This document shows positions 1 through 64,000 of a stretch of 64,000 nucleotides of DNA, piece by piece. This stretch comes from Bacteroidales bacterium. GTDB lineage: Bacteria; Bacteroidota; Bacteroidia; Bacteroidales; WCHB1-69. The stretch spans positions 65,942 through 129,941 of the forward strand of contig JAFPVR010000010.1 of assembly GCA_017395245.1 (NCBI GenBank), read 5' to 3'. The notes beneath the pieces are model-generated. The model was not told the origin of the DNA. It was given only the letters and a program-made list of their open reading frames with translations, and searched no databases. How positions within the stretch are numbered: position 1 is the stretch's first letter; every line of letters starts with the position of its first letter. Made by a program: the position numbers and the translations under genes.

Positions 1-1
1 C

Positions 2-499
2 ATTAATCCAAAGGTGTTATCTGGCATGGAAGTTTTGGGTGATGGCATTTATTGTTTCCCATACGATGAGGAAATGAAAGAAGATGTCTCGTTTATTGCC
101 AATCCACTCAAAGCAAGACAGGCATGGGCAACGCTGTGTTGGTCGGAAAAGGAGAAAAAACAAACATTTTATATGAAGGATGCTTATATTGATATTTCTG
201 GAAGTTCGGATACTCGTAAAGGAAGGAATATCTGTCATATTAATAGTGATGCAGTAATATCCCCACATGTGCAGATACGCTACAATCAAGCAACGGAGTC
301 TTTTCAGTTGGCTGCATACGCGTGGGCTCTCCTTAATGAGAGTGAGGTGCCATTGAGCAATGCGAATGAAACGCCTAAATGGATAGACTTGCCGAGGTAC
401 AATTCAAGACTGTTATTGGGTGATCGCCCAAACTTGAGAGATCGCCCAACGGAACAGACTATGAAAAGAACGGTTAGTATAGATTTTAATGCTAATTGA
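2..499 (+). CDS. hypothetical protein, 5' end probably outside the window
   Basis: The frame is open from nt 2. The listed ORF starts at a GTG (nt 14). It ends 7 nt before the PP2C gene on the same strand. No convincing motif. Confidence 0.35.
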   Translation: MNPKVLSGMEVLGDGIYCFPYDEEMKEDVSFIANPLKARQAWATLCWSEKEKKQTFYMKDAYIDISGSSDTRKGRNICHINSDAVISPHVQIRYNQATESFQLAAYAWALLNESEVPLSNANETPKWIDLPRYNSRLLLGDRPNLRDRPTEQTMKRTVSIDFNAN

Positions 500-505
500 T
501 GTGTC

Positions 506-1948
506 ATGAACGCTGAAAACCTGATTTTTTATGGCCAAACCGATGTCGGCAGACAGCGCACCAACAACGAAGATGCGTTTGTGGTTGAACCGTTGGATGA
601 ACACACTGTCCTTGCTGTCACTATCGATGGCGTGGGCGGCTATGAGGGGGGAGAAGTGGCTGCAGAGATGGCACAAAAGGAGATACCCGCTTATCTGAAA
701 GAGTTTGCCCGTGGCGAGCGTTTGGAGCTGCTGAAACAGGCTGTCGTCTGTGCGAATAACGCCATTTATGACCGGCGGCGGCTTGACACGGCACGCCCGG
801 ACATGAGCTGCGTACTCACCGCCGCGTTGATAGATGCGGGGCGCAAGGTGGTGGATATGGTACACGTAGGCGATACCCGTATGTACCAATATCATCACGG
901 TGAACTCCGAAAACTCTCCCACGACCATTCACTGATTGGCTACCGCGAAGAAATTGGTGATTTGGCGGAAGAACAGGCCATGCATCATCCACAGCGCAAT
1001 GTGATAAGCCGCGTTGTGGGTTCGGATCGTCACGAGGTCGGAGACTCCGACTTTCTCGAGGCAGCAGAGTTTCCGTTGCTGCCCAATTCCACATTCCTGC
1101 TCTGTTCCGACGGTCTGACCGATTTGATAACTTCCAAGCAGATTGGAGCAATATTGGAACGACACATATCCCTTGAGGAAAAAACGCAGGCATTGATTGA
1201 TGCCGCCAACAACGCTGGAGGGAAAGACAATATCACGGTGGTGTTGGTGGAATACCAATCGGAAGAAATTGTCAGTCCGATAATTGAAAAAGTCGACTTG
1301 CAAATTGAGGAACAACATGAGGAGACATTGCCTGATAGACCAGAAACTAAAAAGAGGAAAATCAACATAATGATCCCGATTTTGACAGTCATTTCTGTTC
1401 TTCTTTTGGGTACTTGTATCGCTTTGCTCATGTCTTTAAAGGCAAAAGACGAAAGAATGCATAAACTTGAGGAACAGATGATACGACTGGCACTGGCAAA
1501 ATCGAAATCCGAATCAAGTGCTGAAGCGCAGACGGACACTTTAATTGATTCTGTTTCGACTATAAATCCAGTAAGGGCGATTGCCCTTTATTCCAAGGCT
1601 ATTGAAGAAAATGATTTCGAGACCATATCGCATTTATATGCTGCCCAAGTCCGACGATATTTCAACAAAACAGACATCAGCAATGCAACTGTGGTGAAGA
1701 GTTTTAAGAATTACGACCAAAAATTCGGCGTTTCAGGCAAACATGTGAACGTCCGATGGGAAACATGGGAGGTTGGGCTGTCACCTGATGGCGAAATATT
1801 GGCTGATTTCATTGAGGATTACAAGATTGACATATTGGACTCAACAAAATCGAAGAAATCGGATTACGTGCTCCATTACCATGTGGTCCTTGACAAAGAG
1901 GGTAAAATAGTGAGCATCTATTATGATGAATTGCCAAACAACAAGTAA
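506..1948 (+). CDS. PP2C-family Ser/Thr protein phosphatase with one TM helix and a C-terminal NTF2/SnoaL-like extracytoplasmic domain
   Basis: PP2C motifs RTNNEDAF, DGVGGYEGG and GKDNITVVLV. TM segment IMIPILTVISVLLLGTCIALLM. ~150 aa C-terminal domain. Confidence 0.85.
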   Translation: MNAENLIFYGQTDVGRQRTNNEDAFVVEPLDEHTVLAVTIDGVGGYEGGEVAAEMAQKEIPAYLKEFARGERLELLKQAVVCANNAIYDRRRLDTARPDMSCVLTAALIDAGRKVVDMVHVGDTRMYQYHHGELRKLSHDHSLIGYREEIGDLAEEQAMHHPQRNVISRVVGSDRHEVGDSDFLEAAEFPLLPNSTFLLCSDGLTDLITSKQIGAILERHISLEEKTQALIDAANNAGGKDNITVVLVEYQSEEIVSPIIEKVDLQIEEQHEETLPDRPETKKRKINIMIPILTVISVLLLGTCIALLMSLKAKDERMHKLEEQMIRLALAKSKSESSAEAQTDTLIDSVSTINPVRAIALYSKAIEENDFETISHLYAAQVRRYFNKTDISNATVVKSFKNYDQKFGVSGKHVNVRWETWEVGLSPDGEILADFIEDYKIDILDSTKSKKSDYVLHYHVVLDKEGKIVSIYYDELPNNK

Positions 1949-1984
1949 TGCAACTTGAACCAACAAACTAAAAACTAAACAAAC

Positions 1985-2275
1985 ATGAACAAACATGCCG
2001 GAGAAAGAGTGAAAGAAGCGTTCGATGCATCAGGCCTGAGCGTAAGCGAGTTCGCGCAAAGGCTAAATTGCCATCGGCAAAACGTCTATGACATTTTCAA
2101 ACGTTACGACATAGAACTGTCTCTGCTTCAGCGCATCTCCAAGGTGCTGGAGCATGACTTCGTCACGGAATTGTATGGTGCAAAAGGCTCCAAGAAGACC
2201 CTCAAGTTCTCGGTTACGGTGGAGATTGCAGAGAACGGCCAATACACAGTGACCGATGTGAAGGTGGGGAAGTGA
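1985..2275 (+). CDS. small helix-turn-helix DNA-binding protein (XRE-like)
   Basis: LSVSEFAQRLNCHRQNVYDIFKR has an HTH pattern. 96 aa, 36 nt downstream of the PP2C gene. Confidence 0.55.
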   Translation: MNKHAGERVKEAFDASGLSVSEFAQRLNCHRQNVYDIFKRYDIELSLLQRISKVLEHDFVTELYGAKGSKKTLKFSVTVEIAENGQYTVTDVKVGK

Positions 2276-2278
2276 AAT

Positions 2279-2331
2279 GATCACCGTCGGAATCGCACTT
2301 TTTTTTTGAGATTCCGACGGTGATCGTTTTT
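2279..2331 (+). terminator. strong hairpin plus T-run (intrinsic terminator candidate)
   Basis: Perfect 16-bp inverted repeat GATCACCGTCGGAATC (2279-2294) / GATTCCGACGGTGATC (2310-2325), followed by GTTTTT. Confidence 0.6.
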
Positions 2332-2349
2332 CGGATGTGGAAATTTTCT

Positions 2350-2357
2350 TACTTTTG
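2350..2357 (+). promoter_or_regulatory. Bacteroidota-type -7 promoter box (TAnnTTTG)
   Basis: TACTTTTG, 24 nt upstream of the ATG at 2382. Confidence 0.5.
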
Positions 2358-2381
2358 CAAACTCAAAAATTACAGCGAACA

Positions 2382-3827
2382 ATGGCAACGATCATCGGCA
2401 GAAAACAGGAACAGAAGGAACTCCGCCGCCTATATGAATCAGACGAGGCGGAGATGGTGGTGGTGTATGGCCGCCGTCGTGTAGGCAAGACATACTTGGT
2501 GAACCAAACCTTCTCGGAATGTGGTTTCGATTTCAAAGTGACAGGTCTGTATAAGAAACGTATGCCCCTCCAACTGGAGAACTTTGCTTTGGCTCTTCGT
2601 GAATATGCGGGCAACAAGTCACTTCCGATTGCCAAAAACTGGATGGAGGCCTTCGGGCAGCTGAAAGAGTTTCTGAAGGCAACCCGTACAGGAGACAAGC
2701 GTGTGCTGTTTTTTGACGAATTGCCATGGATGGACACCCGAGGCAGCATGTTTCTAAGCGCTTTTGAATGGTTCTGGAATGGATGGGGGAGTGCACAGCA
2801 GGATCTGATGCTCATAGTGTGCGGCAGTGCCACCAATTGGATCATCAACAAGCTGTTCAAACAGAAAGGGGGGCTCTATAATCGAGCCGGCAGCAAGATG
2901 TTTCTCCGTCCTTTCACCCTTGCCGAGACAGAGCAGTATCTTTTCAAACAGGGCATTGAAATGGAACGGTATGACATCGCCCAAGCCTACATGATCATGG
3001 GAGGGATACCCTACTACCTCAAACAACTTGAGCCCGGACGCACGTTAGCCGACAACATAGACAACTGTTTTTTCAAGAAAAACGGGAAACTGTGGGATGA
3101 GTTCGACAATCTGTATGAGACGCTCTTCGACCAGTCGGAATACTACTTGCGCATTGTGGAGGCCCTGGCCGGAAAGAGAATTGGTTTAACCCGCGATGAA
3201 ATACTGACGCTGACAAAGTTGCCGGACAACGGGTTGACCTCCAATGCTTTGAAGGATCTGGTGAAATGCGGGTTCCTTCGGGTTTATCAGTACTATGGGC
3301 GAAAAAACAAAACACAAACCTACCAATTGGCCGACTTCTACACCCTGTTTTACCTGCAATTCATCAGGGAAAACTACGGGCAAGACGAGCACTTTTGGAC
3401 CCACATGCTGGACAACCCCAAGAAGAACAACTGGCTTGGATACAGCTTTGAACAGCTGGTGAAAGACCATATCGAACAGGTAAAGCGGGCATTGGGCATC
3501 GGTTCTGTGCTCACTCGCCAGTCCACTTGGTTTGCCGAAAAACGGGATGTTGACGATGACAATGCCACCGGTGCGCAAATAGACCTGCTCATCGACCGCA
3601 GGGATAAGGCCATCAACGTGTGCGAAGCGAAATTCTACAGCGGCGAGTTTACCATTGACAAAGACTATTCGCTCAATTTGCGCAACAAGATTACCGCATT
3701 CAAATCGGTGACAAAGACGCGCAAGGCTATTGTGCCGACGATGATCACCACCTTTGGTGTGAAGCATAATGCTTACAGTGGCAGTATTCAACAGGAAGTC
3801 ACGTTGGATGATCTATTCGAACGATAG
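2382..3827 (+). CDS. AAA ATPase, archaeal-ATPase/DUF234-type ATP-binding protein
   Basis: IGRKQEQKEL...GRRRVGKT (Walker A) and VLFFDELPW (Walker B-like). Paralog of 13679..15127. Start moved to MATIIGRK, downstream of the -7 box. Confidence 0.8.
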   Translation: MATIIGRKQEQKELRRLYESDEAEMVVVYGRRRVGKTYLVNQTFSECGFDFKVTGLYKKRMPLQLENFALALREYAGNKSLPIAKNWMEAFGQLKEFLKATRTGDKRVLFFDELPWMDTRGSMFLSAFEWFWNGWGSAQQDLMLIVCGSATNWIINKLFKQKGGLYNRAGSKMFLRPFTLAETEQYLFKQGIEMERYDIAQAYMIMGGIPYYLKQLEPGRTLADNIDNCFFKKNGKLWDEFDNLYETLFDQSEYYLRIVEALAGKRIGLTRDEILTLTKLPDNGLTSNALKDLVKCGFLRVYQYYGRKNKTQTYQLADFYTLFYLQFIRENYGQDEHFWTHMLDNPKKNNWLGYSFEQLVKDHIEQVKRALGIGSVLTRQSTWFAEKRDVDDDNATGAQIDLLIDRRDKAINVCEAKFYSGEFTIDKDYSLNLRNKITAFKSVTKTRKAIVPTMITTFGVKHNAYSGSIQQEVTLDDLFER

Positions 3828-4146
3828 CATTATCCCAAATCAGCCCATTGGGAATCAATGAGATAGGCTCAACAACGGCATAATCCAAATAATTTCTGCC
3901 AAGAATCTCGCCCCGATCGAAATGCGGTGGCAAACATCCAACTGCCGTGAGGATGGAGTTCCGCAAAAGTGTTGAACACCATGGAATGAATTGCAGGTCA
4001 AGATAAGGCCGTGCCCATCACATATCCGGCAACATCATGAGATGCTTTGGCGGCGAATCCACCAATGTCTTAGAACTTATTACAAAGCGTAAAATCGCGG
4101 AATACGGTTTCGGGAGTATTTTTGCATTTTAAATTAAGAACAAGGA

Positions 4147-4186
4147 CCGACGGAGCCGGATGGGATATAACGCGGCAAGAAAAAGA
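4147..4186 (+). repeat. 40-nt conserved module, copy 1 (CCGACGGAGCCGGATGGGATATAACGCGGCAAGAAAAAGA)
   Basis: Near-identical to 4418-4457 and 4739-4774. Contains GGAG, 4 nt, ATG, then 9 conserved codons (MGYNAARKR). Confidence 0.85.
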
Positions 4187-4345
4187 ATGATTGCACAAAT
4201 TTCCGAAACCATTGACAGTGAAGGCTATCACATTGTGTCAGCAGTGACCGAAGAAGGCAACGTGGCTGTCGAAAAGTATTATTATGAAAGCGATAAAGAA
4301 CGTGCCTATGAAAATGCGCAGCAAAGAGCATTAGACAAGGATTGA
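4160..4345 (+). CDS. small acidic hypothetical protein (61 aa) headed by repeat module 1
   Basis: ORF MGYNAARKRMIAQISETIDSEGYH... An in-frame alternative ATG lies at 4187. Coding status uncertain. Confidence 0.3.
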   Translation: MGYNAARKRMIAQISETIDSEGYHIVSAVTEEGNVAVEKYYYESDKERAYENAQQRALDKD

Positions 4346-4417
4346 TGATTACAATCGGAGATGGTCGTCCTTAACTACTGTATTGTGTCAGGGACGACCA
4401 CTTTTTACACAATTAAA

Positions 4418-4457
4418 CCGACGGAGCCGGATGGGATATAACGCGGCAAGAAAAAGA
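4418..4457 (+). repeat. 40-nt conserved module, copy 2
   Basis: Same sequence as 4147-4186, 271 nt downstream of copy 1. Confidence 0.85.
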
Positions 4458-4459
4458 TT

Positions 4460-4654
4460 ATGGGACTGTATTACGGAAAAGTATGCGATCCTTCCTGTTA
4501 CCATTTTCAAAAATGCGATTATTGTATGTCCAAAGGGTGGGCTGCAAGAACGTGTGGCGATAAGTTGTTCTGTAGGCAAAAATTTCGCTGTAAATACGCT
4601 CATCATAGTGTTAATACGACATCTACTAATAAATGTCAAAATATGAATATGTGA
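4460..4654 (+). CDS. Cys-rich small ORF (64 aa, 9 Cys) immediately after repeat module 2
   Basis: MGLYYGKVCDPSCYHFQKCDYCMSKGWAARTCGDKLFCRQKFRCKY... It is out of frame with the module ATG (4431), whose own frame gives the overlapping 4431..4646 ORF. Confidence 0.3.
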   Translation: MGLYYGKVCDPSCYHFQKCDYCMSKGWAARTCGDKLFCRQKFRCKYAHHSVNTTSTNKCQNMNM

Positions 4655-4738
4655 TCAGTCTTTTCGGTTAATAAGAGGGACTATACCAGAATATAATTAG
4701 GCAAGACCTGCGAAGCCGTAAGAGCAGGGTATAAAATG

Positions 4739-4774
4739 CCGACGGAGCTGGATGGGATATAACGCGGTAAAAAA
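4739..4774 (+). repeat. 40-nt conserved module, copy 3 (slightly diverged)
   Basis: CCGACGGAGCTGGATGGGATATAACGCGGTAAAAAA, 321 nt after copy 2. It heads a 29-codon ORF at 4752..4841. Confidence 0.8.
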
Positions 4775-4951
4775 TAATATGCAAAAGATTTGGATACAGT
4801 TATTGAGAAAGAGAACGAAGACGCTTTGCCTTTTGAAATGACGTTGACTTTGTTGGTGAACTAATGAAGAACCGATGATAGCATAGGGGCCCTATAAGTC
4901 AAAAGAGAATGTAAGTGTGCGATCAAGTGGGCATTAAGAGAAAAAATAAAA

Positions 4952-6022
4952 ATGAAAAATCTGTTAAATACATGTTGGTTGACCATAAATAGAGATTGCA
5001 ACATCAGATGTGATTTCTGTTATGCTCAAAACAAGTTGTTTAGTAAACGAGAAACAATGTCATTTGAAATGGCGCAATCATTGATAGATATAGCCATCTC
5101 AAATGGTGTGGCTACATTCTTTCTCTTAGGAGGGGAACCTACCCTTCATCCTGCTATTATTGATATTCTGAGTTATATTACAAATAGAGATCGGAAAATT
5201 ATCGTTGTGACCAATGGAATAAAATTGCAGGATGTTAGTTTTTGTGAGGCTATCTCTAGGATTAATCAATCACAACTGATTACTATAGCCATTGCATTGA
5301 AAGGTTCTTCTAATTTGGAATACAAAAAGCTTTGTGGTGTTCCTGCTTATGATAAAGTTTTAAAAGCTGTCGAGAATTGTAGGAAGTTTAATCTAAAATT
5401 GAATTTTTCTTTCGTTATTACGTCTGAAAACGTATATGATTTAGAACAAATAGCAAATAAACTAAAAAATGATGGTATAAATGAAACCATTAGTTTCTCA
5501 TACTGTCATGATATAATAATTAGGGACAAATTTGAAATATTGGATAAATTACATCCTATAGAAATTGATTCTGTTTTTTCTGACAAATATGATTATGTTG
5601 ATAAGGTGTTAGAATCAAATATCGCTTTTCATCAAACATTGCCGTTGTGTATGTGTAATAAAACAATGTTTGATAAGATGGTTTTGCGAAAACAGATTAC
5701 CACTGCTTGTCAATTGCAAAAAAAGAATTCTGTCATTTTTGACACCGACGGGGGGATTCTCTTGTGTAACCATGTGAATTATAGCATTGGTAAGTATTTG
5801 GAAGATTTTATAGATGCAGAATCTTTTAAGAAGTATTGGCTTTCAAGCAAAGTTGAGGAATTGTTCAAAAGAATAACTACGATGCCTTCGCGAAAATGTT
5901 TAAATTGTAAAGATAGACAATTATGCGGAGGTGGATGTTGTATACAGTGGTTTGCATCGGATTTCGAATCCTATAATAATTATTTATTAACAATAAAGTC
6001 AAATTTAAATGGAAAAGATTGA
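4952..6022 (+). CDS. radical SAM enzyme with C-terminal SPASM domain (peptide-modifying maturase type)
   Basis: CNIRCDFCY (CxxxCxxC) at residues 16-24. GGEPTLHP. C-terminal C-x14-GILLC and CLNCKDRQLCGGGC (Cx2Cx5Cx3C). AT-rich gene. Confidence 0.88.
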   Translation: MKNLLNTCWLTINRDCNIRCDFCYAQNKLFSKRETMSFEMAQSLIDIAISNGVATFFLLGGEPTLHPAIIDILSYITNRDRKIIVVTNGIKLQDVSFCEAISRINQSQLITIAIALKGSSNLEYKKLCGVPAYDKVLKAVENCRKFNLKLNFSFVITSENVYDLEQIANKLKNDGINETISFSYCHDIIIRDKFEILDKLHPIEIDSVFSDKYDYVDKVLESNIAFHQTLPLCMCNKTMFDKMVLRKQITTACQLQKKNSVIFDTDGGILLCNHVNYSIGKYLEDFIDAESFKKYWLSSKVEELFKRITTMPSRKCLNCKDRQLCGGGCCIQWFASDFESYNNYLLTIKSNLNGKD

Positions 6023-6134
6023 AGAATTATTAAAAACAAGGCAAGCGACAGAGATTTCATTTGATGTTGAAATCAAAGGAATCTCTAATGTTCATTTTGA
6101 TCTTTGTAATGGGAATGATTGCATTAATGATTAA
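6009..6134 (+). CDS. 41-aa candidate precursor peptide (not in the ORF track)
   Basis: ATG at 6009 overlaps the rSAM stop by 14 nt. Translation is MEKIEELLKTRQATEISFDVEIKGISNVHFDLCNGNDCIND, read codon by codon. A strong hairpin terminator follows. Confidence 0.45.
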   Translation: MEKIEELLKTRQATEISFDVEIKGISNVHFDLCNGNDCIND

Positions 6135-6180
6135 CACACAGTCGGTCAATACCTTTTAAAAGCGGATTGAAAGTTGTCAA

Positions 6181-6218
6181 CTGTGATCCATATCCTATGG
6201 ATCACAGAGTGTATTTTT
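6181..6218 (+). terminator. intrinsic terminator candidate after the small ORF
   Basis: Perfect 12-bp stem CTGTGATCCATA / TATGGATCACAG with a 3-nt loop, followed by AGTGTATTTTT. Confidence 0.55.
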
Positions 6219-6273
6219 CCCCTTCATGGAAATCAAAGAGAGTGTTTGTCCTTTGATTTAGTGGACTTGTTAA

Positions 6274-6310
6274 GGGGGAAGGTGGTGTTATATACCCGAC
6301 CTCCCCTTTT
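6274..6310 (+). terminator. second hairpin plus TTTT
   Basis: GGGGA(A)GGT ... ACCTCCCC stem with one bulge, then TTTT. Confidence 0.35.
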
Positions 6311-6388
6311 AATGGTCAATGTCAAAAGCACGTGTGTTTCACAATGATGATGGTATGTGCCCAATTCTTTTTTATAATAACAAAGACT

Positions 6389-6871
6389 ATGTCCAATGCC
6401 CTTTTAATAGTAGATGTCCAGAACGGCTTCATCAACGAAAAGACGAAGCACATCCCAATGCTTGTTGAAAAACTGCAGTACGACTATAACTTTGTTATAG
6501 TCACACGCTTCATCAACCTGCCAGATTCACCGTACAGAAAGCTAATCAAGTGGGAACATCTGTCTCCTGAGACGGATGAGGTGGAATTGGCTTTCAAACC
6601 GAAGGAGGGTGCCGTTATCATTGACAAATACATCTATTCCTGCATTGATGAACGTTTCATGCTTTTGTTAAAGGGAAATGGGATAGATGCGGTGGATATT
6701 TGTGGCATTGATACAGATATTTGCGTCACCAAATGTGCCGTGGATCTTTTCGAGCGGAACATTACGCCATACGTTTTGAAGGACTATTGCGCCACACATG
6801 CCGATGCGGATATTCAGGAGGCTGCGTTGGTGATATTGGCAAGATATATCGGAAAATCTCAAATCATTTGA
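6389..6871 (+). CDS. isochorismatase-family cysteine hydrolase (nicotinamidase-like)
   Basis: LLIVDVQNGF and ICGIDTDICVTKCA (catalytic Cys context). Start moved to MSNALLIVD. Confidence 0.8.
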   Translation: MSNALLIVDVQNGFINEKTKHIPMLVEKLQYDYNFVIVTRFINLPDSPYRKLIKWEHLSPETDEVELAFKPKEGAVIIDKYIYSCIDERFMLLLKGNGIDAVDICGIDTDICVTKCAVDLFERNITPYVLKDYCATHADADIQEAALVILARYIGKSQII

Positions 6872-6874
6872 TGT

Positions 6875-8032
6875 ATGGAAGCCTATTGTACTAGCATAAT
6901 CCCTGTTAAAGTCCCTAATGCGAAATTAACAAGGGAAATAATCAATATCTGCAAAAATCACCAGTTGCTGTCAGATTATTGCAATTATAGAGGGGCAATC
7001 AACCTGAAGGCTATTCCTGATATTAATATCAAGTCATTTGATTTCTACTATATCCCTTCCCCGAAAACAGATATCCAATGTGCTTTCAGTGAAAGTACGT
7101 TAACCCTTATCCTTACGTGGAAAAATACCTACAAAGATTACTGCTCTTTGGTGAATCAATCTTTGGAAGAGAGGAAAAAGCTCGTCAAAAGGGTTCTTGA
7201 GTATAAGCCGAAGGATGAAAAGCTTGTCCCATTCATGAAATTACTAGAGGAATATAGAAATAAAGGTTTGAGTATCAACTATGCATTTACTTTCTACTCG
7301 ATCTGCGACGAGAACTTTACAGAAGCATCCGAACAGCATTTGAAAGTGTTAGCGGAGCCTTCGGTGATCAATATGGACGATATGTTGTCTTCCTTGGGTA
7401 CATCTGTCCAGTATGATTCAAAGACCAAAATCAATAAGGAAATCTTGGAAACGATAAAAGATTTTGACCTCTATAGCGAACAAAAGACGTTCATAACCTG
7501 GGCATCCATTGTGTCGATGTCGAAAAGTAAAGAGATCTTTGTAAAAAATCATATTACATTGACACTAATGGAATTACTCATACAAAGGATATGGAATCTT
7601 TGTTATTCGCAAAACAATAGTCTGAACAATTGTATAACCAATATCAAGAAATGCTCCAAAGATATTAACAAAATCATCATTGACACCTATAGGATTTTAA
7701 TTGAATCCAAAAATTGTATTTCTGCCACCTATTCCAGCCGGTTGTCGGGCATCTATTCGGCAATTGTTGAATCCAGTCAGCTCCCCAAAAACATTGAAGA
7801 CTTGGAACAGAAACTCAATTATCTGATTGTGTTTACGAATAGCATCAACCAAAACAAGAACAGACGTTTGCAACAAGGTTCGGAAATATTACTCTTCCTT
7901 ATTGCTATCGCCCAGATTGTTCCTCTGTTTTTCAATCTCCCTATTGTAACTCATAATATGATTAGCATCGGGACAGTTGTCGGTATTTGTGTCTTGGGCG
8001 TGTTGTTGATACGGTCAAGATACCACAATTAG
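6875..8032 (+). CDS. hypothetical protein with a long helical region and a C-terminal two-TM hairpin (CorA-like topology, no GMN motif)
   Basis: Starts 3 nt after the hydrolase stop. C-terminus is EILLFLIAIAQIVPLFFNLPIVTHNMISIGTVVGICVLGVLLIRSRY. Very AT-rich. Confidence 0.55.
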   Translation: MEAYCTSIIPVKVPNAKLTREIINICKNHQLLSDYCNYRGAINLKAIPDINIKSFDFYYIPSPKTDIQCAFSESTLTLILTWKNTYKDYCSLVNQSLEERKKLVKRVLEYKPKDEKLVPFMKLLEEYRNKGLSINYAFTFYSICDENFTEASEQHLKVLAEPSVINMDDMLSSLGTSVQYDSKTKINKEILETIKDFDLYSEQKTFITWASIVSMSKSKEIFVKNHITLTLMELLIQRIWNLCYSQNNSLNNCITNIKKCSKDINKIIIDTYRILIESKNCISATYSSRLSGIYSAIVESSQLPKNIEDLEQKLNYLIVFTNSINQNKNRRLQQGSEILLFLIAIAQIVPLFFNLPIVTHNMISIGTVVGICVLGVLLIRSRYHN

Positions 8033-8102
8033 TCTGTTTTCCAAACTAACCATTTTGAACATTATTCCTCTTTAATACAAGAATTCGTTCGAGAATAACA
8101 GA

Positions 8103-8110
8103 TATTTTTG
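8103..8110 (+). promoter_or_regulatory. Bacteroidota-type -7 promoter box (TAnnTTTG)
   Basis: TATTTTTG, 47 nt upstream of the ATG at 8158. The surrounding ~50 nt are duplicated at 9985. Confidence 0.5.
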
Positions 8111-8157
8111 CCACTGTTTCGAATTAGTCAACATCAAGCCCATTAAAAAATCACATT

Positions 8158-9030
8158 ATGAAACCGATAAAAGCCATCCTTTTCATCTCGGCAATGTTGT
8201 TCGCAGCCTTGTTTTCCTCCTGCGGCAACAAACACAATAGCCAAACAGAGGCTAATATGCCCAAGTTTGAGCCGAAGTTTCCTCAAAAGAGCGTTTGGAT
8301 TCATTACAACAATTCCAACGATTCCATCGAAATAACTTTCTCTTCTATGGAAGAAGCAGAATGGAAGTTGATTCACGATGTTAAACAACATGATTTCTGC
8401 GAAGCCTTTGAAAAGGTCTTTTTGTCTGATCCTTCTTCTATGGATTATCCATTCGATTCTCTATTCCAAAACGAAAACCTTTGTGAAATACTTCTTCCTG
8501 TCAAATCTGATGATGGGAATGTGCGCTGTTTCGGACTCTATCCTCAAACCGCACATGAAATACCAACGATGATGACCTTTTACAAACTAAATGGTAAGGT
8601 GTACAAAGCAGAAGAATCAGAGCGAGCAGAGGATTGTTATTACTGCTTACGTCCGGATACTATATACACAATTAATAGTGACAAGTTCACAGTATACCTT
8701 GTTTGGGGATATTGCGGTTATACGGGCGAAGGTAATGGTTTCAAGTTGTCTGCTTACAAATTGGACAATACGGGATTACATCCTGCGTTTGTATTCGAAG
8801 ATGGTGACGGACAAAGTCTTTATACTCAAATCTGTACAAATGACGAAATGTTTGATGAGTTGGCAAAGGATCATTTCAGACCGCTAATCTATTTTGATAA
8901 AAATGAATCTGCAATCTATGCTCGAGTACTTGCAGAATGTGATAAAGGAAAAAGTGGGTGCTCTGCGAAAGTGACAAACCGTTATGAAAAATACGTTTGG
9001 AACGGGAAGAAGTTTGTGTTTAAGAAATAA
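8158..9030 (+). CDS. lipoprotein, unknown function (paralog of 10042..10989)
   Basis: Signal peptide plus lipobox ALFSSCGN. Shares IEITFSSMEEAEWKL and YKLDNTGLHPAFVFE blocks with the 10042 ORF. Confidence 0.7.
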   Translation: MKPIKAILFISAMLFAALFSSCGNKHNSQTEANMPKFEPKFPQKSVWIHYNNSNDSIEITFSSMEEAEWKLIHDVKQHDFCEAFEKVFLSDPSSMDYPFDSLFQNENLCEILLPVKSDDGNVRCFGLYPQTAHEIPTMMTFYKLNGKVYKAEESERAEDCYYCLRPDTIYTINSDKFTVYLVWGYCGYTGEGNGFKLSAYKLDNTGLHPAFVFEDGDGQSLYTQICTNDEMFDELAKDHFRPLIYFDKNESAIYARVLAECDKGKSGCSAKVTNRYEKYVWNGKKFVFKK

Positions 9031-9059
9031 TGGTTGTTGACTTCAAATATCTATTGATT

Positions 9060-9950
9060 ATGAAACCAAATATAATGTACCTTGTTTTGCTCACAATCGC
9101 CATATTTCTCTGTTCCTGCGGGCACAAATCCACAAAGAAGGTCGCTCCAACCGAAACAGACACAACGTACGTTGCCGTGGAAGAAGAGGAAGCCCCCGGT
9201 TTGTCGCACTTCTCCGACACTCTGAGCGACGGGAAGTACCATCAAATAATTCTTGAGGCAATCGCAAATGGCGACAAGCAGACATTTGCAAAGATAGTCT
9301 CCTATCCCTTAAATCGCCCTTACCCTTTGCCCGATATTGAAACGGAGGGACAAATGGTTCGCTACTTTGACACTCTTTTTGACAAACAATTCCGCCAGCA
9401 AGTAGCAAAACTTGATTCCAACTCGTGGGACAATGTTGGCTGGCGTGGTTCGATGATTCTTGACGGAGAAATATGGGATACAGATCCTGTCATCTGCATC
9501 AACTACTCTTCGCCACTCGAACAACGTTATGCTGAATATCTGAGAAAGAAGGATATGTCCCGCCTGCACCCGTCGCTGCGCGGGAACTGGGAACCCTACT
9601 ACGGCTGTCAACTTGACGGCTCGGCATGTCCGGGTTTTGAGTATTCCTTTGCCCGAGTGGATGTCAGCACAGACCAGGAGCCCGACAAGGAACCCTCTTT
9701 TCGCGTGGCTGTTTTCAAAAAAGGAACCATGGCTTCCGATGTTCCAGATGTTGTCTTATTGGGAAAAAGAGTCATTGAAGGCTCAATGCAACTTGAGACT
9801 CTTTATTTCGAGTCAGACAAACAAGCAGTCATAATTGTAATGGAGGATGTCGAAGACGGGAAGACCTATTTTACAATATATAATGACAAGAAAAAGGACG
9901 AAACTCGTAAACATGTACCCTGTAAGAAGTGTCTTCAGCCTTTCCAATAA
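9060..9950 (+). CDS. lipoprotein, unknown function
   Basis: MKPNIMYLVLLTIAIFLCSCGHK (lipobox). Start moved to ATG 9060. Confidence 0.65.
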   Translation: MKPNIMYLVLLTIAIFLCSCGHKSTKKVAPTETDTTYVAVEEEEAPGLSHFSDTLSDGKYHQIILEAIANGDKQTFAKIVSYPLNRPYPLPDIETEGQMVRYFDTLFDKQFRQQVAKLDSNSWDNVGWRGSMILDGEIWDTDPVICINYSSPLEQRYAEYLRKKDMSRLHPSLRGNWEPYYGCQLDGSACPGFEYSFARVDVSTDQEPDKEPSFRVAVFKKGTMASDVPDVVLLGKRVIEGSMQLETLYFESDKQAVIIVMEDVEDGKTYFTIYNDKKKDETRKHVPCKKCLQPFQ

Positions 9951-9984
9951 ACGTTTGTGGAGTCGCATGTCGCAAAAAAAATGA

Positions 9985-9992
9985 TATTTTTG
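9985..9992 (+). promoter_or_regulatory. Bacteroidota-type -7 promoter box (TAnnTTTG)
   Basis: TATTTTTG, 49 nt upstream of the ATG at 10042. Confidence 0.5.
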
Positions 9993-10041
9993 CCGTTGCT
10001 TTCAAATAGTCACTGTCAAGTTTCCTAAAACCGATCATTTT

Positions 10042-10989
10042 ATGTCAAACAAAACCGAACCAATGTTCACCCCGCATTTTCCCAAAAAGAGCATCCGCCT
10101 TGCCCAAAACTCCCAAGAACCCATCGAAATGACCTTTTCGTCCATGGAGGAAGCGGAATGGAAACTGTTGAACGAAATACCAAGCCGCTATCTCTTTGAT
10201 GTACTGGGAAAAGTCCTCCATGAACTTTCGTCAATGGACTTTCCGTTCGATTTGCTTCAAAAAGAGGAAGCCATAAGCCCGATAGTCACCTCCGAAGACG
10301 GATTGGCACGTTTTATTGGGGTGCCCAACGACATTTTGCAATTGCCGCCATCCATGATTGTCCAATACAGACTCAACGGAGAGGCTCGTGTAGCTGGAGC
10401 CGAATTGGAGGAAACACGTTATTATTCCCTGTACCCCATCACCGTGGATGGTTTCAAAAAAGAGAATTCCACCTTGTATTATGTCTGGGGAAACTGCGAC
10501 TCAGGGAAGACCTGGATGGGGAGTAGAATGCGCGCCTACGAGTTGGATAGCAACGGGCTGCATCCAGCATTCCTATATGAAGGGGAAAACGCTCAGTCGC
10601 TTATAAGGGTCGATTATTTCAACATTGAAAATGAAGTGTCGGAAGCAATACACCACGAAACGCTAACCAAGGAGCAATGTTGCCACTTTTTATATTTGTC
10701 TGACGAGATGTTTGAAATTTCTCGTTATGCAAGTGTTTTGGCACGTGCAGCAGTTAGACAACAGCTGGGGCTCTTTTGGATTAACGAACAAAATGAGAAA
10801 AAGGTTGTTCTCAATCTCCAATATATGATTGACGAATTGCTCGATGCCACTGAAAAATTCGGACGGAATAGAGATTGGGATGAGTACCTCAGGGATGTCC
10901 CGGGAGTTCTATGCCATTATTACAGGGGTAAAGGTGATACGGAAAATTTGAAAAAGTATGCTGAAATTGCGAAGCGGTTCAAAAAATAG
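10042..10989 (+). CDS. paralog of the 8158 lipoprotein, lacking a signal peptide and carrying a different C-terminal half
   Basis: IEMTFSSMEEAEWKLLNEI and YELDSNGLHPAFLYE match 8158..9030. There is no hydrophobic N-terminus. Confidence 0.6.
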   Translation: MSNKTEPMFTPHFPKKSIRLAQNSQEPIEMTFSSMEEAEWKLLNEIPSRYLFDVLGKVLHELSSMDFPFDLLQKEEAISPIVTSEDGLARFIGVPNDILQLPPSMIVQYRLNGEARVAGAELEETRYYSLYPITVDGFKKENSTLYYVWGNCDSGKTWMGSRMRAYELDSNGLHPAFLYEGENAQSLIRVDYFNIENEVSEAIHHETLTKEQCCHFLYLSDEMFEISRYASVLARAAVRQQLGLFWINEQNEKKVVLNLQYMIDELLDATEKFGRNRDWDEYLRDVPGVLCHYYRGKGDTENLKKYAEIAKRFKK

Positions 10990-11051
10990 TCATAGGACTA
11001 AAAGGATAGTTCCGACTTTTTCATTCAAAGAAATCACTAATCAATTGAACA

Positions 11052-11555
11052 ATGGAAATAAATGAAATTAGTTATAGCGAACGGTTCAACAGCTTACATC
11101 TTCCCGAGATAAAGAAAGTGATTGGAGCCGATGGTGCCGAAAGGGAGGTGAACGAGCAGTGTGTTCGTGACGTTTTTAGTCATGTCCATAAGATGGTAAC
11201 AGATTACAAATACACACCTATTGACTTGAACGACATGGTTGCTGTAATTCAATCGGGTGAAAGTGCCACTGTTGTCAAGGTGGAAAGTGGCGGTTTAGAC
11301 CGTGTGGAACGAGCGTTGGCAATGCTGGTGGATCGTTTCAAATTGGCAGATTTCCTGTTGGGACAAGTTAAGGGACTGATACTGCACATTCAATTTACCG
11401 CTGAAGATTACAAACCTACGTTGGAAGAGCATATCACTATTGAAGAAACGCTTTTTCAGCATGTGGCCAAAGACATTTCCTTGTTGGTGGGATTCACCGA
11501 CAACGGCACAGGCAAGGGAGACGCTTTGACGTTCACTGCCATCGCTATTTGTTAA
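11052..11555 (+). CDS. stand-alone FtsZ C-terminal-domain-like protein (tentative)
   Basis: IDLNDMVAVIQSGESATVVKVESGGLDRVERALAML ... VKGLILHIQ ... LEEHITIEETL ... DISLLVGFT ... DALTFTAIA follows the FtsZ_C pattern (E. coli [36 protein letters not shown] ... ARGVLVNIT ... ELRVTVVATG). No GTPase domain. Confidence 0.4.
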   Translation: MEINEISYSERFNSLHLPEIKKVIGADGAEREVNEQCVRDVFSHVHKMVTDYKYTPIDLNDMVAVIQSGESATVVKVESGGLDRVERALAMLVDRFKLADFLLGQVKGLILHIQFTAEDYKPTLEEHITIEETLFQHVAKDISLLVGFTDNGTGKGDALTFTAIAIC

Positions 11556-11665
11556 TCTTGAAGTTTTTCCTCTAAAGTACTTGTTAATTCACTTATTTCA
11601 TACATCAAATTGCCCACTTTATACAATAAATTACTTCGCAACAAGTGCTAATTGGAGATAATTGC

Positions 11666-11673
11666 TACTTTTG
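11666..11673 (+). promoter_or_regulatory. Bacteroidota-type -7 promoter box (TAnnTTTG)
   Basis: TACTTTTG, 50 nt upstream of the ATG at 11724. Confidence 0.5.
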
Positions 11674-11723
11674 CCGCCGTTTTTCATTCTGTCATCGTCA
11701 AGTGTAAAAAAAACGTTCAGGTC

Positions 11724-12995
11724 ATGTTCTATTCATTTTTCACCCATTTCCACCATTTTCCCGGTGCCCGTCTGTTCACTTACATCTCTTTCCGCGCCAT
11801 TATAGCCGGGGTGGTGGCGCTGTGCATCAGCATTTGGTTCGGAAAGTGGTTCATCCGTTGGATGAAACGCCATCAGTTTTATGAAACCCAACGCGACGAG
11901 ACAATCGACCCAGCGGGCAAGGAGAAAAAAAATGTCCCGACTATGGGCGGGTTCATCGTCATCACGGCCGTCTTGGTGCCCTGTCTGCTATTGGGCAAAC
12001 TGTCGAACATCTATATGATTCTGTTACTCGTCACCACTTTGCTGATGGGCACACTCGGTTTTGCAGATGACTATATCAAGACTTTCCGCAAGAACAAGGC
12101 TGGACTTAACGGCTGGGTGAAAATCGCCGGTCAGGTGACGCTTGGCTTGATTGTCGGACTGGTCCTGCGTTTCAGCCCCGCAGTGATGATGAACGAGGTG
12201 GTGACCAGCCATATTGAGAACAACATCGTGGTGGTGGACAAGAGTCCGGAAATCAAATCGACCCAGACCACTATTCCGTTCGTGAAACACCACAATTTCA
12301 ACTATGCGGATTTGTTCTCATGGCTCGGGGAAAAGAACATGTATCGTGCAGGCTGGATTTTCTTCGTCCTGTTGACCGCATTCGTGGTTGCGGCATTGAG
12401 CAACGGGGCCAACCTCAATGATGGTATGGACGGCATGTGCGCTGGAAACTCGTCCATTATTGCCGTAACACTGCTTCTATTGGCCTATATGAGCGGTAGC
12501 GTTGTATGGGCACAATATTTCGATGTGATGTATATCCCAGGTTCCGAAGAACTTGTTGTCTTTCTTGCTTCGTTTGTCGGTGCCCTGGTGGGCTATCTCT
12601 GGTGGAACGGATTCCCTGCTCAGGTGTTCCTTGGAGACACTGGCAGTTTGGCCATTGGTGGGATTATCGGTGTAAGTGCGATGGTCATCCATAAGGAATT
12701 GATGATGCCACTTCTTTGCGGTGTGTTCTTGATGGAGAGTGTGTCGGTGATTCTGCAAACGAGGTATTATAAATATTGTAAAAAACACGGATGTCGTGGG
12801 CGAATCTGGAAAGCAACTCCTATTCACGACCATTTCCGCACCTCTATGGATGATGTGCTGAAAAGGGATCCTACATGTACGGTTGTTTTCAAAGGAAGTA
12901 ATGAAAAACATCACGAGGTAAAGATTGTGTTACGGTTCTGTATTGTTACGCTGATTCTTGCCGCGTTGACTGTTTTGACACTGAAAATCCGATAA
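11724..12995 (+). CDS. mraY: phospho-N-acetylmuramoyl-pentapeptide transferase
   Basis: FADDYIK, NLNDGMDG, LGDTGSL and a Bacteroidota-type N-terminus MFYSFF..FPGARLFTYISFRA. The HHH loop motif reads PIHDHF. Start moved downstream of the -7 box. Confidence 0.88.
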   Translation: MFYSFFTHFHHFPGARLFTYISFRAIIAGVVALCISIWFGKWFIRWMKRHQFYETQRDETIDPAGKEKKNVPTMGGFIVITAVLVPCLLLGKLSNIYMILLLVTTLLMGTLGFADDYIKTFRKNKAGLNGWVKIAGQVTLGLIVGLVLRFSPAVMMNEVVTSHIENNIVVVDKSPEIKSTQTTIPFVKHHNFNYADLFSWLGEKNMYRAGWIFFVLLTAFVVAALSNGANLNDGMDGMCAGNSSIIAVTLLLLAYMSGSVVWAQYFDVMYIPGSEELVVFLASFVGALVGYLWWNGFPAQVFLGDTGSLAIGGIIGVSAMVIHKELMMPLLCGVFLMESVSVILQTRYYKYCKKHGCRGRIWKATPIHDHFRTSMDDVLKRDPTCTVVFKGSNEKHHEVKIVLRFCIVTLILAALTVLTLKIR

Positions 12996-12997
12996 CT

Positions 12998-13576
12998 ATG
13001 ATATTTCTGACATCCGACTTGCACCTGTGTCACAAATCTTTCATCTATGAGCCTCGCGGGTTCCACAGCGCGGAAGAGATGAATTCCGCTATTGAGAAAA
13101 ATTGGAACGAGCTTGTTTCCGAGGACGATGACGTTTTTGTCCTTGGAGACCTGATTTTCAAAGGGGAACGCAACACGCTGGACGATGCCATGTCCATCGT
13201 CAGACGACTTAAAGGCAGGAAACATCTCATCCTGGGCAATCATGATGGCAGCTTGAAGATAGAACTGTATCGGAAGGAAAACAGCATCGTTGAAATCGAG
13301 AGTGCGAAATACTTTTGGTACAAAGGACACCAGTATTATATGAGTCACTTCCCGTCAATTACCGTTGATCCGGAAGTGGAGAAACCCAAAAACTGGATTG
13401 TGAATTTTTTCGGTCATACCCATAAAAAGGAAAAGTTTTACAACGGGCTTCCGTTTATGTACAACGTCTCCCTTGATGCTCACAACAATAGACCAGTGGC
13501 CATTGATGAGGCAATAGCGGATATTCGGGCGAAAACCGAAGAATATCTAAACTTGATGGGACTCTGTAGGCGGTAG
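12998..13576 (+). CDS. calcineurin-like metallophosphoesterase
   Basis: TSDLHLCH, VLGDLIF, GNHD and GHTH motifs. Starts 2 nt after the mraY stop. Confidence 0.75.
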   Translation: MIFLTSDLHLCHKSFIYEPRGFHSAEEMNSAIEKNWNELVSEDDDVFVLGDLIFKGERNTLDDAMSIVRRLKGRKHLILGNHDGSLKIELYRKENSIVEIESAKYFWYKGHQYYMSHFPSITVDPEVEKPKNWIVNFFGHTHKKEKFYNGLPFMYNVSLDAHNNRPVAIDEAIADIRAKTEEYLNLMGLCRR

Positions 13577-13600
13577 AGACGTTGCGCGCACCGTCTCTAC
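13574..13600. repeat. REP-like palindrome GTAGAGACG-N9-CGTCTCTAC
   Basis: Perfect 9-bp arms overlapping the phosphoesterase stop codon. Same arm sequence as the hairpins at 30244-30339. Confidence 0.7.
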
Positions 13601-13678
13601 ATCGCACCGGTTCAGCTCGATTCCATTGCCGTTTTACAACAATATTGTCGATTAAACTAAAGAGACTTCGTAACTTTC

Positions 13679-15127
13679 TTACGAACCTGTCCTCTCCTCA
13701 AAGATGTCATCAATAGTGATTTGGGTGGAGATGTGTTCGGAATAGGTGTTCCTCTGCATTCCGGCCGCTGTGATGAACGTCGGGATGATGCCGCCGGCGA
13801 AGGCGGTTTGCCTCCTGAACATCCCGATACGACTCATATACTTCTCGTATTCTTCTTTGTTGAGAATATAAGGTTCTTCGCTGTATTTCGCTTCACAGAG
13901 ATTGATCATGCGGTCGGCTCGTTCAATGATGATGTCGATCTGGGCTCGTTGCTGGTTTTCCGGGTCAATGCCATTCCAAGAATAATGTTCCGTTTTTATG
14001 CCATCAATTCCAAGAGCCTGTTTGATTTCTTGGATATGTGCGAGGCAAACGCGTTCGAATGACAGCCCTAACCAAGTGTTCACCTCGGGCGTGTTCAAAC
14101 TTTGTGTCCAAAAACGCTCGTTGCTGGTTCTGTTTTTCATAAACTGCAGATGGAAGATGGAGAAGAAATCCATCAGCTGGTATAGCCCTGAACGTGAAGA
14201 TATTTTTTTGTTCTTCACCCTGTAGAAGCGTACGATATCGCAGTCCACCAGATTCTGGAGCATCTTGGTCAGGTTCCCGTTGCTGTTTGTGCCCAACTCT
14301 TTGGCAATCTCATCACGAGTCATCCCTTTTTTCTTTTTGAAAAGTGTTTCTACAATGCTGATGTATGGGTCGGGGCTCGCAAATAGAGTTTTATAGAGCC
14401 TCCGGAATTCACGGCGCATTTCACCGCTTTGCTGGAAACAGAGCCTGTCGATGTTTTGCGCAAGGCTGTCTGCCTTGTTAAGGAGGCTGAGGTAGTAGGG
14501 TATTCCACCCATTACCATATAGGTCTGTAGAATCATCAGTCGGTCCCACGGAAATCCGTATTCGACCAAATATTCTTCCGTTTCATGAAGGTTGAATTCT
14601 TTGAGATGAATCTCGTGTGTGATGCGGTCGTGCAAGCCTCCGTGACTGTCAATGACATTCTTCATCATCCATGAAGTGGAAGAACCGCAGACGATGAGCA
14701 GAAAGTTCTCTTGCGTTGATGCCCAACTGTTCCAGAAATGTCCCAATGCTTTTGTGAAATCCGACTTTCTTGTGTCAAAACACGGTAATTCATCAATGAA
14801 AACGACACAAGGGGTGGATTGTCCCATTCTTAGGGACAGAAAATGTCGCAATATTTGAAAAGCCTCATACCAATCCTTTGGAATCTCCTTGCCCTCGCAT
14901 CCATATAAGTCCAGTGCGTCTGTAAAAGCGTGAATTTGAGCTTTCTTGTCTCCGTCCAGAATCCCTGTCATGGAGAATGTCAGCCTGTTTTCAAAGACAT
15001 GATTGACCAGAAAAGTCTTCCCCACACGCCGCCGTCCGTACAATGCCACAAATTCGGCTCTGCCTGAGGCTGCGTATTGTTCCAACAACCTGATTTCCTG
15101 TTTTCGTCCGATAATTTTTGAGTGCAT
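13679..15127 (-). CDS. AAA ATPase, archaeal-ATPase/DUF234-type ATP-binding protein
   Basis: MHSKIIGRKQEIRLLE...GRRRVGKT and VVFIDELPC. Collinear with 2382..3827 along its whole length. Confidence 0.8.
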   Translation of the reverse strand: MHSKIIGRKQEIRLLEQYAASGRAEFVALYGRRRVGKTFLVNHVFENRLTFSMTGILDGDKKAQIHAFTDALDLYGCEGKEIPKDWYEAFQILRHFLSLRMGQSTPCVVFIDELPCFDTRKSDFTKALGHFWNSWASTQENFLLIVCGSSTSWMMKNVIDSHGGLHDRITHEIHLKEFNLHETEEYLVEYGFPWDRLMILQTYMVMGGIPYYLSLLNKADSLAQNIDRLCFQQSGEMRREFRRLYKTLFASPDPYISIVETLFKKKKGMTRDEIAKELGTNSNGNLTKMLQNLVDCDIVRFYRVKNKKISSRSGLYQLMDFFSIFHLQFMKNRTSNERFWTQSLNTPEVNTWLGLSFERVCLAHIQEIKQALGIDGIKTEHYSWNGIDPENQQRAQIDIIIERADRMINLCEAKYSEEPYILNKEEYEKYMSRIGMFRRQTAFAGGIIPTFITAAGMQRNTYSEHISTQITIDDIFEERTGS

Positions 15128-15150
15128 AACCTTACAGATTTTATTCGTTG

Positions 15151-15158
15151 CAAAAATA
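15151..15158 (-). promoter_or_regulatory. Bacteroidota-type -7 promoter box (TAnnTTTG on the minus strand)
   Basis: The plus strand reads CAAAAATA. It lies 23 nt upstream of the ATPase start codon. Confidence 0.5.
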
Positions 15159-15356
15159 CGATTTATTTTATTCGATTGCCAAACTGGTAAAAAAAATATC
15201 GATTTGGCAACCGAATGCGTATTCGATGGCTAAAACGAATGTTTCGGTTCTGCTGTGGCAACTGTATGACGATTTGCCAAGTATGAAAATGAAATCGTTT
15301 ATTGTTTTTATGCTCGCCAGGAGGAGTGTGAGGTGACGGAAGTGTAGGCGACACAG

Positions 15357-16247
15357 ATGAACGGCTGGGTGAAAATCGCCGGACAAGTGACGCTCGGGCT
15401 GATTGTCGGACTGGTCCTGCGTTTCAGCCCCGCAGTGACAATGAACGAAGTGGTGACCAGCCATATTGAAAACAACGTTGTGGTGGTGGATAAGAGTTCA
15501 GAGATCAAATCCACGCAAACCACTATCCCATTCGTGAAACACCACAATTTCAACTATGCGGATTTGTTCTCATGGCTTGGAGAGAAGAATATGTATCGTG
15601 CAGGCTGGATCTTTTTTGTGTTGATGACGGTATTCGTGGTTGCGGCATTGAGCAATGGGGCAAACCTAAATGATGGCATGGACGGCATGTGCGCCGGAAA
15701 CTCGGCCATTATTGCCGTAACACTCCTTCTGTTGGCCTATATGAGCGGTAGCGTCGTATGGGCGCAATATTTTGATGTGATGTATATTCCTGGTTCCGAA
15801 GAACTTGTAGTCTTTCTGTCCTCGTTTGTGGGCGCATTGGTGGGATACCTGTGGTGGAACGGATTTCCTGCGCAGGTGTTTCTAGGGGATACGGGAGGTT
15901 TGACTGTTGGCGGCATTATCGGTGTGAGTGCGATGGTCATCCACAAGGAACTGATGATGCCACTCCTATGCGGTGTATTCTTGATGGAGAGCGTTTCTGT
16001 GATTCTGCAAACGAGGTATTACAAGTATTGTAAAAAACATGGATGTCGTGGGCGAATCTGGAAAGCAACTCCTATTCACGACCATTTCCGCACCTCTATG
16101 GACGATGTGCTGAGAAAGGATCCTACATGTACAGTTATTTTCAAAGGGAGTGATGAAAAGCATCATGAGGTGAAGATTGTGCTGCGTTTTTGTGTCGTTA
16201 CGCTCATTCTCGCAGCATTAACCATTTTGACGCTGAAAATTAGATAG
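15357..16247 (+). pseudogene. 5'-truncated duplicate of mraY (C-terminal ~295 codons only)
   Basis: 15360-16247 aligns base for base (offset 3252) with 12108-12995. It lacks the N-terminal ~130 codons, including the DDYIK region. Confidence 0.8.
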
Positions 16248-16249
16248 TT

Positions 16250-16591
16250 ATGATTTTCTTGACATCCGACTTGCACCTGTATCACAAATCTTTCGTCTAT
16301 GAGCCTCGCGGGTTCCACAGCGCGGAAGAGATGAATTCCGCTATTGAGAAAAATTGGAACAATCTTGTTTCCGAGGACGATGACGTTTTTGTCCTTGGAG
16401 ACCTGATTTTCAAAGGGGAACGCAACACGCTGGACGATGCCATGTCCATCGTCAGACGACTTAAAGGCAGGAAACATCTCATTCTGGGCAATCATGATGG
16501 CAGCTTGAAGATAGAACTGTATCGGAAGGAAAACAGCATCGTTGAAATCGAGAGTGCGAAATACTTTTGGTACAAAGGACACCAGTATTAA
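16250..16591 (+). pseudogene. 3'-truncated duplicate of the metallophosphoesterase gene (first 113 codons)
   Basis: 16250-16590 aligns with 12998-13338 (offset 3252). Homology stops abruptly and a stop codon follows. The GHTH motif is missing. Confidence 0.75.
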
Positions 16592-16601
16592 TTGAAATAT
16601 T

Positions 16602-17051
16602 ATGACAAGAGGTAATTTGTTTGTCCGTTATAGAAATGAGGATGGCTCTGCTTGTGAGCTGCATTGGTTTGGAAATCACGATTTCTACGAATCAGAAGTT
16701 ATTCCACTCATCAAAGAGGCTATGTCATTGACAAAAACAGATTTGAAAGATTACAAAGGGGGAACATCTTCGACGATAGTGGCGAAACTGCTTTTCACAA
16801 ACCTCGCTATCGCTGACGAGGACGAGGTTTTTGAATTGGGTCCCGTTGATGATGTTTGTGATTATTTGTATTTTGTTGATGTTGAGGTACAAGAAGGTTG
16901 TCCTTTCATCATGCTTCGGTGCTTTGATGTGGGGTGTGTGAGAGGGAAAGTGACTGGAGAACGATGGCCAAAAGCATTGTCAACGCCACAACCCTTTGAA
17001 AGGTTGGCTGAGGATTTTAAACTGGTTTTGAAAGAAGAGGTGCCATTGTGA
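16602..17051 (+). CDS. hypothetical protein (149 aa)
   Basis: ORF only. No recognisable motif. Confidence 0.4.
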   Translation: MTRGNLFVRYRNEDGSACELHWFGNHDFYESEVIPLIKEAMSLTKTDLKDYKGGTSSTIVAKLLFTNLAIADEDEVFELGPVDDVCDYLYFVDVEVQEGCPFIMLRCFDVGCVRGKVTGERWPKALSTPQPFERLAEDFKLVLKEEVPL

Positions 17052-17062
17052 TATATGGTTAG

Positions 17063-17176
17063 GCCCTGAAGCAGATCGAGGACAAGCAGTACGCCGCCCC
17101 CTTCGCCGCCGACCCGAAGAAGTTGTTCAAAGTCGGGGTCTGTTTCGGCAGCGAAAGCAAGGGCATTGTTTGCCAC
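17063..17176 (+). pseudogene. C-terminal fragment of a PD-(D/E)XK (PDDEXK_9-type) AAA-ATPase-like protein
   Basis: Translates to ALKQIEDKQYAAPFAADPKKLFKVGVCFGSESKGIV. This resembles the C-terminus of 17355..18938 (ALDQINSNGYALPYETEGRAVVKVGVQFDRET). No upstream part is present. Confidence 0.5.
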
Positions 17177-17326
17177 TCTCTGTCCGGCCAACGACAAAAA
17201 CCTTATTGGATGCTCTACGGTTTTGACCAGTTGTTGCATCAGTTGGTTATTGTCGGGATTTGGTATTGTTGCTGCATGAACTTCTGAGAAATAACATTAG
17301 AAGTTGCGCCCGACACGGATTTTTTG

Positions 17327-17334
17327 TATCTTTG
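17327..17334 (+). promoter_or_regulatory. Bacteroidota-type -7 promoter box (TAnnTTTG)
   Basis: TATCTTTG, 20 nt upstream of the ATG at 17355. Confidence 0.5.
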
Positions 17335-17354
17335 CGCCGTTAAAACCCATACTG

Positions 17355-18938
17355 ATGGAACCCGATCGCAAATACCCCGTTGGCATACAGACTTTCTCCC
17401 GCCTCCGCGAAGAAGGCTATCTTTATATTGACAAAACAGACTTGATTTGGAAGATGACCAAGGAGAGTCCCTTTGTCTTCCTCAGCCGCCCGCGCAGGTT
17501 CGGCAAATCACTGCTGACCACTACTTTGGATTCTTACTTCAAAGGGCAGAAAGAACTTTTCGAGGGGTTGAAAATCATGGATATGGAAACGGAGTGGGAA
17601 AAACATCCTGTTATATATCTTGACTTGAGTGTAGCCAAACGGCAGCCGTCAGCAGACGAGTTGCGGAAAACCTTGATGTGGCTGATGAATCCCTTGTGCA
17701 AGGTATATGGAAGCGATGACTTGGAAACCTCGCCGGGAAAGATGCTGAACGGATTGATACACAGAGCTTTTTCGCAAACAGGCAAGCAGGTCGCGGTTAT
17801 CATTGACGAGTATGACGCTCCTTTGCTTGATGTACTGCATGAGAACGAATCCCTTGATGCCTTCCGCAATGTGATGCAAGAGTTTTATGTTCAGTTGAAA
17901 GCCAACGAGGCAATGATCCGCTTCTGCTTCATCACCGGCATCACCAAATTCTCGCAGCTGAGCATCTTTTCCACCATCAACAACCTTACCAACATCTCGA
18001 TGGACTCCAAGTACGCCGCCATCTGCGGTATCACGGAGGAGGAGTTCGCCACCCAGATGGCTCCCGACATCGCCATGCTGGCCAGGGAGTACGAGTGCAC
18101 CCCCGAAGAGATGCATACCAAGTTGAAACGGCAATACGACGGTTACCGTTTTGCCAAGATGTCCCCCGATGTCTATAATCCCTTTAGTCTGTTGAAATGT
18201 TTCAATCAAAGGGATATCGCCAACTACTGGTTCGACAGTGGCACTCCAACCTTCCTCATACGTCAGATGCAGCATTTCCGCACCGACATCACGACCATGG
18301 ATCACATTGAAGCGTCAGCATCTTCTTTTGACAGACCCACGGAGGCCATGACTACCGCTCTCCCGCTGCTTTACCAAAGCGGCTATCTTACCATCAAGGA
18401 TTATGACCGGAGATCCAACTCCTACATTCTCGCCATTCCCAACAACGAAGTGCGTGTGGGACTTACCGACGGTCTGATTCCGAGCTATACGGGATTGGAT
18501 GGCAGTAGTGTTCAAGATGGATTCGCCCTCAAGTTTTGGAGGGCGTTAGACAGGAATGACATCCATGCTGCCATGCGTGAGATGAAAGCGTTTCTTGCGG
18601 GCATCCCATACGTGGAGGGTTTCAAGGAAAAACTGAAGGAGGTTAAAAACTACGAGGGTTTCTATGAATATACCTTCTGGCTGATATTCAACATGCTTAA
18701 CGTGTATGCCCGTACCCAAGTGAAGTGCGCAGGCGGCAGAATTGACTTTGTGGTCTGGATGCCTGACACCACCTACGTCTTCGAGCTGAAGGTGAACGGC
18801 ACAGCGCAGGAAGCCCTCGACCAGATCAACAGCAATGGGTATGCCTTGCCTTACGAGACCGAAGGCCGCGCTGTTGTTAAAGTCGGGGTGCAGTTCGACA
18901 GGGAAACGATGACGGTGGGGGAGTATTTGGTTGGTTAG
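17355..18938 (+). CDS. AAA-ATPase-like domain protein with C-terminal PD-(D/E)XK nuclease-like domain (PF09820/PF08011-type architecture)
   Basis: KYPVGIQTFSRLREEGYLYIDKT, SRPRRFGKSL (P-loop), VIIDEYDAPL, and C-terminal GRIDFVV...YVFELKV. Confidence 0.78.
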   Translation: MEPDRKYPVGIQTFSRLREEGYLYIDKTDLIWKMTKESPFVFLSRPRRFGKSLLTTTLDSYFKGQKELFEGLKIMDMETEWEKHPVIYLDLSVAKRQPSADELRKTLMWLMNPLCKVYGSDDLETSPGKMLNGLIHRAFSQTGKQVAVIIDEYDAPLLDVLHENESLDAFRNVMQEFYVQLKANEAMIRFCFITGITKFSQLSIFSTINNLTNISMDSKYAAICGITEEEFATQMAPDIAMLAREYECTPEEMHTKLKRQYDGYRFAKMSPDVYNPFSLLKCFNQRDIANYWFDSGTPTFLIRQMQHFRTDITTMDHIEASASSFDRPTEAMTTALPLLYQSGYLTIKDYDRRSNSYILAIPNNEVRVGLTDGLIPSYTGLDGSSVQDGFALKFWRALDRNDIHAAMREMKAFLAGIPYVEGFKEKLKEVKNYEGFYEYTFWLIFNMLNVYARTQVKCAGGRIDFVVWMPDTTYVFELKVNGTAQEALDQINSNGYALPYETEGRAVVKVGVQFDRETMTVGEYLVG

Positions 18939-19077
18939 GGCAACCCATAATAAACTTCAGCTGCCTGACGTTATCGCGGTATAAAAACCGCCATTATGTC
19001 CAAAACCACCTCTGTTTTTCTTGCTATGTGGACGAATACGACAAGCAACTGCAGGAAACCAAGGCATCTTTGTCTCT

Positions 19078-19281
19078 TCACCCGAACAAATCCCCCATCG
19101 TCACTTCACTGTTCACAATGCTGTGGTGGATGCCGTCGGCGATCCCGAATGTGGTGACAAATGTGTAAACAAGAGTCTTTGTTGTTTTAGTCTTCTCCTG
19201 GAATATGCCCATCCTGTCACGTAAGGCCGCTTGTTCCAACAACCTGATTTCCTGTTTTCGTCCGATAATTTTCGAGTGCAT
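19078..19281 (-). pseudogene. internally deleted AAA ATPase remnant (N-terminal 17 codons fused to a C-terminal tail)
   Basis: MHSKIIGRKQEIRLLEQ is identical to the start of 13679..15127. The tail LVYTFVTTFGIADGIHHSIVNSEVTMGDLF resembles the paralog C-termini IVPTMITTFGVKHNAYSGSIQQEVTLDDLF and IIPTFITAAGMQRNTYSEHISTQITIDDIF. Confidence 0.6.
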
Positions 19282-19496
19282 GACCGTACAGATTTTATTC
19301 GTTGCAAGAATACAATTTTTTTATTCGGTTGCCAAATCAATATAAAAAATCATCGATTTGACAGTCGAATGTGCGTTCGTTGACCAAATCGAATGTTCTG
19401 GCTCTGTTCTGGCCACTGTATGACGGTTTGCCGAGTATAGGTGGGATTTACTCCATCCGCCCTTGAAAAAGGTATTGCCTCGTTTTCGAAAAATTG

Positions 19497-19504
19497 TATC
19501 TTTG
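19497..19504 (+). promoter_or_regulatory. Bacteroidota-type -7 promoter box (TAnnTTTG)
   Basis: TATCTTTG, 28 nt upstream of the ATG at 19533. Confidence 0.5.
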
Positions 19505-19532
19505 CCGTTTCTTTATCACCAAACCTACGATT

Positions 19533-21869
19533 ATGGGAAAACTGTACGCAAGATTGTGGATATTGGCGGCGGTGCTGGGTGTGGGTGTCGCGCTCGCGGG
19601 CTGCAAACCGCGCGTTGTGGAGGCTGACTATCAGGTCGTTCCGCTGCCGAAAGAGATTACGCTGGGCAAACACGCGCCCTTCCAGCTCACCGAGAACACC
19701 GTCATCTTTCTCGTTGAAAAAGACTCCCTGCAGCGGGAGGCCGCGTTCCTCAACGAGTATCTCAACGACCTGCTGAAGATCCAGCTGAAGACCCGGCCGC
19801 TGGTGCAGTCCACGGCCGCGGGCATCTTCCTGATGAAGGACACGTCGGTGTGTAAGACCCCCGAATCGTACCAGATTGACATCTCCTCCGACAAGATTGT
19901 GGTCCGAGGGGCCGATGCGGCGGGTGTGTTTTACGCCATTCAGACGCTGCGCAAGAGTATCCCGGCGGGCGAGAAGGCCTCTTCCGTGAAATTCCCCGTC
20001 GGACGCATTATCGACTATCCGCAGTTCGCCTACCGCGGCATGCACCTCGATGTGGCCCGCCATTTCATCACCATGGACTCCTTGAAACGCTACCTCGACA
20101 TGATGGCGATGCACAATATCAACAAGTTCCATATCCATCTCACCGACGATCAGGGCTGGCGTATGGAGATCAAACGCCACCCCGAGCTGACCTATACGGG
20201 AGCTTGGCGCAGCGGTACCGTGCTCGGACGCAACACCAACAGATACGACACTGTCCGTCACGGCGGTTACTACACGCAGGCGGAACTCCGCGACCTGGTG
20301 GCATACGCCGCTGAACGTCATATCACCGTGATTCCCGAGATTGACCTGCCCGGCCATACACAGTCATTGCTCGCCGCATGTCCGTCGTACGGATGCACCG
20401 GCGGTCCCTACGAAGTGTGGAAACGCTGGGGCGTCTCCGATGAGGTGGTCTGCGCCGGCAACGAAGCCGCCATGGAACTTTTGGAGGACATCCTCAACGA
20501 GGTGATGGACGTTTTCCCGTCCGACATCATCCACCTCGGTGGCGACGAGTGCCCGAAGACCCGTTGGAAAGATTGCCCGAAATGCCAGGCCAAGATCCAG
20601 CAGCTCGGACTGCACGATGACGGCCGTTATACGGCGGAAGACTACCTGCAGAGCTATGTCATGAACCGCATGGAGCGGGTGGTGAAGGCGCGTGGCCGCC
20701 GTATCATCGGCTGGGACGAGATTTTGGAGGGCAATATCAGTCGCAGCGCGATGATTATGAGCTGGCGTGGCACCACCGGCGGCATCCAGGCTGCCCGCAA
20801 GGGCCACGATGTGGTGATGACCCCTGGCGACTACCTCTATTTCAGTCAGGGACAGTCGCTTACGCCCGAACTGGAACCTGTGGCTGCCGACGGTTACCTG
20901 CCTGTGGAGCGCGTCTATTCCTTCCAGCCGCTGGCCACGGAACTTACCGAGAACCAGCAGCGCCATATAATCGGGGTGCAGGCCAACATCTGGGGCGAGT
21001 ACGTACATAGCTTCAAAGATGTGGAGTACGATGCCTTGCCGCGTATGGCCGCCCTCGCCGAACTGCAATGGTGTGACCCGCAACAGCGCGATTATCAGGA
21101 TTTTGTGAAACGCTGCTTCCGCATGGCGAAGCTTTACGACCTCTATGATTACAACTATGCCCGCCACATTTTCGACTTGCAGGCTGAGGTGACGCCCGAC
21201 TACGAGAAGGGCTGCGTCAGAGTGACTCTCTCGAAGTTCGGCGACGGTGAGATTCGCTACACCCTGGATGGCGGAAACCCCAAACGCGGGGAACTTTATA
21301 CGGAACCTGTTGAGATTCGTGAGGATGCCGACTTCTGTGCCGTTCTCGTTCGTCCTGACGGCGCGACTTCTGAGTACAAGACGAAGTTCCACTTCACAAA
21401 GTCGTCGATGAAGTCCGTGACATTGACCGAGCCGCCGCACGAGAACTACGCTTACGCGGGTGCGCCCACGCTCACCGACGGGTTGCACGGCAGCGAGAAC
21501 TACCGCACCGGTCGCTGGATCGGCTTTTGGGGCACGCCCATGGAAGCGACTATCGACATGCAAAAGCCCACCGAGATGCGCAAGGTGGCCTTCAGCACCA
21601 TCCTCAATATCAACGACTGGATTTATAACCCGCAGAGTTTCACCGTGTTGGTCTCCGACGACGGCGAAGAATTCCGTGAGGTGGCCCACGCCGACTATGC
21701 ATTGGCGGAGTGGGGGAGCGACAGTGGTATCAAACGCTACGAACTTACCTTTGAGCCGTTGAAAGCCAGATACTTACGGGTGCGTGTTACGGGTCATCAA
21801 CTGCCCGAGGGACACACTGGCTTCGGCCACCCGGCATGGCTCTTCGTGGACGAAATCGAGGTAGAGTAA
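19533..21869 (+). CDS. beta-N-acetylhexosaminidase (GH20) lipoprotein with C-terminal discoidin-like domain
   Basis: RGMHLDVARHF, HIHLTDDQGWR, IPEIDLPGH and HLGGDE. Signal peptide plus lipobox LAGC. Start moved to MGKLYARLW. Confidence 0.9.
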   Translation: MGKLYARLWILAAVLGVGVALAGCKPRVVEADYQVVPLPKEITLGKHAPFQLTENTVIFLVEKDSLQREAAFLNEYLNDLLKIQLKTRPLVQSTAAGIFLMKDTSVCKTPESYQIDISSDKIVVRGADAAGVFYAIQTLRKSIPAGEKASSVKFPVGRIIDYPQFAYRGMHLDVARHFITMDSLKRYLDMMAMHNINKFHIHLTDDQGWRMEIKRHPELTYTGAWRSGTVLGRNTNRYDTVRHGGYYTQAELRDLVAYAAERHITVIPEIDLPGHTQSLLAACPSYGCTGGPYEVWKRWGVSDEVVCAGNEAAMELLEDILNEVMDVFPSDIIHLGGDECPKTRWKDCPKCQAKIQQLGLHDDGRYTAEDYLQSYVMNRMERVVKARGRRIIGWDEILEGNISRSAMIMSWRGTTGGIQAARKGHDVVMTPGDYLYFSQGQSLTPELEPVAADGYLPVERVYSFQPLATELTENQQRHIIGVQANIWGEYVHSFKDVEYDALPRMAALAELQWCDPQQRDYQDFVKRCFRMAKLYDLYDYNYARHIFDLQAEVTPDYEKGCVRVTLSKFGDGEIRYTLDGGNPKRGELYTEPVEIREDADFCAVLVRPDGATSEYKTKFHFTKSSMKSVTLTEPPHENYAYAGAPTLTDGLHGSENYRTGRWIGFWGTPMEATIDMQKPTEMRKVAFSTILNINDWIYNPQSFTVLVSDDGEEFREVAHADYALAEWGSDSGIKRYELTFEPLKARYLRVRVTGHQLPEGHTGFGHPAWLFVDEIEVE

Positions 21870-21925
21870 GATTTTTTGCAACGTTTTGGGGTTGATTTCG
21901 TTAATGGTGACAATAATGGTATGTT

Positions 21926-24271
21926 ATGAAACGATTCTTCCTATCCATAATCAGTATAGCAACGGTGATGTTCGTCGCCGCGCAAGGTAACAACTTGACG
22001 GTCTCTTCTTTGCAGGGTACGTCTGTGGGAGCCATCTTGCAGGACCATCTGGCGGGCGACGGTGTGCTCTTGTCGGGTTGCCCATATCCGGATGTCAACG
22101 CCATGATGCAGCCGGCCAAATTCAACAACCAGACGGGTAACGTGAGTTCTCCGCAAATCGGTACGTTCAACCGCAACGGGTTCACCAACTTCCCGATTTC
22201 CACAGGACTGGTGATGACTACTGGAAACGTCTCCGTGGCGGCCGGTCCGAACAACTCCACCAGTGCATCCAGCCAGGTGTCAACGGGCTATACGGAGAGT
22301 GCCCTCAGTCCGTACACCACCAACACGGTCAACAATTCCGCTTCGTTGGAGTTCGACTTCATTGCCATGGCCGACACGTTCTGCTTCAACTATATTTTCG
22401 CCTCGGAGGAATATTGCGAGTTTGTGAACACCGGTTACAACGATGTGTTCGCCTTTTTGTTGACGGGCATTGACCCTGTGACCTATACGAACACCACGCG
22501 AAACGTGGCTGTTGTGCCGGGTTCCATCACCGCATCCAATCCCAATGGCACGCCGGTGGCTATCAACAATGTGAACCACGGGAATCACTCCGGCAGCAGC
22601 GGTACGGGCACCAGCCCTTCCAATTCGAGCTACTTTATTTGTAATGGCGGCAATTCCACTGGGGTGCAGTATGATGGCTACACCACAAAGTTGGCGGCGG
22701 AGGGCACCATCTTCAGTTGCAATACCTACCACATGAAGTTAGCGATTGCCAATGTGGGCGACAACGGTTATGATTCGGGTGTCTTCTTGGAGGAGGGCAG
22801 TTTCTACAGCCCGCACGTCCATGTGGAAGAGGCTTGGGAAACTGCGGAGGGCGGCGACACGCTTATTCAGAACTGCCGCAATTTGGACCTTACCTTCACC
22901 ATTGAACATCCGTTCATCACGGCCTACACGTCCATCATTATCCAAACCGGTGGCGATGCAATATTGGGGGTGGACTACTCCCTGACCACCGACAATGGGA
23001 TGGCGTTGACGTTGGATAACAACGAGTTCTATTACCAGCCGGGCGACACGATGGAACTGGTGCACGTGACCATGCTCCCCACGGTGACATTCTCCAATCC
23101 CGACCAAGTGAAAACGGCTGTGCTGTATGTGGTCACGCAGGGCTGTAACGGATTTCCCGAACTTATGGATATTTTCCAGAAACGCGATACAATCATTATC
23201 CACCTTCAGGCCAATGACAGCGTGCGGTTGCGCGACACGACGTTCTCCGCTTGCGACACACTCCATTATATGGAGGTGGAGCAGGTGCGTGGCTCGAATC
23301 AACTCCACTACACGTGGCTCACGCTTGACGGCGACACGCTGCCCGGTGTGCTCCATCCTGACAGCCTTGCCACGGAGAGCGTCATTACCCAAAGCGGAAT
23401 CTTCAAGGTGGCGGCCAGCGACCGATGGAATTGCATGACCGATACCGCCACTGTGGAAGTGACCGTCGTGCCAAGACCTGAAAATATCAATATCACCTAT
23501 ACACCGGATCACGGCTGCCAGCCTTTGCCGGTGACTTGGCATACAGATTACAACCGCAGCGATGCCGCGTTGCATTGGCGCATCTACAATGACAGTTCCT
23601 ATACGTACGTTGACTCTGTGCCCACACTGCACACCTCGCTGCCCGACGAAGGCTATTACTCTGCCCGACTTGTGGTCACGAGCGCTCCCGGCTGTAAAGA
23701 CTCGCTGACGTTGGAGAACGTTGTGCATGTCTCCGGCTTCCCGCATGCCGACTTCATGTTCAGTCCGTCGGAGCCCGAGAACGGCGAGGAGGTCTTCTTC
23801 TACGACCTCTCCACGGGCAACAACATCACCAACTATGCATGGAGTTTCGGCGACGGCCATTCCTCTTACCTGCAGGAACCTTCGCACACCTACCACCTGC
23901 AGGAGAGCGACTTGATGACGGTTCACTTCACGGTCACCAATAACGACGGTTGCAGTGACGACACTATCCAGATTATACCTGTGGAGGACAATTTCGCCTT
24001 CTTTGTGCCGAACGCCTTCACCCCCAACACCGATGGAATGAACGAGGTGTTCCTGCCCAAGGTCCACGACGTGGTGAACTACGAGTTTGTTATCTATGCC
24101 CGCGATGGCGAGCTGATTTTCTACACCAACAATCCCGAACAAGGCTGGGACGGCACGCTCGACGGCAAGCCCGCGCCACAGGGAGTCTATGTTTGGAAAA
24201 TCAACTACGCCCGCATCGGCACCCCCGACGAGAAGATGGTGCGCAACGGCACGGTGACGCTGGTGCGATAG
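21926..24271 (+). CDS. secreted choice-of-anchor-L domain protein with PKD-like repeats and a T9SS type-B (gliding-motility-associated) C-terminal sorting domain
   Basis: LEFDFIAMADTFCFNYIFASEEYCEFVNTGYNDVFAFLL, KLAIANVGDNGYDSGVFLEEGSF, and C-terminal FVPNAFTPNTDGMNEVF...GVYVWKI. Confidence 0.8.
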   Translation: MKRFFLSIISIATVMFVAAQGNNLTVSSLQGTSVGAILQDHLAGDGVLLSGCPYPDVNAMMQPAKFNNQTGNVSSPQIGTFNRNGFTNFPISTGLVMTTGNVSVAAGPNNSTSASSQVSTGYTESALSPYTTNTVNNSASLEFDFIAMADTFCFNYIFASEEYCEFVNTGYNDVFAFLLTGIDPVTYTNTTRNVAVVPGSITASNPNGTPVAINNVNHGNHSGSSGTGTSPSNSSYFICNGGNSTGVQYDGYTTKLAAEGTIFSCNTYHMKLAIANVGDNGYDSGVFLEEGSFYSPHVHVEEAWETAEGGDTLIQNCRNLDLTFTIEHPFITAYTSIIIQTGGDAILGVDYSLTTDNGMALTLDNNEFYYQPGDTMELVHVTMLPTVTFSNPDQVKTAVLYVVTQGCNGFPELMDIFQKRDTIIIHLQANDSVRLRDTTFSACDTLHYMEVEQVRGSNQLHYTWLTLDGDTLPGVLHPDSLATESVITQSGIFKVAASDRWNCMTDTATVEVTVVPRPENINITYTPDHGCQPLPVTWHTDYNRSDAALHWRIYNDSSYTYVDSVPTLHTSLPDEGYYSARLVVTSAPGCKDSLTLENVVHVSGFPHADFMFSPSEPENGEEVFFYDLSTGNNITNYAWSFGDGHSSYLQEPSHTYHLQESDLMTVHFTVTNNDGCSDDTIQIIPVEDNFAFFVPNAFTPNTDGMNEVFLPKVHDVVNYEFVIYARDGELIFYTNNPEQGWDGTLDGKPAPQGVYVWKINYARIGTPDEKMVRNGTVTLVR

Positions 24272-24344
24272 ATTTGTGACTTGTGATTTGTGACTTGTGA
24301 CTTGTGACTTGAAACCTGAAACCTGAAACTTGAGACTTGAAACG
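24272..24344. repeat. heptamer microsatellite (TGACTTG/AAACCTG family, ~10 units)
   Basis: Starts at the base after the stop codon: ATTTG TGACTTG TGATTTG TGACTTG TGACTTG TGACTTG AAACCTG AAACCTG AAACTTG AGACTTG. Confidence 0.9.
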
Positions 24345-24347
24345 TAT

Positions 24348-24376
24348 GGGGAGCTCGGAAGGGTTCCCCTTTTTTT
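24348..24376 (+). terminator. intrinsic terminator candidate
   Basis: GGGGAGC ... GTTCCCC stem (one G-U pair) followed by TTTTTTT. Confidence 0.55.
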
Positions 24377-24377
24377 G

Positions 24378-24385
24378 TATTTTTG
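24378..24385 (+). promoter_or_regulatory. Bacteroidota-type -7 promoter box (TAnnTTTG)
   Basis: TATTTTTG, 19 nt upstream of the ATG at 24405. Confidence 0.5.
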
Positions 24386-24404
24386 CCGCTGATTATTTGT
24401 GATT

Positions 24405-27194
24405 ATGAGAAGATTGTTCCTTTTTGTCATCATTGTTACGGCAATTTCTGTCGGCAGCCTTTTCGGGCAGGTTTCCATCGTTCACCCCACCGTTGAGTAT
24501 CAGGATGGTTCGCAGCCGTTGGCCACGAATGTGCCGCGGTTCAGCTGGCGGTACAGTAGTGACAAATTGAAGGATGTGGAGCAAGTCACTTATCGCATCA
24601 TCGTGGCTTCCACGGAAGAAAACGCACGTAACGACATTGGCGATCTTTGGGATTCCAAGACCGTCGCCTCAAACCAGATGCTACTTATCCCCTACGAAGG
24701 GAAACCGCTTCACAGCCGCGACAAGGCCTATTGGAAAGTCATCACCTCGGTGGCTTATCCGGGCGAATACCAGAATCAGGGTTACGGAACCCTAGCCGTC
24801 ATTAAATGGACTGTAAGCGACATCAATTATTTCGAAGTCAGCCTTTTAGACAGTGCCGATTGGAAAGCCAAATGGATTGGCGGCGAGTTCTACAACGACG
24901 ACATTCACGGGAAGACCCGCATCGCGTCGCGCTATTTGCGCAAGGAGTTTTCGCTTAGCAAAAACATTCGAGAAGCGAGGCTGTATGTCAGCGGATTAGG
25001 ACAATATAGTGCGTACCTTAACGGTCAGGAGGTGGCGCCCGAGGAGATTCTCAAGCCCGCCCTTTCCGACTACACCAAGCGGGTCTATTTCAACGCCTAC
25101 GACGTGACCGACTTCCTGAAAAAAGGCAGCAACGCCGTCGGGGTCACGCTTGCGGGCGGACGCTATACCACCATCCGATACGACGAGAAGGAAATGGAAT
25201 ACGGCGGGCTGACCCATGCCAAGCACTTTGGCACCCCGCGACTGCTGCTGCAGTTGGAAGTGACCTATACAGACGGAACTAAAGAACTGATTTTCAGCGA
25301 TAAAAGTTGGAAGATTACCGACTGCGGTCCCATCCGAAAGTCCAACGAATTCGACGGGGAAACCTACGACGAACGGTACAATCTCGGTGCTTGGACTTCT
25401 TCCGGCTACAACGACAAATCTTGGTATCCCGCCCGGGTGGTGGAGGCTCCGGGAGGCAAGGTCGTGCCGCAACCCAACCCCAATATCAAGGTACAGGACA
25501 CGCTGCAGCCGGTGGCGATGTTCCGCAAAGGCGATGCGTGGATTCTGGATATGGGGCAGAATATGGTGGGTTACCTCAATATGAAGCTGAATGCGTCTCG
25601 CATTCAGGATGGGGACACGATCACTTTGCGTTTCGCCGAACTGCTTACCCCCGACAGTATGCTTTACACCGCCAATCTGCGCAGCGCGGAAGCCACCGAC
25701 CGATATATCGTTCATCGCAATTCCTCCCCTTTAGGGGAGGTGTCACGAAGTGACGGAGGAGTTTGTGACGGAGGGGTTCAATGGCACCCGATGTTCACTT
25801 ACCACGGGTTCCGCTACGTGGAGATTTCCGGCTTGCGCGAGGAACCGAAACTCGAAGAATTCCAAGGTCTTGTGTTCTACGATGAGATGGTCACCACGGG
25901 CAGCTTCGAGTGTTCCAACGAGATTATGAACGCCGTCTATCGCAATGCCTACTGGGGTATTCGGGGCAACTACCGCTCGATGCCCACCGACTGTCCGCAG
26001 CGCGACGAGCGCATGGGCTGGACCGGCGACCGCACCACGGGTAACTATGGCGAGTCGTACATTTTTGACAATTACCGGCTTTACAGCAAGTGGCTCTACG
26101 ATATTGAAGATACGGAGGAACCCACTGGCTCGCTTTCGGATGTCTGCCCGAACTATTGGCGCCGCATCACCGACAATATGACTTGGCCGGGCGCGTTCAT
26201 CACCGTGGCCGACATGCTTTACACCCGCTACGGCGACCTTGAAGCTATCCGCGAGCACTATCCCGCGATGAAGCGGTGGATGGCGCACATGCGAGACAAA
26301 TACGGCGAGGACGGCATCATCACCCGCGACTGCTACGGCGACTGGTGCGTGCCGCCGGAGAGTCCGGAACTGATTCATACCAAGGACCCCTCGCGCATCA
26401 CCGAGGCGGGTGCCATCTCCACCCCGTTCTACTGCCATCTTGCTACTCTGATGGCCAAATTCGCTCGCCTGTTAGACCTGCCGGATGACGAGGAACGTTT
26501 TCTGTACGAGGCCAACGTCTCCGCCGCCGCCTACAATGAGATGTACCTCGACAAGGGCAACGGCCGCTACGAAAACGGCAGTGTTACCGCCAATATCCTG
26601 CCGTTGGCGTTCGGGATGGTGCCGGAACAGTTGGAGGATCTTGTTTTTGACAATATCGTGGCGAAGACCGAGAACGAGTTCGGCGGGCACGTTTCCACGG
26701 GTGTGGTGGGCATCCAGCAGCTCATGCGCACGCTCACGGACCATGGACGCGGCGACCTCGCGCTGAAAATCGCCACCAACGACACTTACCCGAGTTGGGG
26801 CTACATGGTTCGCAATGGGGCCACCACCATTTGGGAACTTTGGAACGGCAATACCGCCGACCCGGCGATGAATTCCGGTAACCACGTCATGCTCCTTGGC
26901 GACCTGATTCTCTGGGAGTATGAGTATCTCGGCGGCATCCGAGCCCTCAAACCTGGATACAGCCGAATCCAGCTGAAACCGACCATCATTCCCGGTTTGG
27001 ATTACGTGAAATGCAGTTACGAGTCCGTTTCGGGGCGCATTGAGAGCTCTTGGAGTGTATATAAAGGCCACTATGAGTGGAATGTTACTATCCCCGCGAA
27101 CACTACGGCGGAAGTTTGGATTCCGACGAGCTCCGGCTACCTCAAACAGACTGTTGGCAGCGGATTCCATAGTTTCGCGTTCTGGTTGCAATAG
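24405..27194 (+). CDS. alpha-L-rhamnosidase (GH78)
   Basis: PTDCPQRDERMGWTGD, FTYHGFRYVEI, GQYSAYLNGQEV. Signal peptide. The listed ORF starts at a GTG; the ATG at 24405 was used. Confidence 0.9.
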   Translation: MRRLFLFVIIVTAISVGSLFGQVSIVHPTVEYQDGSQPLATNVPRFSWRYSSDKLKDVEQVTYRIIVASTEENARNDIGDLWDSKTVASNQMLLIPYEGKPLHSRDKAYWKVITSVAYPGEYQNQGYGTLAVIKWTVSDINYFEVSLLDSADWKAKWIGGEFYNDDIHGKTRIASRYLRKEFSLSKNIREARLYVSGLGQYSAYLNGQEVAPEEILKPALSDYTKRVYFNAYDVTDFLKKGSNAVGVTLAGGRYTTIRYDEKEMEYGGLTHAKHFGTPRLLLQLEVTYTDGTKELIFSDKSWKITDCGPIRKSNEFDGETYDERYNLGAWTSSGYNDKSWYPARVVEAPGGKVVPQPNPNIKVQDTLQPVAMFRKGDAWILDMGQNMVGYLNMKLNASRIQDGDTITLRFAELLTPDSMLYTANLRSAEATDRYIVHRNSSPLGEVSRSDGGVCDGGVQWHPMFTYHGFRYVEISGLREEPKLEEFQGLVFYDEMVTTGSFECSNEIMNAVYRNAYWGIRGNYRSMPTDCPQRDERMGWTGDRTTGNYGESYIFDNYRLYSKWLYDIEDTEEPTGSLSDVCPNYWRRITDNMTWPGAFITVADMLYTRYGDLEAIREHYPAMKRWMAHMRDKYGEDGIITRDCYGDWCVPPESPELIHTKDPSRITEAGAISTPFYCHLATLMAKFARLLDLPDDEERFLYEANVSAAAYNEMYLDKGNGRYENGSVTANILPLAFGMVPEQLEDLVFDNIVAKTENEFGGHVSTGVVGIQQLMRTLTDHGRGDLALKIATNDTYPSWGYMVRNGATTIWELWNGNTADPAMNSGNHVMLLGDLILWEYEYLGGIRALKPGYSRIQLKPTIIPGLDYVKCSYESVSGRIESSWSVYKGHYEWNVTIPANTTAEVWIPTSSGYLKQTVGSGFHSFAFWLQ

Positions 27195-27255
27195 TGCTTC
27201 ATTTCCCTATTCGCTTATCTGCCTAAAAAATCACCAAACATATCCAAAAAAATAC

Positions 27256-27263
27256 TACTTTTG
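27256..27263 (+). promoter_or_regulatory. Bacteroidota-type -7 promoter box (TAnnTTTG)
   Basis: TACTTTTG, 47 nt upstream of the rnfD ATG. Confidence 0.5.
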
Positions 27264-27310
27264 CGGTTTGTTATTTTTAGGAATATAGGAATCAATAAAA
27301 TCAACAATCA

Positions 27311-28273
27311 ATGGATAAACTGTTACACATTTCTGGGTCACCCCACGTGCACAGCGGCGAGTCTGTGAAGAAAATCATGTGGTCGGTGGTCCTTTCGTTG
27401 ATGCCGGCGTTGCTGGTGTCGATTTACTATTTCGGGCTGCCCGTCATCATCCTGACGCTCGTGTCGGTGGGCTGCTGTGTGCTCTTCGAGTACCTCATCC
27501 AGCGCTTCATGCTGCATCAGAAGCCGACTATTGACGATGGTTCGGCGGTGGTCACGGGTCTGCTCCTGGCCTTCAACGTGCCCTCAAACCTGCCGGTTTG
27601 GATTATGGTGGTGGGCGCTTTGGTCGCCATCGGCATTGCGAAGATGCCCTTCGGCGGTCTGGGCCACAATCCGTTTAACCCCGCTTTGGTGGCGCGTGTC
27701 ACGTTGCTCATCGCCTTCCCGGTGCAGATGACCACGTGGCCGGTGCCGACTCCGATTTGGGGCTTCGCCGACGCCGTCACTGGTCCGACTACCCTCGGTC
27801 TTATCAAGGAGGGCGGTGACCCGACGCAGATTCCGACCTACGCCAACATGCTGCTCGGTCAGATGGGCGGCAGTTTCGGCGAGGTTTCCGCCATCGCGCT
27901 GCTCATCGGCGCAGGTTTCCTGCTCTGGAAGCGCATTATCACATGGCACATTCCGGTCGCCTTCATGGCCACCGCGTTCGTTGTGGCGGCCATCTTCCAC
28001 ATGGTGAACCCGGAGATTTATGTCAACCCGTTCATTCACCTGCTCGCGGGCGGTCTTATCCTCGGTGCCTGCTTCATGGCCACCGATATGGTGACTTCCC
28101 CGACTTCCCCGTGGGGTATGATCGTGTTCGGCTGCGGCTGCGGTCTGCTCACCATCATTATCCGCCTCTTCGGTGCATACCCCGAGGGTGTCTCCTTCTC
28201 CATCCTGCTGATGAATGCCGTCGTGCCCTTGATCAACAAAGGCTTCAAACCCAAACAGTTCGCCGACCGTTAA
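27311..28273 (+). CDS. rnfD: Rnf electron transport complex subunit D
   Basis: Polytopic membrane protein with an RnfD/NqrB-like sequence (SGSPHVHS N-terminus, GGLGHNPFNPAL). Followed by rnfG-E-A. Confidence 0.88.
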   Translation: MDKLLHISGSPHVHSGESVKKIMWSVVLSLMPALLVSIYYFGLPVIILTLVSVGCCVLFEYLIQRFMLHQKPTIDDGSAVVTGLLLAFNVPSNLPVWIMVVGALVAIGIAKMPFGGLGHNPFNPALVARVTLLIAFPVQMTTWPVPTPIWGFADAVTGPTTLGLIKEGGDPTQIPTYANMLLGQMGGSFGEVSAIALLIGAGFLLWKRIITWHIPVAFMATAFVVAAIFHMVNPEIYVNPFIHLLAGGLILGACFMATDMVTSPTSPWGMIVFGCGCGLLTIIIRLFGAYPEGVSFSILLMNAVVPLINKGFKPKQFADR

Positions 28274-28291
28274 CCCTTAAAATTTCCGATT

Positions 28292-28882
28292 ATGACAGCA
28301 AAGAAAGAAGCATCTATATGGCGGTTGGTGATTGTGCTGACGAGCATTGCACTGATCGCGGGTCTGGCCCTTACTGGGGTCTATGCCCTCACGAAAGATC
28401 CTATTGAGAAGGGTCAGCAGGAGAAGAAAGATAAAGCCCTGCAGGCCGTTTTACCTGAATACCAAGGCACTGTGGTTGACACCGTGATTGTGGACGCCGA
28501 CAATGAGGAGATTCCCGTTCACTTGGCCATCGGCGAGAACGGCGAGCTCTGCGGCGCGGGTATTGAAACGTATACCAAGAAAGCCTTTTCCGGCCGCTTC
28601 GACCTTATGGTCGGTTTCGATGCGGAGGGCACCATCGTGAATACCGAGGTGCTCAAAGCCAATGAAACTCCCGGTTTGGGCGACAATATCAATAAAAACA
28701 AGAGCGACTTCGCCCTGCAGTTCAATCACCAGAATCCGGCTGATTTCCAGTTGGTAGTGAAAAAAGACGGCGGCGATGTTGATGCCATTACGGCGGCTAC
28801 CATCTCGTCGCGGGCTTACTGCGATGCGGTGCAGCGCGCTTATGACATTTTTATGAAAATAAAGGAGGATTATCATGAGTAA
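28292..28882 (+). CDS. rnfG: Rnf complex subunit G (FMN-binding)
   Basis: N-terminal TM helix. ETPGLG and DAITAATISSRA FMN-attachment region. Confidence 0.85.
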   Translation: MTAKKEASIWRLVIVLTSIALIAGLALTGVYALTKDPIEKGQQEKKDKALQAVLPEYQGTVVDTVIVDADNEEIPVHLAIGENGELCGAGIETYTKKAFSGRFDLMVGFDAEGTIVNTEVLKANETPGLGDNINKNKSDFALQFNHQNPADFQLVVKKDGGDVDAITAATISSRAYCDAVQRAYDIFMKIKEDYHE

Positions 28883-29501
28883 CAATTGTAATAACAGCAA
28901 GTTAAGTATATTGACCAAGGGTTTCTTCAAAGAGAACCCGACCTTGATTCTGGTGTTAGGCTGCTGTCCGACGCTGGCCGTCACTACCTCGGTGACCAAT
29001 GCTTTGGGTATGGGCGCGGCCACGACGTTCGTGCTGCTGATGTCCAACATCATCATCTCGGCGCTTAAGAACGTCATCCCCGACAAGGTGCGTATTCCGA
29101 GCTACATCGTCATCATCGCCACGTTCGTGAGTATGATCGATCTGCTCATCCAGGGCTTCCTGCCGTCCTTGTCTGCCAGCTTGGGCGTGTTCATCCCGTT
29201 GATTGTGGTGAACTGTATCGTGCTCGGTCGCGCGGAGGCCTTCGCCAACAAAAACACCGTCTTCGATTCAATGCTTGACGGTCTTGGCATGGGCATCGGC
29301 TTCACCATCGCGTTGACGCTCATTGGTGGTATCCGCGAGATTTTGGGCTCCGGCTCGTTCCTCGGCTACCAATTCATCCCGTCGGAGTACAATATGCTGA
29401 TTTTCGTGCTCGCCCCCGGTGCCTTCATCGTCTTCGGTTTCGTGATGGCCGCTGTGCGCTATTTCGTGAACAAAAGCGAGGAGAAGAAAAAACACAAATA
29501 A
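28875..29501 (+). CDS. rnfE: Rnf complex subunit E
   Basis: KENPTLILVLGCCPTLAVTTSVTNALGMG is typical of RnfE/NqrD. Overlaps rnfG by 8 nt. Confidence 0.9.
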   Translation: MSNNCNNSKLSILTKGFFKENPTLILVLGCCPTLAVTTSVTNALGMGAATTFVLLMSNIIISALKNVIPDKVRIPSYIVIIATFVSMIDLLIQGFLPSLSASLGVFIPLIVVNCIVLGRAEAFANKNTVFDSMLDGLGMGIGFTIALTLIGGIREILGSGSFLGYQFIPSEYNMLIFVLAPGAFIVFGFVMAAVRYFVNKSEEKKKHK

Positions 29502-29609
29502 TGGTTATAGGTTATTGGTTATAGGTTATTGAACAAGGTTGTCGTATTTGCAAACCAATTACCGTTTACCGTTCACCAATCACCAATCACCAATCACAAA
29601 TCACAAAAT
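29502..29609. repeat. two partly complementary heptamer arrays filling the rnfE-rnfA spacer
   Basis: (TGGTTAT/AGGTTAT)x4 at 29502-29531 and (ACCAATT/ACCGTTT/ACCAATC/ACAAATC)x8 at 29554-29609. Confidence 0.9.
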
Positions 29610-29619
29610 AAACAGAACA

Positions 29620-30210
29620 ATGGAATATATCTTAATGATAATCGGAGCTGTCCTGGTTAACAACATCATCCTGGTGCAGTTCCTCGGTATATGCCCGTTT
29701 TTGGGCGTATCCAGCAAGGTGAACACCGCTCTCGGCATGGGTGCGGCCGTCACCTTCGTCATGGCGTTGGCCACCTTGGTGACCTCGCTGCTCCAGAAGT
29801 ACGTCCTTGTGCCGCTGGAAATCACCTATTTGCAGACCATCGTCTTCATCTTGGTCATCGCCAGTTTGGTGCAGATGGTGGAGATTATGCTCAAGAAGGT
29901 GAGTCCGTCTCTTTACCGTGCTTTGGGCGTTTTCCTTCCGCTGATCACGACCAACTGTGCTGTCCTCGGTGTCGCCATCAACGTCACCCAGCAGACCATT
30001 ATCCCCGGTCACGGTTTCTCGGTGATTGACAACACGCTGTATGCCGTTGCCATCGCCATCGGTTTCACCCTTGCCATCACGATTTTCGCCGGTTTGCGTG
30101 AGCAACTGGAACTGGTGGAGATTCCCAAGGGTATGAAGGGTGTGCCGATTGCGCTCATCACCGCCGGCATTCTCGCCATGGCGTTCATGGGGTTCCAGAA
30201 TTTAGTGTAA
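29620..30210 (+). CDS. rnfA: Rnf complex subunit A
   Basis: MEYILMIIGAVLVNNIILVQFLGICPFLGVS is typical of RnfA/NqrE. The listed 5' extension is read-through of the heptamer array. Confidence 0.9.
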   Translation: MEYILMIIGAVLVNNIILVQFLGICPFLGVSSKVNTALGMGAAVTFVMALATLVTSLLQKYVLVPLEITYLQTIVFILVIASLVQMVEIMLKKVSPSLYRALGVFLPLITTNCAVLGVAINVTQQTIIPGHGFSVIDNTLYAVAIAIGFTLAITIFAGLREQLELVEIPKGMKGVPIALITAGILAMAFMGFQNLV

Positions 30211-30212
30211 AA

Positions 30213-30240
30213 GGTTATTGGTTATTGGTTATTGGTTATT
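30213..30240. repeat. heptamer microsatellite (GGTTATT)x4
   Basis: Begins 2 nt after the rnfA stop codon. Confidence 0.9.
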
Positions 30241-30243
30241 GAG

Positions 30244-30271
30244 GTAGGGGCGCAGTGCAATGCGTCTCTAC
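30244..30271. repeat. REP-like palindrome (GTAGGGGCGCA / TGCGTCTCTAC, G-U tolerant)
   Basis: Imperfect at DNA level. An 11-bp stem is possible in RNA. Same family as 13574 and 30312. Confidence 0.6.
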
Positions 30272-30287
30272 GATAAACCCGAATATA

Positions 30288-31508
30288 ACAATGGAAGAGA
30301 CAAATCCCTCTGTAGAGACGTGCCATGACGCGTCTCTACAATCTGATACCGCATCCCAACAATCCTCCCAAAAGGTTCGCAAAAAGCGTTCCTTGTGGAA
30401 ATCGTGGAAACGGCTGAAAGGCCGTAGCAAGGCGTATATAATTGTTCTACACCTTTTTGCGTTTGTTGGCGCGGGTATTCTCGGCGCCTGGGCGTTTTAT
30501 GAGCTGGGGTTTACCAACAACAAGGGCAGTGAGGACAAGAACAACCGTTACCTCTCTGGCAGTCAGCAATATGCGGCCACAAAAGACAGCGTCAACAGTC
30601 AGGAGAAGACGTTGAAGGGGTATCGCGACTTGTCTGTTCTGCGGCAGTTTTATCCCAAGAATGCCGACCTGATATTCAACGCCGCGCAGTTCAGCGACCG
30701 TCCCACGGCGGTGCAGGAGATGATTTACGCCGCCAATATGTACATGCAGGACGATGAGCATGCCACCGCCTACCGCAAGATGTCTGACGATGTAGATAAT
30801 ATCCTTAAATCCAATAGGATGCAGCCCTTTGAGGGCAATGTCATCCCGTGGATGAATGACTCTGCATGGCCTGCGTTGAAGGCTGCCGTCATCAAGGATA
30901 CGGCTGTGATTTACGAGGCTGCGCGTCTCACGGGCGTGGAACCGCGTCTCATCGTAGGTTGTCTTATTGGGGAACAAGTGCGCCTTTTCAACAGCAAGCG
31001 CGAGATGTACAAGCAGTATCTCGGTCCGATGAAGGTGCTCTCCGTGCAGTCGCAGTTCTCGCTCGGTGTCAACGGCATTAAGGATTTCACCGCCATGCAG
31101 GTGGAGAGAAACCTCACCAACGATACCTCTATTTTCTACATGGGCAAGCAATACGAACATATCTTGGACTTCCAGACTGCCGACCACCAGAGCGAACGAT
31201 TCAACCGACTGACAAACTACCATAACCACCTGTATTCCTATATCTACACTGGCTGTATTTTGCACCAGACCATGTTGCAGTGGAAGCGTTCCGGCTACGA
31301 TATTGTGAACCGTCCCGACATTCTCTTCACCCTTTTCAATTTGGGATTCCAAGCCTCCAAGCCGGGTCCGGATCCGAAGTGCGGCGGTTCGCACATTACC
31401 GTCCATGATGAGGTGTACACGTTCGGGGTGATTTGCAACGACTTCTATTTCTCCGGCGAGTTGGCCGAACAGTTCCCCATGAAGGCGAAACGCTTTGCCG
31501 ATGAGTAA
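30288..31508 (+). CDS. hypothetical membrane-anchored protein (start uncertain)
   Basis: One TM helix (AYIIVLHLFAFVGAGILGAWAF) and a ~330-aa soluble part. The only ATGs upstream of the TM overlap the REP hairpins. Confidence 0.5.
   Translation, partial: TMEETNPSVETCHDASLQSDTASQQSSQKVRKKRSLWKSWKRLKGRSKAYIIVLHLFAFVGAGILGAWAFYELGFTNNKGSEDKNNRYLSGSQQYAATKDSVNSQEKTLKGYRDLSVLRQFYPKNADLIFNAAQFSDRPTAVQEMIYAANMYMQDDEHATAYRKMSDDVDNILKSNRMQPFEGNVIPWMNDSAWPALKAAVIKDTAVIYEAARLTGVEPRLIVGCLIGEQVRLFNSKREMYKQYLGPMKVLSVQSQFSLGVNGIKDFTAMQVERNLTNDTSIFYMGKQYEHILDFQTADHQSERFNRLTNYHNHLYSYIYTGCILHQTMLQWKRSGYDIVNRPDILFTLFNLGFQASKPGPDPKCGGSHITVHDEVYTFGVICNDFYFSGELAEQFPMKAKRFADE
30312..30339. repeat. REP-like palindrome GTAGAGACG-N10-CGTCTCTAC
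   Basis: Perfect 9-bp arms. Lies inside the 5' end of the listed ORF 30255..31508. Confidence 0.7.
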
Positions 31509-33360
31509 GATAGAGCTCTTGCTTCCTGCCAAAGATTTAAACGGCGGCAAGACAGCCGTCAACCACGGTGCGGATGCCGTTTATACGGGTGCACCCGCTT
31601 TCGGGGCGCGGCAGGCGGCCGGCAACTCCCTGCAAGACATTGAAGAATTGGTGCGGTACGCCCATCTCTACGGTTCCAAAGTCCACGTTACAGTCAATAC
31701 CTTGCTGTATGACAACGAGTTGGAGACGGCTCGGAAGCTAATTTGGGAGCTCTACAACATTGGCGTGGATGCTGTTTTAGTACAAGATTTGGGTCTGCTG
31801 AAACTGGACCTGCCGCCCATCGCCCTGCATGCGAGCACACAATGCCACAACCGCAATTTGGAGCGTATCCAATTTTTGGAAAAACTTGGCTTCACGCGGG
31901 CAGTGCTTGCACGTGAAACCGATTTGACGACTGTTCAACAGATTCATAGTCAGACGAATATTGAGTTGGAGGCTTTCGTGCATGGCGCGTTGTGCGTCTG
32001 TTACAGCGGCCAGTGCTACATCAGCCGGATGATGACGGGAAGAAGTGGCAATAGGGGAGAATGCGCCCAAATCTGCCGTACACGTTTCGACCTGCAGGAT
32101 GCCAACGGTAAAACGCTGATACACAACAAACATCTGCTCTCGTTGAAGGATATGTGCCGCGCCGACTATCTGGAAGAGATGCTGGCGGCGGGCATTGTCT
32201 CCTTCAAGGTTGAAGGACGGCTCAAGAATGAAAGCTATGTCAAGAACGTGACCTCCTTCTATCGGCAGCGGTTGGATGCCATCTTAGGCGGAAATCCTGA
32301 ATACCAGCGCGTTGGCAGCGGTATCACCCGCTTCTTTTTCACCCCCGACCTGCGCAAGACCTTTAATCGCGAGTATACCCCGTATTTTATTGACGGTCAG
32401 CGCGAAACGATGGCCTCTTTCGACACACCGAAAGCGATTGGGGAGCCTATCGGTACCCTGAAACAAATTAACGGCAAATATTACGTTGATCCCCAATATT
32501 TAAAAACCATTTCCTTAAGCAGCCCCGATAGGGGCAAGGAGCTTGGTAGCGCAATTTCCAACGGCGATGGCTTGTGTTTCATCAATGAAAATGGTGAATT
32601 AGAGGGCTTTTTGGTCAATGGCGTGGAAGGCAACCGCATCATCCCGCAGAAGCCGTTGTCTGCATTCTCAAGTGTCAAATTATACCGCAATATCGACAAG
32701 AATTTTGAGAAAATATTATCGGGAAAAACCGCCGAAAGGAAAGTTTCCGTGGATATTCTTTTTGAAGAATTAACTGATGGTGTGCGAATAACATTCACGG
32801 ATGAGGACGGATGTGAGATTTCGGTAATGGAAAATATCGAGCTGACTGCCGCCCAGCAGCCGGAGAAGATGGCAGAGACCTTGCGCACCGCATTGTCGAA
32901 ATTGGGCGGCACGCCATTTGAGGCAAGAACCATCACGATTCCGAAATGCACGGCCTTCTTGCGGGCAGGATTCATCAACGAGTTGAAGAACAGAGTAGTG
33001 GAGTTGTTGACGGCCGAACGCATACGGCACTTCCGCCCGCAGGACGTGACGCGCTCCTACATGCCCGAGCCGCTCTTCCAAAAGGCTGACTATCTGCGGA
33101 ATATCACCAACGAGATGCACAAGGCCGTCTATGCCGACTTCGGCGCTACGGAGTTTGAATACGGGTTGGATAAGACGGAGGATTATTCAGGCAAGGCTGT
33201 GATGACCTGCAAGTATTGTCTGCGCCATGAGTTGGGCTGGTGCCGCAAAGGCCCCGATGCCGCGAAAGCCCCCAAAGACCCGCTGTTTCTCGTATCGGGC
33301 AAGCGCCGCTTCCGTTTGGAGTTCGACTGCGGCCAATGTGTAATGAAGGTGATGGGATGA
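31501..33360 (+). CDS. U32-family peptidase-like protein (PrtC/RlhA/TrhP family)
   Basis: U32 signature EAFVHGALCVCYSGQCYIS. Overlaps the upstream ORF by 8 nt. The listed start is a TTG; the ATG at 31501 was used. Confidence 0.85.
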   Translation: MSKIELLLPAKDLNGGKTAVNHGADAVYTGAPAFGARQAAGNSLQDIEELVRYAHLYGSKVHVTVNTLLYDNELETARKLIWELYNIGVDAVLVQDLGLLKLDLPPIALHASTQCHNRNLERIQFLEKLGFTRAVLARETDLTTVQQIHSQTNIELEAFVHGALCVCYSGQCYISRMMTGRSGNRGECAQICRTRFDLQDANGKTLIHNKHLLSLKDMCRADYLEEMLAAGIVSFKVEGRLKNESYVKNVTSFYRQRLDAILGGNPEYQRVGSGITRFFFTPDLRKTFNREYTPYFIDGQRETMASFDTPKAIGEPIGTLKQINGKYYVDPQYLKTISLSSPDRGKELGSAISNGDGLCFINENGELEGFLVNGVEGNRIIPQKPLSAFSSVKLYRNIDKNFEKILSGKTAERKVSVDILFEELTDGVRITFTDEDGCEISVMENIELTAAQQPEKMAETLRTALSKLGGTPFEARTITIPKCTAFLRAGFINELKNRVVELLTAERIRHFRPQDVTRSYMPEPLFQKADYLRNITNEMHKAVYADFGATEFEYGLDKTEDYSGKAVMTCKYCLRHELGWCRKGPDAAKAPKDPLFLVSGKRRFRLEFDCGQCVMKVMG

Positions 33361-33372
33361 GGTTTTTGGTTG

Positions 33373-33470
33373 CTTGAAGACTTGAGACCTAAGACTTGAG
33401 ACCTAAGACTTGAGACTTAAGACTTGAGACTTGAAACTTGAAACCTGAAACCTGAAACCTGAAACCAGAA
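33373..33470. repeat. heptamer microsatellite (ACTTGAG/ACCTAAG/ACCTGAA, 14 units)
   Basis: Fills most of the spacer between the convergent U32 and DUF45 genes. Same sequence family as 24272-24344. Confidence 0.9.
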
Positions 33471-33482
33471 TAAGTTTTCCCG

Positions 33483-34049
33483 TTAATCGTCGTCCTCCTC
33501 CTCCATCCTGCATATCTTTCTTGTTTCCTTCCTCGCCTCTTTCCAGCGCGGGAAATACTTGTCCATCAGTTTGTGGAAGCGGTTGTTGTGGCTGGGTTCG
33601 AGGAGGTGGCAGAGTTCGTGCACGACGATGTGCTCCACGCACCATTCCGGTAGCAGCAGTACGTAGGCGGAGAAGCAGATGGTGCGGTCCTTCACGTTGC
33701 ATACGCCCCAGCGTGAAATCATCGGTTTGTAGTAGATATAGCGGGGTTTTACGCCCATGATTTCCGAATGTCGCTCCACCAAGGGCTCCACCAGCTTCTT
33801 TAGTCGCTGCAGTGCCTCGTTGGCTTCCGCTCGCGTCGTCAGGGGCAGCCGGTTGTAGAATTCGGCCCGCTGTTTCTGCCGCTCGTACGTCTTCTTGCGG
33901 GCCTCGGCAATCCAGTCGCGGTGCTGCTCGATGAAGGCTTCCACGTCCTTTTTCGGCACCCCGATGGGCACTGACACGTGCACATCGCCGTTCTTCACGA
34001 TGCGCATTGACATCCGGCTGGTTTTGCGGTATGTGATTTCGATGGTCAT
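33483..34049 (-). CDS. YgjP/DUF45-family (M48-like) zinc metallohydrolase
   Basis: WGVCN...ICFS and VVHELCHLLEPSH (HExxH). Start moved to MTIEITYRK; the upstream extension is read-through of a repeat element. Confidence 0.8.
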   Translation of the reverse strand: MTIEITYRKTSRMSMRIVKNGDVHVSVPIGVPKKDVEAFIEQHRDWIAEARKKTYERQKQRAEFYNRLPLTTRAEANEALQRLKKLVEPLVERHSEIMGVKPRYIYYKPMISRWGVCNVKDRTICFSAYVLLLPEWCVEHIVVHELCHLLEPSHNNRFHKLMDKYFPRWKEARKETRKICRMEEEDDD

Positions 34050-34058
34050 TTTCGTTGT

Positions 34059-34138
34059 TTTATCTCCGCGTTTTTTATCTTCGCGTATCGCGCGTATCTG
34101 CACGTATAATTCTGCGTAAATCTGTGAGTTTTGCGGGA
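34059..34138. repeat. composite intergenic element, copy A (2 subrepeats)
   Basis: TTTTATCTCCGCG TTTTTTATCTTCGCGTATCGCGCG TATCTGCACGTATAATTCTGCGTAAATCTGTGAGTTTTGCGGGA, between the vsr stop and the DUF45 start. Confidence 0.85.
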
Positions 34139-34149
34139 AATGATTCTTT

Positions 34150-34704
34150 TTAGTCGTTGTATCCTTCCGGCTCTTCCGCAGCCATCGGCAACGGCTCCTC
34201 CTCAATATGAATGTACGATTTCGATCGATGGTTGAAGGTGGCGAGGTAGTAGTCATGCAGTTGGATTTCCACTTGTAACATCGTCTTTTCCAGCTTTTTG
34301 GATTTTAGTTGGCACTCCCAAAGCACAATCACCTGCCACCCATTTTCAGAAAGAATCTCATAGTTTTTCTGATCCCTCTCCTGATTTCGCCGTATTTTAG
34401 CCACCCAGAAATCCCGATTCGTCTTCGGTATCTTACAGCATTTCGAATCCTCAACTGTACATTGTTCATTGTACATTGTACATTGAACGTCGTGGCCGTG
34501 CCAAAAACATCCGTTCACGAAAATCGCCGTCCTATACTTCCGCATCACGATGTCGGGTTTTCCCGGCACGCCCTTCACGCAAAGCCGGTAGCGGTATCCG
34601 TGTTGCCACAGCCACTGCCGCACGCGCTTCTCGGGCGTGGTGTCCTTACTGCGTATCCGCGACATGCAGTAGTGGCGTTGCTGGGGAGTCATCGTGTCGG
34701 TCAT
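34150..34704 (-). CDS. vsr: very-short-patch-repair (Vsr-type) endonuclease
   Basis: RSKDTTPEKRVR, GKPDIV and FVNGCFWHGH...PKTNRDFW...N.ERD. Contains an in-frame heptamer tract. Confidence 0.82.
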   Translation of the reverse strand: MTDTMTPQQRHYCMSRIRSKDTTPEKRVRQWLWQHGYRYRLCVKGVPGKPDIVMRKYRTAIFVNGCFWHGHDVQCTMYNEQCTVEDSKCCKIPKTNRDFWVAKIRRNQERDQKNYEILSENGWQVIVLWECQLKSKKLEKTMLQVEIQLHDYYLATFNHRSKSYIHIEEEPLPMAAEEPEGYND

Positions 34705-34712
34705 GATGGAGA

Positions 34713-36209
34713 CTATTGATGGTTCGCAAACATATAGTCCACCACAAATTGCGCATTGTTTTGCAATAGTTCGCGTCCGTGTTCATAGCCTTTGTTACTG
34801 TTTATTGCGGCATCGGGAAGATAACCCAAAGACATTAGTTCGCACACGGCAGAATAGTCAATAGCTTTGTCTGAAAGCATCAGTTCGTGAGCGTGCAGTT
34901 TTGCATATCCGTGATCGTAATAGGGGTTGTTTGGAGCTTTTATAGCAGGAATAGCATAGCTTATAATAAGGTAGCCTTCGTCTGGTGAGCTCATTATGGC
35001 CACCAAACCGTCTTTAGCGTTTTCGTCAATTATTGTCTTCAACTGTTCTTTGAAATCTTTCGGTAGAACGATTGTACCATTTTGGCTATAGAAGTTCACT
35101 AAATCTCTTTTTCCTTTCAAAAAAACAATGGGCTCGCCATGGCTGGCTTTGAAGAATAATTCTATGTTTTCCTTTGCGAGAGAGTTGAGATAGCTCTCTT
35201 TCTTTTGCTTTTCAAGCATTTTTTTCATTTGAGTTTCGCTAGGATCCGTTACCATAGTGCCGCATTGGTAATACTTATCATTGAACCGGATAAGTCCACA
35301 ACTTACATTCATTCCTTTGCGGCAAGCGTATTTTCTGAGCCAATTTTCATTAAAAGAGTCATCTTCAACCATGAAAATGTTTCCATCCTCTTTGTCAATC
35401 AGTTGTAACGTTGTTCCTGTTAGATCGCCAAGAGTGTATACACGGTTTTTCAATCGTTGAGTATCTAAAGTAAAGTTTTTACCGGTGGCAGCGGCGAGCC
35501 ATTCGCCAGCGGTCAATGATAATAGATTGTGACGGTCGGTAAAGGCATGAATAATCATGGTTGCATAGCTGAAAATGTTGAACTGATCTTCGTTCTCTAT
35601 TTTTTCATTTTCTTCCAACGCGTAAAGGGAGTTTAAAAGCAGCATTTCACTATGGAATGAGAAATACCCTCTGTGAGCAATATATTCGATGACTTTGCGA
35701 GTCTTCCAATAATCGATTCCGATGGCAGGATCTGCAAAATAGGTCTTTAATTCCTCAGTTACTGGAGCATATTCATATTCTTGGTAAAAGATGTCATAGA
35801 TTTTGTATGAGACTATTTCGATACCAGGGTTTTCAGGGTTGATAAACCGGCCTTCGTTCAGCGTTTGGATGAAATCCCAAAGAAGCAGTTGAATGTCTTG
35901 CGGGTTGGGTTCGCCGGGATAATATTCCGAGGTATCATAAAACGGCAGTGTTTTTCCGTAGCGTTGCCGACAGGTCGCATTGACAACGCTCCAAAAGCCA
36001 AACTCTGAGCAGAGGTCCTCGAACCATCCGGTCAGACGTATGGCCATAGTCCGGATGGCATTTTTTTCGGGTAACACGTTCTCAATGCCGGACTTGTCGA
36101 GCACTTCTAGCACCTTGTTAGCCAGCCCAGCATAGTAAAAATCGGTTTTCGAAGCCATCGCTTCGGGATGGATTTCTTTCCATTCGATGGGGAAGATTTT
36201 TTTCATCAT
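34713..36209 (-). CDS. hypothetical protein (498 aa; possibly DUF3843-like)
   Basis: Long ORF with good coding character, 8 nt upstream of vsr. The N-terminus KIFPIEWKEIHP...TDFYYAGLANKV recalls DUF3843 proteins, from memory only. Confidence 0.55.
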   Translation of the reverse strand: MMKKIFPIEWKEIHPEAMASKTDFYYAGLANKVLEVLDKSGIENVLPEKNAIRTMAIRLTGWFEDLCSEFGFWSVVNATCRQRYGKTLPFYDTSEYYPGEPNPQDIQLLLWDFIQTLNEGRFINPENPGIEIVSYKIYDIFYQEYEYAPVTEELKTYFADPAIGIDYWKTRKVIEYIAHRGYFSFHSEMLLLNSLYALEENEKIENEDQFNIFSYATMIIHAFTDRHNLLSLTAGEWLAAATGKNFTLDTQRLKNRVYTLGDLTGTTLQLIDKEDGNIFMVEDDSFNENWLRKYACRKGMNVSCGLIRFNDKYYQCGTMVTDPSETQMKKMLEKQKKESYLNSLAKENIELFFKASHGEPIVFLKGKRDLVNFYSQNGTIVLPKDFKEQLKTIIDENAKDGLVAIMSSPDEGYLIISYAIPAIKAPNNPYYDHGYAKLHAHELMLSDKAIDYSAVCELMSLGYLPDAAINSNKGYEHGRELLQNNAQFVVDYMFANHQ

Positions 36210-36277
36210 TATCTTGTTGGTTTCTAATTACAAGGACAGCAAACACACAAAAAGGTGTATTTTCATGCGGTCAAGGG

Positions 36278-37153
36278 TTAATAAACTTCGATGGTGTAAA
36301 CGAAGTCGAAGGTGTCACCAGGGGCGAGATGGTGGATGTATTTCCGTTTGGAGATGTCGTCAGTGAAGTCTTTGGAATCGCAAATGCCGCACCAAGGTTC
36401 AAGACAGACGAACGGACATCCCTTCTTATGGGGTGCCCAGATACCGTAAGCATCGGCTTGCGGACAGTTGACATTCAAGACGGGGTTGCAGTGTCTGTCC
36501 CACAGTTCGACCTTTGTCACCTGTCCCTCTTCGATGATCAAGGCATCATGAAGAAAAGTATCCGGCATGAGAGGGGTCTCACGAAGCAGCATAACCTTCG
36601 AGTTTCGTGGAACGCGGCATCCATCGTCAATATCGGAGATGAGCGTGGGGGAGACAAGTTCACCCTTCTTATTATAGAGGCGGATATATCCGTTCACCAT
36701 GCTTTCGAGGTCGTAATCCGGCAGCAGGAATCCCGGGTGACCGCCAATTTGGAAGTAAGCCTCTTTATTATCAAGGTTTTCCACGGTCCAGACCGTTTTC
36801 ACGGTACTGCCTTCCAATTGGTAGCGAACCTCCAATCCTAACTTATAGGGGTAAGCCTGCGAATGTTCGTTTTCCAGCATCCGCAGGTGCAGTTCGTGAT
36901 CGTTGGCCGGAGCGATTACCTCAAACTTGCTATCGCGTGCATAGCCGTGTTGATACAAGGGGTAGACCACGCCATTCACATGAATCTCGTTGTTATGGGG
37001 CTTGCCTACCGAGGGAAAAAGTATAGGTGCTTGGCGGTTCCAAAACTGCGCATCGCCCGTCCACAGGTACTCGCGTCGGTCTTTGGTGAGGCTTGTCATT
37101 TCAGCCCCGTGTTCCGCCACCTCAATGGTGATGATGTTGTTGGTAAGTTTCAT
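36278..37153 (-). CDS. aldose 1-epimerase (galactose mutarotase-like) family protein
   Basis: AEHGAEMTSL, APILFPSVGK and GGHPGF blocks. ~290 aa. Confidence 0.75.
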   Translation of the reverse strand: MKLTNNIITIEVAEHGAEMTSLTKDRREYLWTGDAQFWNRQAPILFPSVGKPHNNEIHVNGVVYPLYQHGYARDSKFEVIAPANDHELHLRMLENEHSQAYPYKLGLEVRYQLEGSTVKTVWTVENLDNKEAYFQIGGHPGFLLPDYDLESMVNGYIRLYNKKGELVSPTLISDIDDGCRVPRNSKVMLLRETPLMPDTFLHDALIIEEGQVTKVELWDRHCNPVLNVNCPQADAYGIWAPHKKGCPFVCLEPWCGICDSKDFTDDISKRKYIHHLAPGDTFDFVYTIEVY

Positions 37154-37255
37154 AATCGATATGGATTTGGTTGATTTTATTATTTAAGGGTTTCCAAAGT
37201 TCGACAGAGTTGGTCGGGAAAAGACGTAGGTTTAAGGAAACCGATAAGTCCGTGA

Positions 37256-37313
37256 TTTTATCTCCGCGTATCTGCACGTATAATTCTGCGTTAATCAGCG
37301 AATTCTACGGGAG
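37256..37313. repeat. composite intergenic element, copy B (1 partial subrepeat)
   Basis: TTTTATCTCCGCG TATCTGCACGTATAATTCTGCGTTAATCAGCGAATTCTACGGGAG. Ends 6 nt from the stop of the ATPase gene. Confidence 0.85.
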
Positions 37314-37319
37314 AATATT

Positions 37320-38387
37320 TTACTCATTGTTAACCATTATCCACTCGCGGAAGAAGGGGTCTTCCATCTCATAACGGTCCGTGTAAATCACGTAGCCATC
37401 TTTTTGCAAACGTTTCAAAGCACTATAGATTGTGCTGGTGCGGTGGTCGTTTGATTGTAACGGTTTGCCTGATGAAAGTCGCTGCAAAATCCACTTATTG
37501 GTGCGGTTGAAGTTCATCCACAAGCGTTCGTAGTCCAAGCCGTGGGTCGTCACGATATGACTGATAGCCGTTTTGAAAGGATCTTCAACATCGGGCTGTA
37601 AAACGCCCACTTGCCATATATTGGCTGCCAGTTGTTGCGAGTAATAAGGATGACAGGAGGTGTAATCCAAGATACAATCTGATAGTTCGTTGTAACTGTT
37701 TGGGTAACAGCTGGCCAAGCGTTCCGACAGATAACGATGGAAGTCCTTGCGAGGCAGTTTCCCAAGCCGCATCATCTCACCGAAGTGGTAAAAAGGCGAC
37801 TTTTTGTTCTCGAAAATTTCCGTCATCATACTTTCCTGGCTTCCCAACAAAATGTAGTTGATGTGTTTTTGCTCCTGCATAATGGAACGCAACTGTCGGT
37901 CGAATTTTGGGGCGAGGTCGCAAATATCCTGAAATTCATCCATCACCACAATCATCCGGTCTTTTTCAGAGTGGGCTTTCTCAATCAAAGTGAGCACATC
38001 TTCGAGTAACATAGTGCCATCTACGCCAGGCTGGAACGACACATCCATGGAGCCCGTCATCGGGTTGGTGGTGACGGTGGGAACGACACGAAAATGGGTG
38101 ATCAGATGTCGAATACGTTCCATCGGATGCACTTTGAAAAATTCTCGCAGCAGTTTTGAAGAAAGGTCGGAGACTGATGTGACCTGCTGGAGGTTCACCG
38201 TGATGTGCTTGCGTTTGCTCTGTTTCAAAGCCTTCGCCACCACGCTGCTTTTGCCGAAACGACGAGGACTGATGAGGATCAGGTGGTTTGGACTCTTTAC
38301 AAACTGGGTGATATAAGCTACCTCATTCACTCTGTCGGTGAAGTATTCTTCTTCCACGATGGTGCCGAATTTGAAAGGGTTTTCCAT
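37320..38387 (-). CDS. AAA ATPase (archaeal-ATPase-type ATP-binding protein, short form)
   Basis: FTDRVNEV...SPRRFGKSS (P-loop) and IVVMDEFQD. Start moved to MENPFKFG. Confidence 0.72.
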   Translation of the reverse strand: MENPFKFGTIVEEEYFTDRVNEVAYITQFVKSPNHLILISPRRFGKSSVVAKALKQSKRKHITVNLQQVTSVSDLSSKLLREFFKVHPMERIRHLITHFRVVPTVTTNPMTGSMDVSFQPGVDGTMLLEDVLTLIEKAHSEKDRMIVVMDEFQDICDLAPKFDRQLRSIMQEQKHINYILLGSQESMMTEIFENKKSPFYHFGEMMRLGKLPRKDFHRYLSERLASCYPNSYNELSDCILDYTSCHPYYSQQLAANIWQVGVLQPDVEDPFKTAISHIVTTHGLDYERLWMNFNRTNKWILQRLSSGKPLQSNDHRTSTIYSALKRLQKDGYVIYTDRYEMEDPFFREWIMVNNE

Positions 38388-38432
38388 ATTACGTATTTTT
38401 TCGTTACGAACTTTTTCGTAATAATCACGCTG

Positions 38433-38440
38433 CAAAAATA
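38433..38440 (-). promoter_or_regulatory. Bacteroidota-type -7 promoter box (TAnnTTTG on the minus strand)
   Basis: The plus strand reads CAAAAATA. It lies 45 nt upstream of the start at 38387. Confidence 0.45.
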
Positions 38441-38492
38441 CGAATAATATTGAAACCAGCAAACAATAATTTCTTCTGAGAGGAAGATGTTG

Positions 38493-38561
38493 TTTTTATC
38501 TCCGCGTATCACGCGTATCTGCACGTATGATTATCTGCGTAAGTCTGCGAGTTCTGCGGGA
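38493..38561. repeat. composite intergenic element, copy C (1 subrepeat)
   Basis: TTTTTATCTCCGCGTATCACGCG TATCTGCACGTATGATTATCTGCGTAAGTCTGCGAGTTCTGCGGGA. Ends 3 nt from the upstream gene's stop. Confidence 0.85.
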
Positions 38562-38564
38562 TTA

Positions 38565-40010
38565 CTACTTCCGCTTCTCATGCCACTCCCGAAGCTTTTG
38601 CATCTCCTCCTCCGTGAACGTGCTGTTGCCGTAGCGGTCGATGAAACCGCTGAGGCCATTCCAGGAGTCAGGGGAATAGCCCCCTACCATAAACCAACCG
38701 TTCACTTTTGGTGAAGTGATATAAGCGTATGGTCCTGAGATGATTAACTGGCCTTGCTCGTCAATCAAGGTGGTTTGGCCGTCACCTGTATTCACATTTC
38801 CATATCCATCTCCTCCAAATATCGGCGTTTCATATTGGCACGGCACAATCAGTTCAAAGTCTCGGTTGACGAAACCCCACTTGCCGTTGCGTTTCACAGG
38901 AATCATGGAGATGTAGGGCAATAATTCCTCCTCATACTCCATTCTTTCAAATGCATCCACCTTCTTGCCCTGCCGGTCGTAGATTTCGCATGTCGCGTTC
39001 CAATCCTGATCGCGTTTCAGTATCGCAATGCGTTCGCCGGATTCACTTAGGATAAATTCGTGAAAGGAAGAAACCAGAACTTTCCCATTTCTGTTGAGCA
39101 GCACCTGAGTGTTCATATCGTCATCATTTTTCCCTGGAATTAGGAGTTCAATGATATCCGATTTTGGGAAAAACCACAGGTACGATGCTTCGTATAAGAA
39201 GGGGACTACCACATTGTTCGTCGAATCCACCACGCCCCACTTTCCTGCCTGACGTACAGCGAAATAGCCCATATCCGAGCCCCAAATCATTTCGTACTTG
39301 CAGGGGACGATTTCCTGTCCTGTGACAGAAAGCACACCGTATAAGTCTTGCCTTTCTGCTTCAAGATAATGATCGTTGTAAGAGTACAGGAGATTATAGA
39401 CAAAAGGAATCACGGTGTCGCCGTGATGGTTGACTGCACCGACAACCTTTTCATTCCTTTTTTCAATGATAAAAAGGTCCGGACCGGCTATTCTCACACG
39501 GTCATACTGGCAGGGCAGTATTTCGCGACCAGTAGAATCCACTACCCCCTCTTTTCCGTTCATATCTGTTAATACGATCATCCCGTACTCAAAAAAGTCA
39601 TCAACCTCTTCCATATCGTACCATACCCTGCCGTCATATTTCGGGGGTATCACCCATTCCAGTTTCCGGTTCATGAAGCCTAAAAGGCTATCTTTCATCA
39701 CGAAGATCAGGTCGGAATGCTCTTGGAAACCGATGTCGCTGTACTCGCAGGGTAAAATCTGTCTCCCATAATCGTCAATAATGCCAAAACGGTTTGGCCA
39801 TGCTTTCTTTGCATTGTTGTCCGAGAGTTTGCTCACGATTATCCAGCCGTGGCGGTCGAGGTAGTCGAAGTAATCGTATTTCCGGAGGGAATCTCCGAGT
39901 TGCTGCAGCCGTGCCTTGCTCTCTTCGGGCGGAAGGGGTGCAGTAGGTTTTGTCTGCGCCCACGCCAGCAGTGGGAGCAACAAAATTGCGATGATGAGGG
40001 TGCGGTTCAT
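38565..40010 (-). CDS. secreted WG-repeat (KWG) protein
   Basis: Signal peptide MNRTLIIAILLLPLLAWAQ. Repeated motifs GKWGVVDSTNNVVVPFLYE, GKWGFVNRDFELIVPCQYE and GKEGVVDSTGREILPCQYD. Confidence 0.75.
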   Translation of the reverse strand: MNRTLIIAILLLPLLAWAQTKPTAPLPPEESKARLQQLGDSLRKYDYFDYLDRHGWIIVSKLSDNNAKKAWPNRFGIIDDYGRQILPCEYSDIGFQEHSDLIFVMKDSLLGFMNRKLEWVIPPKYDGRVWYDMEEVDDFFEYGMIVLTDMNGKEGVVDSTGREILPCQYDRVRIAGPDLFIIEKRNEKVVGAVNHHGDTVIPFVYNLLYSYNDHYLEAERQDLYGVLSVTGQEIVPCKYEMIWGSDMGYFAVRQAGKWGVVDSTNNVVVPFLYEASYLWFFPKSDIIELLIPGKNDDDMNTQVLLNRNGKVLVSSFHEFILSESGERIAILKRDQDWNATCEIYDRQGKKVDAFERMEYEEELLPYISMIPVKRNGKWGFVNRDFELIVPCQYETPIFGGDGYGNVNTGDGQTTLIDEQGQLIISGPYAYITSPKVNGWFMVGGYSPDSWNGLSGFIDRYGNSTFTEEEMQKLREWHEKRK

Positions 40011-40028
40011 GATGGGTGATCTATGATG

Positions 40029-40115
40029 ATTATCTCCGCGTATGACGTTTTTATCTTCGCGTATTTCGCGTATTTGCACGTATAATTCTGCGTTAATCTG
40101 CGAGTTTTGCGGGAG
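40029..40115. repeat. composite intergenic element, copy D (2 subrepeats)
   Basis: ATTATCTCCGCGTATGACG TTTTTATCTTCGCGTATTTCGCG TATTTGCACGTATAATTCTGCGTTAATCTGCGAGTTTTGCGGGAG. Confidence 0.85.
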
Positions 40116-40121
40116 GATAGC

Positions 40122-40619
40122 TTATTTCGGCATCAACTCCTCCAGATAGGACTTCAGTGTCCCTTTTTCGCGCATTTTGAGGAACTTCTCCGCGCCTTTG
40201 TCTCTTCCAAGCTCTTTCTTGTATTTCACGTAGTAATTGAGGGCGGTGGTCACCCCGGCGAGGCAGCCTTCCAACTGGTCATCGCTTTTGTACTGAATGG
40301 CATACTGTGCCCAGCCCCCGAGTAACAGAATCAGCAGGTTCCTGTTCTCGAATTCCGCAGCGGCTGCATTAAGCTCAATGCGCACATCGGGAGTGCCGAA
40401 CAGCCACCAGACCGCAAATTCCGACACTTCTTTCCGCCGAGGGTCGTTAGGGGAATGTGTCTTTAGCCATTCGATGCAGTCCATGGCGGGAAGTGTGTAG
40501 TTGGCATACTCGGACTTTTCGATTTCTCCCGGGATTTCCGGAACGGTGAATGTTATGTTCTGCGCACTCACGCCTTGCGCGAGGAGCAGGCTGAAAATGA
40601 TAACGGCAATTTTTTTCAT
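40122..40619 (-). CDS. secreted hypothetical protein (165 aa)
   Basis: Signal peptide MKKIAVIIFSLLLAQGVSAQ. No recognised domain. Confidence 0.55.
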   Translation of the reverse strand: MKKIAVIIFSLLLAQGVSAQNITFTVPEIPGEIEKSEYANYTLPAMDCIEWLKTHSPNDPRRKEVSEFAVWWLFGTPDVRIELNAAAAEFENRNLLILLLGGWAQYAIQYKSDDQLEGCLAGVTTALNYYVKYKKELGRDKGAEKFLKMREKGTLKSYLEELMPK

Positions 40620-40683
40620 ATCAAGAATTTTTGTTTTTTATACTATTATGATGCAAAAAAGTCACAAGGTTGCAGTTGGGTTG

Positions 40684-40795
40684 TTTTTTTATCTCTGCGT
40701 ATCACGTTTTTATCTCCGCGTATCACATTTTATCTCCGCGTATCGCACGTATCTGCACGTAAATCTTCTGCGTTAGTATGCGAGTTCTGAGGGAG
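40684..40795. repeat. composite intergenic element, copy E (3 subrepeats)
   Basis: TTTTTATCTCTGCGTATCACG TTTTTATCTCCGCGTATCACA TTTTATCTCCGCGTATCGCACG TATCTGCACGTAAATCTTCTGCGTTAGTATGCGAGTTCTGAGGGAG. Confidence 0.85.
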
Positions 40796-40798
40796 AAA

Positions 40799-42157
40799 TC
40801 ACTTTTTTCTCACCTTTTTATCTCCGGCTAACTCTGAATAATAGGTAATCTCGCGTTTGTCAACTCCCATTTTCTTCCCTTTGTAATAAGTTTCGCGGCG
40901 GATCCAGTTGCCATGGGAGTCGTATGTGTAACGATAGGAAAGAGTATTTGAGATGGTGTCGCGGCGTTCGTCTAATCCATTACAATGAATTTCCACTATG
41001 TTGTTATGGTCGTCGTATTTGTATCCCACGTATGTACACCTTTGGGTTGGAATTAAGCCGACCCCGTCCAACAAGATGCCTGTATCTGCCCGCATTTCCA
41101 CAATTCTGCCGCAGGTATCATACAAAATGGTCGCCTCAGTTTGTTCAGACCTCTGTATATCAACAGAATATTCAATCAGCCAGCCATTCGGGTCAAAAGT
41201 ATACTCTCCTGGAGTGAGAAGGCGTTCGGGCAATCCGAATAATTCGTAAATAGATGGGGTTTTACCTTCGAATCGGTCTCGTTCTTCACATTTTGCCATA
41301 CGATTTTCGAAGAACGTCTCCAGATAATCTATCGGATTATCATGCACTAGGATGTAATCCAGACTGTCGCTGCCACACGATTTGTCGCACCAAGTGACGT
41401 GCAGTGTTGTAGAATTGTCAGAAAGGGTATAGTAGTGCAGACGCCGCAAATCGCCTTTCGGGGAACAGGTGGGCTTATCCGCCAGAACCGCTGTACAATG
41501 GTCGGAACCGTACTGGAAGGCATAGACACTTTGGGGAAGGTTTTTGTAATTTGAGTCAGGGTCCCAGTCGTCCACATAGACCAGTCGGTTGAGAGAATCG
41601 TAAAACAGATGCCATTGTTGAGAACGGGAATTTTTGCTCTTGTAAAGATAAACCAAGTTCCCATCAGGATCATATCTCAATAATGTGGTGTCATAACTAT
41701 GGTTTGGGATATAATCCGTGTAAGCGATGAGTCGGCCGCCCTGGAAAGACGCATTCTTCTCACCATGATAGTAATCCGAATATACTTTTTCATTCTTCTT
41801 CTTGAACGGTTTACTCATATCATGGATGAAATAGTCTCCGCGCATAGTGTACTGGGAATGCATCCGTTGCAATTTCCCTGTTGTATCATACTCGTATTCC
41901 CATCGTTCATTCGTAACAACATCTTGAATGCGATGCTTTTTTCCAAAGCAACTCCATGGGTAAGTCCTTATAACATTGGGCGTTTCGGACAAATAAACAA
42001 CGCACGCTACATCTCCGTTCAATAGGAAGTCTTCCGACAATTTCGGTACAGGCACGAACGCATCGACACGTACCACAGACGAGAGTGTGGGGACATCGTA
42101 CTGCGCCCATGCCAGCAGCGGGAACAGGAGGATTGCGATGATGAGGGTGCGGTTCAT
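40799..42157 (-). CDS. secreted protein with YD/RHS-like repeats
   Basis: Signal peptide MNRTLIIAILLFPLLAWAQ. YEYDTTGKLQRM, RYDPDGNLVYLY, YDTCGRIVEM, YKYDDHNNIVEI and YTYDSHGNWIRRE. Confidence 0.55.
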   Translation of the reverse strand: MNRTLIIAILLFPLLAWAQYDVPTLSSVVRVDAFVPVPKLSEDFLLNGDVACVVYLSETPNVIRTYPWSCFGKKHRIQDVVTNERWEYEYDTTGKLQRMHSQYTMRGDYFIHDMSKPFKKKNEKVYSDYYHGEKNASFQGGRLIAYTDYIPNHSYDTTLLRYDPDGNLVYLYKSKNSRSQQWHLFYDSLNRLVYVDDWDPDSNYKNLPQSVYAFQYGSDHCTAVLADKPTCSPKGDLRRLHYYTLSDNSTTLHVTWCDKSCGSDSLDYILVHDNPIDYLETFFENRMAKCEERDRFEGKTPSIYELFGLPERLLTPGEYTFDPNGWLIEYSVDIQRSEQTEATILYDTCGRIVEMRADTGILLDGVGLIPTQRCTYVGYKYDDHNNIVEIHCNGLDERRDTISNTLSYRYTYDSHGNWIRRETYYKGKKMGVDKREITYYSELAGDKKVRKK

Positions 42158-42176
42158 GATGGTTGATTTAAGGTGA

Positions 42177-42240
42177 TTATTTCTGCGTATCACACGTATC
42201 TGCACGTATATTTCTGCGTAAATTTGCAAGTTCTGCGGGA
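42177..42240. repeat. composite intergenic element, copy F (1 subrepeat)
   Basis: ATTATTTCTGCGTATCACACG TATCTGCACGTATATTTCTGCGTAAATTTGCAAGTTCTGCGGGA. Confidence 0.85.
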
Positions 42241-42246
42241 ATTAGA

Positions 42247-44025
42247 TTATTTGTCCACATCCGTTTCTTTGTCGCCTCGGAACGTGACAGGCACCTGCAT
42301 GAAGCATCTGACGGGCAATCCCTGATTTGTGGCGGGCTTCCATTTAGGCATCTGTTGGAGGACGCGGACCACCTCTTCGTCGCAGGAATGGAAGAGCGGC
42401 ACTTTGATGGTGACCTGCCCGATTTGTCCGTCTTTCTCCACCGCAAACTCGGCAAGCACAGTGCCGAAGATACCGTTGTCGCGGGCATCCTGGGGACACT
42501 GTATCATTTTCGCGAGATAGGCGTTCAGGGAATCCGGACCGCCGGGAAATTCGGGCCAAGTCTCTGGCAAGGGGGCCAAATTCTCTTCATTCTCAAACAA
42601 ATCCTCATACCATTCTTTTATTTGAATAAGTTCTCCTTCTGTAAAAGTACTGTTTCCGTAACGGTCAATGAAACCTATCAAGCCTTCCCAGTACGCAGGA
42701 GGTTCGGGATAGGACTCGACCTGAAACCAGCCGTTCACGGAAGGACAAATCCACTGGTAAGGGCCTTTCACTAGAGGTTCGCCCTGTTCGTCAAAAAGCA
42801 CCAACGGAAGGTCGGTGTTTGTGGAGGTGGCGTAGCCATAGCCGCCACCACCACTTGCAGGACTGTCATACAGGCACGGTACAACCAGTTGGAAGTCGCG
42901 GTTGACGAACCCCCATTTGCCATTGCGGTTTATGGGGATCATGGTTTCGTCATTCACCCATTTGGAACCAGCAAATTCGATGTTGTTGTAAGCGTCCACC
43001 ATTTTGCCATTGCGGTCATATATTTTGCAAAACAAGTGGTCTTGTGTGGACGTGTTTTCACCCCAAACTGCAATTTGTTTACCAGAGATACCCGGAATAC
43101 TGTATTCGTATGAGGAAACCAACACTTTGCCGTTTTTGTCTAGCAATTGTCTTCTACCGTTCTCCTGCAATAACTCAAACATATCTAACTTACTGATAAT
43201 ATGTATGTTTTGCGCTGGCATAAACGAAACTACAAGATTATTCAACGAATCCACCACACCCCATTTGCCGTTTTGTTTCACAGAGAAAAGTCCTTTCTCA
43301 TAATTCCAAATTTGTTCGTATATAGAAGGAAGGATTTCTTGTCCAGAGGTTGTGATCACTCCATATAAACCTTGTTTTTTCGCTTCAATATACTGGTCTC
43401 CAAGAAAATGCAGATGCTCGTAATCGAACGGGATTATAATCTTGCCGTGCCTGTCGAGTGCTCCGTAACGGTTCTCATAATAGGTCAAAAGCAGATCTTG
43501 TCCGGCAATTTCCACCCAATTGTATCGGCAGGGCAGTATCTCGCGACCTGTAGAATCCACAACGCCGTACTTCTGAGTTGTGTCAGACGTCACCAACATT
43601 CCATACTGGAAATAGTCGTCACACTCCATGGAACGCCAGTCTTCTGCTTCAAATTTTGGCGGTATCACCCATTGCAGTTGCCGGTTGATGAAGCCTGCCG
43701 AATGACTGTTCTTCGCCACCATGATCAGGTCGGAATGCTTTTGAAAACGGATGCAATAGTATTCGCACGGCAACACGGTCTGCCCTTTGTCGTCAATGAT
43801 TCCATAAGCAGACGAATAGGTGCGATGATTGGTTTTTGTCACTTTCTCCACCACCATCCAGCCGTGTCGGTCGAAGTTTTCAAAGCCGTCGTATTTCCTC
43901 AAGGAATCTCCGAGTTGCTGCATCCGTGCTTTGCTCTCTTCGGGCGGCAGCGGCGCGGTCGGCTTCATCTGCGCCCACGCGAAGAGTGGGAGCAGGAGGA
44001 TTGCGATGAGGACATTCTTTTTCAT
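42247..44025 (-). CDS. secreted WG-repeat protein fused to a TonB C-terminal domain
   Basis: Signal peptide MKKNVLIAILLLPLFAWAQ. Collinear with 38565..40010 up to FIDRYGNSTFTE, then PEFPGGPDSLNAYL...GTVLAEFAVEKDG...VPVTF (TonB_C pattern). Confidence 0.75.
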   Translation of the reverse strand: MKKNVLIAILLLPLFAWAQMKPTAPLPPEESKARMQQLGDSLRKYDGFENFDRHGWMVVEKVTKTNHRTYSSAYGIIDDKGQTVLPCEYYCIRFQKHSDLIMVAKNSHSAGFINRQLQWVIPPKFEAEDWRSMECDDYFQYGMLVTSDTTQKYGVVDSTGREILPCRYNWVEIAGQDLLLTYYENRYGALDRHGKIIIPFDYEHLHFLGDQYIEAKKQGLYGVITTSGQEILPSIYEQIWNYEKGLFSVKQNGKWGVVDSLNNLVVSFMPAQNIHIISKLDMFELLQENGRRQLLDKNGKVLVSSYEYSIPGISGKQIAVWGENTSTQDHLFCKIYDRNGKMVDAYNNIEFAGSKWVNDETMIPINRNGKWGFVNRDFQLVVPCLYDSPASGGGGYGYATSTNTDLPLVLFDEQGEPLVKGPYQWICPSVNGWFQVESYPEPPAYWEGLIGFIDRYGNSTFTEGELIQIKEWYEDLFENEENLAPLPETWPEFPGGPDSLNAYLAKMIQCPQDARDNGIFGTVLAEFAVEKDGQIGQVTIKVPLFHSCDEEVVRVLQQMPKWKPATNQGLPVRCFMQVPVTFRGDKETDVDK

Positions 44026-44083
44026 ATCAGGAACTCTTATATGATTATGACGCAAAAAAGTCGAAAGGTTGCAGTTGGGTTGA

Positions 44084-44176
44084 TTTTTTTTATCTCTGCG
44101 TATCACGTTTTTATCTCTGCGTATCACACGTATCTGCACGTATATTTTCTGCGTTAGTCTGCGAGTTCTGCGGGAG
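44084..44176. repeat. composite intergenic element, copy G (2 subrepeats)
   Basis: TTTTTTATCTCTGCGTATCACG TTTTTATCTCTGCGTATCACACG TATCTGCACGTATATTTTCTGCGTTAGTCTGCGAGTTCTGCGGGAG. Confidence 0.85.
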
Positions 44177-44182
44177 AAACAA

Positions 44183-45355
44183 TTACCTTCTCCTCGCGCT
44201 CACAATCTTCCCGATATACACACTGTGGATGCCGGCAGGGAAGTTCTCGTAGCGTTTGCGCGGAATCTCTTCGAAACCTCTCGGGTTGAGCGGGTTGCGG
44301 TAGATGACTTCGCACTCGTAGACTTCGCGGGCTTCTAAGTAGTAAGGCGCACCATGCTCAGTATAAGCTACATGCAAGCCCAACGCCGCATCCTTGTCGC
44401 CGTCGCGTCCGCTGTGCGTGCCCATATACTCGAGCACGTCCTTGCGGTCCTCGTCGAAGACCATCACCGTGAAATATTGGTAGCGTTCCATGAACTCGTA
44501 AGTGTAGCGGGCAGGTGCGACATACACCGTGATGGTGTTCACATTTTCCCGCCAGACGTTGCCCATCGCGCCCCAGCCAATGGTCATGGCGTTGTGACGG
44601 CGCACGTCGCCGGAGGCCAGCAGCAACCCGTTGCCCTTGAACCAGGTGAACGGGTTGAGGTTCGGAGACTGGGTGTAGTCAAACTCCACGAAATCAGTTT
44701 CCCGGATCGGGCGGGACTCCACCACGGGTTGTTTGCCGCCATATACGTTGTAAGATACGTTTTCGGGTTTCCACTTGTCTTTGGGCTTGTTGTCGCCAGC
44801 TGGGTAGCCGATGACGATGGTGTTGAGCGGGACGAGGTGGTTGGGCAGCTTCAGGATAGCGGAGACATCCTTGCAGCGTTCTTGGTTGGGGTAGGTGCCT
44901 GTCCAGACGGCGCCTAGTCCCATGGCATTGGCAGCCAGCAGGATGTTCTCGGTGGCGGCGGAGCAGTCCTGCACCCAGAACTCGCGGGCCTCGCCGTCAA
45001 GGGCTTTTTTCAGGTCGCCGCAGACTACGATGGCGAGGGGCGCTTTCGCAACCATGCCTGCGTAGGGATTGGCTTTGGCAAGTTCCTTCAGTTGCGCCTT
45101 GTCGGTGACTACCACAAAGTGCCACGGTTGCTTGTTCACGGCCGAGGGAGCCGCCATGCCTGCCCGGAGCAGTTGCTCAATCTGTGCCGCCTCCACGGGC
45201 TTGTCAAGATAGCTGCGCACAGAGGTTCGGGTCGCGATATTCTCCAACGCAGCGTTCTTGTAACTGTTTGATTTCTGTGCCTCTGCGCTCATACTTGCGG
45301 TCAGTGCAGCCATACAGATCAACATGGCCATACGATGTTTTTTTATCTGTTTCAT
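44183..45355 (-). CDS. nitroreductase-family protein fused to a flavin-reductase-like C-terminal domain, with an N-terminal signal-like peptide
   Basis: RTSVRSY and PSAVNKQPWHFVVV (nitroreductase). N-terminus MAMLICMAALTASMSAEAQ. ~170 aa C-terminal extension. Confidence 0.75.
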   Translation of the reverse strand: MKQIKKHRMAMLICMAALTASMSAEAQKSNSYKNAALENIATRTSVRSYLDKPVEAAQIEQLLRAGMAAPSAVNKQPWHFVVVTDKAQLKELAKANPYAGMVAKAPLAIVVCGDLKKALDGEAREFWVQDCSAATENILLAANAMGLGAVWTGTYPNQERCKDVSAILKLPNHLVPLNTIVIGYPAGDNKPKDKWKPENVSYNVYGGKQPVVESRPIRETDFVEFDYTQSPNLNPFTWFKGNGLLLASGDVRRHNAMTIGWGAMGNVWRENVNTITVYVAPARYTYEFMERYQYFTVMVFDEDRKDVLEYMGTHSGRDGDKDAALGLHVAYTEHGAPYYLEAREVYECEVIYRNPLNPRGFEEIPRKRYENFPAGIHSVYIGKIVSARRR

Positions 45356-45452
45356 TCCTTTGTTGTTTTTGAAACCGCGAAGATACGAAAAATGTAGAAA
45401 CGTGTCGTGACGTTTTGGGAAATCGTTCGGCTGCTTGTGTTCGGAATTTGTG

Positions 45453-45460
45453 TACCTTTG
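45453..45460 (+). promoter_or_regulatory. Bacteroidota-type -7 promoter box (TAnnTTTG)
   Basis: TACCTTTG, 23 nt upstream of the ATG at 45484. Confidence 0.5.
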
Positions 45461-45483
45461 CCGCGCATTTCAAGATTGCCTTT

Positions 45484-46116
45484 ATGATTACCAAAATCGT
45501 GCTCACCGGCGGACCGTGTGCCGGCAAAACCACCACCAACGAGCGTATCGAGGAGTTTTTCTCCAAGGTGGGATACGCTGTGTTCACGCTGCCCGAGGCG
45601 GCCACGCTGTTCATCAAGGCCGGCGCCGAATTCCTCACCCAGGATCGGAATCTCTATTTTGAGATTCACAAGAACATGATGCGCTTCCTGATGGAGATGG
45701 AAGAGGATTTCTATCGGATTGCCGAGGCTACAGGTAAGCCCGCGCTCATCATCAACGACCGCGGCGCGATGGACATATCGGCCTATATGGACCCCGAGGA
45801 CTGGCAGGAGTTGCTCCGCCAGACCGGCCACACCGAAGAGGAGTTGATGGCCCGCTACAAGGCGGTCTTCCACCTCTGTACCAGCGCGAAAGGTGCCCCG
45901 CACAGCTACACGCTCAGCAACAACTCCGCCCGTATGGAGGAGACGCTCGCCGAGGCCATCGCCGTCGATGACAATCTCATCAAGGCTTGGGAGAAGCACC
46001 CGAACCTGCATCTCATTAAGTCAGAAGAATACGTTAAGGACAAGATTGACAATGTTCTCCTCGGTATCGCACACGAACTTGGTATCCAAGACTCCGTCCG
46101 CGACATGATTCTGTGA
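45484..46116 (+). CDS. AAA_28-type P-loop NTPase (NadR-kinase-like ATP-binding protein)
   Basis: MITKIVLTGGPCAGKTT (Walker A at the N-terminus). ~210 aa. Confidence 0.7.
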   Translation: MITKIVLTGGPCAGKTTTNERIEEFFSKVGYAVFTLPEAATLFIKAGAEFLTQDRNLYFEIHKNMMRFLMEMEEDFYRIAEATGKPALIINDRGAMDISAYMDPEDWQELLRQTGHTEEELMARYKAVFHLCTSAKGAPHSYTLSNNSARMEETLAEAIAVDDNLIKAWEKHPNLHLIKSEEYVKDKIDNVLLGIAHELGIQDSVRDMIL

Positions 46117-46124
46117 CGATTTTA

Positions 46125-46163
46125 TTGCGGAAAAGCGCGGAAACTGCGGAAACGTGCGGAAAT
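46125..46163. repeat. TGCGGAAA array (4 units, 9-10 nt period)
   Basis: TTGCGGAAAA GCGCGGAAAC TGCGGAAAC GTGCGGAAAT, 8 nt after the stop at 46116. Confidence 0.85.
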
Positions 46164-46255
46164 TCTTGATTGTCTTGCCCGTTAGTGCGTTTTCCTAAAA
46201 TCGCTTGATATTAGTCCTTCTATCCTCTTTCGTTCCACGTTTTCATTCTCTCGTT

Positions 46256-48220
46256 TCAAAACCTATACAGGCACTGTACCTTCAGTTCCGTTTTGTGCGG
46301 CTTGTCGATGTGAGTGAGGCCGCTGCTGATGTCGGTTTTGTTCAGGTAGTGCGTTCTTGAAATCCGAAACCAGATGCTGAAGTTCCGGATTTTGTAGCGT
46401 AGCAGCAGGTAGGCCCGCATCCCTTGATAGTAGTATGAGCCGATGGTGAAGGCGTAGTAGACGTCATTCTCATAGGCATAGAGCCGTTCGTCGTAGCGGT
46501 CGGTGTCGAAGTAGGCCACGCGCAGATGCACGCTGAGCTGTGGCTTTTTGAAATTCAATGCCATATCTTGATACATTAAAATACCTTTGTACCAACGTTT
46601 TGTCGCATCCGGTCCTTTGTTTAGCACCATACTGATTTCCGTCTTCGTGTTCAGCCAGGGCAGTGGGCTGTTCGTCCATTGTAGTCGCAAACGGTGCCGA
46701 CTCTGCTCCAGCAAACGGTGCATGTAAGTATCGTCGCTCTCGTTCTTCGGCTTCGTCTTCCATTGATATCGCAGGTACAGTACGCTCTTTCTCGGCAGTC
46801 GGCAGGTTAGCGAGACACCGGCATCCATCCCTTGCACGGGAGCGTCGGTTTGGTAGCTTAACCAGCGGAGGTGGTAATAGTCGCAGAAAAGGTCTGCCTC
46901 CACACTTCGCGACAGCACGAGGTGCCCGGTGATGTATGCGCCGAACTCCCCGCAGTCGCCGGAGGAAGTGCGGAATCCGCTGCCCATCGGCGACTCGTAT
47001 CCGTTTGCGTAGTAGCGGATTAAGGCGGCTACCTTGAACACAGGAGTCACAGGAACGAGTGCCCCTTGCAGTGCCGCTAACTTCCCTTTCTCATTGACGG
47101 CGGCCTCGCCGAAGAGCAGCGTCTGTCTCACAAGCGTCTGGTACGAAAGGCTGGCGTTCAGTCGGTTGGGATGCAGTAGCGACCGCCATTTCTCACGGGT
47201 GGTCGCGCTGTCGCCATACTCGCCGTAGGCAATCGCTTGAGCCGCGATAGTGAACCGCGCACGTCGATATGAGAACGCGCCGCCGAAAGCTGTGCGGTTC
47301 TCTTCCGTGACTCTGCCTACGAAGGCACTTCCCGACCAGGTTGTGTTGCCGATGGAGACCGCCCCGCCTCGGAAGAATCGGCTCTCGTTGGTGGTGGCGA
47401 CCGGACGGATGCCATCGCTGAACCGCCGTGTTCCAGAAACGCCCGCGCCCTTGCCCGACATCATGGAGGATCCGAGCACCAGCCCTTGTCCGAAGTTCAG
47501 CCGGAAGTCGCCCAAAACCGCGCACTTCAGCAGTCCGATGTTCCGGACATATAGAGAACCCGAGTAGTGGTCGAAGCCGTTCTTCTGCTCGCCTCGGAAG
47601 AACTGCTCGCCGGCATCTTTCTCCCCGGCGATGCGGAATCCGAAGTTCTGCCGGATGCTGAAATCGTAGCGGAACTGCAGGTGCGGCGGCGACCCGTCGT
47701 AGTGGTTGGCGCGGGTGGTGTCGTAGCCGTCCTGCCGCTCTAACACTTGCCCGTAACGGAGCCAGAGTACGTTCTTGCTTGCGCGTACCAACTCTCGGAA
47801 GGTGGGTCGTTGTTTTGGCGGCGGCGCGATGACCGTTTTGTCAGCCAGCCGTCGCATATCCTCCTGCGTGAACCCGTCAATGGCGGGAATCTCGTAGATG
47901 CTGTACAATTGTCCAAAGTTTTCAATGTATAACTGTAGCTGATAGTATTGATAATCTGTCAGTTGTAATATATTGACGGCAGCTTCGTAGCTTAAGTCGT
48001 TGAGGTTCGGCCTTGTGCCATTCCGCATCTCTTCCATTCGTTCGAGCAGTTCCTCGGATACGTTCTCCGCAACCTCCAAATCTTCCAGCTGCGTTTCCCA
48101 GTCGTCAATGACACTGTCCAAAAACCGCGTGGTATCCTGTTGCGCGACGGTTCGCGAAACGGATGTGCCGAGGAGTAGAATTGCGATCAAAGCGAGTAGT
48201 TTGTTTCTTGTTTTCATCAT
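46256..48220 (-). CDS. large outer-membrane-type protein with an N-terminal helix-hairpin-helix-like region
   Basis: Signal peptide MMKTRNKLLALIAILLLGTSVSRTVAQQ. Beta-barrel-like C-terminus ending ...LKVQCLYRF. Start moved past a 24-nt tandem duplication. Confidence 0.6.
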   Translation of the reverse strand: MMKTRNKLLALIAILLLGTSVSRTVAQQDTTRFLDSVIDDWETQLEDLEVAENVSEELLERMEEMRNGTRPNLNDLSYEAAVNILQLTDYQYYQLQLYIENFGQLYSIYEIPAIDGFTQEDMRRLADKTVIAPPPKQRPTFRELVRASKNVLWLRYGQVLERQDGYDTTRANHYDGSPPHLQFRYDFSIRQNFGFRIAGEKDAGEQFFRGEQKNGFDHYSGSLYVRNIGLLKCAVLGDFRLNFGQGLVLGSSMMSGKGAGVSGTRRFSDGIRPVATTNESRFFRGGAVSIGNTTWSGSAFVGRVTEENRTAFGGAFSYRRARFTIAAQAIAYGEYGDSATTREKWRSLLHPNRLNASLSYQTLVRQTLLFGEAAVNEKGKLAALQGALVPVTPVFKVAALIRYYANGYESPMGSGFRTSSGDCGEFGAYITGHLVLSRSVEADLFCDYYHLRWLSYQTDAPVQGMDAGVSLTCRLPRKSVLYLRYQWKTKPKNESDDTYMHRLLEQSRHRLRLQWTNSPLPWLNTKTEISMVLNKGPDATKRWYKGILMYQDMALNFKKPQLSVHLRVAYFDTDRYDERLYAYENDVYYAFTIGSYYYQGMRAYLLLRYKIRNFSIWFRISRTHYLNKTDISSGLTHIDKPHKTELKVQCLYRF

Positions 48221-48294
48221 TTTGTTTTTTATTGCGGAAATCATTTTGTTTTTTATTGCGGAAATTTGCGGAAAATGCGGAAATATGCGGAAAC
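48218..48294. repeat. 24-nt tandem duplication plus TGCGGAAA array spanning the whole intergenic spacer
   Basis: CATTTTGTTTTTTATTGCGGAAAT x2 (48218-48265), then TTGCGGAAA ATGCGGAAAT ATGCGGAAAC, ending at the stop codon of 48294..49079. Confidence 0.85.
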
Positions 48295-49079
48295 TATGGT
48301 GTTTCGCGAAAGTAGAATCCTCCTATTTCGGGAGAGACGGAAATTCGGTAGTGCCAGGTGGCCCGAACGCTGAAAAGGAGTCGCCGGTGTCGCCAGCCGA
48401 CGTACACGCCCAAGTGGCTGTTGGAACATTCGGCGGCGAGGAGCAGTGGTTCAATGGGTTGCGTCAGGAACAGACCGCACACCTCCCATGCGCCGGGCTG
48501 GGTCTTGGACAAGGAGAGTGTGGTCAGCAGCTTGCGTACGGGCGCGTACGAGCAGCCGACGGTGAATTTCATCGGGATAACTTCTTGTCCGACAATACCA
48601 TAGCGGAGCATGAACGGATTGTAGAACGCCGCATCGAGCATCAGCTTTGGTGACAATCGGTAGGCGAAACCGAAGTCTGCACAGAGCGAGTGCCGTGCGG
48701 GGTATCCTCGGGCATGCGCCATCAGGTAGAAAACCTGGGCGGTCATAGCGAAGCGGTCACCGAAGTTCCGGCCATATCCGACTGACAGTTTCAGCTCTCC
48801 GTAATTTGCGTAGCCATAGTGGTTTACGGATGCGAAGAGCACGTTCTTGCGCAGGGTCAGCTGTCCGGTGATTTCCGCAAACATCATCTCCTTTGTGCAG
48901 AAGTCGTTCCGGATGTGTAACCCGATTTGCGAGGGTGTGAAGCAGCTGACAGAGGGTCTTTCAGCAGCGGTTTCAGCGGAGTAGACGCGAAACAACGCGT
49001 CCTGTGCCGTTCCCGCAAACGGCAGTACTGTCCACAAACAGTTGAAAACCAATATTTTCAATAATTTTTTCGTTTTCAT
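48294..49079 (-). CDS. putative outer-membrane beta-barrel protein
   Basis: Signal peptide MKTKKLLKILVFNCLWTVLPFAGTAQD. Alternating hydrophobic pattern with aromatic-rich strands. Confidence 0.5.
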   Translation of the reverse strand: MKTKKLLKILVFNCLWTVLPFAGTAQDALFRVYSAETAAERPSVSCFTPSQIGLHIRNDFCTKEMMFAEITGQLTLRKNVLFASVNHYGYANYGELKLSVGYGRNFGDRFAMTAQVFYLMAHARGYPARHSLCADFGFAYRLSPKLMLDAAFYNPFMLRYGIVGQEVIPMKFTVGCSYAPVRKLLTTLSLSKTQPGAWEVCGLFLTQPIEPLLLAAECSNSHLGVYVGWRHRRLLFSVRATWHYRISVSPEIGGFYFRETP

Positions 49080-49102
49080 TATTTCAATACTTTGTTCAAA
49101 TG

Positions 49103-49110
49103 CAAAGATA
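49103..49110 (-). promoter_or_regulatory. Bacteroidota-type -7 promoter box (TAnnTTTG on the minus strand)
   Basis: The plus strand reads CAAAGATA. It lies 23 nt upstream of the start at 49079. Confidence 0.45.
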
Positions 49111-49156
49111 TATCATGGAAAAGCGTTTGTCAAGTTAATAATTGTTAATAATTTTG

Positions 49157-49164
49157 TACTTTTG
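49157..49164 (+). promoter_or_regulatory. Bacteroidota-type -7 promoter box (TAnnTTTG)
   Basis: TACTTTTG, only 5 nt upstream of the queA ATG. Confidence 0.45.
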
Positions 49165-49169
49165 CCGCC

Positions 49170-50393
49170 ATGAATGATTTGAACCGAAATATCCGTATTG
49201 AGGACTACGACTATCCGTTGCCGGAGTCGCGTATCGCGTTTTATCCCGCTGCGCAGCGTGATGATTCCAAACTATTGATATTCAATAAGAAAGAAGGTAA
49301 AATTACCGACGCTGTCTTCCATCAGTTGCCAGATTTCCTGAACGAAAATCATTGGCTGGTTTTCAACGACTCCAAGGTGATTCACGCGCGTCTGCAGGTG
49401 CACAACGCCACCGGTGCGGCTATCGAAATTTTCTGTTTAGAGCCGTTATCGCCCAGCATCGATCCTGCCGTGGCGTTCACGCTCAGCGGGAGCGTGACCT
49501 GGAAGTGCATGGTGGGCAATGCGCGGAAATGGAAACACCCGATCGAAATCGAAGTTCCTTTGCATGAGCGGGTTATACATGTGCGGGCTGAGCGCGGTGA
49601 AGCCGTTGAAGGCACGTTTGAGGTGACGTTCACTTGGCCCGATGCGGATGTCTCCTTTGCGGAGTGGGTGGAGGCCTACGGGAAAGTGCCGCTGCCACCG
49701 TACATCCGTCGCGATGCGGAGGATAGCGACATGGAGCGTTACCAGACGGTTTACGCCCGTTATGACGGTTCTGTGGCCGCCCCTACCGCCGGACTCCATT
49801 TTACAGATGATCTCCTTCATACCTTAAACGTGAAAGGTGTTGAGACAGAATATGTTACCCTTCATGTGGGTGCAGGTACTTTCAAACCGGTCTCGTCCGA
49901 AACCATAGGTGGACATTTCATGCATGAGGAGAAAATCCTCATTACGGAAAGTTTTATTCGTAAGTTATTGGATAACAAGGATAAACAATTGGTGGCGGTG
50001 GGTACGACGGTTACGCGCACATTGGAGTCGTTGTTTGTTATCGGGGCAAAGTTGCACCTCGGTCTTGACAACCCTCTCGTGGTAGAACAGTGGGAAATCT
50101 ACGACAATCCCGAAATCCACAAAGTTTCTGTTGAACAGTCTCTTGCGGCCATCCTTTCGTATTTGCAAGCGCATGACACGGACATGTTGCGGGCGGCCAC
50201 CCGGCTCATTATTCTGCCGACGTATACCCGTCACATTGTCGGTGGGCTGATTACGAATTTCCATCAACCGAAGAGCACGCTTTTGTTGCTGATTTCCAAC
50301 TTTTTAGGGGAAGATTGGCATCGCATTTACCAACATGCTTTGGACAACGGCTACCGTTTCCTGAGCTACGGCGACGCAAATCTCTATTATTAG
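49170..50393 (+). CDS. queA: S-adenosylmethionine:tRNA ribosyltransferase-isomerase
   Basis: YDYPLPESRIA, LPPYIRR, ERYQTVYA, AAPTAGLHFT, GAGTFKPV and AVGTTVTRTLES. Confidence 0.9.
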   Translation: MNDLNRNIRIEDYDYPLPESRIAFYPAAQRDDSKLLIFNKKEGKITDAVFHQLPDFLNENHWLVFNDSKVIHARLQVHNATGAAIEIFCLEPLSPSIDPAVAFTLSGSVTWKCMVGNARKWKHPIEIEVPLHERVIHVRAERGEAVEGTFEVTFTWPDADVSFAEWVEAYGKVPLPPYIRRDAEDSDMERYQTVYARYDGSVAAPTAGLHFTDDLLHTLNVKGVETEYVTLHVGAGTFKPVSSETIGGHFMHEEKILITESFIRKLLDNKDKQLVAVGTTVTRTLESLFVIGAKLHLGLDNPLVVEQWEIYDNPEIHKVSVEQSLAAILSYLQAHDTDMLRAATRLIILPTYTRHIVGGLITNFHQPKSTLLLLISNFLGEDWHRIYQHALDNGYRFLSYGDANLYY

Positions 50394-50412
50394 GCGTTTT
50401 GTAGATTCTGGT

Positions 50413-50997
50413 TTACGATTGCACCATGTTTTCCCAGCGGCGGAAGGCATCGGACTGGATGTCGTAGAAAACGTTGTAAAAGGTTCTGGCCCAGTAGTTT
50501 CGGAGACCTATGCCAGCTGGTTTCTTCAGGAATTTTTCGCAGAGTACAACCTCCTGGGTGTCTGTTTTGGTGATGACAACCCAGATGGCGGCGGTCTTCA
50601 CGGTTGTGTCAAATGACTCCACGGCGAACATTAGCGCGTAGGGTAGCGTTGCCGGCAACTCAAGCGTGGCGGCATAATTGCGCATTTGTTCGTCAGAATA
50701 GACATGTTGCGAACTGATGAATAAAGTGAGGATATCGTTGACTTTCAATGATTTGTTCAGCTTCGTGATAACCGAGAGATCGTATTTCATCATGGGTTTT
50801 CGGAAGCTCATACGGATGTCGTACTTTTTCTGATCGTTCAGAATCAGCTTGTTCCATTCCTGAAGATGGTGCTGTAGGGTTTCCTGATTGAAGTCGAACC
50901 CCTCACGGGTGAATTTGGCTTTTGCGAAGTTGATGCCAACCCACAGAATCTCCCTGGTTTTCAGGAAATCCGCAAACAATGTCTCATTCATGTACAT
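50413..50997 (-). CDS. hypothetical protein
   Basis: ORF only. Start moved to MYMNETLF so that it does not overlap the thioesterase gene. Confidence 0.45.
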   Translation of the reverse strand: MYMNETLFADFLKTREILWVGINFAKAKFTREGFDFNQETLQHHLQEWNKLILNDQKKYDIRMSFRKPMMKYDLSVITKLNKSLKVNDILTLFISSQHVYSDEQMRNYAATLELPATLPYALMFAVESFDTTVKTAAIWVVITKTDTQEVVLCEKFLKKPAGIGLRNYWARTFYNVFYDIQSDAFRRWENMVQS

Positions 50998-51031
50998 GGC
51001 AGGTCGGTATCTATTATAGGTTCTATATATT

Positions 51032-51781
51032 TTATATTGTCTGCCATTCGGTTTGTAAACGGCAGAACTCTTTCGGTTCGTTGGCGGAGACAATGGCGGT
51101 ACGGAACGTGTTGTCGCTGTCGGCTTCCGACCGTATCGTATAGGAGTCTCCTAATTTGGCTTGAGACATGAAGTTGACCGTCACGTTGGTGATGCGGTGC
51201 GTCATCCGGAAATCCCGATCCACGGAATCGAAGGCCCACTGGATGTAGTGGGCGTTGTTGACGTGGCGGTTCATGTCGATGTCAGAAGCTTGCACCCATA
51301 GTGGGGTTGGATTCGTCTCTTGCGTGTTTATAGCGCTGATTTTCTGGGGCGAGTGTTCTGTTGCGCAGCGTTTTTGCATCGGAAAGTCGGCATCGAAAAC
51401 GCTCATGCGTTGCGGCCTTCCGGTCGCGATGTCAAGGATGGCCCAAACAGAGCTTGCCGCCACAAGGGTATTGCCGTCGGTGTCCAGCAGTTCGTAGTCG
51501 CGGGGCGAAGTGGCGGCCTGGGATTCCCGAACCCAGGTACGGAGTGTTACGATTTCAGTCCATTCCGGCAATCGTCTGATTTCCATGCGCATACGGGTAA
51601 TCACCCAGAAGTAGCCGCGTTCACGGAGCTGGTGCCAGCCGACATTCAGACAAGATGCGTGGAGGTTGCTGATTTCGGTCAGCAGTCCGAACAGCGAACT
51701 CACGGTCATCCGCGCGTCCTCGTCCACAAAGTAGGACGGAACCCTCATCGTCTCTTCAAATATGGGAGGTATGTCTGTCAT
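51032..51781 (-). CDS. acyl-ACP thioesterase
   Basis: Two hot-dog halves. RVPSYFVDEDARMTVSSLFGLLTEISNLHA and IDMNRHVNNAHYIQWAFDS. Start moved to MTDIPPIFEE. Confidence 0.78.
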   Translation of the reverse strand: MTDIPPIFEETMRVPSYFVDEDARMTVSSLFGLLTEISNLHASCLNVGWHQLRERGYFWVITRMRMEIRRLPEWTEIVTLRTWVRESQAATSPRDYELLDTDGNTLVAASSVWAILDIATGRPQRMSVFDADFPMQKRCATEHSPQKISAINTQETNPTPLWVQASDIDMNRHVNNAHYIQWAFDSVDRDFRMTHRITNVTVNFMSQAKLGDSYTIRSEADSDNTFRTAIVSANEPKEFCRLQTEWQTI

Positions 51782-51806
51782 ATAAAAGTCAAAGGTCAAA
51801 GTCAAC
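51782..51806. repeat. short heptamer tract (TCAAAAG family) filling the spacer
   Basis: ATAAAAG TCAAAGG TCAAAG TCAAC lies between the C69 stop and the thioesterase start. Same family as 62973-63014. Confidence 0.7.
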
Positions 51807-53402
51807 CTACCATTGTCCGTCGAAGGTGGTCCAGAGTTCGTCGCCGAGTTTCCAGGCACGTTCAACGGCCTCGTTCCCACATATATCCGTAAAGTTGGTT
51901 AGCACTTGGACAGCCTCGTCGTAGCGGTCTTGGTTGATGAGTTCCAAAGCTTCCTGCTCAATGATGAAATGCTCCCGGATGAAGTCTTTCTGCAGCGGTT
52001 CCCAAGCTTTGTCCACCATCACGTGCATGTCGCCCCAGCGTTGGGCGGCGATGGTTCCCACGCGGTTGAAGGCCCACCACGCAGACTCTTTGCTGAAACC
52101 GGTGAGACGGCCGTCTGTCTTGTAAGTGCTGGGCAAGTCCGTAACATTCGCATAGATAGGTACATAGATGGAGGAAGCCACATTGTCGAGGGCGAACCAG
52201 CAGAGGGCGCCAACCTCGTCGGGAAGCCAGCTGCGGCATTGGATGATGGTGGCGTAGACGGTAAAGTGCACGGCAATGCTGCGTTCGCCGCGTTCGTTCC
52301 AGCCGCCGTTGATGCGGTGCAGTTTCAGCTCGTCGAGTTTCATGAACGGGTTGGCCATGGGGGATATAACTGTTTTGCCGTCTTTGTCCGTGACAGTCAG
52401 CGTTTTGCGCATGTCGTACGGGGTGCCTTCGTAGTAGTCTTTGAAGATGCTCATCATCTTTTCGAGGGTGACGAGCGTGTCGGGTTTGACGGAGAACGGG
52501 TAGTTTTCGGCGTTGGGGTCGAGGTGGAGGGAGGGGGCCACGAGATCGAAGACGCGCCATTCTCTGCGGCGGCAGGCCATCATCGTACGGGTCTGCGGCG
52601 CGTAGGCGTAAGCGAAGCGGAAGGTTGACTTGCCGTCCCACCAGCCATTTTCCTTGGCCAATGTATAGACGTTGTCGGAGGCCATGAAGTAGTCCTTGTC
52701 CTTGAGGTTGATTTCGCGGATGGTGGAGGCGTTCGCATTGACGGCCACGTGGTCGTCGGGCACGCGCTGGGCGGCCCACACCGCGCCGACCTTGCCCTTG
52801 CCGGGACCGAGAATCTCAAGATGCCACACCTCGTCTTTGTCGGCAATGGTCAGGCACTCGCCGGCATCGATCCAACCGTATTTTTTGAGCAGCACGCCAG
52901 CGGTCTCGATGGCTTCACGGGCGGTACAGCAACGTTGCAGCAGGAGCATGCAAAGTCGCTGGCAGTCAATAAGTCCGCTGTCAGACTGAAGCTCCTTGCG
53001 TCCGCCAAAGGTTGATTCCCCGATGGCTAACTGCGCCTCGTTCACGCAGGGATAGGCGGTGTTCAGAAACTGGTAGGTGTGCTCCACCTGCGGGATCTCG
53101 CCTACGGGGATGTTGTCGTAGCGCAGCATCTGTCCGGGCAGTTGTTTTTTCGCCCATTGGCGTTTGTAGAGCGTCTGTTTCGCGTCCCGCTCGTAGTCTT
53201 GCTCCGGCGTTACGTAAATATTCGTGCGGGAACGGTGGCTGTCGTCGGTGTGTGAGGTCATCACCGACCCGTCGGCCGAAGCCTTCTTGCCCACTGTGAT
53301 GGAGGTGCATTCCATGCCGTCCGTTTCAAACTCGGGAATGACCTGCGCGTGCAGGGAAATTCCCATTATCACGACAAAACCTAACCAAAAAGCTCTTTTC
53401 AT
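51807..53402 (-). CDS. C69-family dipeptidase
   Basis: Signal peptide, then nucleophile context CTSITVGKKASADGSVMTSHTDD. Confidence 0.85.
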   Translation of the reverse strand: MKRAFWLGFVVIMGISLHAQVIPEFETDGMECTSITVGKKASADGSVMTSHTDDSHRSRTNIYVTPEQDYERDAKQTLYKRQWAKKQLPGQMLRYDNIPVGEIPQVEHTYQFLNTAYPCVNEAQLAIGESTFGGRKELQSDSGLIDCQRLCMLLLQRCCTAREAIETAGVLLKKYGWIDAGECLTIADKDEVWHLEILGPGKGKVGAVWAAQRVPDDHVAVNANASTIREINLKDKDYFMASDNVYTLAKENGWWDGKSTFRFAYAYAPQTRTMMACRRREWRVFDLVAPSLHLDPNAENYPFSVKPDTLVTLEKMMSIFKDYYEGTPYDMRKTLTVTDKDGKTVISPMANPFMKLDELKLHRINGGWNERGERSIAVHFTVYATIIQCRSWLPDEVGALCWFALDNVASSIYVPIYANVTDLPSTYKTDGRLTGFSKESAWWAFNRVGTIAAQRWGDMHVMVDKAWEPLQKDFIREHFIIEQEALELINQDRYDEAVQVLTNFTDICGNEAVERAWKLGDELWTTFDGQW

Positions 53403-53429
53403 ATACCTGTTTGCTTATCTTTTACGAGG

Positions 53430-53437
53430 TGCAAAAA
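53430..53437 (-). promoter_or_regulatory. Bacteroidota-type -7 promoter box (TAnnTTTG on the minus strand)
   Basis: The plus strand reads CAAAAATA. It lies 27 nt upstream of the start at 53402. Confidence 0.5.
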
Positions 53438-53601
53438 TACGTTTTTTTTGGTTGTGTTCGTCAACCCTGAAAAACCAAAATTTCACAGCATACATTGTAA
53501 ATCACCCTTGATTTTAAGTACGAAGATTCGGAAATCGGTTTTGCCCATCCTTTTTGGCCCCTGAAACACCCCAGTCCTGTCCATTTTCGTGCACCAAAAA
53601 T

Positions 53602-53619
53602 TTAACAGTTAATTGTTAA
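53602..53619. promoter_or_regulatory. 18-nt partly palindromic box 1 (TTAACAGTTAATTGTTAA)
   Basis: TTAACA/TGTTAA arms. Matches box 2 at 16/18 positions in either orientation. Confidence 0.4.
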
Positions 53620-53674
53620 GAAATGAAGATAAAAAATAATTTAATCTAATAGGCTTAATGTTTCGAAAAATTTA

Positions 53675-53682
53675 TATTTTTG
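53675..53682 (+). promoter_or_regulatory. Bacteroidota-type -7 promoter box (TAnnTTTG)
   Basis: TATTTTTG, 62 nt upstream of the ATG at 53745. Lies between the two 18-nt boxes. Confidence 0.5.
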
Positions 53683-53715
53683 CCGCAGTCGAAGTTTAAT
53701 ATGAATGACGAAAAA

Positions 53716-53733
53716 TTAACAATTAATTCTTAA
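53716..53733. promoter_or_regulatory. 18-nt box 2 (TTAACAATTAATTCTTAA)
   Basis: See box 1. It lies 11 nt upstream of the start codon of the giant gene. Confidence 0.4.
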
Positions 53734-53744
53734 AAAATCACACT

Positions 53745-56700
53745 ATGAAGAAAAAGCTACAATTTCTGATGTTCTTCCTGGCATTTATCGTCACGATGAC
53801 TCTTTCGGCCCAGGAAAACAACGTTTTTCGTGTCCAATTCTCGATTGTGGACGCCACTTGCTACAATAATGGCAAGGTGGTTTATGCGCTGGTGGACAGT
53901 GCGGGCATGGTGTTGGATTCCCTGCCGCCGGGATTGTCGCAGGTGCGCGCCTACTACAAAATGTCCGAATTGGACTCTGTGCATTATGCGGGATGGTACT
54001 ATTCTGGCGGAACGGACACACTGACAGTGAATTACGGCAGCTATATCGTGGGAGTGGAGGCCTTGTTTGAGGACAATCCTGGTGATTATGTGCGGGTGGA
54101 CACGCAGACTGTGCTCACCGTTGCCACCTCCTACCAAAAGCCGACGGCAGCCGTCGTTTCCAATGTGCCGAGATTCAACCGTGAAGAGTCGGGAACGCTG
54201 TATACGGTCCCCTGCGCGAACATCGGGCGCGTGCAGCTGCGTATCCTCTACGGGCAGTTTCCGTACACGGTGACGGTCATGAACACCGCTGGCGACACGC
54301 TCCGTACCACGGTCTTTGACGGTCGGCAGTATGGCGGCACGAATGAGTCGTACTTTGATTACAAGGACTACTATTCTATTGACAGTCTCTCTGGAGGGTC
54401 GTGGACTTTCCACGTTGAGGATGGCTGTGGCTATGGTCTGCCGGATGTCAGCGCGACGGTGGAGACCTGGCCGTTGCCAAACCCTCAGAATCTTTATATT
54501 ATTGCCTCCACTGGTAATTTTTCGGACAGCAACGTTGTGCAATTGATGATTCCCTTCAGCGAGAATATTTCAGGGCTGATGGAACAAATCCATCAATATG
54601 GCCGCTACCGTTTCCGCTATGCCGGTCTCTACGAAGGCGAATGGCATCAAATGCCCTACGACACGACTGTTGTGGGTACATCCATAACCCTGTTTGACAC
54701 CGTTACCACAGCTGGAAAATATTGTGACATCTGGGGTAGGGACATTACGTTCCAATATGCGCTTGATGGGTGCGGAACCTCGAATTTCAGCAGGACTTTT
54801 CAAATCCTGAAACCGAACGAGATTTATTTTTGCAAGGATAGCACGAATGTAACCGATTCCATCCGGATGTCGTCCGAGAACTGTATTCGGGATGTTGCCT
54901 GGCATCAGGAGATGTATGCTATAAGGTATCACAAAGATGGGGTTTCCACGCAGTATGAGCCGTATCACCAATCGAGGGATGTGGAAGATGACTTCTACCG
55001 CTATCACTATACGTATCCCTTGACTTGGATCTATACGGATTTGTGTAATGGGGCCGTCGTCAAGCGCGACACGGTGGCGATTATTACGGATTATTCGTCT
55101 CTGAACGAACTGGAGGCGAGGTCGTTTTATGGTGTCCCGACCGGTTCGGCACTGATCATTCCCATGGAACGAAAACTGCTTGACGGGAAGGGCTGCGAAC
55201 TGTATGTCACGGTGGACACATTCCATTATATACGCAATGTCACTCGTGAAATGGTATGCTGGCAGCTCGATTTCAAGGATGATGGTGGCAAATGTTGTTC
55301 CAAGCCTCGGTGGGTCAAGGTTTTCAGGGTTTCTGATTTCGGGGCCAAACCCGACGGCACGGTCATACGTCTGGTGCGCAGCCCGTTCAACAATCGCTAC
55401 AATTTTGAGGCGGTCTACCACGCTGCCGACAAAACGTGGACGGTGGTGAAAGACAGTGTTGGAAATACGGCCGCTATCACGGGACAATCCGATGGTCTGG
55501 CCCTGTATATCAGCGACTATTGTCTGCCGTCCGGCCCTTACGAATTTGAGGTCACGACCCTTTGCGGCACGTCGTCAGTGACAAAAAATGTGGCGTTCAA
55601 TGACCATCAGCAGATGCGGCTTTCGGAGGAGATTGAGTGTATCACGTCGCGGGACTGCGGCAATTTGTCCATTCGCTATCCTAAGGGGGCTTACCAATGG
55701 GTGATTACCAACACCTCGTCCGAGACTGGCTTGCCGACGGATACTTTGATTCAAGGAGTTGGGATGAAGGCTTCCGTGGTTGCCGCCCCGAATGCCTCGT
55801 TGATCGGTCAGGTCAGTATAGCTCCTCCGCATTTTACCTTCTCCATGCCCGGAACCTACGTGTTGCAGTTGTGTCCGAATCTGGCGGTGGATGGTTGTTC
55901 GTCGTTCGAGTGCCGTTACGACACGTTTTATTTAGATGCCGCCACGGTGGAGTTTATTGAGGCTTTAGCTGTGGTGTGCGACACCTCTTCCACAGAGGGG
56001 AATGTTTGGGTGCGTGCCGGGCACGGAATGCCGCCCTACATCTATACGCTTTATGACCAGCCGGACAAACAGGGTAATGTATTGGCAGTCAATAATTCAG
56101 GTGTGTTTCCAAATGTGCCCATGCGAAGTGGTGAGACGCTTTCCTGTCTGGTTCAGGATTCTTGCAATGCCTACTTTCATGTGAATATCCAACCCAATAC
56201 AATGGCGAATTTGCAGAAGCTATGGTTTGATGGGGGTGTGTCGGAGACTACCGCCTGCGAGGGTTCCACAATTCAGATTCACGCCTTGGCTATCGGGGAT
56301 ATTTGGCAGTACGAGTGGTCGGGCCCGGACGGTTTCACCTCCACGTCGGCGGATCCGTATGTTTACATTCCGCGTGGCGGGGGCGACGGGTGGTATAAGG
56401 TGACCATTCGGCAGACGGGTTGTGCGGGTGCGCTTTGCGACAGCATCTACCTGACCACGCTGCCTGCCCCGAGCCTAACCCTCTCGCCCGACACCACGGT
56501 CTGTCCGGGTGAGGTGGTGAAGGTTCGCTTTACCCCGCACAGCGATGCCGGGCTTGGCGACATTCACTTCTCGATGGCCTTCGCCAACGCATTGGGGGTG
56601 CGTGTCCGCAACTATTCTGCGGCCTCCGGTGTTACGGTAACCGACACGTTCTCAACGCTTTCGATGGCCAAAATATACCCCGTTACTATTCGGGACGGCC

Positions 56701-58478
56701 AGTGTGAATACCCGTTCGCCGATGCTGGCGATACAACATATATAAGGTTGCGATCGGATGTCTCCGAAGCTTGTGACATTATCACCGCATTTGACACGGT
56801 CTGCTTTGGTGGCGATGCCCGTCTTGCGGCGGTGGCGACCGACACGTTGCCATACATTCTCCGATGGTTTGCTGACTATAATCAGAAAAAGCTTTTGAAG
56901 ACCGACACCATGATGGGTGCCGATCAATGGTCCTATTATGACACGGTGGGAATTTACAGGCCTACAATGTTGTATGTGTCGTTACAGCATGAGGGAATGT
57001 GTCCAAGTGTCAACGGGTTGATTGACAGTGTGATGGATATGTGCAATGGGGAGACAACCATCGCCTGCGGACGCCATGTCCGGTTTTATGACTCGGGCGG
57101 TCCGGACGCCGGCAGTGACGTGGACGGGACTCTCGTTCACCGCTTCCGCACCTCTGACGGTACGCGGGTGAGCCTCCACATAGACGAGGCCGATCTTGCT
57201 GGTTCTGCGCATTTGTTAGTGTTTTCAGGAGAGGAAATACGGGTGGATTCTTTGTTGCTCAATATCTCGAAAGGAAGCGGGATGCCGCAGACTGTTGTCT
57301 CTTCGGGAAATGTGCTAACCGTTTGTTTTACAGGCAATAAAACGATGAGATCGGATTGGAGTGCGGTGGTGGAGGCCGCTCCGGGTATCACCGTTGCCGA
57401 TGTTTGGAACAGTAACGCGGTGTGGTTCGAGGACGAAGTTTGCCAAAGCCAAAGTGGGGTATATGCTGACCCTTACGGCATGGTCCCGGACATTGTCTCG
57501 GTTGAGGAGGTCGCGCGGGCGGTGCGGAAGGCGGGCAACTATTTCTATACGAGGACATTCCCGGCAGCTGACAGCCACGGTTGCGACTCCACGGTGAACT
57601 TCACTCTCGTTGTCAATCCGCCGGAAGTGACGGAAACGATGGCGACAGTTGTGCGGGATACGGGCTACCTGTGGCACGACAGTGTCTATCGCGAAGGTGG
57701 CAGTCATGCGGTGCTTTCCACTTCGGTGGACGGTTGCGATCGCTTGGACGTGCTGACCCTCAGGGTTATAGACGCATCCTGTCCGAAAGCGGATGTCTGT
57801 CACGGCGACACCGTCACACTCATCGTTACGGCCGCGCTTTCGAAGGCTTTGACGAACGATACGTTGCAGCCTCGGAAAGTCAGAACTGGCGACGTGCTTT
57901 GCACCGACGGTTCAATCCTGCCAGTCGATTCGTACCTTGAAAGCGGGAAGTCTGCCAAAGGTGTCGTCTTTTTTGTTGATGAGACGGGGGTCCACGGCCG
58001 TGCGGTGGCCTTGGCGGAAGTCCAGCTGATGGCGCTACGTGCTGTTCCACCCCTTGTCTTGATAAAGCCTCACTTTTATGATAGTACCGCCATTCGAGAT
58101 AGGGATGGCGAGGCTAACACATTGAATTTGAAAGCTTTGGAAGTGGCATACGGTGGCGATGATTTTATCGCTGATGCCACCGCCGTCAGCTACTGCTACT
58201 ATTTCAATCACAATATACTTGCCCCAGACGGCGATTGGCACGGATGGTATCTGCCCTCCTATGGCGAGTTGTCGCTGATGCAATGCAATGTTTGGGAGGT
58301 TAAGCGGACCATGAATAGACTGTGCCAGCAAAACAGCGCGTACGAGCCATTTAACTCTTATTATTACTGGAGTTCGACAGTCAGTGATGACACTCGGCTT
58401 TGGAGGGTTTCCTTTAGCGGTTGGAACCCGGAAAATTGTCGTAAAGTATTTGGTGTGCGACCCGTCACAAAATTTTAA
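53745..58478 (+). CDS. giant secreted/cell-surface protein (1577 aa) with a C-terminal DUF1566 (Lcl C-terminal-like) domain
   Basis: Signal peptide MKKKLQFLMFFLAFIVTMTLSAQ. Repetitive Cys-containing beta-rich modules. C-terminal GVVFFVDETG...GWYLPSYGELSLM...YYWSST...VRPV. Confidence 0.78.
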   Translation: MKKKLQFLMFFLAFIVTMTLSAQENNVFRVQFSIVDATCYNNGKVVYALVDSAGMVLDSLPPGLSQVRAYYKMSELDSVHYAGWYYSGGTDTLTVNYGSYIVGVEALFEDNPGDYVRVDTQTVLTVATSYQKPTAAVVSNVPRFNREESGTLYTVPCANIGRVQLRILYGQFPYTVTVMNTAGDTLRTTVFDGRQYGGTNESYFDYKDYYSIDSLSGGSWTFHVEDGCGYGLPDVSATVETWPLPNPQNLYIIASTGNFSDSNVVQLMIPFSENISGLMEQIHQYGRYRFRYAGLYEGEWHQMPYDTTVVGTSITLFDTVTTAGKYCDIWGRDITFQYALDGCGTSNFSRTFQILKPNEIYFCKDSTNVTDSIRMSSENCIRDVAWHQEMYAIRYHKDGVSTQYEPYHQSRDVEDDFYRYHYTYPLTWIYTDLCNGAVVKRDTVAIITDYSSLNELEARSFYGVPTGSALIIPMERKLLDGKGCELYVTVDTFHYIRNVTREMVCWQLDFKDDGGKCCSKPRWVKVFRVSDFGAKPDGTVIRLVRSPFNNRYNFEAVYHAADKTWTVVKDSVGNTAAITGQSDGLALYISDYCLPSGPYEFEVTTLCGTSSVTKNVAFNDHQQMRLSEEIECITSRDCGNLSIRYPKGAYQWVITNTSSETGLPTDTLIQGVGMKASVVAAPNASLIGQVSIAPPHFTFSMPGTYVLQLCPNLAVDGCSSFECRYDTFYLDAATVEFIEALAVVCDTSSTEGNVWVRAGHGMPPYIYTLYDQPDKQGNVLAVNNSGVFPNVPMRSGETLSCLVQDSCNAYFHVNIQPNTMANLQKLWFDGGVSETTACEGSTIQIHALAIGDIWQYEWSGPDGFTSTSADPYVYIPRGGGDGWYKVTIRQTGCAGALCDSIYLTTLPAPSLTLSPDTTVCPGEVVKVRFTPHSDAGLGDIHFSMAFANALGVRVRNYSAASGVTVTDTFSTLSMAKIYPVTIRDGQCEYPFADAGDTTYIRLRSDVSEACDIITAFDTVCFGGDARLAAVATDTLPYILRWFADYNQKKLLKTDTMMGADQWSYYDTVGIYRPTMLYVSLQHEGMCPSVNGLIDSVMDMCNGETTIACGRHVRFYDSGGPDAGSDVDGTLVHRFRTSDGTRVSLHIDEADLAGSAHLLVFSGEEIRVDSLLLNISKGSGMPQTVVSSGNVLTVCFTGNKTMRSDWSAVVEAAPGITVADVWNSNAVWFEDEVCQSQSGVYADPYGMVPDIVSVEEVARAVRKAGNYFYTRTFPAADSHGCDSTVNFTLVVNPPEVTETMATVVRDTGYLWHDSVYREGGSHAVLSTSVDGCDRLDVLTLRVIDASCPKADVCHGDTVTLIVTAALSKALTNDTLQPRKVRTGDVLCTDGSILPVDSYLESGKSAKGVVFFVDETGVHGRAVALAEVQLMALRAVPPLVLIKPHFYDSTAIRDRDGEANTLNLKALEVAYGGDDFIADATAVSYCYYFNHNILAPDGDWHGWYLPSYGELSLMQCNVWEVKRTMNRLCQQNSAYEPFNSYYYWSSTVSDDTRLWRVSFSGWNPENCRKVFGVRPVTKF

Positions 58479-58512
58479 CTCAATTATTTTACAAACTAAT
58501 AATCAATAAGAT

Positions 58513-61500
58513 ATGAAGGACAATAAAATGATTTTGCGACTGTTCGCGCTCTTGCTCATGGTCTGGATGATGTCTGTATGCGACCTCTGTGGACAGTCTT
58601 ATAAGATTGGTGACCTTTACACCTTTGACGATGGTTCAATGGGCATTGTGTTTTACGTGAACCCCGACGACCCTGGCAGCGGTACGGTGGCGGCACTAAA
58701 CGACCTGGACGGCCAGTATGCTCTTTGGACGGGAAGTATGCCGCAGGCACTAACGGACGTTTTCGCCTCTAACGGAGGAATCTTTTTCAATTCAATCATA
58801 ACTTGGGAAAACCATGGGAAACGGTTTACGCAAGTTCTGCGGGAGTCGGGTGTCTCACCTGCCGCCAATGCCATCAATGTTGATGCCGGCTGGTATATTC
58901 CCGACATTTTGCAGCTCCAAAAGCTCTATTCCTCTACCGCTATTTTAAAAGGTGCTTTTGAAAATAATGGTGGCGACATTATGACTCTTTGGAACACGAC
59001 GCATTGGAGCGCCACCCGGATTAGCAATTCGAGTAACAAAGTGTATGCGATTCGTTATTCTCTTGGGCTGGACACGTATTATGGTACGCAGTCTTGCGCG
59101 ATCCGTCCTGTGCGTGATTTTCCAGATACAGCGGTTGTGCAGGCCTATTGGGTGGAGAACGCGCCGCACAGTGATACAGTTGTGGCTCCCGACATCACCC
59201 AATCGTACAATGCGCGGGTTATTTACCGCTCTGACACGATGTCGCTGACCGCCACGGTGACGGTGCATCAACCTGTGGTAGACACATTATACGAGGCCGT
59301 TTACAAGTCCATGTCGCCTTACACTTCGATCGTTGAACCGCTGTTCAGTGATTTAGACATTTCATTGCCAGGTGTTTATGAATATCGCGATACATTGTCA
59401 TCGGCGAACGGCTGCGACAGCATCATCGTCCTCAAGCTCACCGTCGGCAACAATGTCCGCTACGCCGACACGCTCTGCCCGCTGAAAACGGACTTCTATT
59501 TCGCGCCGTTCGACACGGTGTTTTCGGTCGGGACGGTGTCGGGGCTGTTCGAGCACCACGGTGTTAAGATGGTCGACGGTGTGCCCGTGGACACGCTGGC
59601 CTACTACGAGTTGACGATACTTCCTGATTACCAGCGGTTTGACACGGTAAGACGATGCCTGTACGAGTCTGCGGAGACGTGGCCATACGATGGCAACGCA
59701 CATGTCAGTATTGCGGTGAACGGCACCACGACGACGGTAGTTTCCGACACGGATGAGGTTGTGGTCGAGGAGGTTACGTTTGGAACGGACTATAACCTGA
59801 AGATGCAGACGTTGAGCGGCTGCGACAGCGTGACGCACCTGCATCTGGACCTGCGCCGTGTTTCCCGCGACACGGTGTACAAGAACCTGCTCATTACGCA
59901 ACTCGTTGGCGGCGCGGCGACGGTGGCCTGCCACACCTTCACGGGGATTACCGCGCCGGGAACATATGCCGCCACCGATACGTTAGTGGCGACAAATGGC
60001 TGCGACAGTATTATGACGGTCTTCTTGATGGTAGAGCCTCTGCACACGGAAACGCTGTGTGACAGCGTGTTGGCCGCAGACCTGACATGGACGGGCAACC
60101 TTTCGGGCTACACGTGGAACGGTCAGTCGTTGCCTGCTGGGGTAGGCGCGAGCGGCTATTACGAGTTCCCCGGTCAGAAAACCCTCGACGGCGGGCTGGT
60201 GGATACGGTCTCCTATTTGCAACTGGTTGTCAACCAGAAGTATGAGGTAAGGGATACGGTGTCGTTCTGCCTGTACGAGCCGGCCTTCACCACGGCATAC
60301 GATCTCAACAGTGCGGTGACAATTACGGTGGACGCTGGCGACGGCATAGCCGTGACCTCGTCGGACGCAGGGGTTGAGGTGCTGCCCGTGCCAGGTTCTG
60401 TGACCGACTTCGCATTGAAGATGCAGACGGTGAGCGGTTGTGACAGCGTGGTTTTTTTGCACATGGATGTCCGTCGTGTCTCCCGCGACACCGTCCGCCA
60501 CTACGCCTATATGCACAAGGTTGAGAGCGAGCGGATTACGGTTGACGGTCGCGAGTTCACGAACATCACGGGAGCGGGCACGTACGAGCTGCGCGACACA
60601 CTTGCGGCGGCGAACGGGTGCGACAGCATCATCGTCCTCAAGCTCACCGTCGGCAACAATGTCCGCTACGCCGACACGCTCTGCCCGCTGAAAACGGACT
60701 TCTATTTCGCGCCGTTCGACACGGTGTTTTCGGCCGGGACGGTGTCGGGGTTGTATGAGCACCACGGTGTCAAGCTGGTTGACGGCGTTTCTGTGGACAC
60801 GATGGCCTACTACGAGTTGACGATACTCCCTGAATACCAGCGGTTTGACACGGTAAGGCGGTGCCTGTACGAAACTGCCGAGACGTGGCCGTACGAGGGT
60901 GACGCACACGTCAGCATTGCGGTGGACGGCACCTCGACGACGGTGGCTTCCGACACGGATGCGGTTGTGGTCGAGGAGGTTACGTTTGGAACGGACTATA
61001 ACCTGAAGATGCAGACGGTGAGCGGTTGTGACAGCGTGGTTTTTTTGCACATGGATGTCCGTCGTGTCTCCCGCGACACCGTCCGCCACTACACCTATAT
61101 GCACCAAGTTGAGAACGAGCGGATTACGGTTGACGGTCGCGAGTTCACGGGCATCACGGGTGCGGGCACGTACGAGCTGCGTGACACACTTGTGGCGGCG
61201 AACGGGTGCGACAGTGTGGTGTTGCATGAGTTGACCGTAGAGGCTTGTGCTTCGGGGTTCACAATTCTTTGTCCGCCAGACGTTTACGACACACTGGCTT
61301 ACGGCGACTGTGCGATGACCGTCTATCCCGATCGCATCGGCACGGCGACGGTGCAATACGATGTGGCGTGGCCCTTTGCCATTAGCAACAACATGCCATC
61401 GGACAACCTTTTCGCTCAAGGCGACAATGTTATCACTTGGACGGCCACGGATTTGGCGTGCGGTGGCAGTGCCTCGTGCGAGCAGCATGTGTTCATCGCT

Positions 61501-62085
61501 TTTCCGCAATGCCCTGACGCGGTGGATTTTGAGGGCAACGTCTATCGCGGGGTGCGCGTTGGCTGCGACTGCTGGACCCAACGTAATCTGGAGTCTAAAA
61601 GATACAGCGATGGCACCGACATCTCTGGACGGTATGCATACGCGAATGTGCAATACCCTGATACAGCGGCGAATGTAGCTGTCTTCGGGCGACTTTACAG
61701 TTACGAGGCGGCGGTGCGCGACACTGCCGACAACGGTTACGGCCATGTTCAGGGTATCTGCCCGAAAGGATGGTATCTGCCAACCCCTGAAAAATACGAG
61801 GGATTGAACGCCTACGGTGCCGACGCGCTGCGGTCGCCGGATTACTGGATTATCGGCGCCGGCAACAACAGCACGGGATTTACGGCACTTCCGGCAGGCT
61901 TCTACAACGGGGAGCTTGACCGTTACGAGGGCCTCCTTACGGAAACCTATTTTTGGTCGACAAAGAGTGTTTCTCAGGAAAACCCCAAATGCCTCTATTC
62001 CATCACTTACTATTGTGATTTTGTCTTAGAGAAGCATTCATATTCCGGTCTCGGCTATAGTGTTCGCTGTATTAAGGAGAAGTGA
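58513..62085 (+). CDS. giant surface protein (1190 aa): N-terminal DUF1566 domain, three ~200-aa NGCDS-delimited repeats, C-terminal FISUMP (Fibrobacter succinogenes major paralogous) domain
   Basis: GIVFYVNPDD...GWYIPDILQL...HWSAT...IRPV. C-terminal GRLYSYEAA, CPKGWYLPT, GFTALPAGF and YFWST. Confidence 0.8.
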   Translation: MKDNKMILRLFALLLMVWMMSVCDLCGQSYKIGDLYTFDDGSMGIVFYVNPDDPGSGTVAALNDLDGQYALWTGSMPQALTDVFASNGGIFFNSIITWENHGKRFTQVLRESGVSPAANAINVDAGWYIPDILQLQKLYSSTAILKGAFENNGGDIMTLWNTTHWSATRISNSSNKVYAIRYSLGLDTYYGTQSCAIRPVRDFPDTAVVQAYWVENAPHSDTVVAPDITQSYNARVIYRSDTMSLTATVTVHQPVVDTLYEAVYKSMSPYTSIVEPLFSDLDISLPGVYEYRDTLSSANGCDSIIVLKLTVGNNVRYADTLCPLKTDFYFAPFDTVFSVGTVSGLFEHHGVKMVDGVPVDTLAYYELTILPDYQRFDTVRRCLYESAETWPYDGNAHVSIAVNGTTTTVVSDTDEVVVEEVTFGTDYNLKMQTLSGCDSVTHLHLDLRRVSRDTVYKNLLITQLVGGAATVACHTFTGITAPGTYAATDTLVATNGCDSIMTVFLMVEPLHTETLCDSVLAADLTWTGNLSGYTWNGQSLPAGVGASGYYEFPGQKTLDGGLVDTVSYLQLVVNQKYEVRDTVSFCLYEPAFTTAYDLNSAVTITVDAGDGIAVTSSDAGVEVLPVPGSVTDFALKMQTVSGCDSVVFLHMDVRRVSRDTVRHYAYMHKVESERITVDGREFTNITGAGTYELRDTLAAANGCDSIIVLKLTVGNNVRYADTLCPLKTDFYFAPFDTVFSAGTVSGLYEHHGVKLVDGVSVDTMAYYELTILPEYQRFDTVRRCLYETAETWPYEGDAHVSIAVDGTSTTVASDTDAVVVEEVTFGTDYNLKMQTVSGCDSVVFLHMDVRRVSRDTVRHYTYMHQVENERITVDGREFTGITGAGTYELRDTLVAANGCDSVVLHELTVEACASGFTILCPPDVYDTLAYGDCAMTVYPDRIGTATVQYDVAWPFAISNNMPSDNLFAQGDNVITWTATDLACGGSASCEQHVFIAFPQCPDAVDFEGNVYRGVRVGCDCWTQRNLESKRYSDGTDISGRYAYANVQYPDTAANVAVFGRLYSYEAAVRDTADNGYGHVQGICPKGWYLPTPEKYEGLNAYGADALRSPDYWIIGAGNNSTGFTALPAGFYNGELDRYEGLLTETYFWSTKSVSQENPKCLYSITYYCDFVLEKHSYSGLGYSVRCIKEK

Positions 62086-62097
62086 GGTTCGTTTATT

Positions 62098-62184
62098 CAA
62101 GAACCTATGTTCGTTGACTCATGAACCTGTGTTCGTGGGCTCATGAACCTATGTTCGTGGGCTCATGAACACTATGTTCGTTTG
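62098..62184. repeat. four tandem ~22-nt units, each with a GAAC-N4-GTTC dyad
   Basis: CAAGAACCTATGTTCGTTGA / CTCATGAACCTGTGTTCGTGGG / CTCATGAACCTATGTTCGTGGG / CTCATGAACACTATGTTCGTTTG. Confidence 0.85.
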
Positions 62185-62244
62185 CGGGAGAATAATAGGT
62201 GCGTGTTACCGCTTTTTTTCAAATGTGCAGGTCGAAAAAAAGTG

Positions 62245-62252
62245 TACTTTTG
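62245..62252 (+). promoter_or_regulatory. Bacteroidota-type -7 promoter box (TAnnTTTG)
   Basis: TACTTTTG, 24 nt upstream of the ATG at 62277. Confidence 0.5.
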
Positions 62253-62276
62253 CGCTTTGTTAAAAAAATCAGAGCA

Positions 62277-62972
62277 ATGGGATACATGATTATTTTTGTG
62301 GTGCTGATGATCGCGAGCCTCATCATCCAAAAAACGTTAACCTCGCGAATGGAGAAATACTCGAAAGTGCCGCTCAGCAGTGGCTTGTCCGGCAAGGAAG
62401 TGGCCGAGAAAATGTTGAGAGACAATGGTATATACGACGTGCAGGTTACGTGTACGAGCGGTTATCTCACCGACCACTATGATCCGACAAAGAAGACGGT
62501 GAATCTCAGCGAGGGCGTTTTCGAAGGTCGCAACATCGCTTCGGCAGCGGTTGCAGCGCACGAGTGCGGACACGCCGTGCAGCACGCCACCGCCTATAAA
62601 TGGCTCACCATGCGCTCCAAGCTGGTGCCTGCCACGCAGATTGGTTCACAGCTGTCACAGTGGGTGCTGCTCGCTGGTATTCTCCTGCTGAGTTTCCAAA
62701 GGTTGGCTAATCTTGGCTACTGGGTGCTGCTCGTTGGCATTGCCTTCTTCGCCATCACCACGCTCTTTGCCATCATCACGCTGCCTGTGGAGTACAACGC
62801 CTCCGCTCGCGCTGTGGAATGGCTCGACTCTCATGCGATTACAACGGGCGAAGAGACCGCCATGGCCAAGGATGGCCTCAAGTGGGCCGCCCGCACTTAC
62901 CTTATCGCTGCCATCTCCTCGTTAGCCACCCTGCTGTATTATATCATGATTTTCCTCGGAAGACGGGATTAG
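62277..62972 (+). CDS. membrane zinc metallopeptidase (PF04298-type neutral zinc metallopeptidase)
   Basis: N-terminal TM helix, AAHECGHAVQH (HExxH) and C-terminal TM helices. Confidence 0.8.
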   Translation: MGYMIIFVVLMIASLIIQKTLTSRMEKYSKVPLSSGLSGKEVAEKMLRDNGIYDVQVTCTSGYLTDHYDPTKKTVNLSEGVFEGRNIASAAVAAHECGHAVQHATAYKWLTMRSKLVPATQIGSQLSQWVLLAGILLLSFQRLANLGYWVLLVGIAFFAITTLFAIITLPVEYNASARAVEWLDSHAITTGEETAMAKDGLKWAARTYLIAAISSLATLLYYIMIFLGRRD

Positions 62973-63014
62973 TTAAGGTTTAAGGGTCAAAAGTCAAAAG
63001 TCAAAACTCAAAGT
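62973..63014. repeat. six heptamers exactly filling the 42-nt spacer between stop and next start
   Basis: TTAAGGT TTAAGGG TCAAAAG TCAAAAG TCAAAAC TCAAAGT, then the ATG at 63015. Confidence 0.9.
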
Positions 63015-64000
63015 ATGAAAAAAGTAATCATCTTTCTGATATGTAGTGTGTTGACGGGCGTTTTGTCTGCACAGGTTCAGGTCTATCCTGCAGACGTCGT
63101 TCCGGAAAAAGGGGTGAAGTTTGTGGGCAGTGTGCGTTATGCGCTGCCGACCACCACGCTGAAAGTGACGGTCTCCGTGTCTAAGGTGCAGGAGGTGCGC
63201 GGCTATTTCGCCGACTACGCCGAGAGTCTGCTTGGACTGACGAACATTATCCAGCAGAACCGCACGTACTATAAGCTTAACTCCGTAGATGTCAAGCCTA
63301 TTACAACGCCTGACGATTCGAAAATCTACAAGGCTTTTACCTCAAATATGGAGATTGCCAAGCTGTGGCAGCAGGAGAAAATGACCGCAGATGATGTGTT
63401 TGCCGTGGCACCGCTCACCGCCTACACCGTCCATGCGGCCACGCTCCCGGACTTTTTCAAGAACTACGCCGACATCTCCTATACCCAGCAGTCGGAATCC
63501 TTTGTCGATACCAAAATCATTGACGGTGTGGTGACGCAAGTGCCTGCCAGTCACACGAAAACCGTCTCCAAGAGTTTCGAGAGCAAGGCCCGCGAGGCTG
63601 CCGATGCCATTATGAAAAGTCGCAAGGACCAGTACAATCTGGTCGCCGGAGAGCAGGAAACAGCCTATTCCGGCGAGGCCATCCAGACGATGTTGGCCGA
63701 ACTCAAGACATGGGAAAACAACTACATGAGCCTCTTTACCGGCATATCCATCGCGGACACAACGTCTTACGTGTTCTATGTCACGCCGGCGGACCTTAAC
63801 GCTGTCGCTGCGTTCTATTTTGATGCCACGAAAGGCTTCAGTCAGGACAAAGGAGGCGATGCCAATGCGTATAAACTGATTTTCAACAGAGTATATAGAA
63901 AGTCTGTCACGGAGGTTGTCGATGTTAACTATCCACAATCTGGCTATGTCACCCGCGACACGAAACCTGTGCAAGTGTCGCTCACGCACAACAACGTCAA
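63015..64000 (+). CDS. secreted hypothetical protein, 3' end outside the window (possibly DUF4831-like)
   Basis: Not in the ORF track because there is no stop inside the window. I read 328 codons without a stop. Signal peptide MKKVIIFLICSVLTGVLSAQ. Confidence 0.65.
   Translation, partial: MKKVIIFLICSVLTGVLSAQVQVYPADVVPEKGVKFVGSVRYALPTTTLKVTVSVSKVQEVRGYFADYAESLLGLTNIIQQNRTYYKLNSVDVKPITTPDDSKIYKAFTSNMEIAKLWQQEKMTADDVFAVAPLTAYTVHAATLPDFFKNYADISYTQQSESFVDTKIIDGVVTQVPASHTKTVSKSFESKAREAADAIMKSRKDQYNLVAGEQETAYSGEAIQTMLAELKTWENNYMSLFTGISIADTTSYVFYVTPADLNAVAAFYFDATKGFSQDKGGDANAYKLIFNRVYRKSVTEVVDVNYPQSGYVTRDTKPVQVSLTHNNV

Follow-up and report, generated by a model that had tools for sequence, protein, structure and literature searches.

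A putative structured RNA element in the translation-initiation regions of Bacteroidales genes

A motif of about 42 nt found directly upstream of start codons in uncultured Bacteroidales appears to be an undescribed structured RNA element, neither a coding sequence nor a DNA repeat, that would belong to the translation-initiation region and act from the 5' untranslated region. We put the probability of this reading at roughly 65%; the transcription of the motif, its action as RNA and the direction of any regulation are inferred from sequence patterns. Three copies lie close together in front of a radical SAM (rSAM) gene in the window, by which we mean the whole 64,000-nt stretch of DNA analysed here. 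The finding is more general than the original prediction made from this stretch had suggested, and the window contains a three-copy array that heads an rSAM/peptide locus.

Results

Three copies of the motif and the genes behind them

A repeat search of the window finds a 41-nt direct repeat in three copies, at 4146–4186, 4417–4457 (100% identical) and 4738–4778 (83% identical), with spacings of 271 and 321 nt. With up to three mismatches allowed, the window contains the 29-mer core of the repeat three times, and 100 shuffles give an expectation of 0.00. The original prediction had described three such repeats at these spacings, an abrupt loss of similarity on both sides of the module and a different open reading frame (ORF) behind each copy; the repeat search and the shuffles bear out the first, and the other two are also correct, the last of them from the ORF list. 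Scored with covariance model R1, the three copies of the motif, all on the forward strand, extend over 4141..4182 (60.2 bits, E 8e-10; repeat family D1), 4412..4453 (61.1 bits) and 4733..4774 (52.1 bits).

The search of the genome and of related genomes that had been proposed as a check yields four copies in the former and many in the latter. According to an HMM scan, these four are the only copies in the whole 3.78-Mb assembly, and the fourth is located on another contig, ahead of a gene for a secreted FGE/SUMF1-like protein. A dispersed DNA repeat of the MITE or REP type is rejected, as all copies face a start codon and the genome has just four.

An ATG follows each window module at a distance of 10–12 nt (4187, 4460 and 4779), and each of these opens a different ORF. 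The ATG after the module, rather than the one inside it, is the likely start codon, because homologues of ORF1 are called as 52-aa proteins beginning with MIAQ, and ORF2 starts at 4460 in another frame. ORF1 (4187..4345, forward strand) encodes a 52-aa acidic protein (MIAQISETIDSEGYH...) with six clusters of homologues (75–100% identity), four of which are called as 52-aa proteins from the start equivalent to 4187. An ORF1 homologue, which is also preceded by the motif, heads another operon that contains an rSAM gene and a gene for a 39-aa peptide.

A strong terminator-like hairpin followed by CTTTTTAC is positioned directly before copy 2 (4362..4408, forward strand; inverted repeat I8). The 111-nt segment that folds with the 4362–4408 helix has a minimum free energy of -29.6 kcal/mol (z = -2.07); the terminator scan omits this hairpin, the loop of which is larger than the scan permits. 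ORF2 (4460..4654, forward strand) encodes a 64-aa protein with nine Cys residues (MGLYYGKVCDPSCYHFQKCDYC...). Its homologue P0001 is 83% identical and keeps the Cys residues, and in its own contig a copy of the motif is again found ahead of the gene. The ORF that follows copy 3 (4779..4841, forward strand; MQKIWIQLLRKRTKTLCLLK) was taken from the ORF list and has 20 codons. It displays no family match and no homologue among the loci collected, which makes it a doubtful gene and possibly a remnant.

Further downstream, the forward strand carries a gene for an rSAM enzyme that is SPASM-like (4952..6022; Pfam Radical_SAM, 1.7e-21). The enzyme fits no named family, and its matches in NCBIfam are all sub-threshold, to many rSAM/SPASM maturases. 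The stop codon of this gene is overlapped by a 41-aa Cys-containing ORF from the ORF list (6009..6134, forward strand), the product of which is the more likely substrate of the enzyme. In locus L142, an rSAM gene and a gene for a 39-aa peptide form an analogous pair. The unit ends with a terminator-like hairpin (6181..6207, forward strand), in which the scan finds a 12-bp stem and then a T-rich tail.

The module as leader peptide or Shine–Dalgarno site

The first reading of the original prediction was a multi-precursor array with a shared leader peptide, in which the sequence MGYNA(A/V) encoded by the module would be translated as a common RiPP leader or as an upstream ORF (uORF) for the rSAM enzyme. 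At window copies 1 and 3 the ATG inside the motif is indeed in frame with the downstream ORF, and Cys-rich peptides and rSAM enzymes do occur together in the syntenic loci. However, among 36 copies from related genomes the module ATG is in phase with the downstream ORF in about one-third, which is the chance level, and neither the length nor the stop of the MGYNA frame is conserved, with the frame running for anything from 7 to more than 500 codons. In one copy the ATG is replaced by ACG, and the copy in L091 reads ATG TGA at this position. The gene behind window copy 2 is in another frame, and its homologue keeps all the Cys residues. Furthermore, the module is conserved at the nucleotide level, with covarying flanks, and most of the genes behind it (about 75%) encode signal-peptide proteins. 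The leader peptide or uORF is rejected on the frame statistics, the start sites of homologues and the ACG copy; we consider this reading largely refuted and give it next to no weight.

The GGAG in the module had been regarded as a conserved Shine–Dalgarno (SD) sequence, a view that fails on the alignment of 97 distinct copies. The third position of GGNG is taken by any of the four bases (35 T, 28 G, 26 A and 8 C), and half of the copies lack one G. The site is also located about 30 nt upstream of the ATG that is actually used. An SD site, i.e. a GGAGG-like core 5–10 nt before the start codon, is rejected on both the variable GGNG and the wrong distance. The ribosomes of Bacteroidia, in which the anti-SD is sequestered (PMC7797042), ignore SD sequences and depend on upstream adenines and low structure (PMC7797042, PMC6847099, PMC13000457).

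A covarying helix and a possible pseudoknot

The motif consists of the segment AAAACCGAYG(G)N, a 4-bp stem around the near-invariant loop AUGGNAUAUAAC, and an A-rich tail. The copies were aligned by anchoring on this loop, and in the family of the window the four flanking positions pair in 46–48 of 49 copies. The window copies have a 14-nt loop and the stem GCCG/CGGC. In copy 1, the 5' tail CCG is at 4147–4149, the loop spans 4159–4172, and the stem is formed by GCCG (4155–4158) and CGGC (4173–4176); in copy 2, residues 4426–4429 pair with 4444–4447. Copy 3 has GCUG (4747–4750) opposite CGGU (4765–4768), and its helix is kept through two G.U pairs.

Covariance model R1 recovered the motif in three other Bacteroidales families, where the helices are different (GCUU/AAGC, GCUC/GAGC, GUCC/GGAC and ACUC/GAGU), and later finds supplied further ones (GCGC/GCGC, GUUC/GAAC and CUC/GAG). 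Covariation, which the original prediction had named as a check, is strong. In alignments that were fitted to the model and favour the modelled helix, 94% of cells are paired over 97–101 distinct copies, both-side changes occur at all four pairs, and 21–23 cells are doubly changed compared to about 3 in shuffles (0/500 shuffles); the raw sequences themselves display the double changes. When the partners are slid against each other, pairing reaches at most 37% in the four-pair count and at most 44% in the seven-pair count.

The CCG of the 5' tail can pair with UGG of the loop in all 101 copies. These columns contain only two variants, both of which preserve the pair: a C-G to A-U change in L091 and a G.U to G-C change in L145. 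In addition, G is found at N6 in seven of the eight copies that have C at N24. The A7.G23 combination in L163 is a counter-example. A 3-bp H-type pseudoknot between CCG and UGG is possible, with two to three independent events in its favour and one against.

On its own, the hairpin has little thermodynamic stability (-5.9 kcal/mol, z = -0.38), as is common among elements that are stabilised by a partner. Rfam 15 has no match at E values up to 1 in window positions 3500–7000 and only chance-level matches in four other loci. No description of the core sequence or of a Bacteroides UTR or hairpin motif of this kind was found in the searchable literature.

Promoter boxes and the distance to the start codon

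Upstream of window copy 1, the sequence TATTTTTG (4117..4124, forward strand) fits TAnnTTTG, which we take to be the -7 box of Bacteroidetes sigma-A promoters. Read from the sequence in this way, the site is the putative promoter of the array. About 45 of 97 distinct copies, window copy 1 included, have either TTTG or the full TAnnTTTG at a distance of 14–29 nt on the upstream side. The positions of these boxes suggest that the motif is probably transcribed and that it starts roughly 10–20 nt into the mRNA. Other copies directly follow a gene, a terminator-like hairpin (as does window copy 2) or the terminator of a conserved non-coding RNA. By eye, the motif itself fits none of the sigma-54, sigma-70 and ECF promoter consensus sequences.

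Every copy of the motif is oriented towards a start codon. Between the end of AUAAC and the ATG there are 13–16 nt in 112 of 131 copies (85%), with a mode of 14 nt, which means that the helix ends about 9 nt (7–11 nt) before the AUG. This tight, two-sided spacing is the strongest clue to function and argues for the geometry of translation initiation over a promoter, a processing site or a recombination site.

It also bears on the alternative that the motif is a site of RNA processing or stability, which would produce separate stable monocistronic mRNAs, or a nut-like antitermination site, which would allow read-through of internal terminators. Such a function would suit the tandem arrays, in which there is one copy ahead of each cistron, and the terminator-like hairpins found directly before copies, and the combination of a single-stranded box with a hairpin resembles a nut site. 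However, it leaves both the start-codon spacing and the bias towards exported proteins unexplained, and most copies are single and, by promoter-box position, stand at the head of the transcript. We consider this alternative quite unlikely.

Genes downstream of the motif

Of 124 unique N-termini encoded downstream of the motif, 93 (75%) look like signal peptides or lipoproteins, compared to 24% of own-genome ORFs; the calls were made with a simple rule, and the background consists of ORFs of at least 200 aa to which the same rule was applied. Several of the N-termini that fail the rule are also plainly hydrophobic. The non-exported minority comprises small proteins, Cys-rich or acidic, whose genes come first in rSAM operons, and there are also vWA operons. 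Overall, the downstream genes are diverse: RiPP-like and vWA operons occur alongside genes for exported proteins with no known function.

Loci syntenic with the window share the gene order PP2C phosphatase, small HTH protein, variable gene, promoter and motif. In six of them (L055, L046, L032, L048, L041 and L079) the motif heads genes for small Cys-rich or zinc-ribbon-like peptides, which are followed by rSAM/SPASM enzymes. The association with rSAM enzymes that the original prediction proposed is real in these syntenic loci and does not extend to most copies, which have no rSAM neighbour: the adjacency of a peptide gene and a modifying enzyme is a property of the window and the six syntenic loci, but not of most of the approximately 130 copies.

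Distribution and junctions

In a collection of species-representative genomes, the exact 22-mer is found only in metagenome-assembled genomes (MAGs) of uncultured Bacteroidales from rumen and from horse and deer gut. In the family of the window, the motif is present in 30 of 152 genomes and in 5 of 22 genera, with no control matches. A sample of the order (one or two genomes per family) adds three further motif-positive Bacteroidales families. In g111, a genus of another family, 16 of 39 genomes contain 1–12 copies, some of them in arrays spaced by about 450 nt. The motif is absent from 150 genomes sampled from the phylum, almost all of which belong to other orders. The distribution is lineage-restricted and multi-copy. 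It is also patchy, as sister species may have 0 or 12 copies.

Homology between loci breaks off at the 5' edge of the motif, at -7 to -33, or a short way past the motif, at +20 to +45 counted from its start, which explains the abrupt ends of the repeat noted in the original prediction. The same gene is found with different upstream contexts, and the same context with different genes. This pattern shows a reshuffling of motif-plus-gene units. In one case (L037 compared to the copy elsewhere in the genome of the window) a simple deletion has joined the motif, together with the first signal-peptide codons, to the gene that follows.

Breaks of this kind, the exchange of contexts and genes, and the existence of tandem arrays are also what a recombination site or cassette junction, integron-like or used for homology-driven exchange, would produce. 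Nevertheless, selection alone would be expected to leave breakpoints where a conserved element begins and ends, and selection on a functional element with occasional homologous exchange is sufficient to account for the junctions. No integrase or recombinase is present among the neighbouring ORFs examined at the arrays. An attC- or dif-like site in an integron cassette array is rejected: there is no complementary GTTRRRY partner, no inverted R''/R' core and no integrase nearby. Moreover, the strict orientation and ATG spacing and the RNA-type covariation, G.U pairs included, point to a function in the transcript, and we regard a recombination site as very improbable. The second reading of the original prediction, a conserved 5' RNA or recombination module that caps variable cassettes, is essentially right in its first half, given a covarying hairpin, unrelated genes and homology that breaks at the edges; the recombination half is not supported.

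A neighbouring HTH protein and the search for a partner

The window encodes a small, 96-aa Cro/C1-type HTH protein (1985..2275, forward strand; Pfam HTH_3, E 8e-5). In the family of the window, 10 of 43 motif loci encode a homologue of this protein upstream of the motif and on its strand, and in g111 homologues are found 100–150 nt upstream of at least 13 copies. Among the g111 genomes, 15 of 16 motif-positive and 6 of 23 motif-negative ones contain an HTH homologue, although these genomes are related and the counts are not independent. On the other hand, genomes G010 and G069 have 3–4 copies of the motif and no HTH homologue at E 1e-8, and HTH paralogues also occur without the motif, e.g. beside an ECF sigma gene. 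The HTH protein is a candidate partner or co-regulator, nothing more. The motif-positive genomes that lack it weaken the idea of an obligate partner, and its adjacency to the motif is nonetheless conserved across families.

The HTH gene also opens the possibility that the motif is a DNA element, i.e. an operator bound by such a Cro/C1-type protein or a promoter for an alternative sigma factor, in which case the loci would make up a regulon controlled at transcription, with exported proteins as its products and very short leaders. The location of the HTH gene directly upstream, on the same strand, at many loci of two distant families and its co-occurrence with the motif in g111 would agree with such a function. 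So would window copy 2 and some array copies elsewhere, which come after a terminator-like hairpin with no visible -7 box between the two, an arrangement that would be understandable if the motif itself served as a promoter. However, compensatory changes in the two arms of the helix are not expected of a protein–DNA half-site, and the conserved part is asymmetric rather than palindromic. The canonical -7 boxes upstream of about half of the copies place the motif inside the transcript. The HTH-less genomes, the motif-less paralogues and the fact that the co-occurrence is among related genomes also speak against this possibility, which we consider unlikely.

The search for other partners covered proteins and RNAs. 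A target site of CsrA/Rsm is rejected: PF02599 is absent from this 97.6%-complete genome and was scored in control genomes. For an antisense small RNA from the same genome, there are about 60 matches to the complement of the loop compared to about 61 expected, none of them convincing. In the conserved non-coding RNA that precedes the 'class B' copies, no complementarity to the loop is conserved. SSU rRNA was looked for in G000, G240 and G329, and none was detected.

Discussion

According to the favoured reading, the motif would set or regulate the initiation of translation of the gene behind it. From 5' to 3', the RNA would begin with an A-rich lead and the invariant single strand CCGAYG, continue with a 4-bp helix that closes a 14-nt loop, and end in an A-rich tail reaching as far as the start codon. 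Pairing of CCG in the 5' tail with UGG of the loop would turn this structure into a compact H-type pseudoknot. The helix would then occupy the place that the SD:anti-SD helix has in other bacteria, with the A-rich stretch after it. In the window, one sigma-A promoter (4117–4124) would drive an operon of three cistrons, each with its own copy of the motif, followed by the rSAM enzyme and the 41-aa peptide.

Two sub-models can be proposed. In the first, the motif would be an operator for a trans-acting factor, perhaps the neighbouring HTH protein, or for a small ligand, and binding would mask or expose the start region. In the second, the structure would dock on the platform of the 30S subunit and position the AUG. 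In its strongest form, the latter would make the motif an SD-independent ribosome-docking structure that sets an AUG 9 ± 1 nt downstream in the P site, and a dedicated initiation route for the mRNAs of exported proteins and peptide natural products, possibly with an accessory factor such as the HTH protein. The patchy distribution is unexpected for a pure ribosome-docking element, and we consider this strong form doubtful.

To our knowledge, very few cis-regulatory RNAs have been described from gut and rumen Bacteroidales. The motif is compact (about 40 nt), with clear covariation, strict AUG geometry and a coherent cargo of secreted proteins, lipoproteins and RiPP-like operons. It bears on the open question of how start codons are chosen in Bacteroidia without SD pairing. 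Should it be an operator bound by a regulator, it would define a new post-transcriptional regulon for cell-surface and secreted products; should it dock on the ribosome, it would represent a new mode of bacterial initiation. For annotation, the motif provides a rule by which the true start codon is expected 13–16 nt after AUAAC and the MGYNA extensions made by gene callers are artefacts. It is also a candidate portable expression part for Bacteroidales.

Several known systems share some of these properties. The preQ1-I and guanidine-III riboswitches are also 35–45 nt long, have a short covarying helix, a conserved loop and an H-type pseudoknot (a possible one in the motif), carry an A-rich 3' tail that leads into the start region, and are located in the 5' UTR near the promoter. 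Unlike them, the motif has no match in Rfam, and its pseudoknot would use the 5' tail instead of the 3' tail. Its cargo has no common metabolic theme that would suggest a ligand, and its distance from the AUG varies by no more than about 1–2 nt, a precision that riboswitches do not need. Of the features that identify small-pseudoknot riboswitches, the motif has a covarying structure behind a -7 box, from which its transcription is deduced, but not a single ligand or pathway.

The GGA hairpins bound by CsrA/RsmA, and the operators of phage coat proteins and RegA, are likewise short hairpins with a conserved loop at the ribosome-binding regions of many unrelated mRNAs. They share with the motif the GGA- or GGAU-like letters in the loop and the presence of several copies per genome. 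The motif differs from CsrA-type operators in its 14-nt loop and its consensus, and its genome has no CsrA.

At the level of the locus, the window and its syntenic loci resemble rSAM/SPASM RiPP loci (ranthipeptide or PapB-like, with CxxxC repeats), as here, too, the motif is followed by small Cys-rich genes and rSAM/SPASM enzymes. In contrast to RiPP loci, the repeated unit would be an untranslated RNA element, and most copies of the motif are unrelated to rSAM enzymes. Like the motif, the nut sites of phage lambda (boxA and boxB) combine a conserved single-strand box with a small hairpin that follows a few nucleotides later and has a conserved loop, and they are located near the 5' end of terminator-containing operons. 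There is no sequence similarity between the two, a fixed distance to the AUG is foreign to nut sites, and no N-like factor or specialised NusG has been identified here.

The SD:anti-SD helix resembles the motif in its geometry. In both, a helix ends about 9 nt (7–11 nt) before the start codon, and this distance is tightly kept. In contrast to the SD:anti-SD helix, that of the motif would be intramolecular rather than paired with 16S rRNA, and its sequence covaries.

Genes associated with the motif

Public gene calls, such as those of the proteins P0001 and P0006, extend ORFs into the motif, a covarying RNA hairpin element of about 42 nt, and thereby acquire prefixes such as MGRWGITGTII or …NRRADGIELATNT. 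Because gene callers run ORFs into the motif in this manner, the annotated N-termini of motif-headed genes are often wrong.

A Cys-repeat peptide (…STCSCSCNCTCGCNCNAPILQNRF…), represented in L055 (~2630–5310) and L119 (1510–1782; motif-bearing loci, in locus coordinates), is conserved across two Bacteroidales families. In L055, two rSAM/SPASM-like genes come after the peptide, as does a second copy of the motif, which has diverged; this arrangement looks like a CxC-repeat RiPP system. Another peptide is zinc-ribbon-like, a CxxC...CC(P) peptide of 40–42 residues (MSEQMGQCKWCGxYF...GGYCCPAHY), the product of the first gene after the motif in L032, L048 and L079, which is conserved as the opening gene of several different rSAM operons. 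In the window, the rSAM gene and its surroundings (4500–6500) are markedly AT-rich, with 31–37% GC versus 43–54% in the flanks.

In L051, L038 and L043, the motif is followed by an operon headed by a conserved acidic protein of 76–78 residues (MAERRSTYVF...), which also holds a small membrane protein, a 90-residue protein, one with a vWA domain and a tubulin/FtsZ-like GTPase. The operon possibly encodes a system for conflict or stress.

The genes of a family of small Cro/C1 HTH proteins (window 1985–2275; L058 1450–1758; L059 1417–1707; many loci in g111, a genus of another Bacteroidales family) are often the direct upstream neighbours of motif-headed genes. These proteins share a conserved ...NxYxxF...LLxxISxxLxxDFF pattern and occur in several copies per genome, and one paralogue is adjoined by an ECF sigma/anti-sigma pair.

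A conserved ncRNA upstream of the motif

Many motif copies are directly preceded by a conserved ncRNA gene, found in L004 (~1590–1860, minus strand, contig C5 of the same genome as the window) and at the equivalent position in 13 further loci (L050, L033 and L029 among them). The gene has a TAnnTTTG promoter of its own as well as a terminator. Only in motif copies downstream of this 6S-like RNA (class B; 1480–1590, minus strand, in L004) does an upstream CCGGCAC occur, complementary to the motif helix's 5′ strand (GUGCCGG). The pairing is predicted to compete with that helix (MFE −26.3 kcal/mol), and CCGGCAC could provide an alternative structure to it.

An Rfam search with the ncRNA gave no match at E up to 1. 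Its 3′-terminal ~185 nt fold into a rod-like hairpin that contains internal loops and has 12 pairs that covary; in overall shape this hairpin resembles 6S RNA.

Follow-up and report, generated by a model that had tools for sequence, protein, structure and literature searches.

A radical SAM/SPASM-type enzyme gene and a conserved 41-codon gene in a Bacteroidales genome: a probable minimal RiPP cassette of a family without a database name

A gene for a radical SAM/SPASM-type enzyme and a small gene for a cysteine-containing peptide lie next to each other in the window, i.e. in the whole 64,000-nucleotide stretch of Bacteroidales DNA that was analyzed. On balance we favor reading this pair as a minimal two-gene RiPP cassette: the 41-residue peptide would be the precursor, its leader would be read directly by the enzyme and its core would probably be thioether-linked. 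The peptide is most likely cross-linked by the enzyme. A sequence-only reading of the locus had already proposed a RiPP-like unit of a radical SAM (rSAM)/SPASM enzyme and a short Cys-containing precursor; this proposal is supported by the conservation of the peptide beside homologues of the enzyme and by the finding that the enzyme is not an anSME. The unit belongs to a family without a database name and may be of the sacti-, the ranthi- or another class. Sacti- and ranthi-synthases typically carry an RRE domain, which the window enzyme lacks.

The two-gene unit

Table 1. Features of the enzyme-peptide unit (window coordinates)
Feature	Position	Strand	Basis
Gene of radical SAM/SPASM-type peptide maturase (putative), 356 aa	4952..6022	+	ORF and motifs; PF04055 E 1.7e-21
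Gene of precursor peptide (putative), 41 aa plus stop	6009..6134	+	leader HMM, orthologues, coding signature
Leader part of the peptide, ~residues 1-28, MEKIEELLKTRQATEISFDVEIKGISNV	6009..6092	+	leader alignment and HMM; putative leader/core boundary
Core part of the peptide, ~residues 29-41, HFDLCNGNDCIND	6093..6131	+	HFD[LI]CNGNDCI in three lineages; C33, C38
Intrinsic-terminator-like hairpin and T run	6181..6218	+	terminator-like call, RNA fold z-score

The positions of the unit are listed in Table 1. Both open reading frames were found where the sequence-only reading had placed them: the larger one carries CNIRCDFCY and the C-terminal cysteine pattern, and the 41-codon frame reads MEKIEELLKTRQATEISFDVEIKGISNVHFDLCNGNDCIND. 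The ATG of the small gene lies within the enzyme gene, resulting in a 14-nt overlap if the TGA of the enzyme (6020-6022) is counted. This overlap suggests the translational coupling that had been claimed, but it is not conserved, as enzyme and peptide overlap by 14 nt or 4 nt or are separated by a 127-nt gap, the latter in one close relative; judged from the gene arrangement, coupling is only suggested. The unit is closed by a hairpin that begins 47 nt past the peptide stop codon. It has the structure CTGTGATCCATA-TCC-TATGGATCACAG (6181-6207) with a perfect 12-bp stem and a 3-nt loop, followed by AGTGTATTTTT, in agreement with its first description as a perfect-stem hairpin with a T run. The hairpin was terminator-like in our scan and showed an RNA fold z-score of -2.66. 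An Rfam scan of positions 3800-6700 yielded zero matches, and a sigma-70 promoter scan, using a model that is ill-suited to Bacteroidales, showed no excess over the shuffled expectation. The GC content is 0.29-0.36 across ~4750-6250 versus 0.45-0.54 in the flanks. The AT-rich island noted before thus holds at the unit, but it extends beyond it: low GC runs on to ~9000 and the island is larger than the enzyme and peptide genes.

The peptide gene

Sequence comparison shows that the 41-codon ORF is a real gene, conserved and under purifying selection. An HMM was built from the leaders only, using peptides next to enzymes that are 40-47% identical and leaving out the window peptide. In 1,744 six-frame segments covering the whole window this peptide was the sole match (E 2.2e-13), the next best reaching 0.52. 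The two closest relatives, with enzymes 68-71% identical, have a peptide orthologue alongside, and the core HFD[LI]CNGNDCI is the same in three lineages of the sub-clade. Across 39 codons we counted 10-15 synonymous-only versus 8-14 residue-changing differences, and the other two frames contain stops; within the core codons of the three sub-clade lineages, 2-4 synonymous-only differences stand against 1-2 residue-changing ones. Missing conservation beside homologues had been named as a result that would speak against the RiPP-like locus; we found the ORF conserved in sequence and position, with a coding signature.

The peptide gene was called on 28 contigs in ENA/Logan assemblies and has no NCBI listing. 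When the 41-aa peptide served as query in a word-indexed protein search, only the peptide itself came back; no NCBIfam family matched it or nine relatives at E ≤ 10, and Pfam/NCBIfam scans of 10-20 peptides gave nothing meaningful. According to the alignment and the HMM, the leaders share the motif LLxxRxAT[ND/E][IL]xF...I.G[IV], and RxAT-related leaders occur in distant phyla (loci L013, L035 and L111). The core cysteines are C33 and C38. C33-NGN-D37 forms a Cys-X3-Asp motif that is the same in the two closest lineages; D41 is missing in the two closest relatives, which makes it a doubtful partner of C38.

The enzyme and its relatives

By its match to PF04055 (77.5 bits, cut-off 29.5) the enzyme is assigned to the radical SAM superfamily. 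Its rSAM motif C16-N-I-R-C20-D-F-C23-Y (residues 16-24) contains three cysteines that are invariant in 42 sequences, and the glycine-rich SAM-binding motif G60-G61-E62-P63 is invariant in both alignments (27 and 42 sequences). The same alignments show seven further invariant cysteines (C233, C253, C272, C316, C319, C325 and C329), ten in all; C330 is found in most close relatives without being invariant. The C-terminal pattern reads C253-x14-GILLC272 and C316LNC319KDRQLC325GGGC329. The SPASM seven-cysteine motif is reported to be CX9-15GX4C - gap - CX2CX5CX3C - gap - C (Haft and Basu, 2011). Of this motif the enzyme has C253-X13-G-X4-C272 and C316-X2-C319-X5-C325-X3-C329, whose cysteines are all invariant, whereas the final post-gap Cys is absent and C233 makes seven.

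The Pfam SPASM model PF13186 did not match the enzyme even at E ≤ 1, and it is also missing from the precomputed Pfam lists of 45 close relatives; more distant matches (P0046-P0051) carry it. Assignment to SPASM is hence based on the cysteine pattern, the alignment with CteB, SuiB and anSME, and the predicted fold. The AF2 model (pLDDT 88.3, pTM 0.88) contains a beta-hairpin at ~260-270 (strands 260-263/268-270) between C253 and C272. Foldseek returned anSME and SuiB as top matches (E 5e-14 to 1e-12, TM 0.66-0.70), and in a search of the PDB with the family profile SuiB (1.3e-23) and CteB (7.3e-23) both ranked above anSME. Barrel, hairpin and likeness to solved enzymes thus correspond to the SPASM fold in model and Foldseek search, and the enzyme is predicted to have the fold of anSME, SuiB and CteB. 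The first barrel strand comprises residues 7-13, with the rSAM motif following from residue 16 onward; the alignments begin past the RRE domains of CteB (from residue 93) and SuiB (from residue 137). From motif position, model and alignments the enzyme has no N-terminal RRE domain. C253, C272 and C329 align with the AC1 ligands C344, C362 and C413 of CteB, and C316, C319 and C325 with its AC2 ligands C400, C403 and C409 (numbering of PMC10177961). The fourth AC2 ligand (CteB C432) has no conserved counterpart in the family alignments, and the invariant C233 is an extra Cys beyond the CteB-aligned ligands.

With the exception of PF04055 for the enzyme, none of the curated Pfam and NCBIfam families scored above threshold for the enzyme or 42 relatives. 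The score is far below the cut-off of each thioether-maturase family: 60.6 versus 340 bits for PapB (NF047865; best E among the 42 relatives 1.3e-23), 55.6 versus 625 for StsB and 41 versus 850 for AlbA. The anSME model TIGR03942 yielded 62.4 bits against a cut-off of 349.45; on the 42 family members it reached E ≤ 1e-10 in 25 cases with 7.6e-18 as best value, which corresponds to the level of a generic core. No sulfatase domain was found within 17 kb around the enzyme gene. The sulfatase substrates of anSME, as a rule encoded in the same genome or close by, carry the motif C/S-x-P/A-x-R, which is missing from the adjacent 41-aa peptide. Clustering of the enzyme with anSME had been put forward as a result that would argue against a RiPP-like locus; with TIGR03942 below its cut-off, SuiB and CteB ahead of anSME in the profile search and no sulfatase nearby, we rejected this assignment. 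NCBI names the product only 'radical SAM protein' (MBQ3732719.1).

Pairing of enzyme and peptide across the family

Cys-rich short ORFs adjoin 78 of 124 related enzymes compared with ~20% expected (P 1e-25), so the pairing of enzyme and peptide goes far beyond chance. Throughout the clade the leaders fit one HMM, while the cores vary between CNGNDC and (CDC)n, with 2 (window) up to 26 cysteines per core. Cys accounts for 30% and Asp for 16% of the core composition; the prevailing spacing is C-X-C, in which X is Asp 95 times and Asn 37 times, and 67 of 74 cores contain Asp or Asn. Some cores lack both residues, for example CGACGACGAC and GPCSACGAC. One relative's peptide has the core CDCDCTAAGNCNCSRCDW.

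In an all-against-all clustering of the neighbors at the 124 loci, no gene family including a window gene recurred in at least 4 loci. Within the close clade the sole neighbor shared with the window is a PDC-S27-type ATPase, present in one other locus (L173). Only enzyme and peptide are conserved across the loci: no protease, exporter or immunity gene goes along with them. The pair corresponds to the generic definition of a RiPP cassette (short precursor gene by the enzyme, conserved leader, variable core); leader protease and exporter, common in RiPP clusters and not obligatory, are both not conserved. The family comprises ~560 clusters at 50% identity and occurs in gut Bacteroidales, Firmicutes and CPR/Saccharibacteria; a distant branch of the enzyme family has no peptide and lies behind a UvrA-like gene. 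Full-text searches of the open literature found no description of the enzyme-peptide family, which closed-access work may mention. These sequences are best read as a widespread, uncharacterized family of RRE-less rSAM/SPASM enzymes that matches no curated model.

Proposed chemistry and comparison to known systems

The PapB/freyrasin system (substrate PapA) resembles the window pair in several respects: its rSAM enzyme has seven C-terminal cysteines and two auxiliary clusters, and its substrate bears a leader and is rich in Cys and Asp. PapB joins the sulfur of Cys to C-beta of Asp in CX3D motifs, with CSAND as minimal substrate and a tolerance for CXnD with n = 0-6 that would also cover the CDC repeats of the family (PMC9413430). 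The window core contains CNGND, in line with a Cys-X3-Asp/Glu motif. Because CNGND fits the CX3D motif of PapB, Cys-to-Asp/Asn thioether formation is, by analogy, probably the family chemistry here. Cys-to-Asn links between S and C-beta are also known: the streptococcal RaS-RiPP maturases, including NxxcB with its Cys-Asn beta-thioether, provide a precedent for Asn as acceptor (PMC11002830). There are differences to PapB as well. In PapB the leader binds an RRE domain and the rSAM motif starts at C119 (PMC10177961), whereas that of the window enzyme starts at C16 and no RRE is present; furthermore, the PapB leader is unrelated to the window leader and the fourth AC2 ligand is not conserved in the window family.

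We infer the following course of events. The two genes are probably co-transcribed, with the transcript ending at the hairpin. The N-terminal leader (LLxxRxATxIxF...IxGI) would be bound straight by the enzyme encoded upstream; such recognition must be direct, as the enzyme lacks an RRE domain and none of the genes nearby encodes an RRE protein. C16, C20 and C23 would hold the SAM-cleaving [4Fe-4S] cluster and the seven further invariant cysteines, by homology with CteB, PapB and anSME, two auxiliary clusters. The 5′-deoxyadenosyl radical would take a hydrogen from a residue of the short C-terminal core, the part presumed to be modified, and the thiolate of a core Cys, probably residing on an auxiliary cluster, would close an intramolecular thioether with a change of -2 Da per link. 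In PapB and Tte1186 the open site of AC1 is occupied by the Cys of the substrate (PMC10177961). The prime candidate is a link from C33 to the beta-carbon of D37, and a second link would involve C38.

Since some family cores contain neither Asp nor Asn, the reaction cannot be a Cys-Asp linkage in every family member. A bolder reading, which we hold only tentatively and consider doubtful, is that the family represents an unnamed class of rSAM-modified peptides combining RRE-free LLxxRxAT leader recognition with undescribed chemistry on C-X-C repeats. One option would be consecutive thioether ladders, another a Cys-centered change that also takes place on CGACGAC-like, Asp-free cores.

Three solved relatives deserve comparison. 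CteB/Tte1186 (SCIFF, thermocellin-type ranthipeptides) is the second-best solved relative by family profile (E 7e-23), with the whole rSAM-SPASM body aligned, six of the seven auxiliary-cluster cysteines matching one to one and a Cys-rich substrate; the CteB gene cluster, too, is simple. In contrast to the window enzyme CteB contains an N-terminal RRE. The NCBIfam library, to which the SCIFF peptide model presumably belongs, gave no model match and so no SCIFF match for the window peptide or its nine relatives. CteB joins Cys to C-gamma of Thr (PMC11002830), whereas Thr is no feature of the family cores. SuiB, which acts in streptide formation, is the best PDB profile match (TM 0.70), and small operons of an rSAM gene and a short peptide are common to both systems; it differs from the window enzyme by its RRE. 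SuiB forms a Lys-Trp C-C bond, whereas the window core has neither Trp nor Lys. A transporter and quorum-sensing regulators belong to the streptococcal RaS-RiPP systems; the window locus has neither. anSME, with ~360-370 aa, rSAM and SPASM parts and no RRE, acts on Cys in a peptide chain and is both the best single-sequence PDB match (E 5e-11) and the top Foldseek match (TM 0.66). However, identity is 18%, no sulfatase lies near the window gene and the window enzyme has a dedicated, co-evolving peptide partner; moreover, C261, the second AC1 ligand of anSME (4K36-39 structures), apparently has no matching Cys in the window enzyme in an alignment judged by eye. QhpD, which introduces thioethers into the gamma subunit of quinohemoprotein amine dehydrogenase, acts on this subunit within an amine dehydrogenase operon; no amine dehydrogenase genes are present at the window locus.

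Alternative explanations

The alternative that deserves the most attention, although we regard it as rather unlikely, is a RiPP cassette with another radical reaction: a sactionine (S to C-alpha), formylglycine or thioaldehyde, epimerization, a C-C or C-O link, or new C-X-C chemistry. Cys is the sole residue common to all cores, and the Asp- and Asn-free core cited first above would fit C-alpha or Cys-centered chemistry better. By single sequence and fold the closest solved structure is anSME, which takes the C-beta hydrogen of Cys and does so without an RRE; the best profile match, SuiB, is a C-C cross-linker, and no curated family fits the enzyme. On the other hand, Asp and Asn are strongly enriched beside Cys and the window core is an exact CX3D fit, both of which argue for the thioether. 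The anSME-like form of this alternative is further weakened by the failing TIGR03942 membership and the lack of the anSME substrate motif in the peptide.

It is improbable that the peptide is not a substrate at all and instead serves as a Cys-rich metal- or Fe-S-binding partner (metallothionein- or ferredoxin-like), a scaffold or a regulator, with the true substrate elsewhere. C-X-C repeats with Asp do look like metal-binding motifs, the pair has no accompanying protease or exporter, and the peptide-less branch behind the UvrA-like gene indicates that the fold can be used without such a peptide. But a metal-binding partner would be expected to keep its ligand geometry, whereas here a conserved leader precedes a hypervariable core in the classic RiPP layout; two cysteines in the window core are too few for a cluster, and the nearest characterized relatives modify peptides.

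We consider it very unlikely that the cassette is part of an anti-phage defense island, as an antiviral effector like the prokaryotic viperins rather than a secreted natural product. The gene at 2337-3827, 1.1 kb upstream, gave a full-length match to the candidate defense protein PDC-S27 (E 2e-194), and in L173 a homologue with 43% identity is encoded at a distance of 3 kb from the cassette; BrxL and an integrase are near the cassette in L174, and the rSAM core matches pVip models (E 3e-17). The pVip match, however, spans the generic rSAM core only (residues 11-174), and the NCBIfam viperin model scored 50.8 against a cut-off of 180, on which grounds we rejected a viperin or defense role. In addition, strains L176 and L177 keep the cassette without PDC-S27, the pair is not accompanied by any conserved defense gene across loci, and the peptide would still need to be a substrate. 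That the small ORF is a chance frame beside a housekeeping SPASM enzyme such as anSME has a negligible probability: anSME is the best single-sequence match and the SPASM HMM and every specific family fail, leaving no positive family assignment, but the conservation tests refute it, as the ORF is conserved, is subject to purifying selection and has homologues among the peptides next to distant relatives, and the enzyme falls short of anSME membership with no sulfatase nearby.

Significance

rSAM/SPASM maturases are a main source of new peptide chemistry, and large-scale mining has leaned on the RRE domain: a compendium of ~15,000 enzymes covers RRE-associated proteins only (PMC10288494). Lacking both an RRE and a match to any curated model, the present family would presumably escape RRE-based screens. 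With two genes, a 13-residue core and two cysteines the window cassette is the family's most reduced form and thereby a convenient test case for RRE-less leader recognition by a SPASM enzyme and for the reaction on Cys/Asp-rich cores. If the family were indeed an unnamed class, the two-Cys window peptide would offer the simplest natural substrate on which to resolve its reaction; if the enzyme made a small bicyclic thioether peptide, it could serve for peptide cyclization, as PapB already does.

Neighboring genes and mobility

A domain search of the neighboring genes found no protease or transporter domain, which bears out the initial statement that neither a protease nor an exporter is adjacent. 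Besides domain-less proteins, the neighbors in the window include a protein of the isochorismatase family. No homologue was detected in plasmids and phages at E ≤ 1e-20, and a search for an empty site found none: all contigs with the downstream neighbor also carry the cassette. A family of ~245-aa proteins, encoded next to the cassette in L090, L174 and L001, was considered as accessory and rejected, having no counterpart in the window. Compared by hhalign, this family and the ~204-aa partner found in the CPR clade are not related (probability 0.2). We also considered the isochorismatase gene (6389-6871) and the gene of a 385-aa protein (6875-8032) as parts of the unit and discarded them, since both are missing at the loci of the 68-71% identical relatives. 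Both genes accompany the cassette in every strain of the window's species.

A conserved small ORF next to the enzyme gene

The 41-codon ORF that starts within the last codons of the radical SAM (rSAM) enzyme gene is, on four independent lines, a gene. It overlaps the enzyme gene by 14 nt including the TGA at 6020–6022, as the sequence-only reading had described. Each of the two nearest lineages, whose enzymes are 68–71% identical to that of the window, carries a 40-codon ORF after the enzyme (MKELEQLLNTRQATELSFDVEIKGITNVHFDICNGNDCIS and MKDLQNLLRTRQAVGKSFDVAIVGITCTHFDLCNGNDCIS). In one lineage 127 nt separate the two genes, and in the other they share a 4-nt ATGA overlap; the ORF is therefore conserved although its junction with the enzyme gene varies. 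These orthologues next to homologous rSAM genes carry a silent-change signature: pairwise over 39 aligned codons, the window and its close relatives show 10–15 silent codon differences and 8–14 residue-changing ones. The core HFD[LI]CNGNDCI is near-invariant among the aligned ORFs, and stops are present in both other reading frames.

A leader HMM was trained on nothing but the leaders of eight peptides that neighbour enzymes with 40–47% identity to that of the window; the window itself and its two nearest relatives were excluded. Among 1,744 stop-to-stop six-frame segments of the 64-kb window, its sole match was the ORF at 6009 (E 2.2e-13, 46.8 bits; runner-up E 0.52). A short Cys-rich ORF on the same strand, with three or more Cys among its final 30 residues, directly adjoins the enzyme in 78 of the 124 loci where the enzyme gene could be delimited; given how often such ORFs occur in other parts of these loci, about 20% would be expected (P about 1e-25). 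The conservation of the ORF beside homologues, seen in orthologues, leader HMM and adjacency, supports the proposed RiPP-like reading, and the cassette is very probably an enzyme–substrate RiPP pair. Gene calls for the peptide exist on 28 contigs of ENA/Logan assemblies; it is nameless in all databases and absent from the NCBI listing, and its relatives are annotated 'hypothetical protein' at best.

Features of the cassette and the surrounding window
Feature	Position	Strand	Description
Upstream operon	14-2275		includes two domain-less proteins
PP2C-type phosphatase	506-1948		in upstream operon
Small HTH protein	1985-2275		end of upstream operon; weak capH-like match
ATPase_2/AAA protein	2337-3827	+	496 aa
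41-nt direct repeats	4146-4186, 4417-4457, 4738-4778		ACCGACGGAGCCGGATGGGATATAACGCGGCAAGAAAAAGA
Short sequence, inverted copy	4618-4633		16 nt, 94% complementary
rSAM enzyme gene	4952..6022	+	ORF, 356 aa
Probable precursor peptide ORF	6009..6134	+	41 codons, MEKIEELLKTRQATEISFDVEIKGISNVHFDLCNGNDCIND
Terminator-like hairpin	6181-6207		perfect 12-bp stem, 3-nt loop, then AGTGTATTTTT
Short sequence, direct copies	6304-6323, 6399-6418		CCCTTTTAATAGTAGATGTC and variants
Isochorismatase-family hydrolase	6389-6871
Protein without known domain	6875-8032		385 aa
Domain-less protein	8158-9030		290 aa
Domain-less protein, paralogous	10042-10989		315 aa
Paralogue of the ATPase_2/AAA protein	13679-15127	-

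The enzyme belongs to no curated family

The predicted rSAM enzyme with CNIRCDFCY was confirmed: the motif occupies residues 16–24, and Radical_SAM (E 1.7e-21) and Fer4_12 were the only Pfam matches. The C-terminal cysteines read C253-x14-GILLC272, then C316LNC319KDRQLC325GGGC329. C16/C20/C23, GGEP (60–63) and seven further Cys (C233, C253, C272, C316, C319, C325 and C329) are kept throughout alignments of 27 and 42 sequences. The SPASM assignment held in part: six of the seven Cys of the SPASM pattern are present and so is the fold, whereas the Pfam SPASM model gave no match. All NCBIfam matches were far under their cut-offs, the full-length ones being anaerobic sulfatase-maturating enzyme (anSME; score 62, cut-off 349), PapB (60.6, cut-off 340), ScmF and GeoRSP; thresholds for StsB and AlbA likewise failed. 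The matches of 42 relatives from many phyla were also sub-threshold (best E 3e-30, on generic cores).

The AlphaFold2 model is confident (pLDDT 88.3, pTM 0.88); the first barrel strand (residues 7–13) stands at its very start, and a beta-hairpin (260–270) lies between C253 and C272. Foldseek returned anSME and SuiB at the top (TM 0.66–0.70). Ranked by the family profile, the best-matching solved structures are those of the RiPP maturases SuiB (1.3e-23) and CteB (7.3e-23), then anSME (5.9e-18); with this ranking and its NCBIfam score, an anSME identity was rejected. The profile alignments begin at SuiB chain residue 137 and CteB chain residue 93, past the N-terminal leader-binding domain (RRE), and therefore the family is an RRE-less rSAM/SPASM-type enzyme, in contrast to SuiB and CteB.

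Window residues C253/C272/C329 map to CteB C344/C362/C413, and C316/C319/C325 to C400/C403/C409 (numbering: PMC10177961). Judged by this alignment, the first set would be auxiliary cluster 1 and the second auxiliary cluster 2; CteB C432, the fourth cluster-2 ligand, has no counterpart in the window enzyme, and the invariant C233 is additional to the six mapped Cys. In CteB, PapB and Tte1186 auxiliary cluster 1 has an open site that binds a substrate Cys (PMC10177961).

Because curated HMMs and the RRE fail while rSAM motifs, six of seven Cys and fold hold, we rate the cassette as the most reduced form of an uncharacterised RiPP family with RRE-less rSAM/SPASM enzymes. In its workings it resembles ranthipeptide or sactipeptide systems, and it is a solid, testable lead, not surprising in kind. 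The family is undescribed in the searchable literature, closed-access catalogues lying outside that search.

Leader, core and likely chemistry

The pair is organised along standard RiPP lines, with a conserved leader, a variable core and a single tailoring enzyme: the leader would be recognized by the enzyme and the core would be the part that it modifies. An LLxxRxAT leader marks the window's clade, and RxAT-like leaders also occur in the distant members L013, L035 and L111. With two Cys, the window core CNGNDC has the fewest among the cores examined; others read CDCDCTxxGNCNCSRCDW, (CDC)n with up to 26 Cys, CGACGACGAC and, in CPR, ICDCDxxGxCC. Pooled cores contain 29.7% Cys, 15.8% Asp, 10.7% Gly and 5.8% Asn. 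The commonest Cys spacing is C-X-C (X = Asp 95 times, Asn 37 times), and Asp or Asn is found in 67 of 74 cores.

The likeliest chemistry would be a radical thioether from a core Cys to a neighbouring residue, because the nearest characterised relatives acting on Cys-rich peptides form such links, Cys in family cores is mainly accompanied by Asp or Asn, and the invariant C33-N-G-N-D37 fits the CX3D motif of PapB. In CX3D, PapB forms a bond between Cys S and Asp C-beta, with CSAND as minimal substrate and spacings of 0–6 residues tolerated (PMC9413430); Asn as thioether acceptor likewise has precedent (PMC11002830). However, some cores lack both Asp and Asn, the enzyme comes near the threshold of no thioether-maturase model, and C38 is without a clear partner, D41 being absent from the closest relatives. 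The presence of Cys–Asp/Asn thioethers in the product has a little under an even chance.

Distribution and neighbouring genes

Searched by profile, 1.84 billion representative proteins gave 559 clusters at E<=1e-30 and 32,455 at 1e-10, so the enzyme family is well separated. Hosts include Bacteroidales (Paludibacteraceae, Muribaculaceae), many Clostridia, Erysipelotrichaceae, Bacilli and many CPR/Saccharibacteria. Plasmid and phage collections yielded no homologue. Neighbour-gene clustering found the enzyme–peptide pair alone conserved in the window's clade. Three loci of this clade have a ~245-aa family without Pfam domains beside the cassette (L090 1209-1937 and 3504-4256, L174 6296-7024, L001 8570-9304), and upstream in L090 lies a further rSAM gene (365 aa).

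At 21 CPR/Saccharibacteria loci (L027, L047, L052, L055-L057, L060, L063, L064, L066, L067, L069, L073, L074 and others) the order is enzyme, peptide (L..LYKG..L....PV.G.KP....ICDCD..G.CC) and a conserved ~204-aa protein, which is related to nothing in the window and unrelated to the ~245-aa protein. A distant enzyme branch (25–29% identity) has no adjacent Cys-rich ORF and always lies behind a ~779-aa UvrA-like ABC ATPase and a ~335-470-aa protein (38–40 loci; L034, L037, L041, L044, L046, L054, L061, L062, L065, L068, L071 and others), which suggests a different, non-RiPP role.

At L009 (7009-8258), L010 (7020-8281) and L023 (7032-8125) the ORF opening at the enzyme stop codon joins a leader-like N-terminus to a 360–420-aa protein, with a (CNCDC)n stretch past residue 40 in L023; these may be leader–core modules fused to larger proteins. 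In the Firmicutes locus L172 (1-4681) the neighbours are an AgrB homologue, an HTH regulator, a larger second rSAM enzyme (519 aa), a Bacteriocin_CLOSPO-01332 peptide and an ABC transporter, and it looks like a RiPP and quorum-sensing neighbourhood.

Surrounding DNA

The perfect hairpin with T-run noted from the sequence was found again, its RNA fold outranked by only 1 of 200 shuffles. So was the AT-rich location: GC is 0.29–0.36 over both genes vs 0.45–0.54 in the flanks, and the low-GC stretch extends to about 9000. Transposases, an integrase and conjugative-transposon genes adjoin the cassettes of close relatives, which fits this island.

Just upstream of the rSAM gene lie three copies of a 41-nt direct repeat (chance expectation none), each with an ATG opening a different short ORF (MGYNAARKR...). 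Similarity is confined to the 41 nt, Rfam gives nothing, and the repeat is known only in this species. Exactly 271 nt between copies 1 and 2 are missing in strains L179 and L181; the copies therefore recombine. Copies of CCCTTTTAATAGTAGATGTC lie downstream and, inverted, upstream, so they bracket both genes; they may be chance in AT-rich DNA (rough expectation about 0.05–0.2).

The upstream operon also takes in a Ser/Thr protein kinase, encoded on the contig ahead of the window. The ATPase_2/AAA protein has a full-length match to PDC-S27, a candidate defence protein of PADLOC (E 2e-194). In L173 a homologue with 43% identity is found 3 kb away from the cassette, and strains L176 and L177 keep the cassette without the ATPase gene. 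Every strain of the species has the isochorismatase and 385-aa genes together with the cassette, even those with differing flanks (block about 4050-8034), and both genes are missing at loci of the 68–71% relatives. Two hydrophobic segments form the C-terminal end of the 385-aa protein, as read by eye. The paralogous domain-less proteins share stretches such as (I/M)TFSSMEEAEWKL and NGLHPAF; the product at 8158 has an N-terminal hydrophobic segment and then a Cys and is, by eye, lipoprotein-like.

Follow-up and report, generated by a model that had tools for sequence, protein, structure and literature searches.

In the window, i.e. the whole 64-kb stretch of Bacteroidales DNA analyzed here, seven co-oriented copies of a 60-110 nt element divide an array of ten co-directional genes into modules. 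About ten related genomes contain these modules, each made up of 5'UTR, ORF and element, in colinear subsets; the module boundaries lie at the elements, modules are present or absent at these points, they have spread horizontally, and the elements themselves are mosaic. We tentatively regard the elements as junction repeats of a modular accessory-gene array, which may serve as substrates for mainly homologous recombination.

The array occupies one fixed chromosomal position, between a nitroreductase gene (NR) and a U32 peptidase gene, and its GC content is 0.468 versus 0.529 in the flanks. In the sense of the genes the order is NR/e/g9/e/g8/e/g7/e/g6/e/g5/e/g4-g3-g2/e/g1, where e denotes an element. 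The features are listed below, with gene families from NR to g1 assigned by Pfam.

44183..45355, minus strand: nitroreductase/flavin-reductase gene, conserved, anchoring the array on its upstream side
44084..44177, minus strand: e7, NR/g9 gap; constant part and two 21-nt subrepeats (nhmmer, 70.9 bits; TRF, period 21)
44037..44095, minus strand, second copy at 40638-40696: promoter-like g9/g7 leader (repeat D11, 86% identity)
42247..44025, minus strand: g9, secreted WG-repeat protein with TonB_C (module 1)
42177..42241, minus strand: e6, g9/g8 gap; one subrepeat; 19 nt from element end to the g8 ATG
40799..42157, minus strand: g8, RHS/YD-repeat secreted protein, lipoprotein (module 2)
40684..40796, minus strand: e5, g8/g7 gap; three subrepeats
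40122..40619, minus strand: g7, secreted protein of 165 aa, no family (module 3)
40029..40116, minus strand: e4, g7/g6 gap; two subrepeats; 19 nt from element end to the g6 ATG
38565..40010, minus strand: g6, WG-repeat secreted protein (module 4)
38493..38561, minus strand: e3, g6/g5 gap (nhmmer and alignment)
37320..38387, minus strand: g5, ATPase_2/AAA protein (module 5)
37256..37314, minus strand: e2, g5/g4 gap; the shortest copy
34150..37153, minus strand: g4 (aldose epimerase), g3 (DUF3843) and g2 (Vsr), a three-gene unit with no internal element
34058..34140, minus strand: e1, vsr (g2)/YgjP (g1) gap; 8 nt from element end to the g1 ATG
33483..34049, minus strand: g1, YgjP-like (YgjP/DUF45) metallopeptidase, the last array gene
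31495-33360, plus strand: U32 peptidase gene, convergent with g1

An nhmmer profile of the ~60-nt constant part retrieved the seven copies, all on the minus strand, with E values of 3e-17 to 4e-21; no other match in the 64-kb window rose above noise, the next having an E of only 0.1. The chance expectation for the constant 45-mer with at most three mismatches is 0, and the copies are mutually 63-91% identical. Five independent assemblies (99.9-100% identity) carry the same array, which is thus not an assembly artefact. The conserved TCCC lies 3, 4, 6, 7, 7, 7 and 11 nt past the stop codon in the seven copies, and the next ATG follows 8, 19, 19, 58, 64, 102 and 105 nt after the element. A sequence-only reading of this DNA had described seven co-oriented copies starting 3-11 nt past a stop codon, with short gaps before the next start, three of them too short for a separate promoter; nhmmer, alignment and the measured distances bear this out. 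The ~20-nt subrepeat and the internal periodicity of roughly 9-11 nt in that description are recovered by TRF as a 21-nt subrepeat and a 10-nt period, and the copies have one to three subrepeats, as described. It had also taken N-terminal extensions such as MQIRVIRRDK to be spurious, and these are indeed the element read through into the ORFs, whose true starts are signal-peptide ATGs.

The separated genes were held to be functionally unrelated, and Pfam agrees, giving YgjP/DUF45, Vsr, DUF3843, epimerase, ATPase_2, WG and RHS/YD families. g6 is a 52% paralogue of g9, and a leader with signal peptide is common to g6 and g8 (repeat D5). The leader at 44037..44095 goes with the downstream gene and not with the element, and it accompanies g7 or g9 in other genomes. 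The nitroreductase gene heads the array in every related genome, with 80-94% nt identity, and g7 is the module kept most widely among them.

Internally, the element consists of about six CGCAGA / GATACG(Y)G motifs phased every 9-11 bp, with a twofold enrichment of CpG, and ends in an A-rich tract; judged from these motifs, it looks like a protein-binding platform. The earlier observation that no obvious hairpin is present agrees with single-strand DNA folding of both strands, which gave z of -0.1 to +1.5 in six of the seven copies, and with the alignment consensus structure (-1.9 kcal/mol), which has zero covariation and thus reveals no conserved fold. Dyad symmetry, core-type inverted repeats, terminal inverted repeats, target-site duplications and palindromes were looked for in the element and not found, and no Rfam 15 covariance model matched either strand of 33000-46500 at E up to 1. 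A terminator-like site (GC-rich hairpin and T run) is present in none of the seven elements; with no fold either, termination, which had been offered as an alternative role, is ruled out in the form of an intrinsic hairpin terminator. No element matches a sigma-70-type promoter. By inspection of the sense strand, no copy has the box of a Bacteroidetes sigma-A promoter (TAnnTTTG -7 box, TTTG -33 box), though the -7 box does occur in the leaders of g5 (TATTTTTG, at 38433-38440) and of hicAB (TATCTTTG), a toxin-antitoxin module within some versions of the array.

The related arrays possess one to seven recognizable elements or only decayed relics, the range extending from distant relatives with one element (L045) or relics alone (L029) to the seven of the window. 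Representative architectures are as follows.

L010: g9/e/g7/e/g6, g8 absent
L004+L002: NR/e/g7/e/g6/e/g5/e/ThrE
L001 (RUG182): NR/hicAB-g8/e/g7/e/g6/e/g1
L006: NR/hicAB-g8/e/g6
L045: NR/g7/e/g1

g9 is missing in L001, L004, L006 and L009, and e6 in L001, L006 and L008, where hicAB occupies its position; in L013/L014 a ThrE gene is found in place of g4 and g3. Every array among the ten or so genomes is a colinear subset of the window order, with no module reordering seen. The joints between modules are in register and lie inside elements. In chimeric joints, the first bases of the element track the upstream gene, and the sequence past the last GAGATAAAA tracks the downstream gene. The homology of e2 in L013/L014 with the window ends directly after GAGATAAAATCACG, where ThrE follows instead of g4-g3, and in L001 the same 5' part of e3 is joined to the g1 leader. 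In L010 the element between g9 and g7 has its 5' part from e6 and its subrepeats from e5, and crossover positions vary from event to event. The orthologue of e5 has two subrepeat units in L013 and one in L001, versus three in the window. Whereas the sequence-only reading proposed to compare strains, the comparison of related genomes reveals whole units gained or lost with joints in elements, together with subrepeat numbers that differ between genomes. Not every rearrangement at the locus involves elements: the right side of the ThrE/g4-g3 swap does not, nor does the insertion of hicAB, nor a deletion at a microhomology in L006.

Where the nitroreductase gene shares 80-85% identity with that of the window, g8, g7, g6 and g5 are nevertheless 93-96% identical (g8, 93.7-94.3% where the nitroreductase gene reaches only 82-84%), which indicates that the modules move horizontally. 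In L005, g7 is 81% identical, matching its flank. The switch from 83% to 94% identity in L001/L006 is located where no repeat exists, and is thus not an assembly chimera. Comparison of the window with a strain of 95% ANI gives 91.7% for g9, 99.5% for g8, 98.6% for g7, 93% for g6 and 99.9% for g5, with identity steps at e6, at e3 and also within g6. Three of the seven orthologous elements in this pair are no closer than paralogues in one genome, and one orthologous pair differs by a 21-nt unit and eight substitutions between genes of 99-100% identity. Orthologous copies of the element are pieced together from paralogous ones.

When 185,579 species genomes and JGI metagenomes were scanned for exact patterns, four and six stretches, respectively, were recovered, all in the same nitroreductase/U32 interval of rumen/reindeer Bacteroidales MAGs, and none of the element was found in viral contigs. 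By these scans, only uncultured rumen Bacteroidales of one narrow clade carry the element. The single exception to its confinement to the interval is a 72% g7 homologue at an unrelated locus, which has one element 6 nt past its stop. Inverted partial copies are present in two other genomes (L021, 10569-10592; L008, 11361-11435), and g5 homologues elsewhere (80-90% identity) keep promoter and leader and have no element. As to the wider search suggested earlier, stop-codon proximity and uniform gene orientation hold within the array; dispersed copies were found neither in the window nor in the two collection scans, and with the element confined to one array the proposed refuting condition, genome-wide copies without bias, does not apply in its original wording.

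A module comprises a gene's own leader, its ORF and one element starting a few bases past the stop, and the elements place stretches of conserved sequence, all in one orientation, between genes that are otherwise unrelated. Two elements recombining in register would delete the intervening genes, and by the same recombination modules of other genomes or arrays could be inserted or exchanged. The events would mainly be RecA-type crossovers and gene conversion rather than site-specific recombination at a fixed point, and the variable crossover positions and conversion tracts favor such homologous exchange. From about ten genomes we infer that the elements probably cause the gain and loss of genes and that the recombination is of the homologous type. 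Serial deletion from a large ancestor could explain the architectures, which are all colinear subsets, but not the identity pattern. Against homologous exchange, repeats of 60-110 bp with 63-91% identity are poor RecA substrates, and it leaves unexplained the first placement of the element 3-11 nt past the stops of unrelated genes, its phased CpG-rich motif structure, and its occurrence 6 nt past the stop of the off-locus g7 homologue. The element-free rearrangements (ThrE swap, right side; hicAB; L006 deletion) likewise count against this reading.

In appearance this is a gene-cassette array whose joint is new and forms no hairpin, and it has no recombinase close by. Pfam, run on the main non-overlapping ORFs at 1-51,880 of the window, identified no Phage_integrase, other recombinase or transposase (the four large ORFs beyond 51.8 kb were judged by eye), and no recombinase adjoins the array in eight other genomes. 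rAID-1 systems are recombinase-associated acquired interbacterial defence arrays of gut Bacteroidales, defined by a 5' XerD-like recombinase at least 44% identical to BF9343_RS08045, at least two co-directional downstream genes and a GC content of at most 41%, and they carry orphan immunity genes of SUKH/Imm families (Ross et al., bioRxiv 10.1101/471110; PMC12247911). We retrieved two genuine rAID-1 arrays (L035, L036) and inspected their layout directly. Both systems occur in Bacteroidales as a single array in which short, unrelated genes (ten here) all point the same way, with GC below the flanks and signs of a horizontal origin, and in both the repeat starts a few nt past the stop and ends a little ahead of the next start. 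In contrast to the 5' XerD-like integrase gene of rAID-1, the nitroreductase gene stands at the head here; the GC content of L035 and L036 is 0.35-0.36, whereas the 0.468 of the present array is above the 41% limit; and no SUKH, Imm or other immunity family was detected by Pfam among the array genes. The rAID-1 repeat is an imperfect palindrome, ATAACAAGCGGATnAATC-loop-GATTATCCRCCGAACATTA, unrelated to the present element, whose profile finds no match in the L035/L036 spacers (best E 0.08).

Integrons and CALINs (attC clusters without integrase) share with this array the ORF-repeat-ORF-repeat succession in one orientation, the repeat tight to the stop, mostly promoterless cassettes, toxin-antitoxin modules (hicAB in some versions here), and array-specific, mutually similar repeats like the VCRs of sedentary chromosomal Vibrio integrons. 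However, attC sites are imperfect palindromes (R''-L''...L'-R') that recombine as folded single strands; the present element does not fold, crossover positions vary, several modules have their own promoters, and no intI is found in the scanned window. The arrangement had been called cassette-like by the sequence-only reading, and the whole-unit differences, the joints in elements and the greater similarity of units than flanks sustain this; an ordinary integron finds no support, the element having no dyad symmetry or fold and no recombinase being found in the scanned window or beside eight other arrays. A CALIN-like organization whose intI lies far away is conceivable. The pdif modules of Acinetobacter plasmids are gene modules between 28-bp XerC/XerD dif-like sites with dyad arms and alternating orientation. 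They are alike in having discrete modules between short conserved sites and no dedicated recombinase adjoining, and differ from the non-symmetric, all-direct repeats of 60-110 nt seen here. Neisseria 'minimal mobile elements' and capsule/O-antigen loci, in which variable regions are swapped by homologous recombination via conserved flanks, resemble the array in their fixed site with strain-specific genes, mosaic of identity blocks, and imports more similar than flanks; their homology resides in flanking core genes, whereas here a dedicated repeat lies between every module.

A small selfish, non-autonomous mobile element of MITE/REP type, inserted repeatedly into intergenic gaps, is very improbable. 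Its size and multiple copies would fit, as would the inverted partial copies in L021 and L008, but REP, BIME and MITE repeats are dispersed and are palindromic or have terminal inverted repeats. The present element has neither these features nor target-site duplications, its orientation is uniform, and it occupies one locus in the window and in all hits of the two collection scans. Rather unlikely, in our view, is a primary role of the element in cis, as an expression signal in each intercistronic gap, recombination between copies being a by-product. A regulator or an alternative sigma factor could use it as an array of operators or promoters; in the RNA, it could instead offer an unstructured platform to Rho, to an RNase or to the initiation of translation. 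The element is always oriented as the genes, is unstructured with an A-rich end 8-19 nt before three starts where no other promoter has room, and carries phased motifs typical of cooperative protein binding; the short flanking gaps are what deletion bias leaves around a functional intergenic signal. It nevertheless has none of the -7 boxes seen in the g5 and hicAB leaders, no sigma-70-type or terminator-like site and no Rfam family, and it also stands upstream of genes with their own promoters. Genes function elsewhere without it (g8 behind hicAB, g5 in other genomes, g7/ThrE by decayed relics), and a conserved sequence of 60-110 nt common to unrelated genes would still require a spreading mechanism.

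A genuine site-specific cassette system of a new kind is a further reading, which we consider doubtful. The element would be att-like, with several phased arm-type motifs for binding and a crossover region close to GAGATAAAA; its recombinase, encoded at another place in the genome, would cut out modules as circles and integrate them again at elements already present, in the way that XerC/D handles pdif modules. The integron/rAID-1 layout, with a repeat just past each stop, strictly uniform orientation and one array per genome, is what such a system would give, and every extra module brings exactly one extra element. The sharp 3' boundary at GAGATAAAA, where core-like units are duplicated, the 10-bp phased direct repeats resembling arm-type or transposase binding arrays, and the off-locus g7 homologue with its element also fit. 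The lack of a recombinase in the window scan or close to the array of any of eight other genomes, the lack of dyad symmetry or core-type inverted repeats, crossover positions that differ between events, the absence of module reordering, and the g5 homologues without an element elsewhere all count against it. With the same low probability, the array may belong to an undescribed cassette system, in which a non-palindromic site of phased 10-bp motifs is read as double strand by a distant recombinase or transposase, or by a dedicated homology-guided mechanism. If this were true, such a system would capture unrelated genes right past their stop codons and trade them among species of rumen Bacteroidales.

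The repeat (the element) is real, and its seven copies, e1 to e7, are set among the genes g1 to g9, between a nitroreductase gene (NR) and a U32 peptidase gene (U32). These genes encode a WG-repeat/TonB_C protein (g9), an RHS/YD protein (g8), a 165-aa secreted protein without family (g7), a WG-repeat protein (g6), an ATPase_2 protein (g5), an aldose epimerase (g4), a DUF3843 protein (g3), Vsr (g2) and a YgjP-like protein (g1), and Pfam confirms that the functions of the separated genes are unrelated.

Features of the window.
34058-44177, minus strand: seven element copies of 60-110 nt
33363-33474: roughly 6-8 tandem copies of the 7/14-nt unit AAGACTTGAGACCT, grading into TGAAACC, which occupy the interval separating the stop codons of the convergent U32 and g1 genes
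4001-11000: low-GC stretch (36-38% at 4-8 kb) adjoining GT4 glycosyltransferase genes; it encodes radical-SAM and isochorismatase proteins and has four ORFs (290-385 aa) to which Pfam assigns no family
2337-3827, 13679-15127 and 17304-18938: three ATPase_2/AAA-ATPase_like paralogues
53745-58478 and 58513-62085: two adjacent genes for very large secreted proteins of 1577 aa and 1190 aa, the latter with long internal repeats

The sequence-only reading had counted seven copies, and the 64-kb window yields exactly seven matches to a profile of the ~60-nt constant part, all on the minus strand (E 3e-17 to 4e-21), the next match standing at E 0.1. The 45-mer of that reading has a chance expectation of 0 occurrences, and five independent assemblies reproduce the array at 99.9-100% identity. 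The consensus in gene sense (minus strand) is TTTCCCGCAGAACTCGCAGATTTACGCAGAATTATACGTGCAGATACGYGYGATACGCGGAGATAAAA, of which the final ~21 nt occur 1-3 times per copy; TRF reports internal periods of 10 and 21. The paralogous elements of the window share 63-91% identity (mean 79%), and their CpG observed/expected ratio of 2.31, against 1.12 for the array and 1.17 for the flanks, amounts to a twofold enrichment. The proposed placement between genes holds: a conserved TCCC lies 3-11 nt after the upstream stop codon, and the last GAGATAA(A)n is separated from the next ATG by 8, 19, 19, 58, 64, 102 or 105 nt. The N-terminal ORF extensions suspected to be spurious are indeed artefacts of read-through of the element into ORFs; in-frame N-terminal coding by the element in g1, g6, g8 and g9 was rejected because the signal peptides begin at the downstream ATGs.

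The absence of a hairpin, noted from inspection, agrees with the folding z-scores, which on the sense strand are about 0 or positive for six of the seven copies; the three copies folded as antisense gave the same. A consensus structure from fifteen diverse copies reaches -1.9 kcal/mol with no covariation, and an attC-like hairpin was rejected on both the single-copy folding and this alignment. No Rfam family matches the element, which dismisses a known RNA family as its identity. Neither a terminator-like nor a sigma-70-like site is present in any copy, so that a terminator or sigma-70 promoter was rejected; termination had been offered as an alternative function, and its intrinsic form fails for want of both site and fold. 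The Bacteroidetes TAnnTTTG box is absent from the elements and present in the leaders of g5 and hicAB.

Collections were scanned for exact matches to a degenerate pattern, which covers six of the seven window copies. Four stretches were obtained from one genome per species (185,579 species) and six from JGI metagenomes, and a slightly relaxed pattern gave no match in viral contigs; a dispersed repeat is rejected by these scans. Every collection match falls in the NR-to-U32 interval of uncultured rumen or reindeer Bacteroidales, and since all lie in one chromosomal interval, the element is array-specific and clade-specific. The related arrays range from decayed relics or one recognisable element to seven elements.

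Order of genes and elements (e) in related arrays, in gene sense; a slash marks each boundary, and L-numbers denote loci of other genomes.
Window: NR / e7 / g9 / e6 / g8 / e5 / g7 / e4 / g6 / e3 / g5 / e2 / g4-g3-g2 / e1 / g1, then convergent U32
L013/L014 (95% ANI): window arrangement, but g4-g3 replaced by ThrE
L010+L007: g9 / e / g7 / e / g6 ... g2 / e / g1
L008: NR / e / g9 / hicB-g8 / e / g7
RUG182 (L001): NR / hicA-hicB-g8 / e / g7 / e / g6 / e / g1
Tb.RUG.140 (L006): NR / hicAB-g8 / e / g6, then ThrE
Reindeer MAG (L004+L002): NR / e / g7 / e / g6 / e / g5 / e / ThrE
L009: NR / e / g7 / e / g6
L005: NR / hicA remnant / g7 / e / TonB_C gene / weak e / ThrE
L045: NR / hicA remnant / g7 / half-decayed e / g1
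L029: NR / relic / g7 / relic / ThrE; relic CpGs lost

Comparison of strains for gene gain and loss upholds the cassette-like reading, with leader, ORF and element together as the variable unit. No shuffling of modules was seen, all arrays being colinear subsets of the window order. Between e2 and vsr of the 95%-ANI strains, a ThrE-family exporter (L013 13398-14639) takes the place of the aldose epimerase and DUF3843 genes (window 34713-37153); the left break is the 3' end of the element, and the right break is the start of vsr, without an element. In several genomes the place that e6 takes in the window, directly upstream of g8, is occupied by hicA/hicB, a toxin-antitoxin pair that has a promoter box of its own, TATCTTTG (L001 5863-6474, also in L006 and L008). 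In L005 and L045 the hicA remnant is limited to about the first 30 codons, which are fused to the leader of g7. Both spacers around g7 in the more distant relative (L029 9871-10566) are recognisable as element relics, almost all of whose CpGs have been substituted; TACGTGCAGATACGTG, for example, has become TACTTGCAAATCCTTG. We also note two partial copies of the element 5' part, inverted head-to-head, at the array end of L008 (11361-11435), downstream of a 427-aa gene.

Signs of horizontal movement are found within the array. Where related genomes have an NR 80-85% identical to that of the window, their g8, g7, g6 and g5 reach 93-96%; in L005, g7 stands at 81%, matching its flank. Compared with a 95%-ANI strain, the window shows identities of 91.7% for g9, 99.5% for g8, 98.6% for g7, 93% for g6 and 99.9% for g5, with steps at e6, at e3 and also within g6. 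The GC content of the array is 0.47 versus 0.53 for the flanks. In L001/L006 the identity jump crosses a junction without any repeat, so mis-assembly at repeats does not explain it; with five assemblies agreeing on the window, assembly chimeras were rejected as the source of the jumps.

At the joints, the first bases of the element co-vary with the upstream gene, and those past the last GAGATAAAA with the downstream gene. At three of the seven positions, the window element resembles its orthologue in the 95% strain no more closely than it resembles a paralogue. The g8-g7 elements of the window and L013, whose flanking genes are 99-100% identical, differ by 8 substitutions and a single 21-nt unit; the L013 copy is identical to the g8-g6 element of the distant L006. 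Crossover positions differ between events: one lies inside the element (the g9-g7 copy of L010 joins the 5' part of e6 to the subrepeats of e5) and another at its 3' end, where homology at e2 ends after GAGATAAAATCACG. Subrepeat number, which had been proposed for comparison between strains, varies at orthologous positions (3, 2, 1) and is stable among strains of 98.6-100% identity, where no hypervariability was seen. The otherwise unrelated g6 and g8 have a common element end, 19-nt leader and signal peptide MNRTLIIAILL.PLLAWAQ (79% nt; window 39954-40067 and 42101-42214), and g6 of L006 has instead a g9-type leader and N-terminus; on this basis, leaders and signal peptides have been swapped between modules.

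Whether the element belongs to the genes differs from gene to gene. The g5 ATPase is very widespread (2740 homologues), and its 80-90% identity across Prevotella, Bacteroidaceae and the window clade suggests wide horizontal spread. In three other contexts g5 keeps its promoter and leader, and the element is absent; an intrinsic 3' tail of each gene is rejected for g5 by these 80-90% homologues in Prevotella and Bacteroidaceae MAGs. L037 has two copies of the promoter, leader and first codons of g5 (3990-4108 and 5906-6003), the duplicate lying upstream of the WG-repeat/TonB_C gene that precedes the g5 homologue. For g7 the tie is partial: in L021-23 and L046-47, at an unrelated locus, a homologue of 72% identity carries one element 6 nt past its stop, and more distant homologues carry none. 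At this locus (L021 10499-10592, the same in the other four) the element is followed by a tail-to-tail inverted copy of its 3' part, the pair forming a hairpin with 27-bp arms (-17.9 kcal/mol, z -4.95).

Few routes are known by which unrelated bacterial genes are stacked into exchangeable arrays; integrons are one, and the arrays of gut Bacteroidales known as rAID-1 (acquired interbacterial defence, recombinase-associated) are probably another. The latter are the only comparable Bacteroidales arrays in the literature (Ross et al., bioRxiv 10.1101/471110; PMC12247911), and two genuine examples were recovered with a sequence given in a supplement, that of BF9343 Orf5. The layout is shared, the rAID-1 repeat starting 3-12 nt past each stop. 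In contrast to the present array, rAID-1 arrays possess an integrase, a GC content of 35-36% (0.47 here), SUKH/Imm genes and their own palindromic repeat, ATAACAAGCGGATnAATC...GATTATCCRCCGAACATTA, in which the element profile finds no match. Membership in rAID-1 was rejected on these four differences, and the locus is neither rAID-1 nor an integron, though built like both: architecture and signs of horizontal traffic are the same, but hairpin site and adjacent integrase are missing. The palindromic spacer repeats of the two rAID-1 arrays (L035 5861-19653; L036 8811-17044) fall into two sub-families, GCGGATnAATC...GATTATCCGC and CAGCAGACCGACTGAATAAGCGGAACGCTGC, and in L035 an inserted IS91/Y2-transposase gene separates the integrase from the first immunity gene.

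The best-supported reading of these comparisons, still a tentative one, is that the elements would be junction repeats that serve as substrates for recombination at a point of chromosomal exchange. The recombination is most likely homologous, because crossovers are variable, conversion tracts occur, and symmetry and a recombinase are lacking. No recombinase was found in the window (main ORFs of the first 51.9 kb by Pfam, four large ORFs beyond by eye) or beside the array in other genomes, where the neighbours are MutY, OmpA-like, RibD, ThrE, a Dcm restriction-modification cluster and similar. Homologous exchange leaves three points without account, namely the origin of the element beside unrelated stops, its phased CpG-rich motifs and g7 at another locus, and these keep two rivals alive. 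A primary cis-regulatory role with recombination as by-product is somewhat doubtful, the copies having no sigma-70-like site, Bacteroidetes promoter box or terminator-like site, and a site-specific system with a distant recombinase, which the variable crossovers speak against, is unlikely. A MITE-like origin, for an element confined to one interval, is very improbable.

Literature searches found no description of the element, which appears, on purely comparative evidence, to be of the cassette-array kind and previously undescribed in searchable sources. Should there be a dedicated mechanism, a group dominant among gut and rumen bacteria would possess a new gene-capture route, with consequences for the long-standing problem of how cassettes gain their 3' sites. 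If the repeats are merely portable homology, the locus would be a clean natural case of short reiterated repeats through which species 15-20% diverged exchange modules at a chromosomal site. The assembled set of related arrays makes either reading testable.
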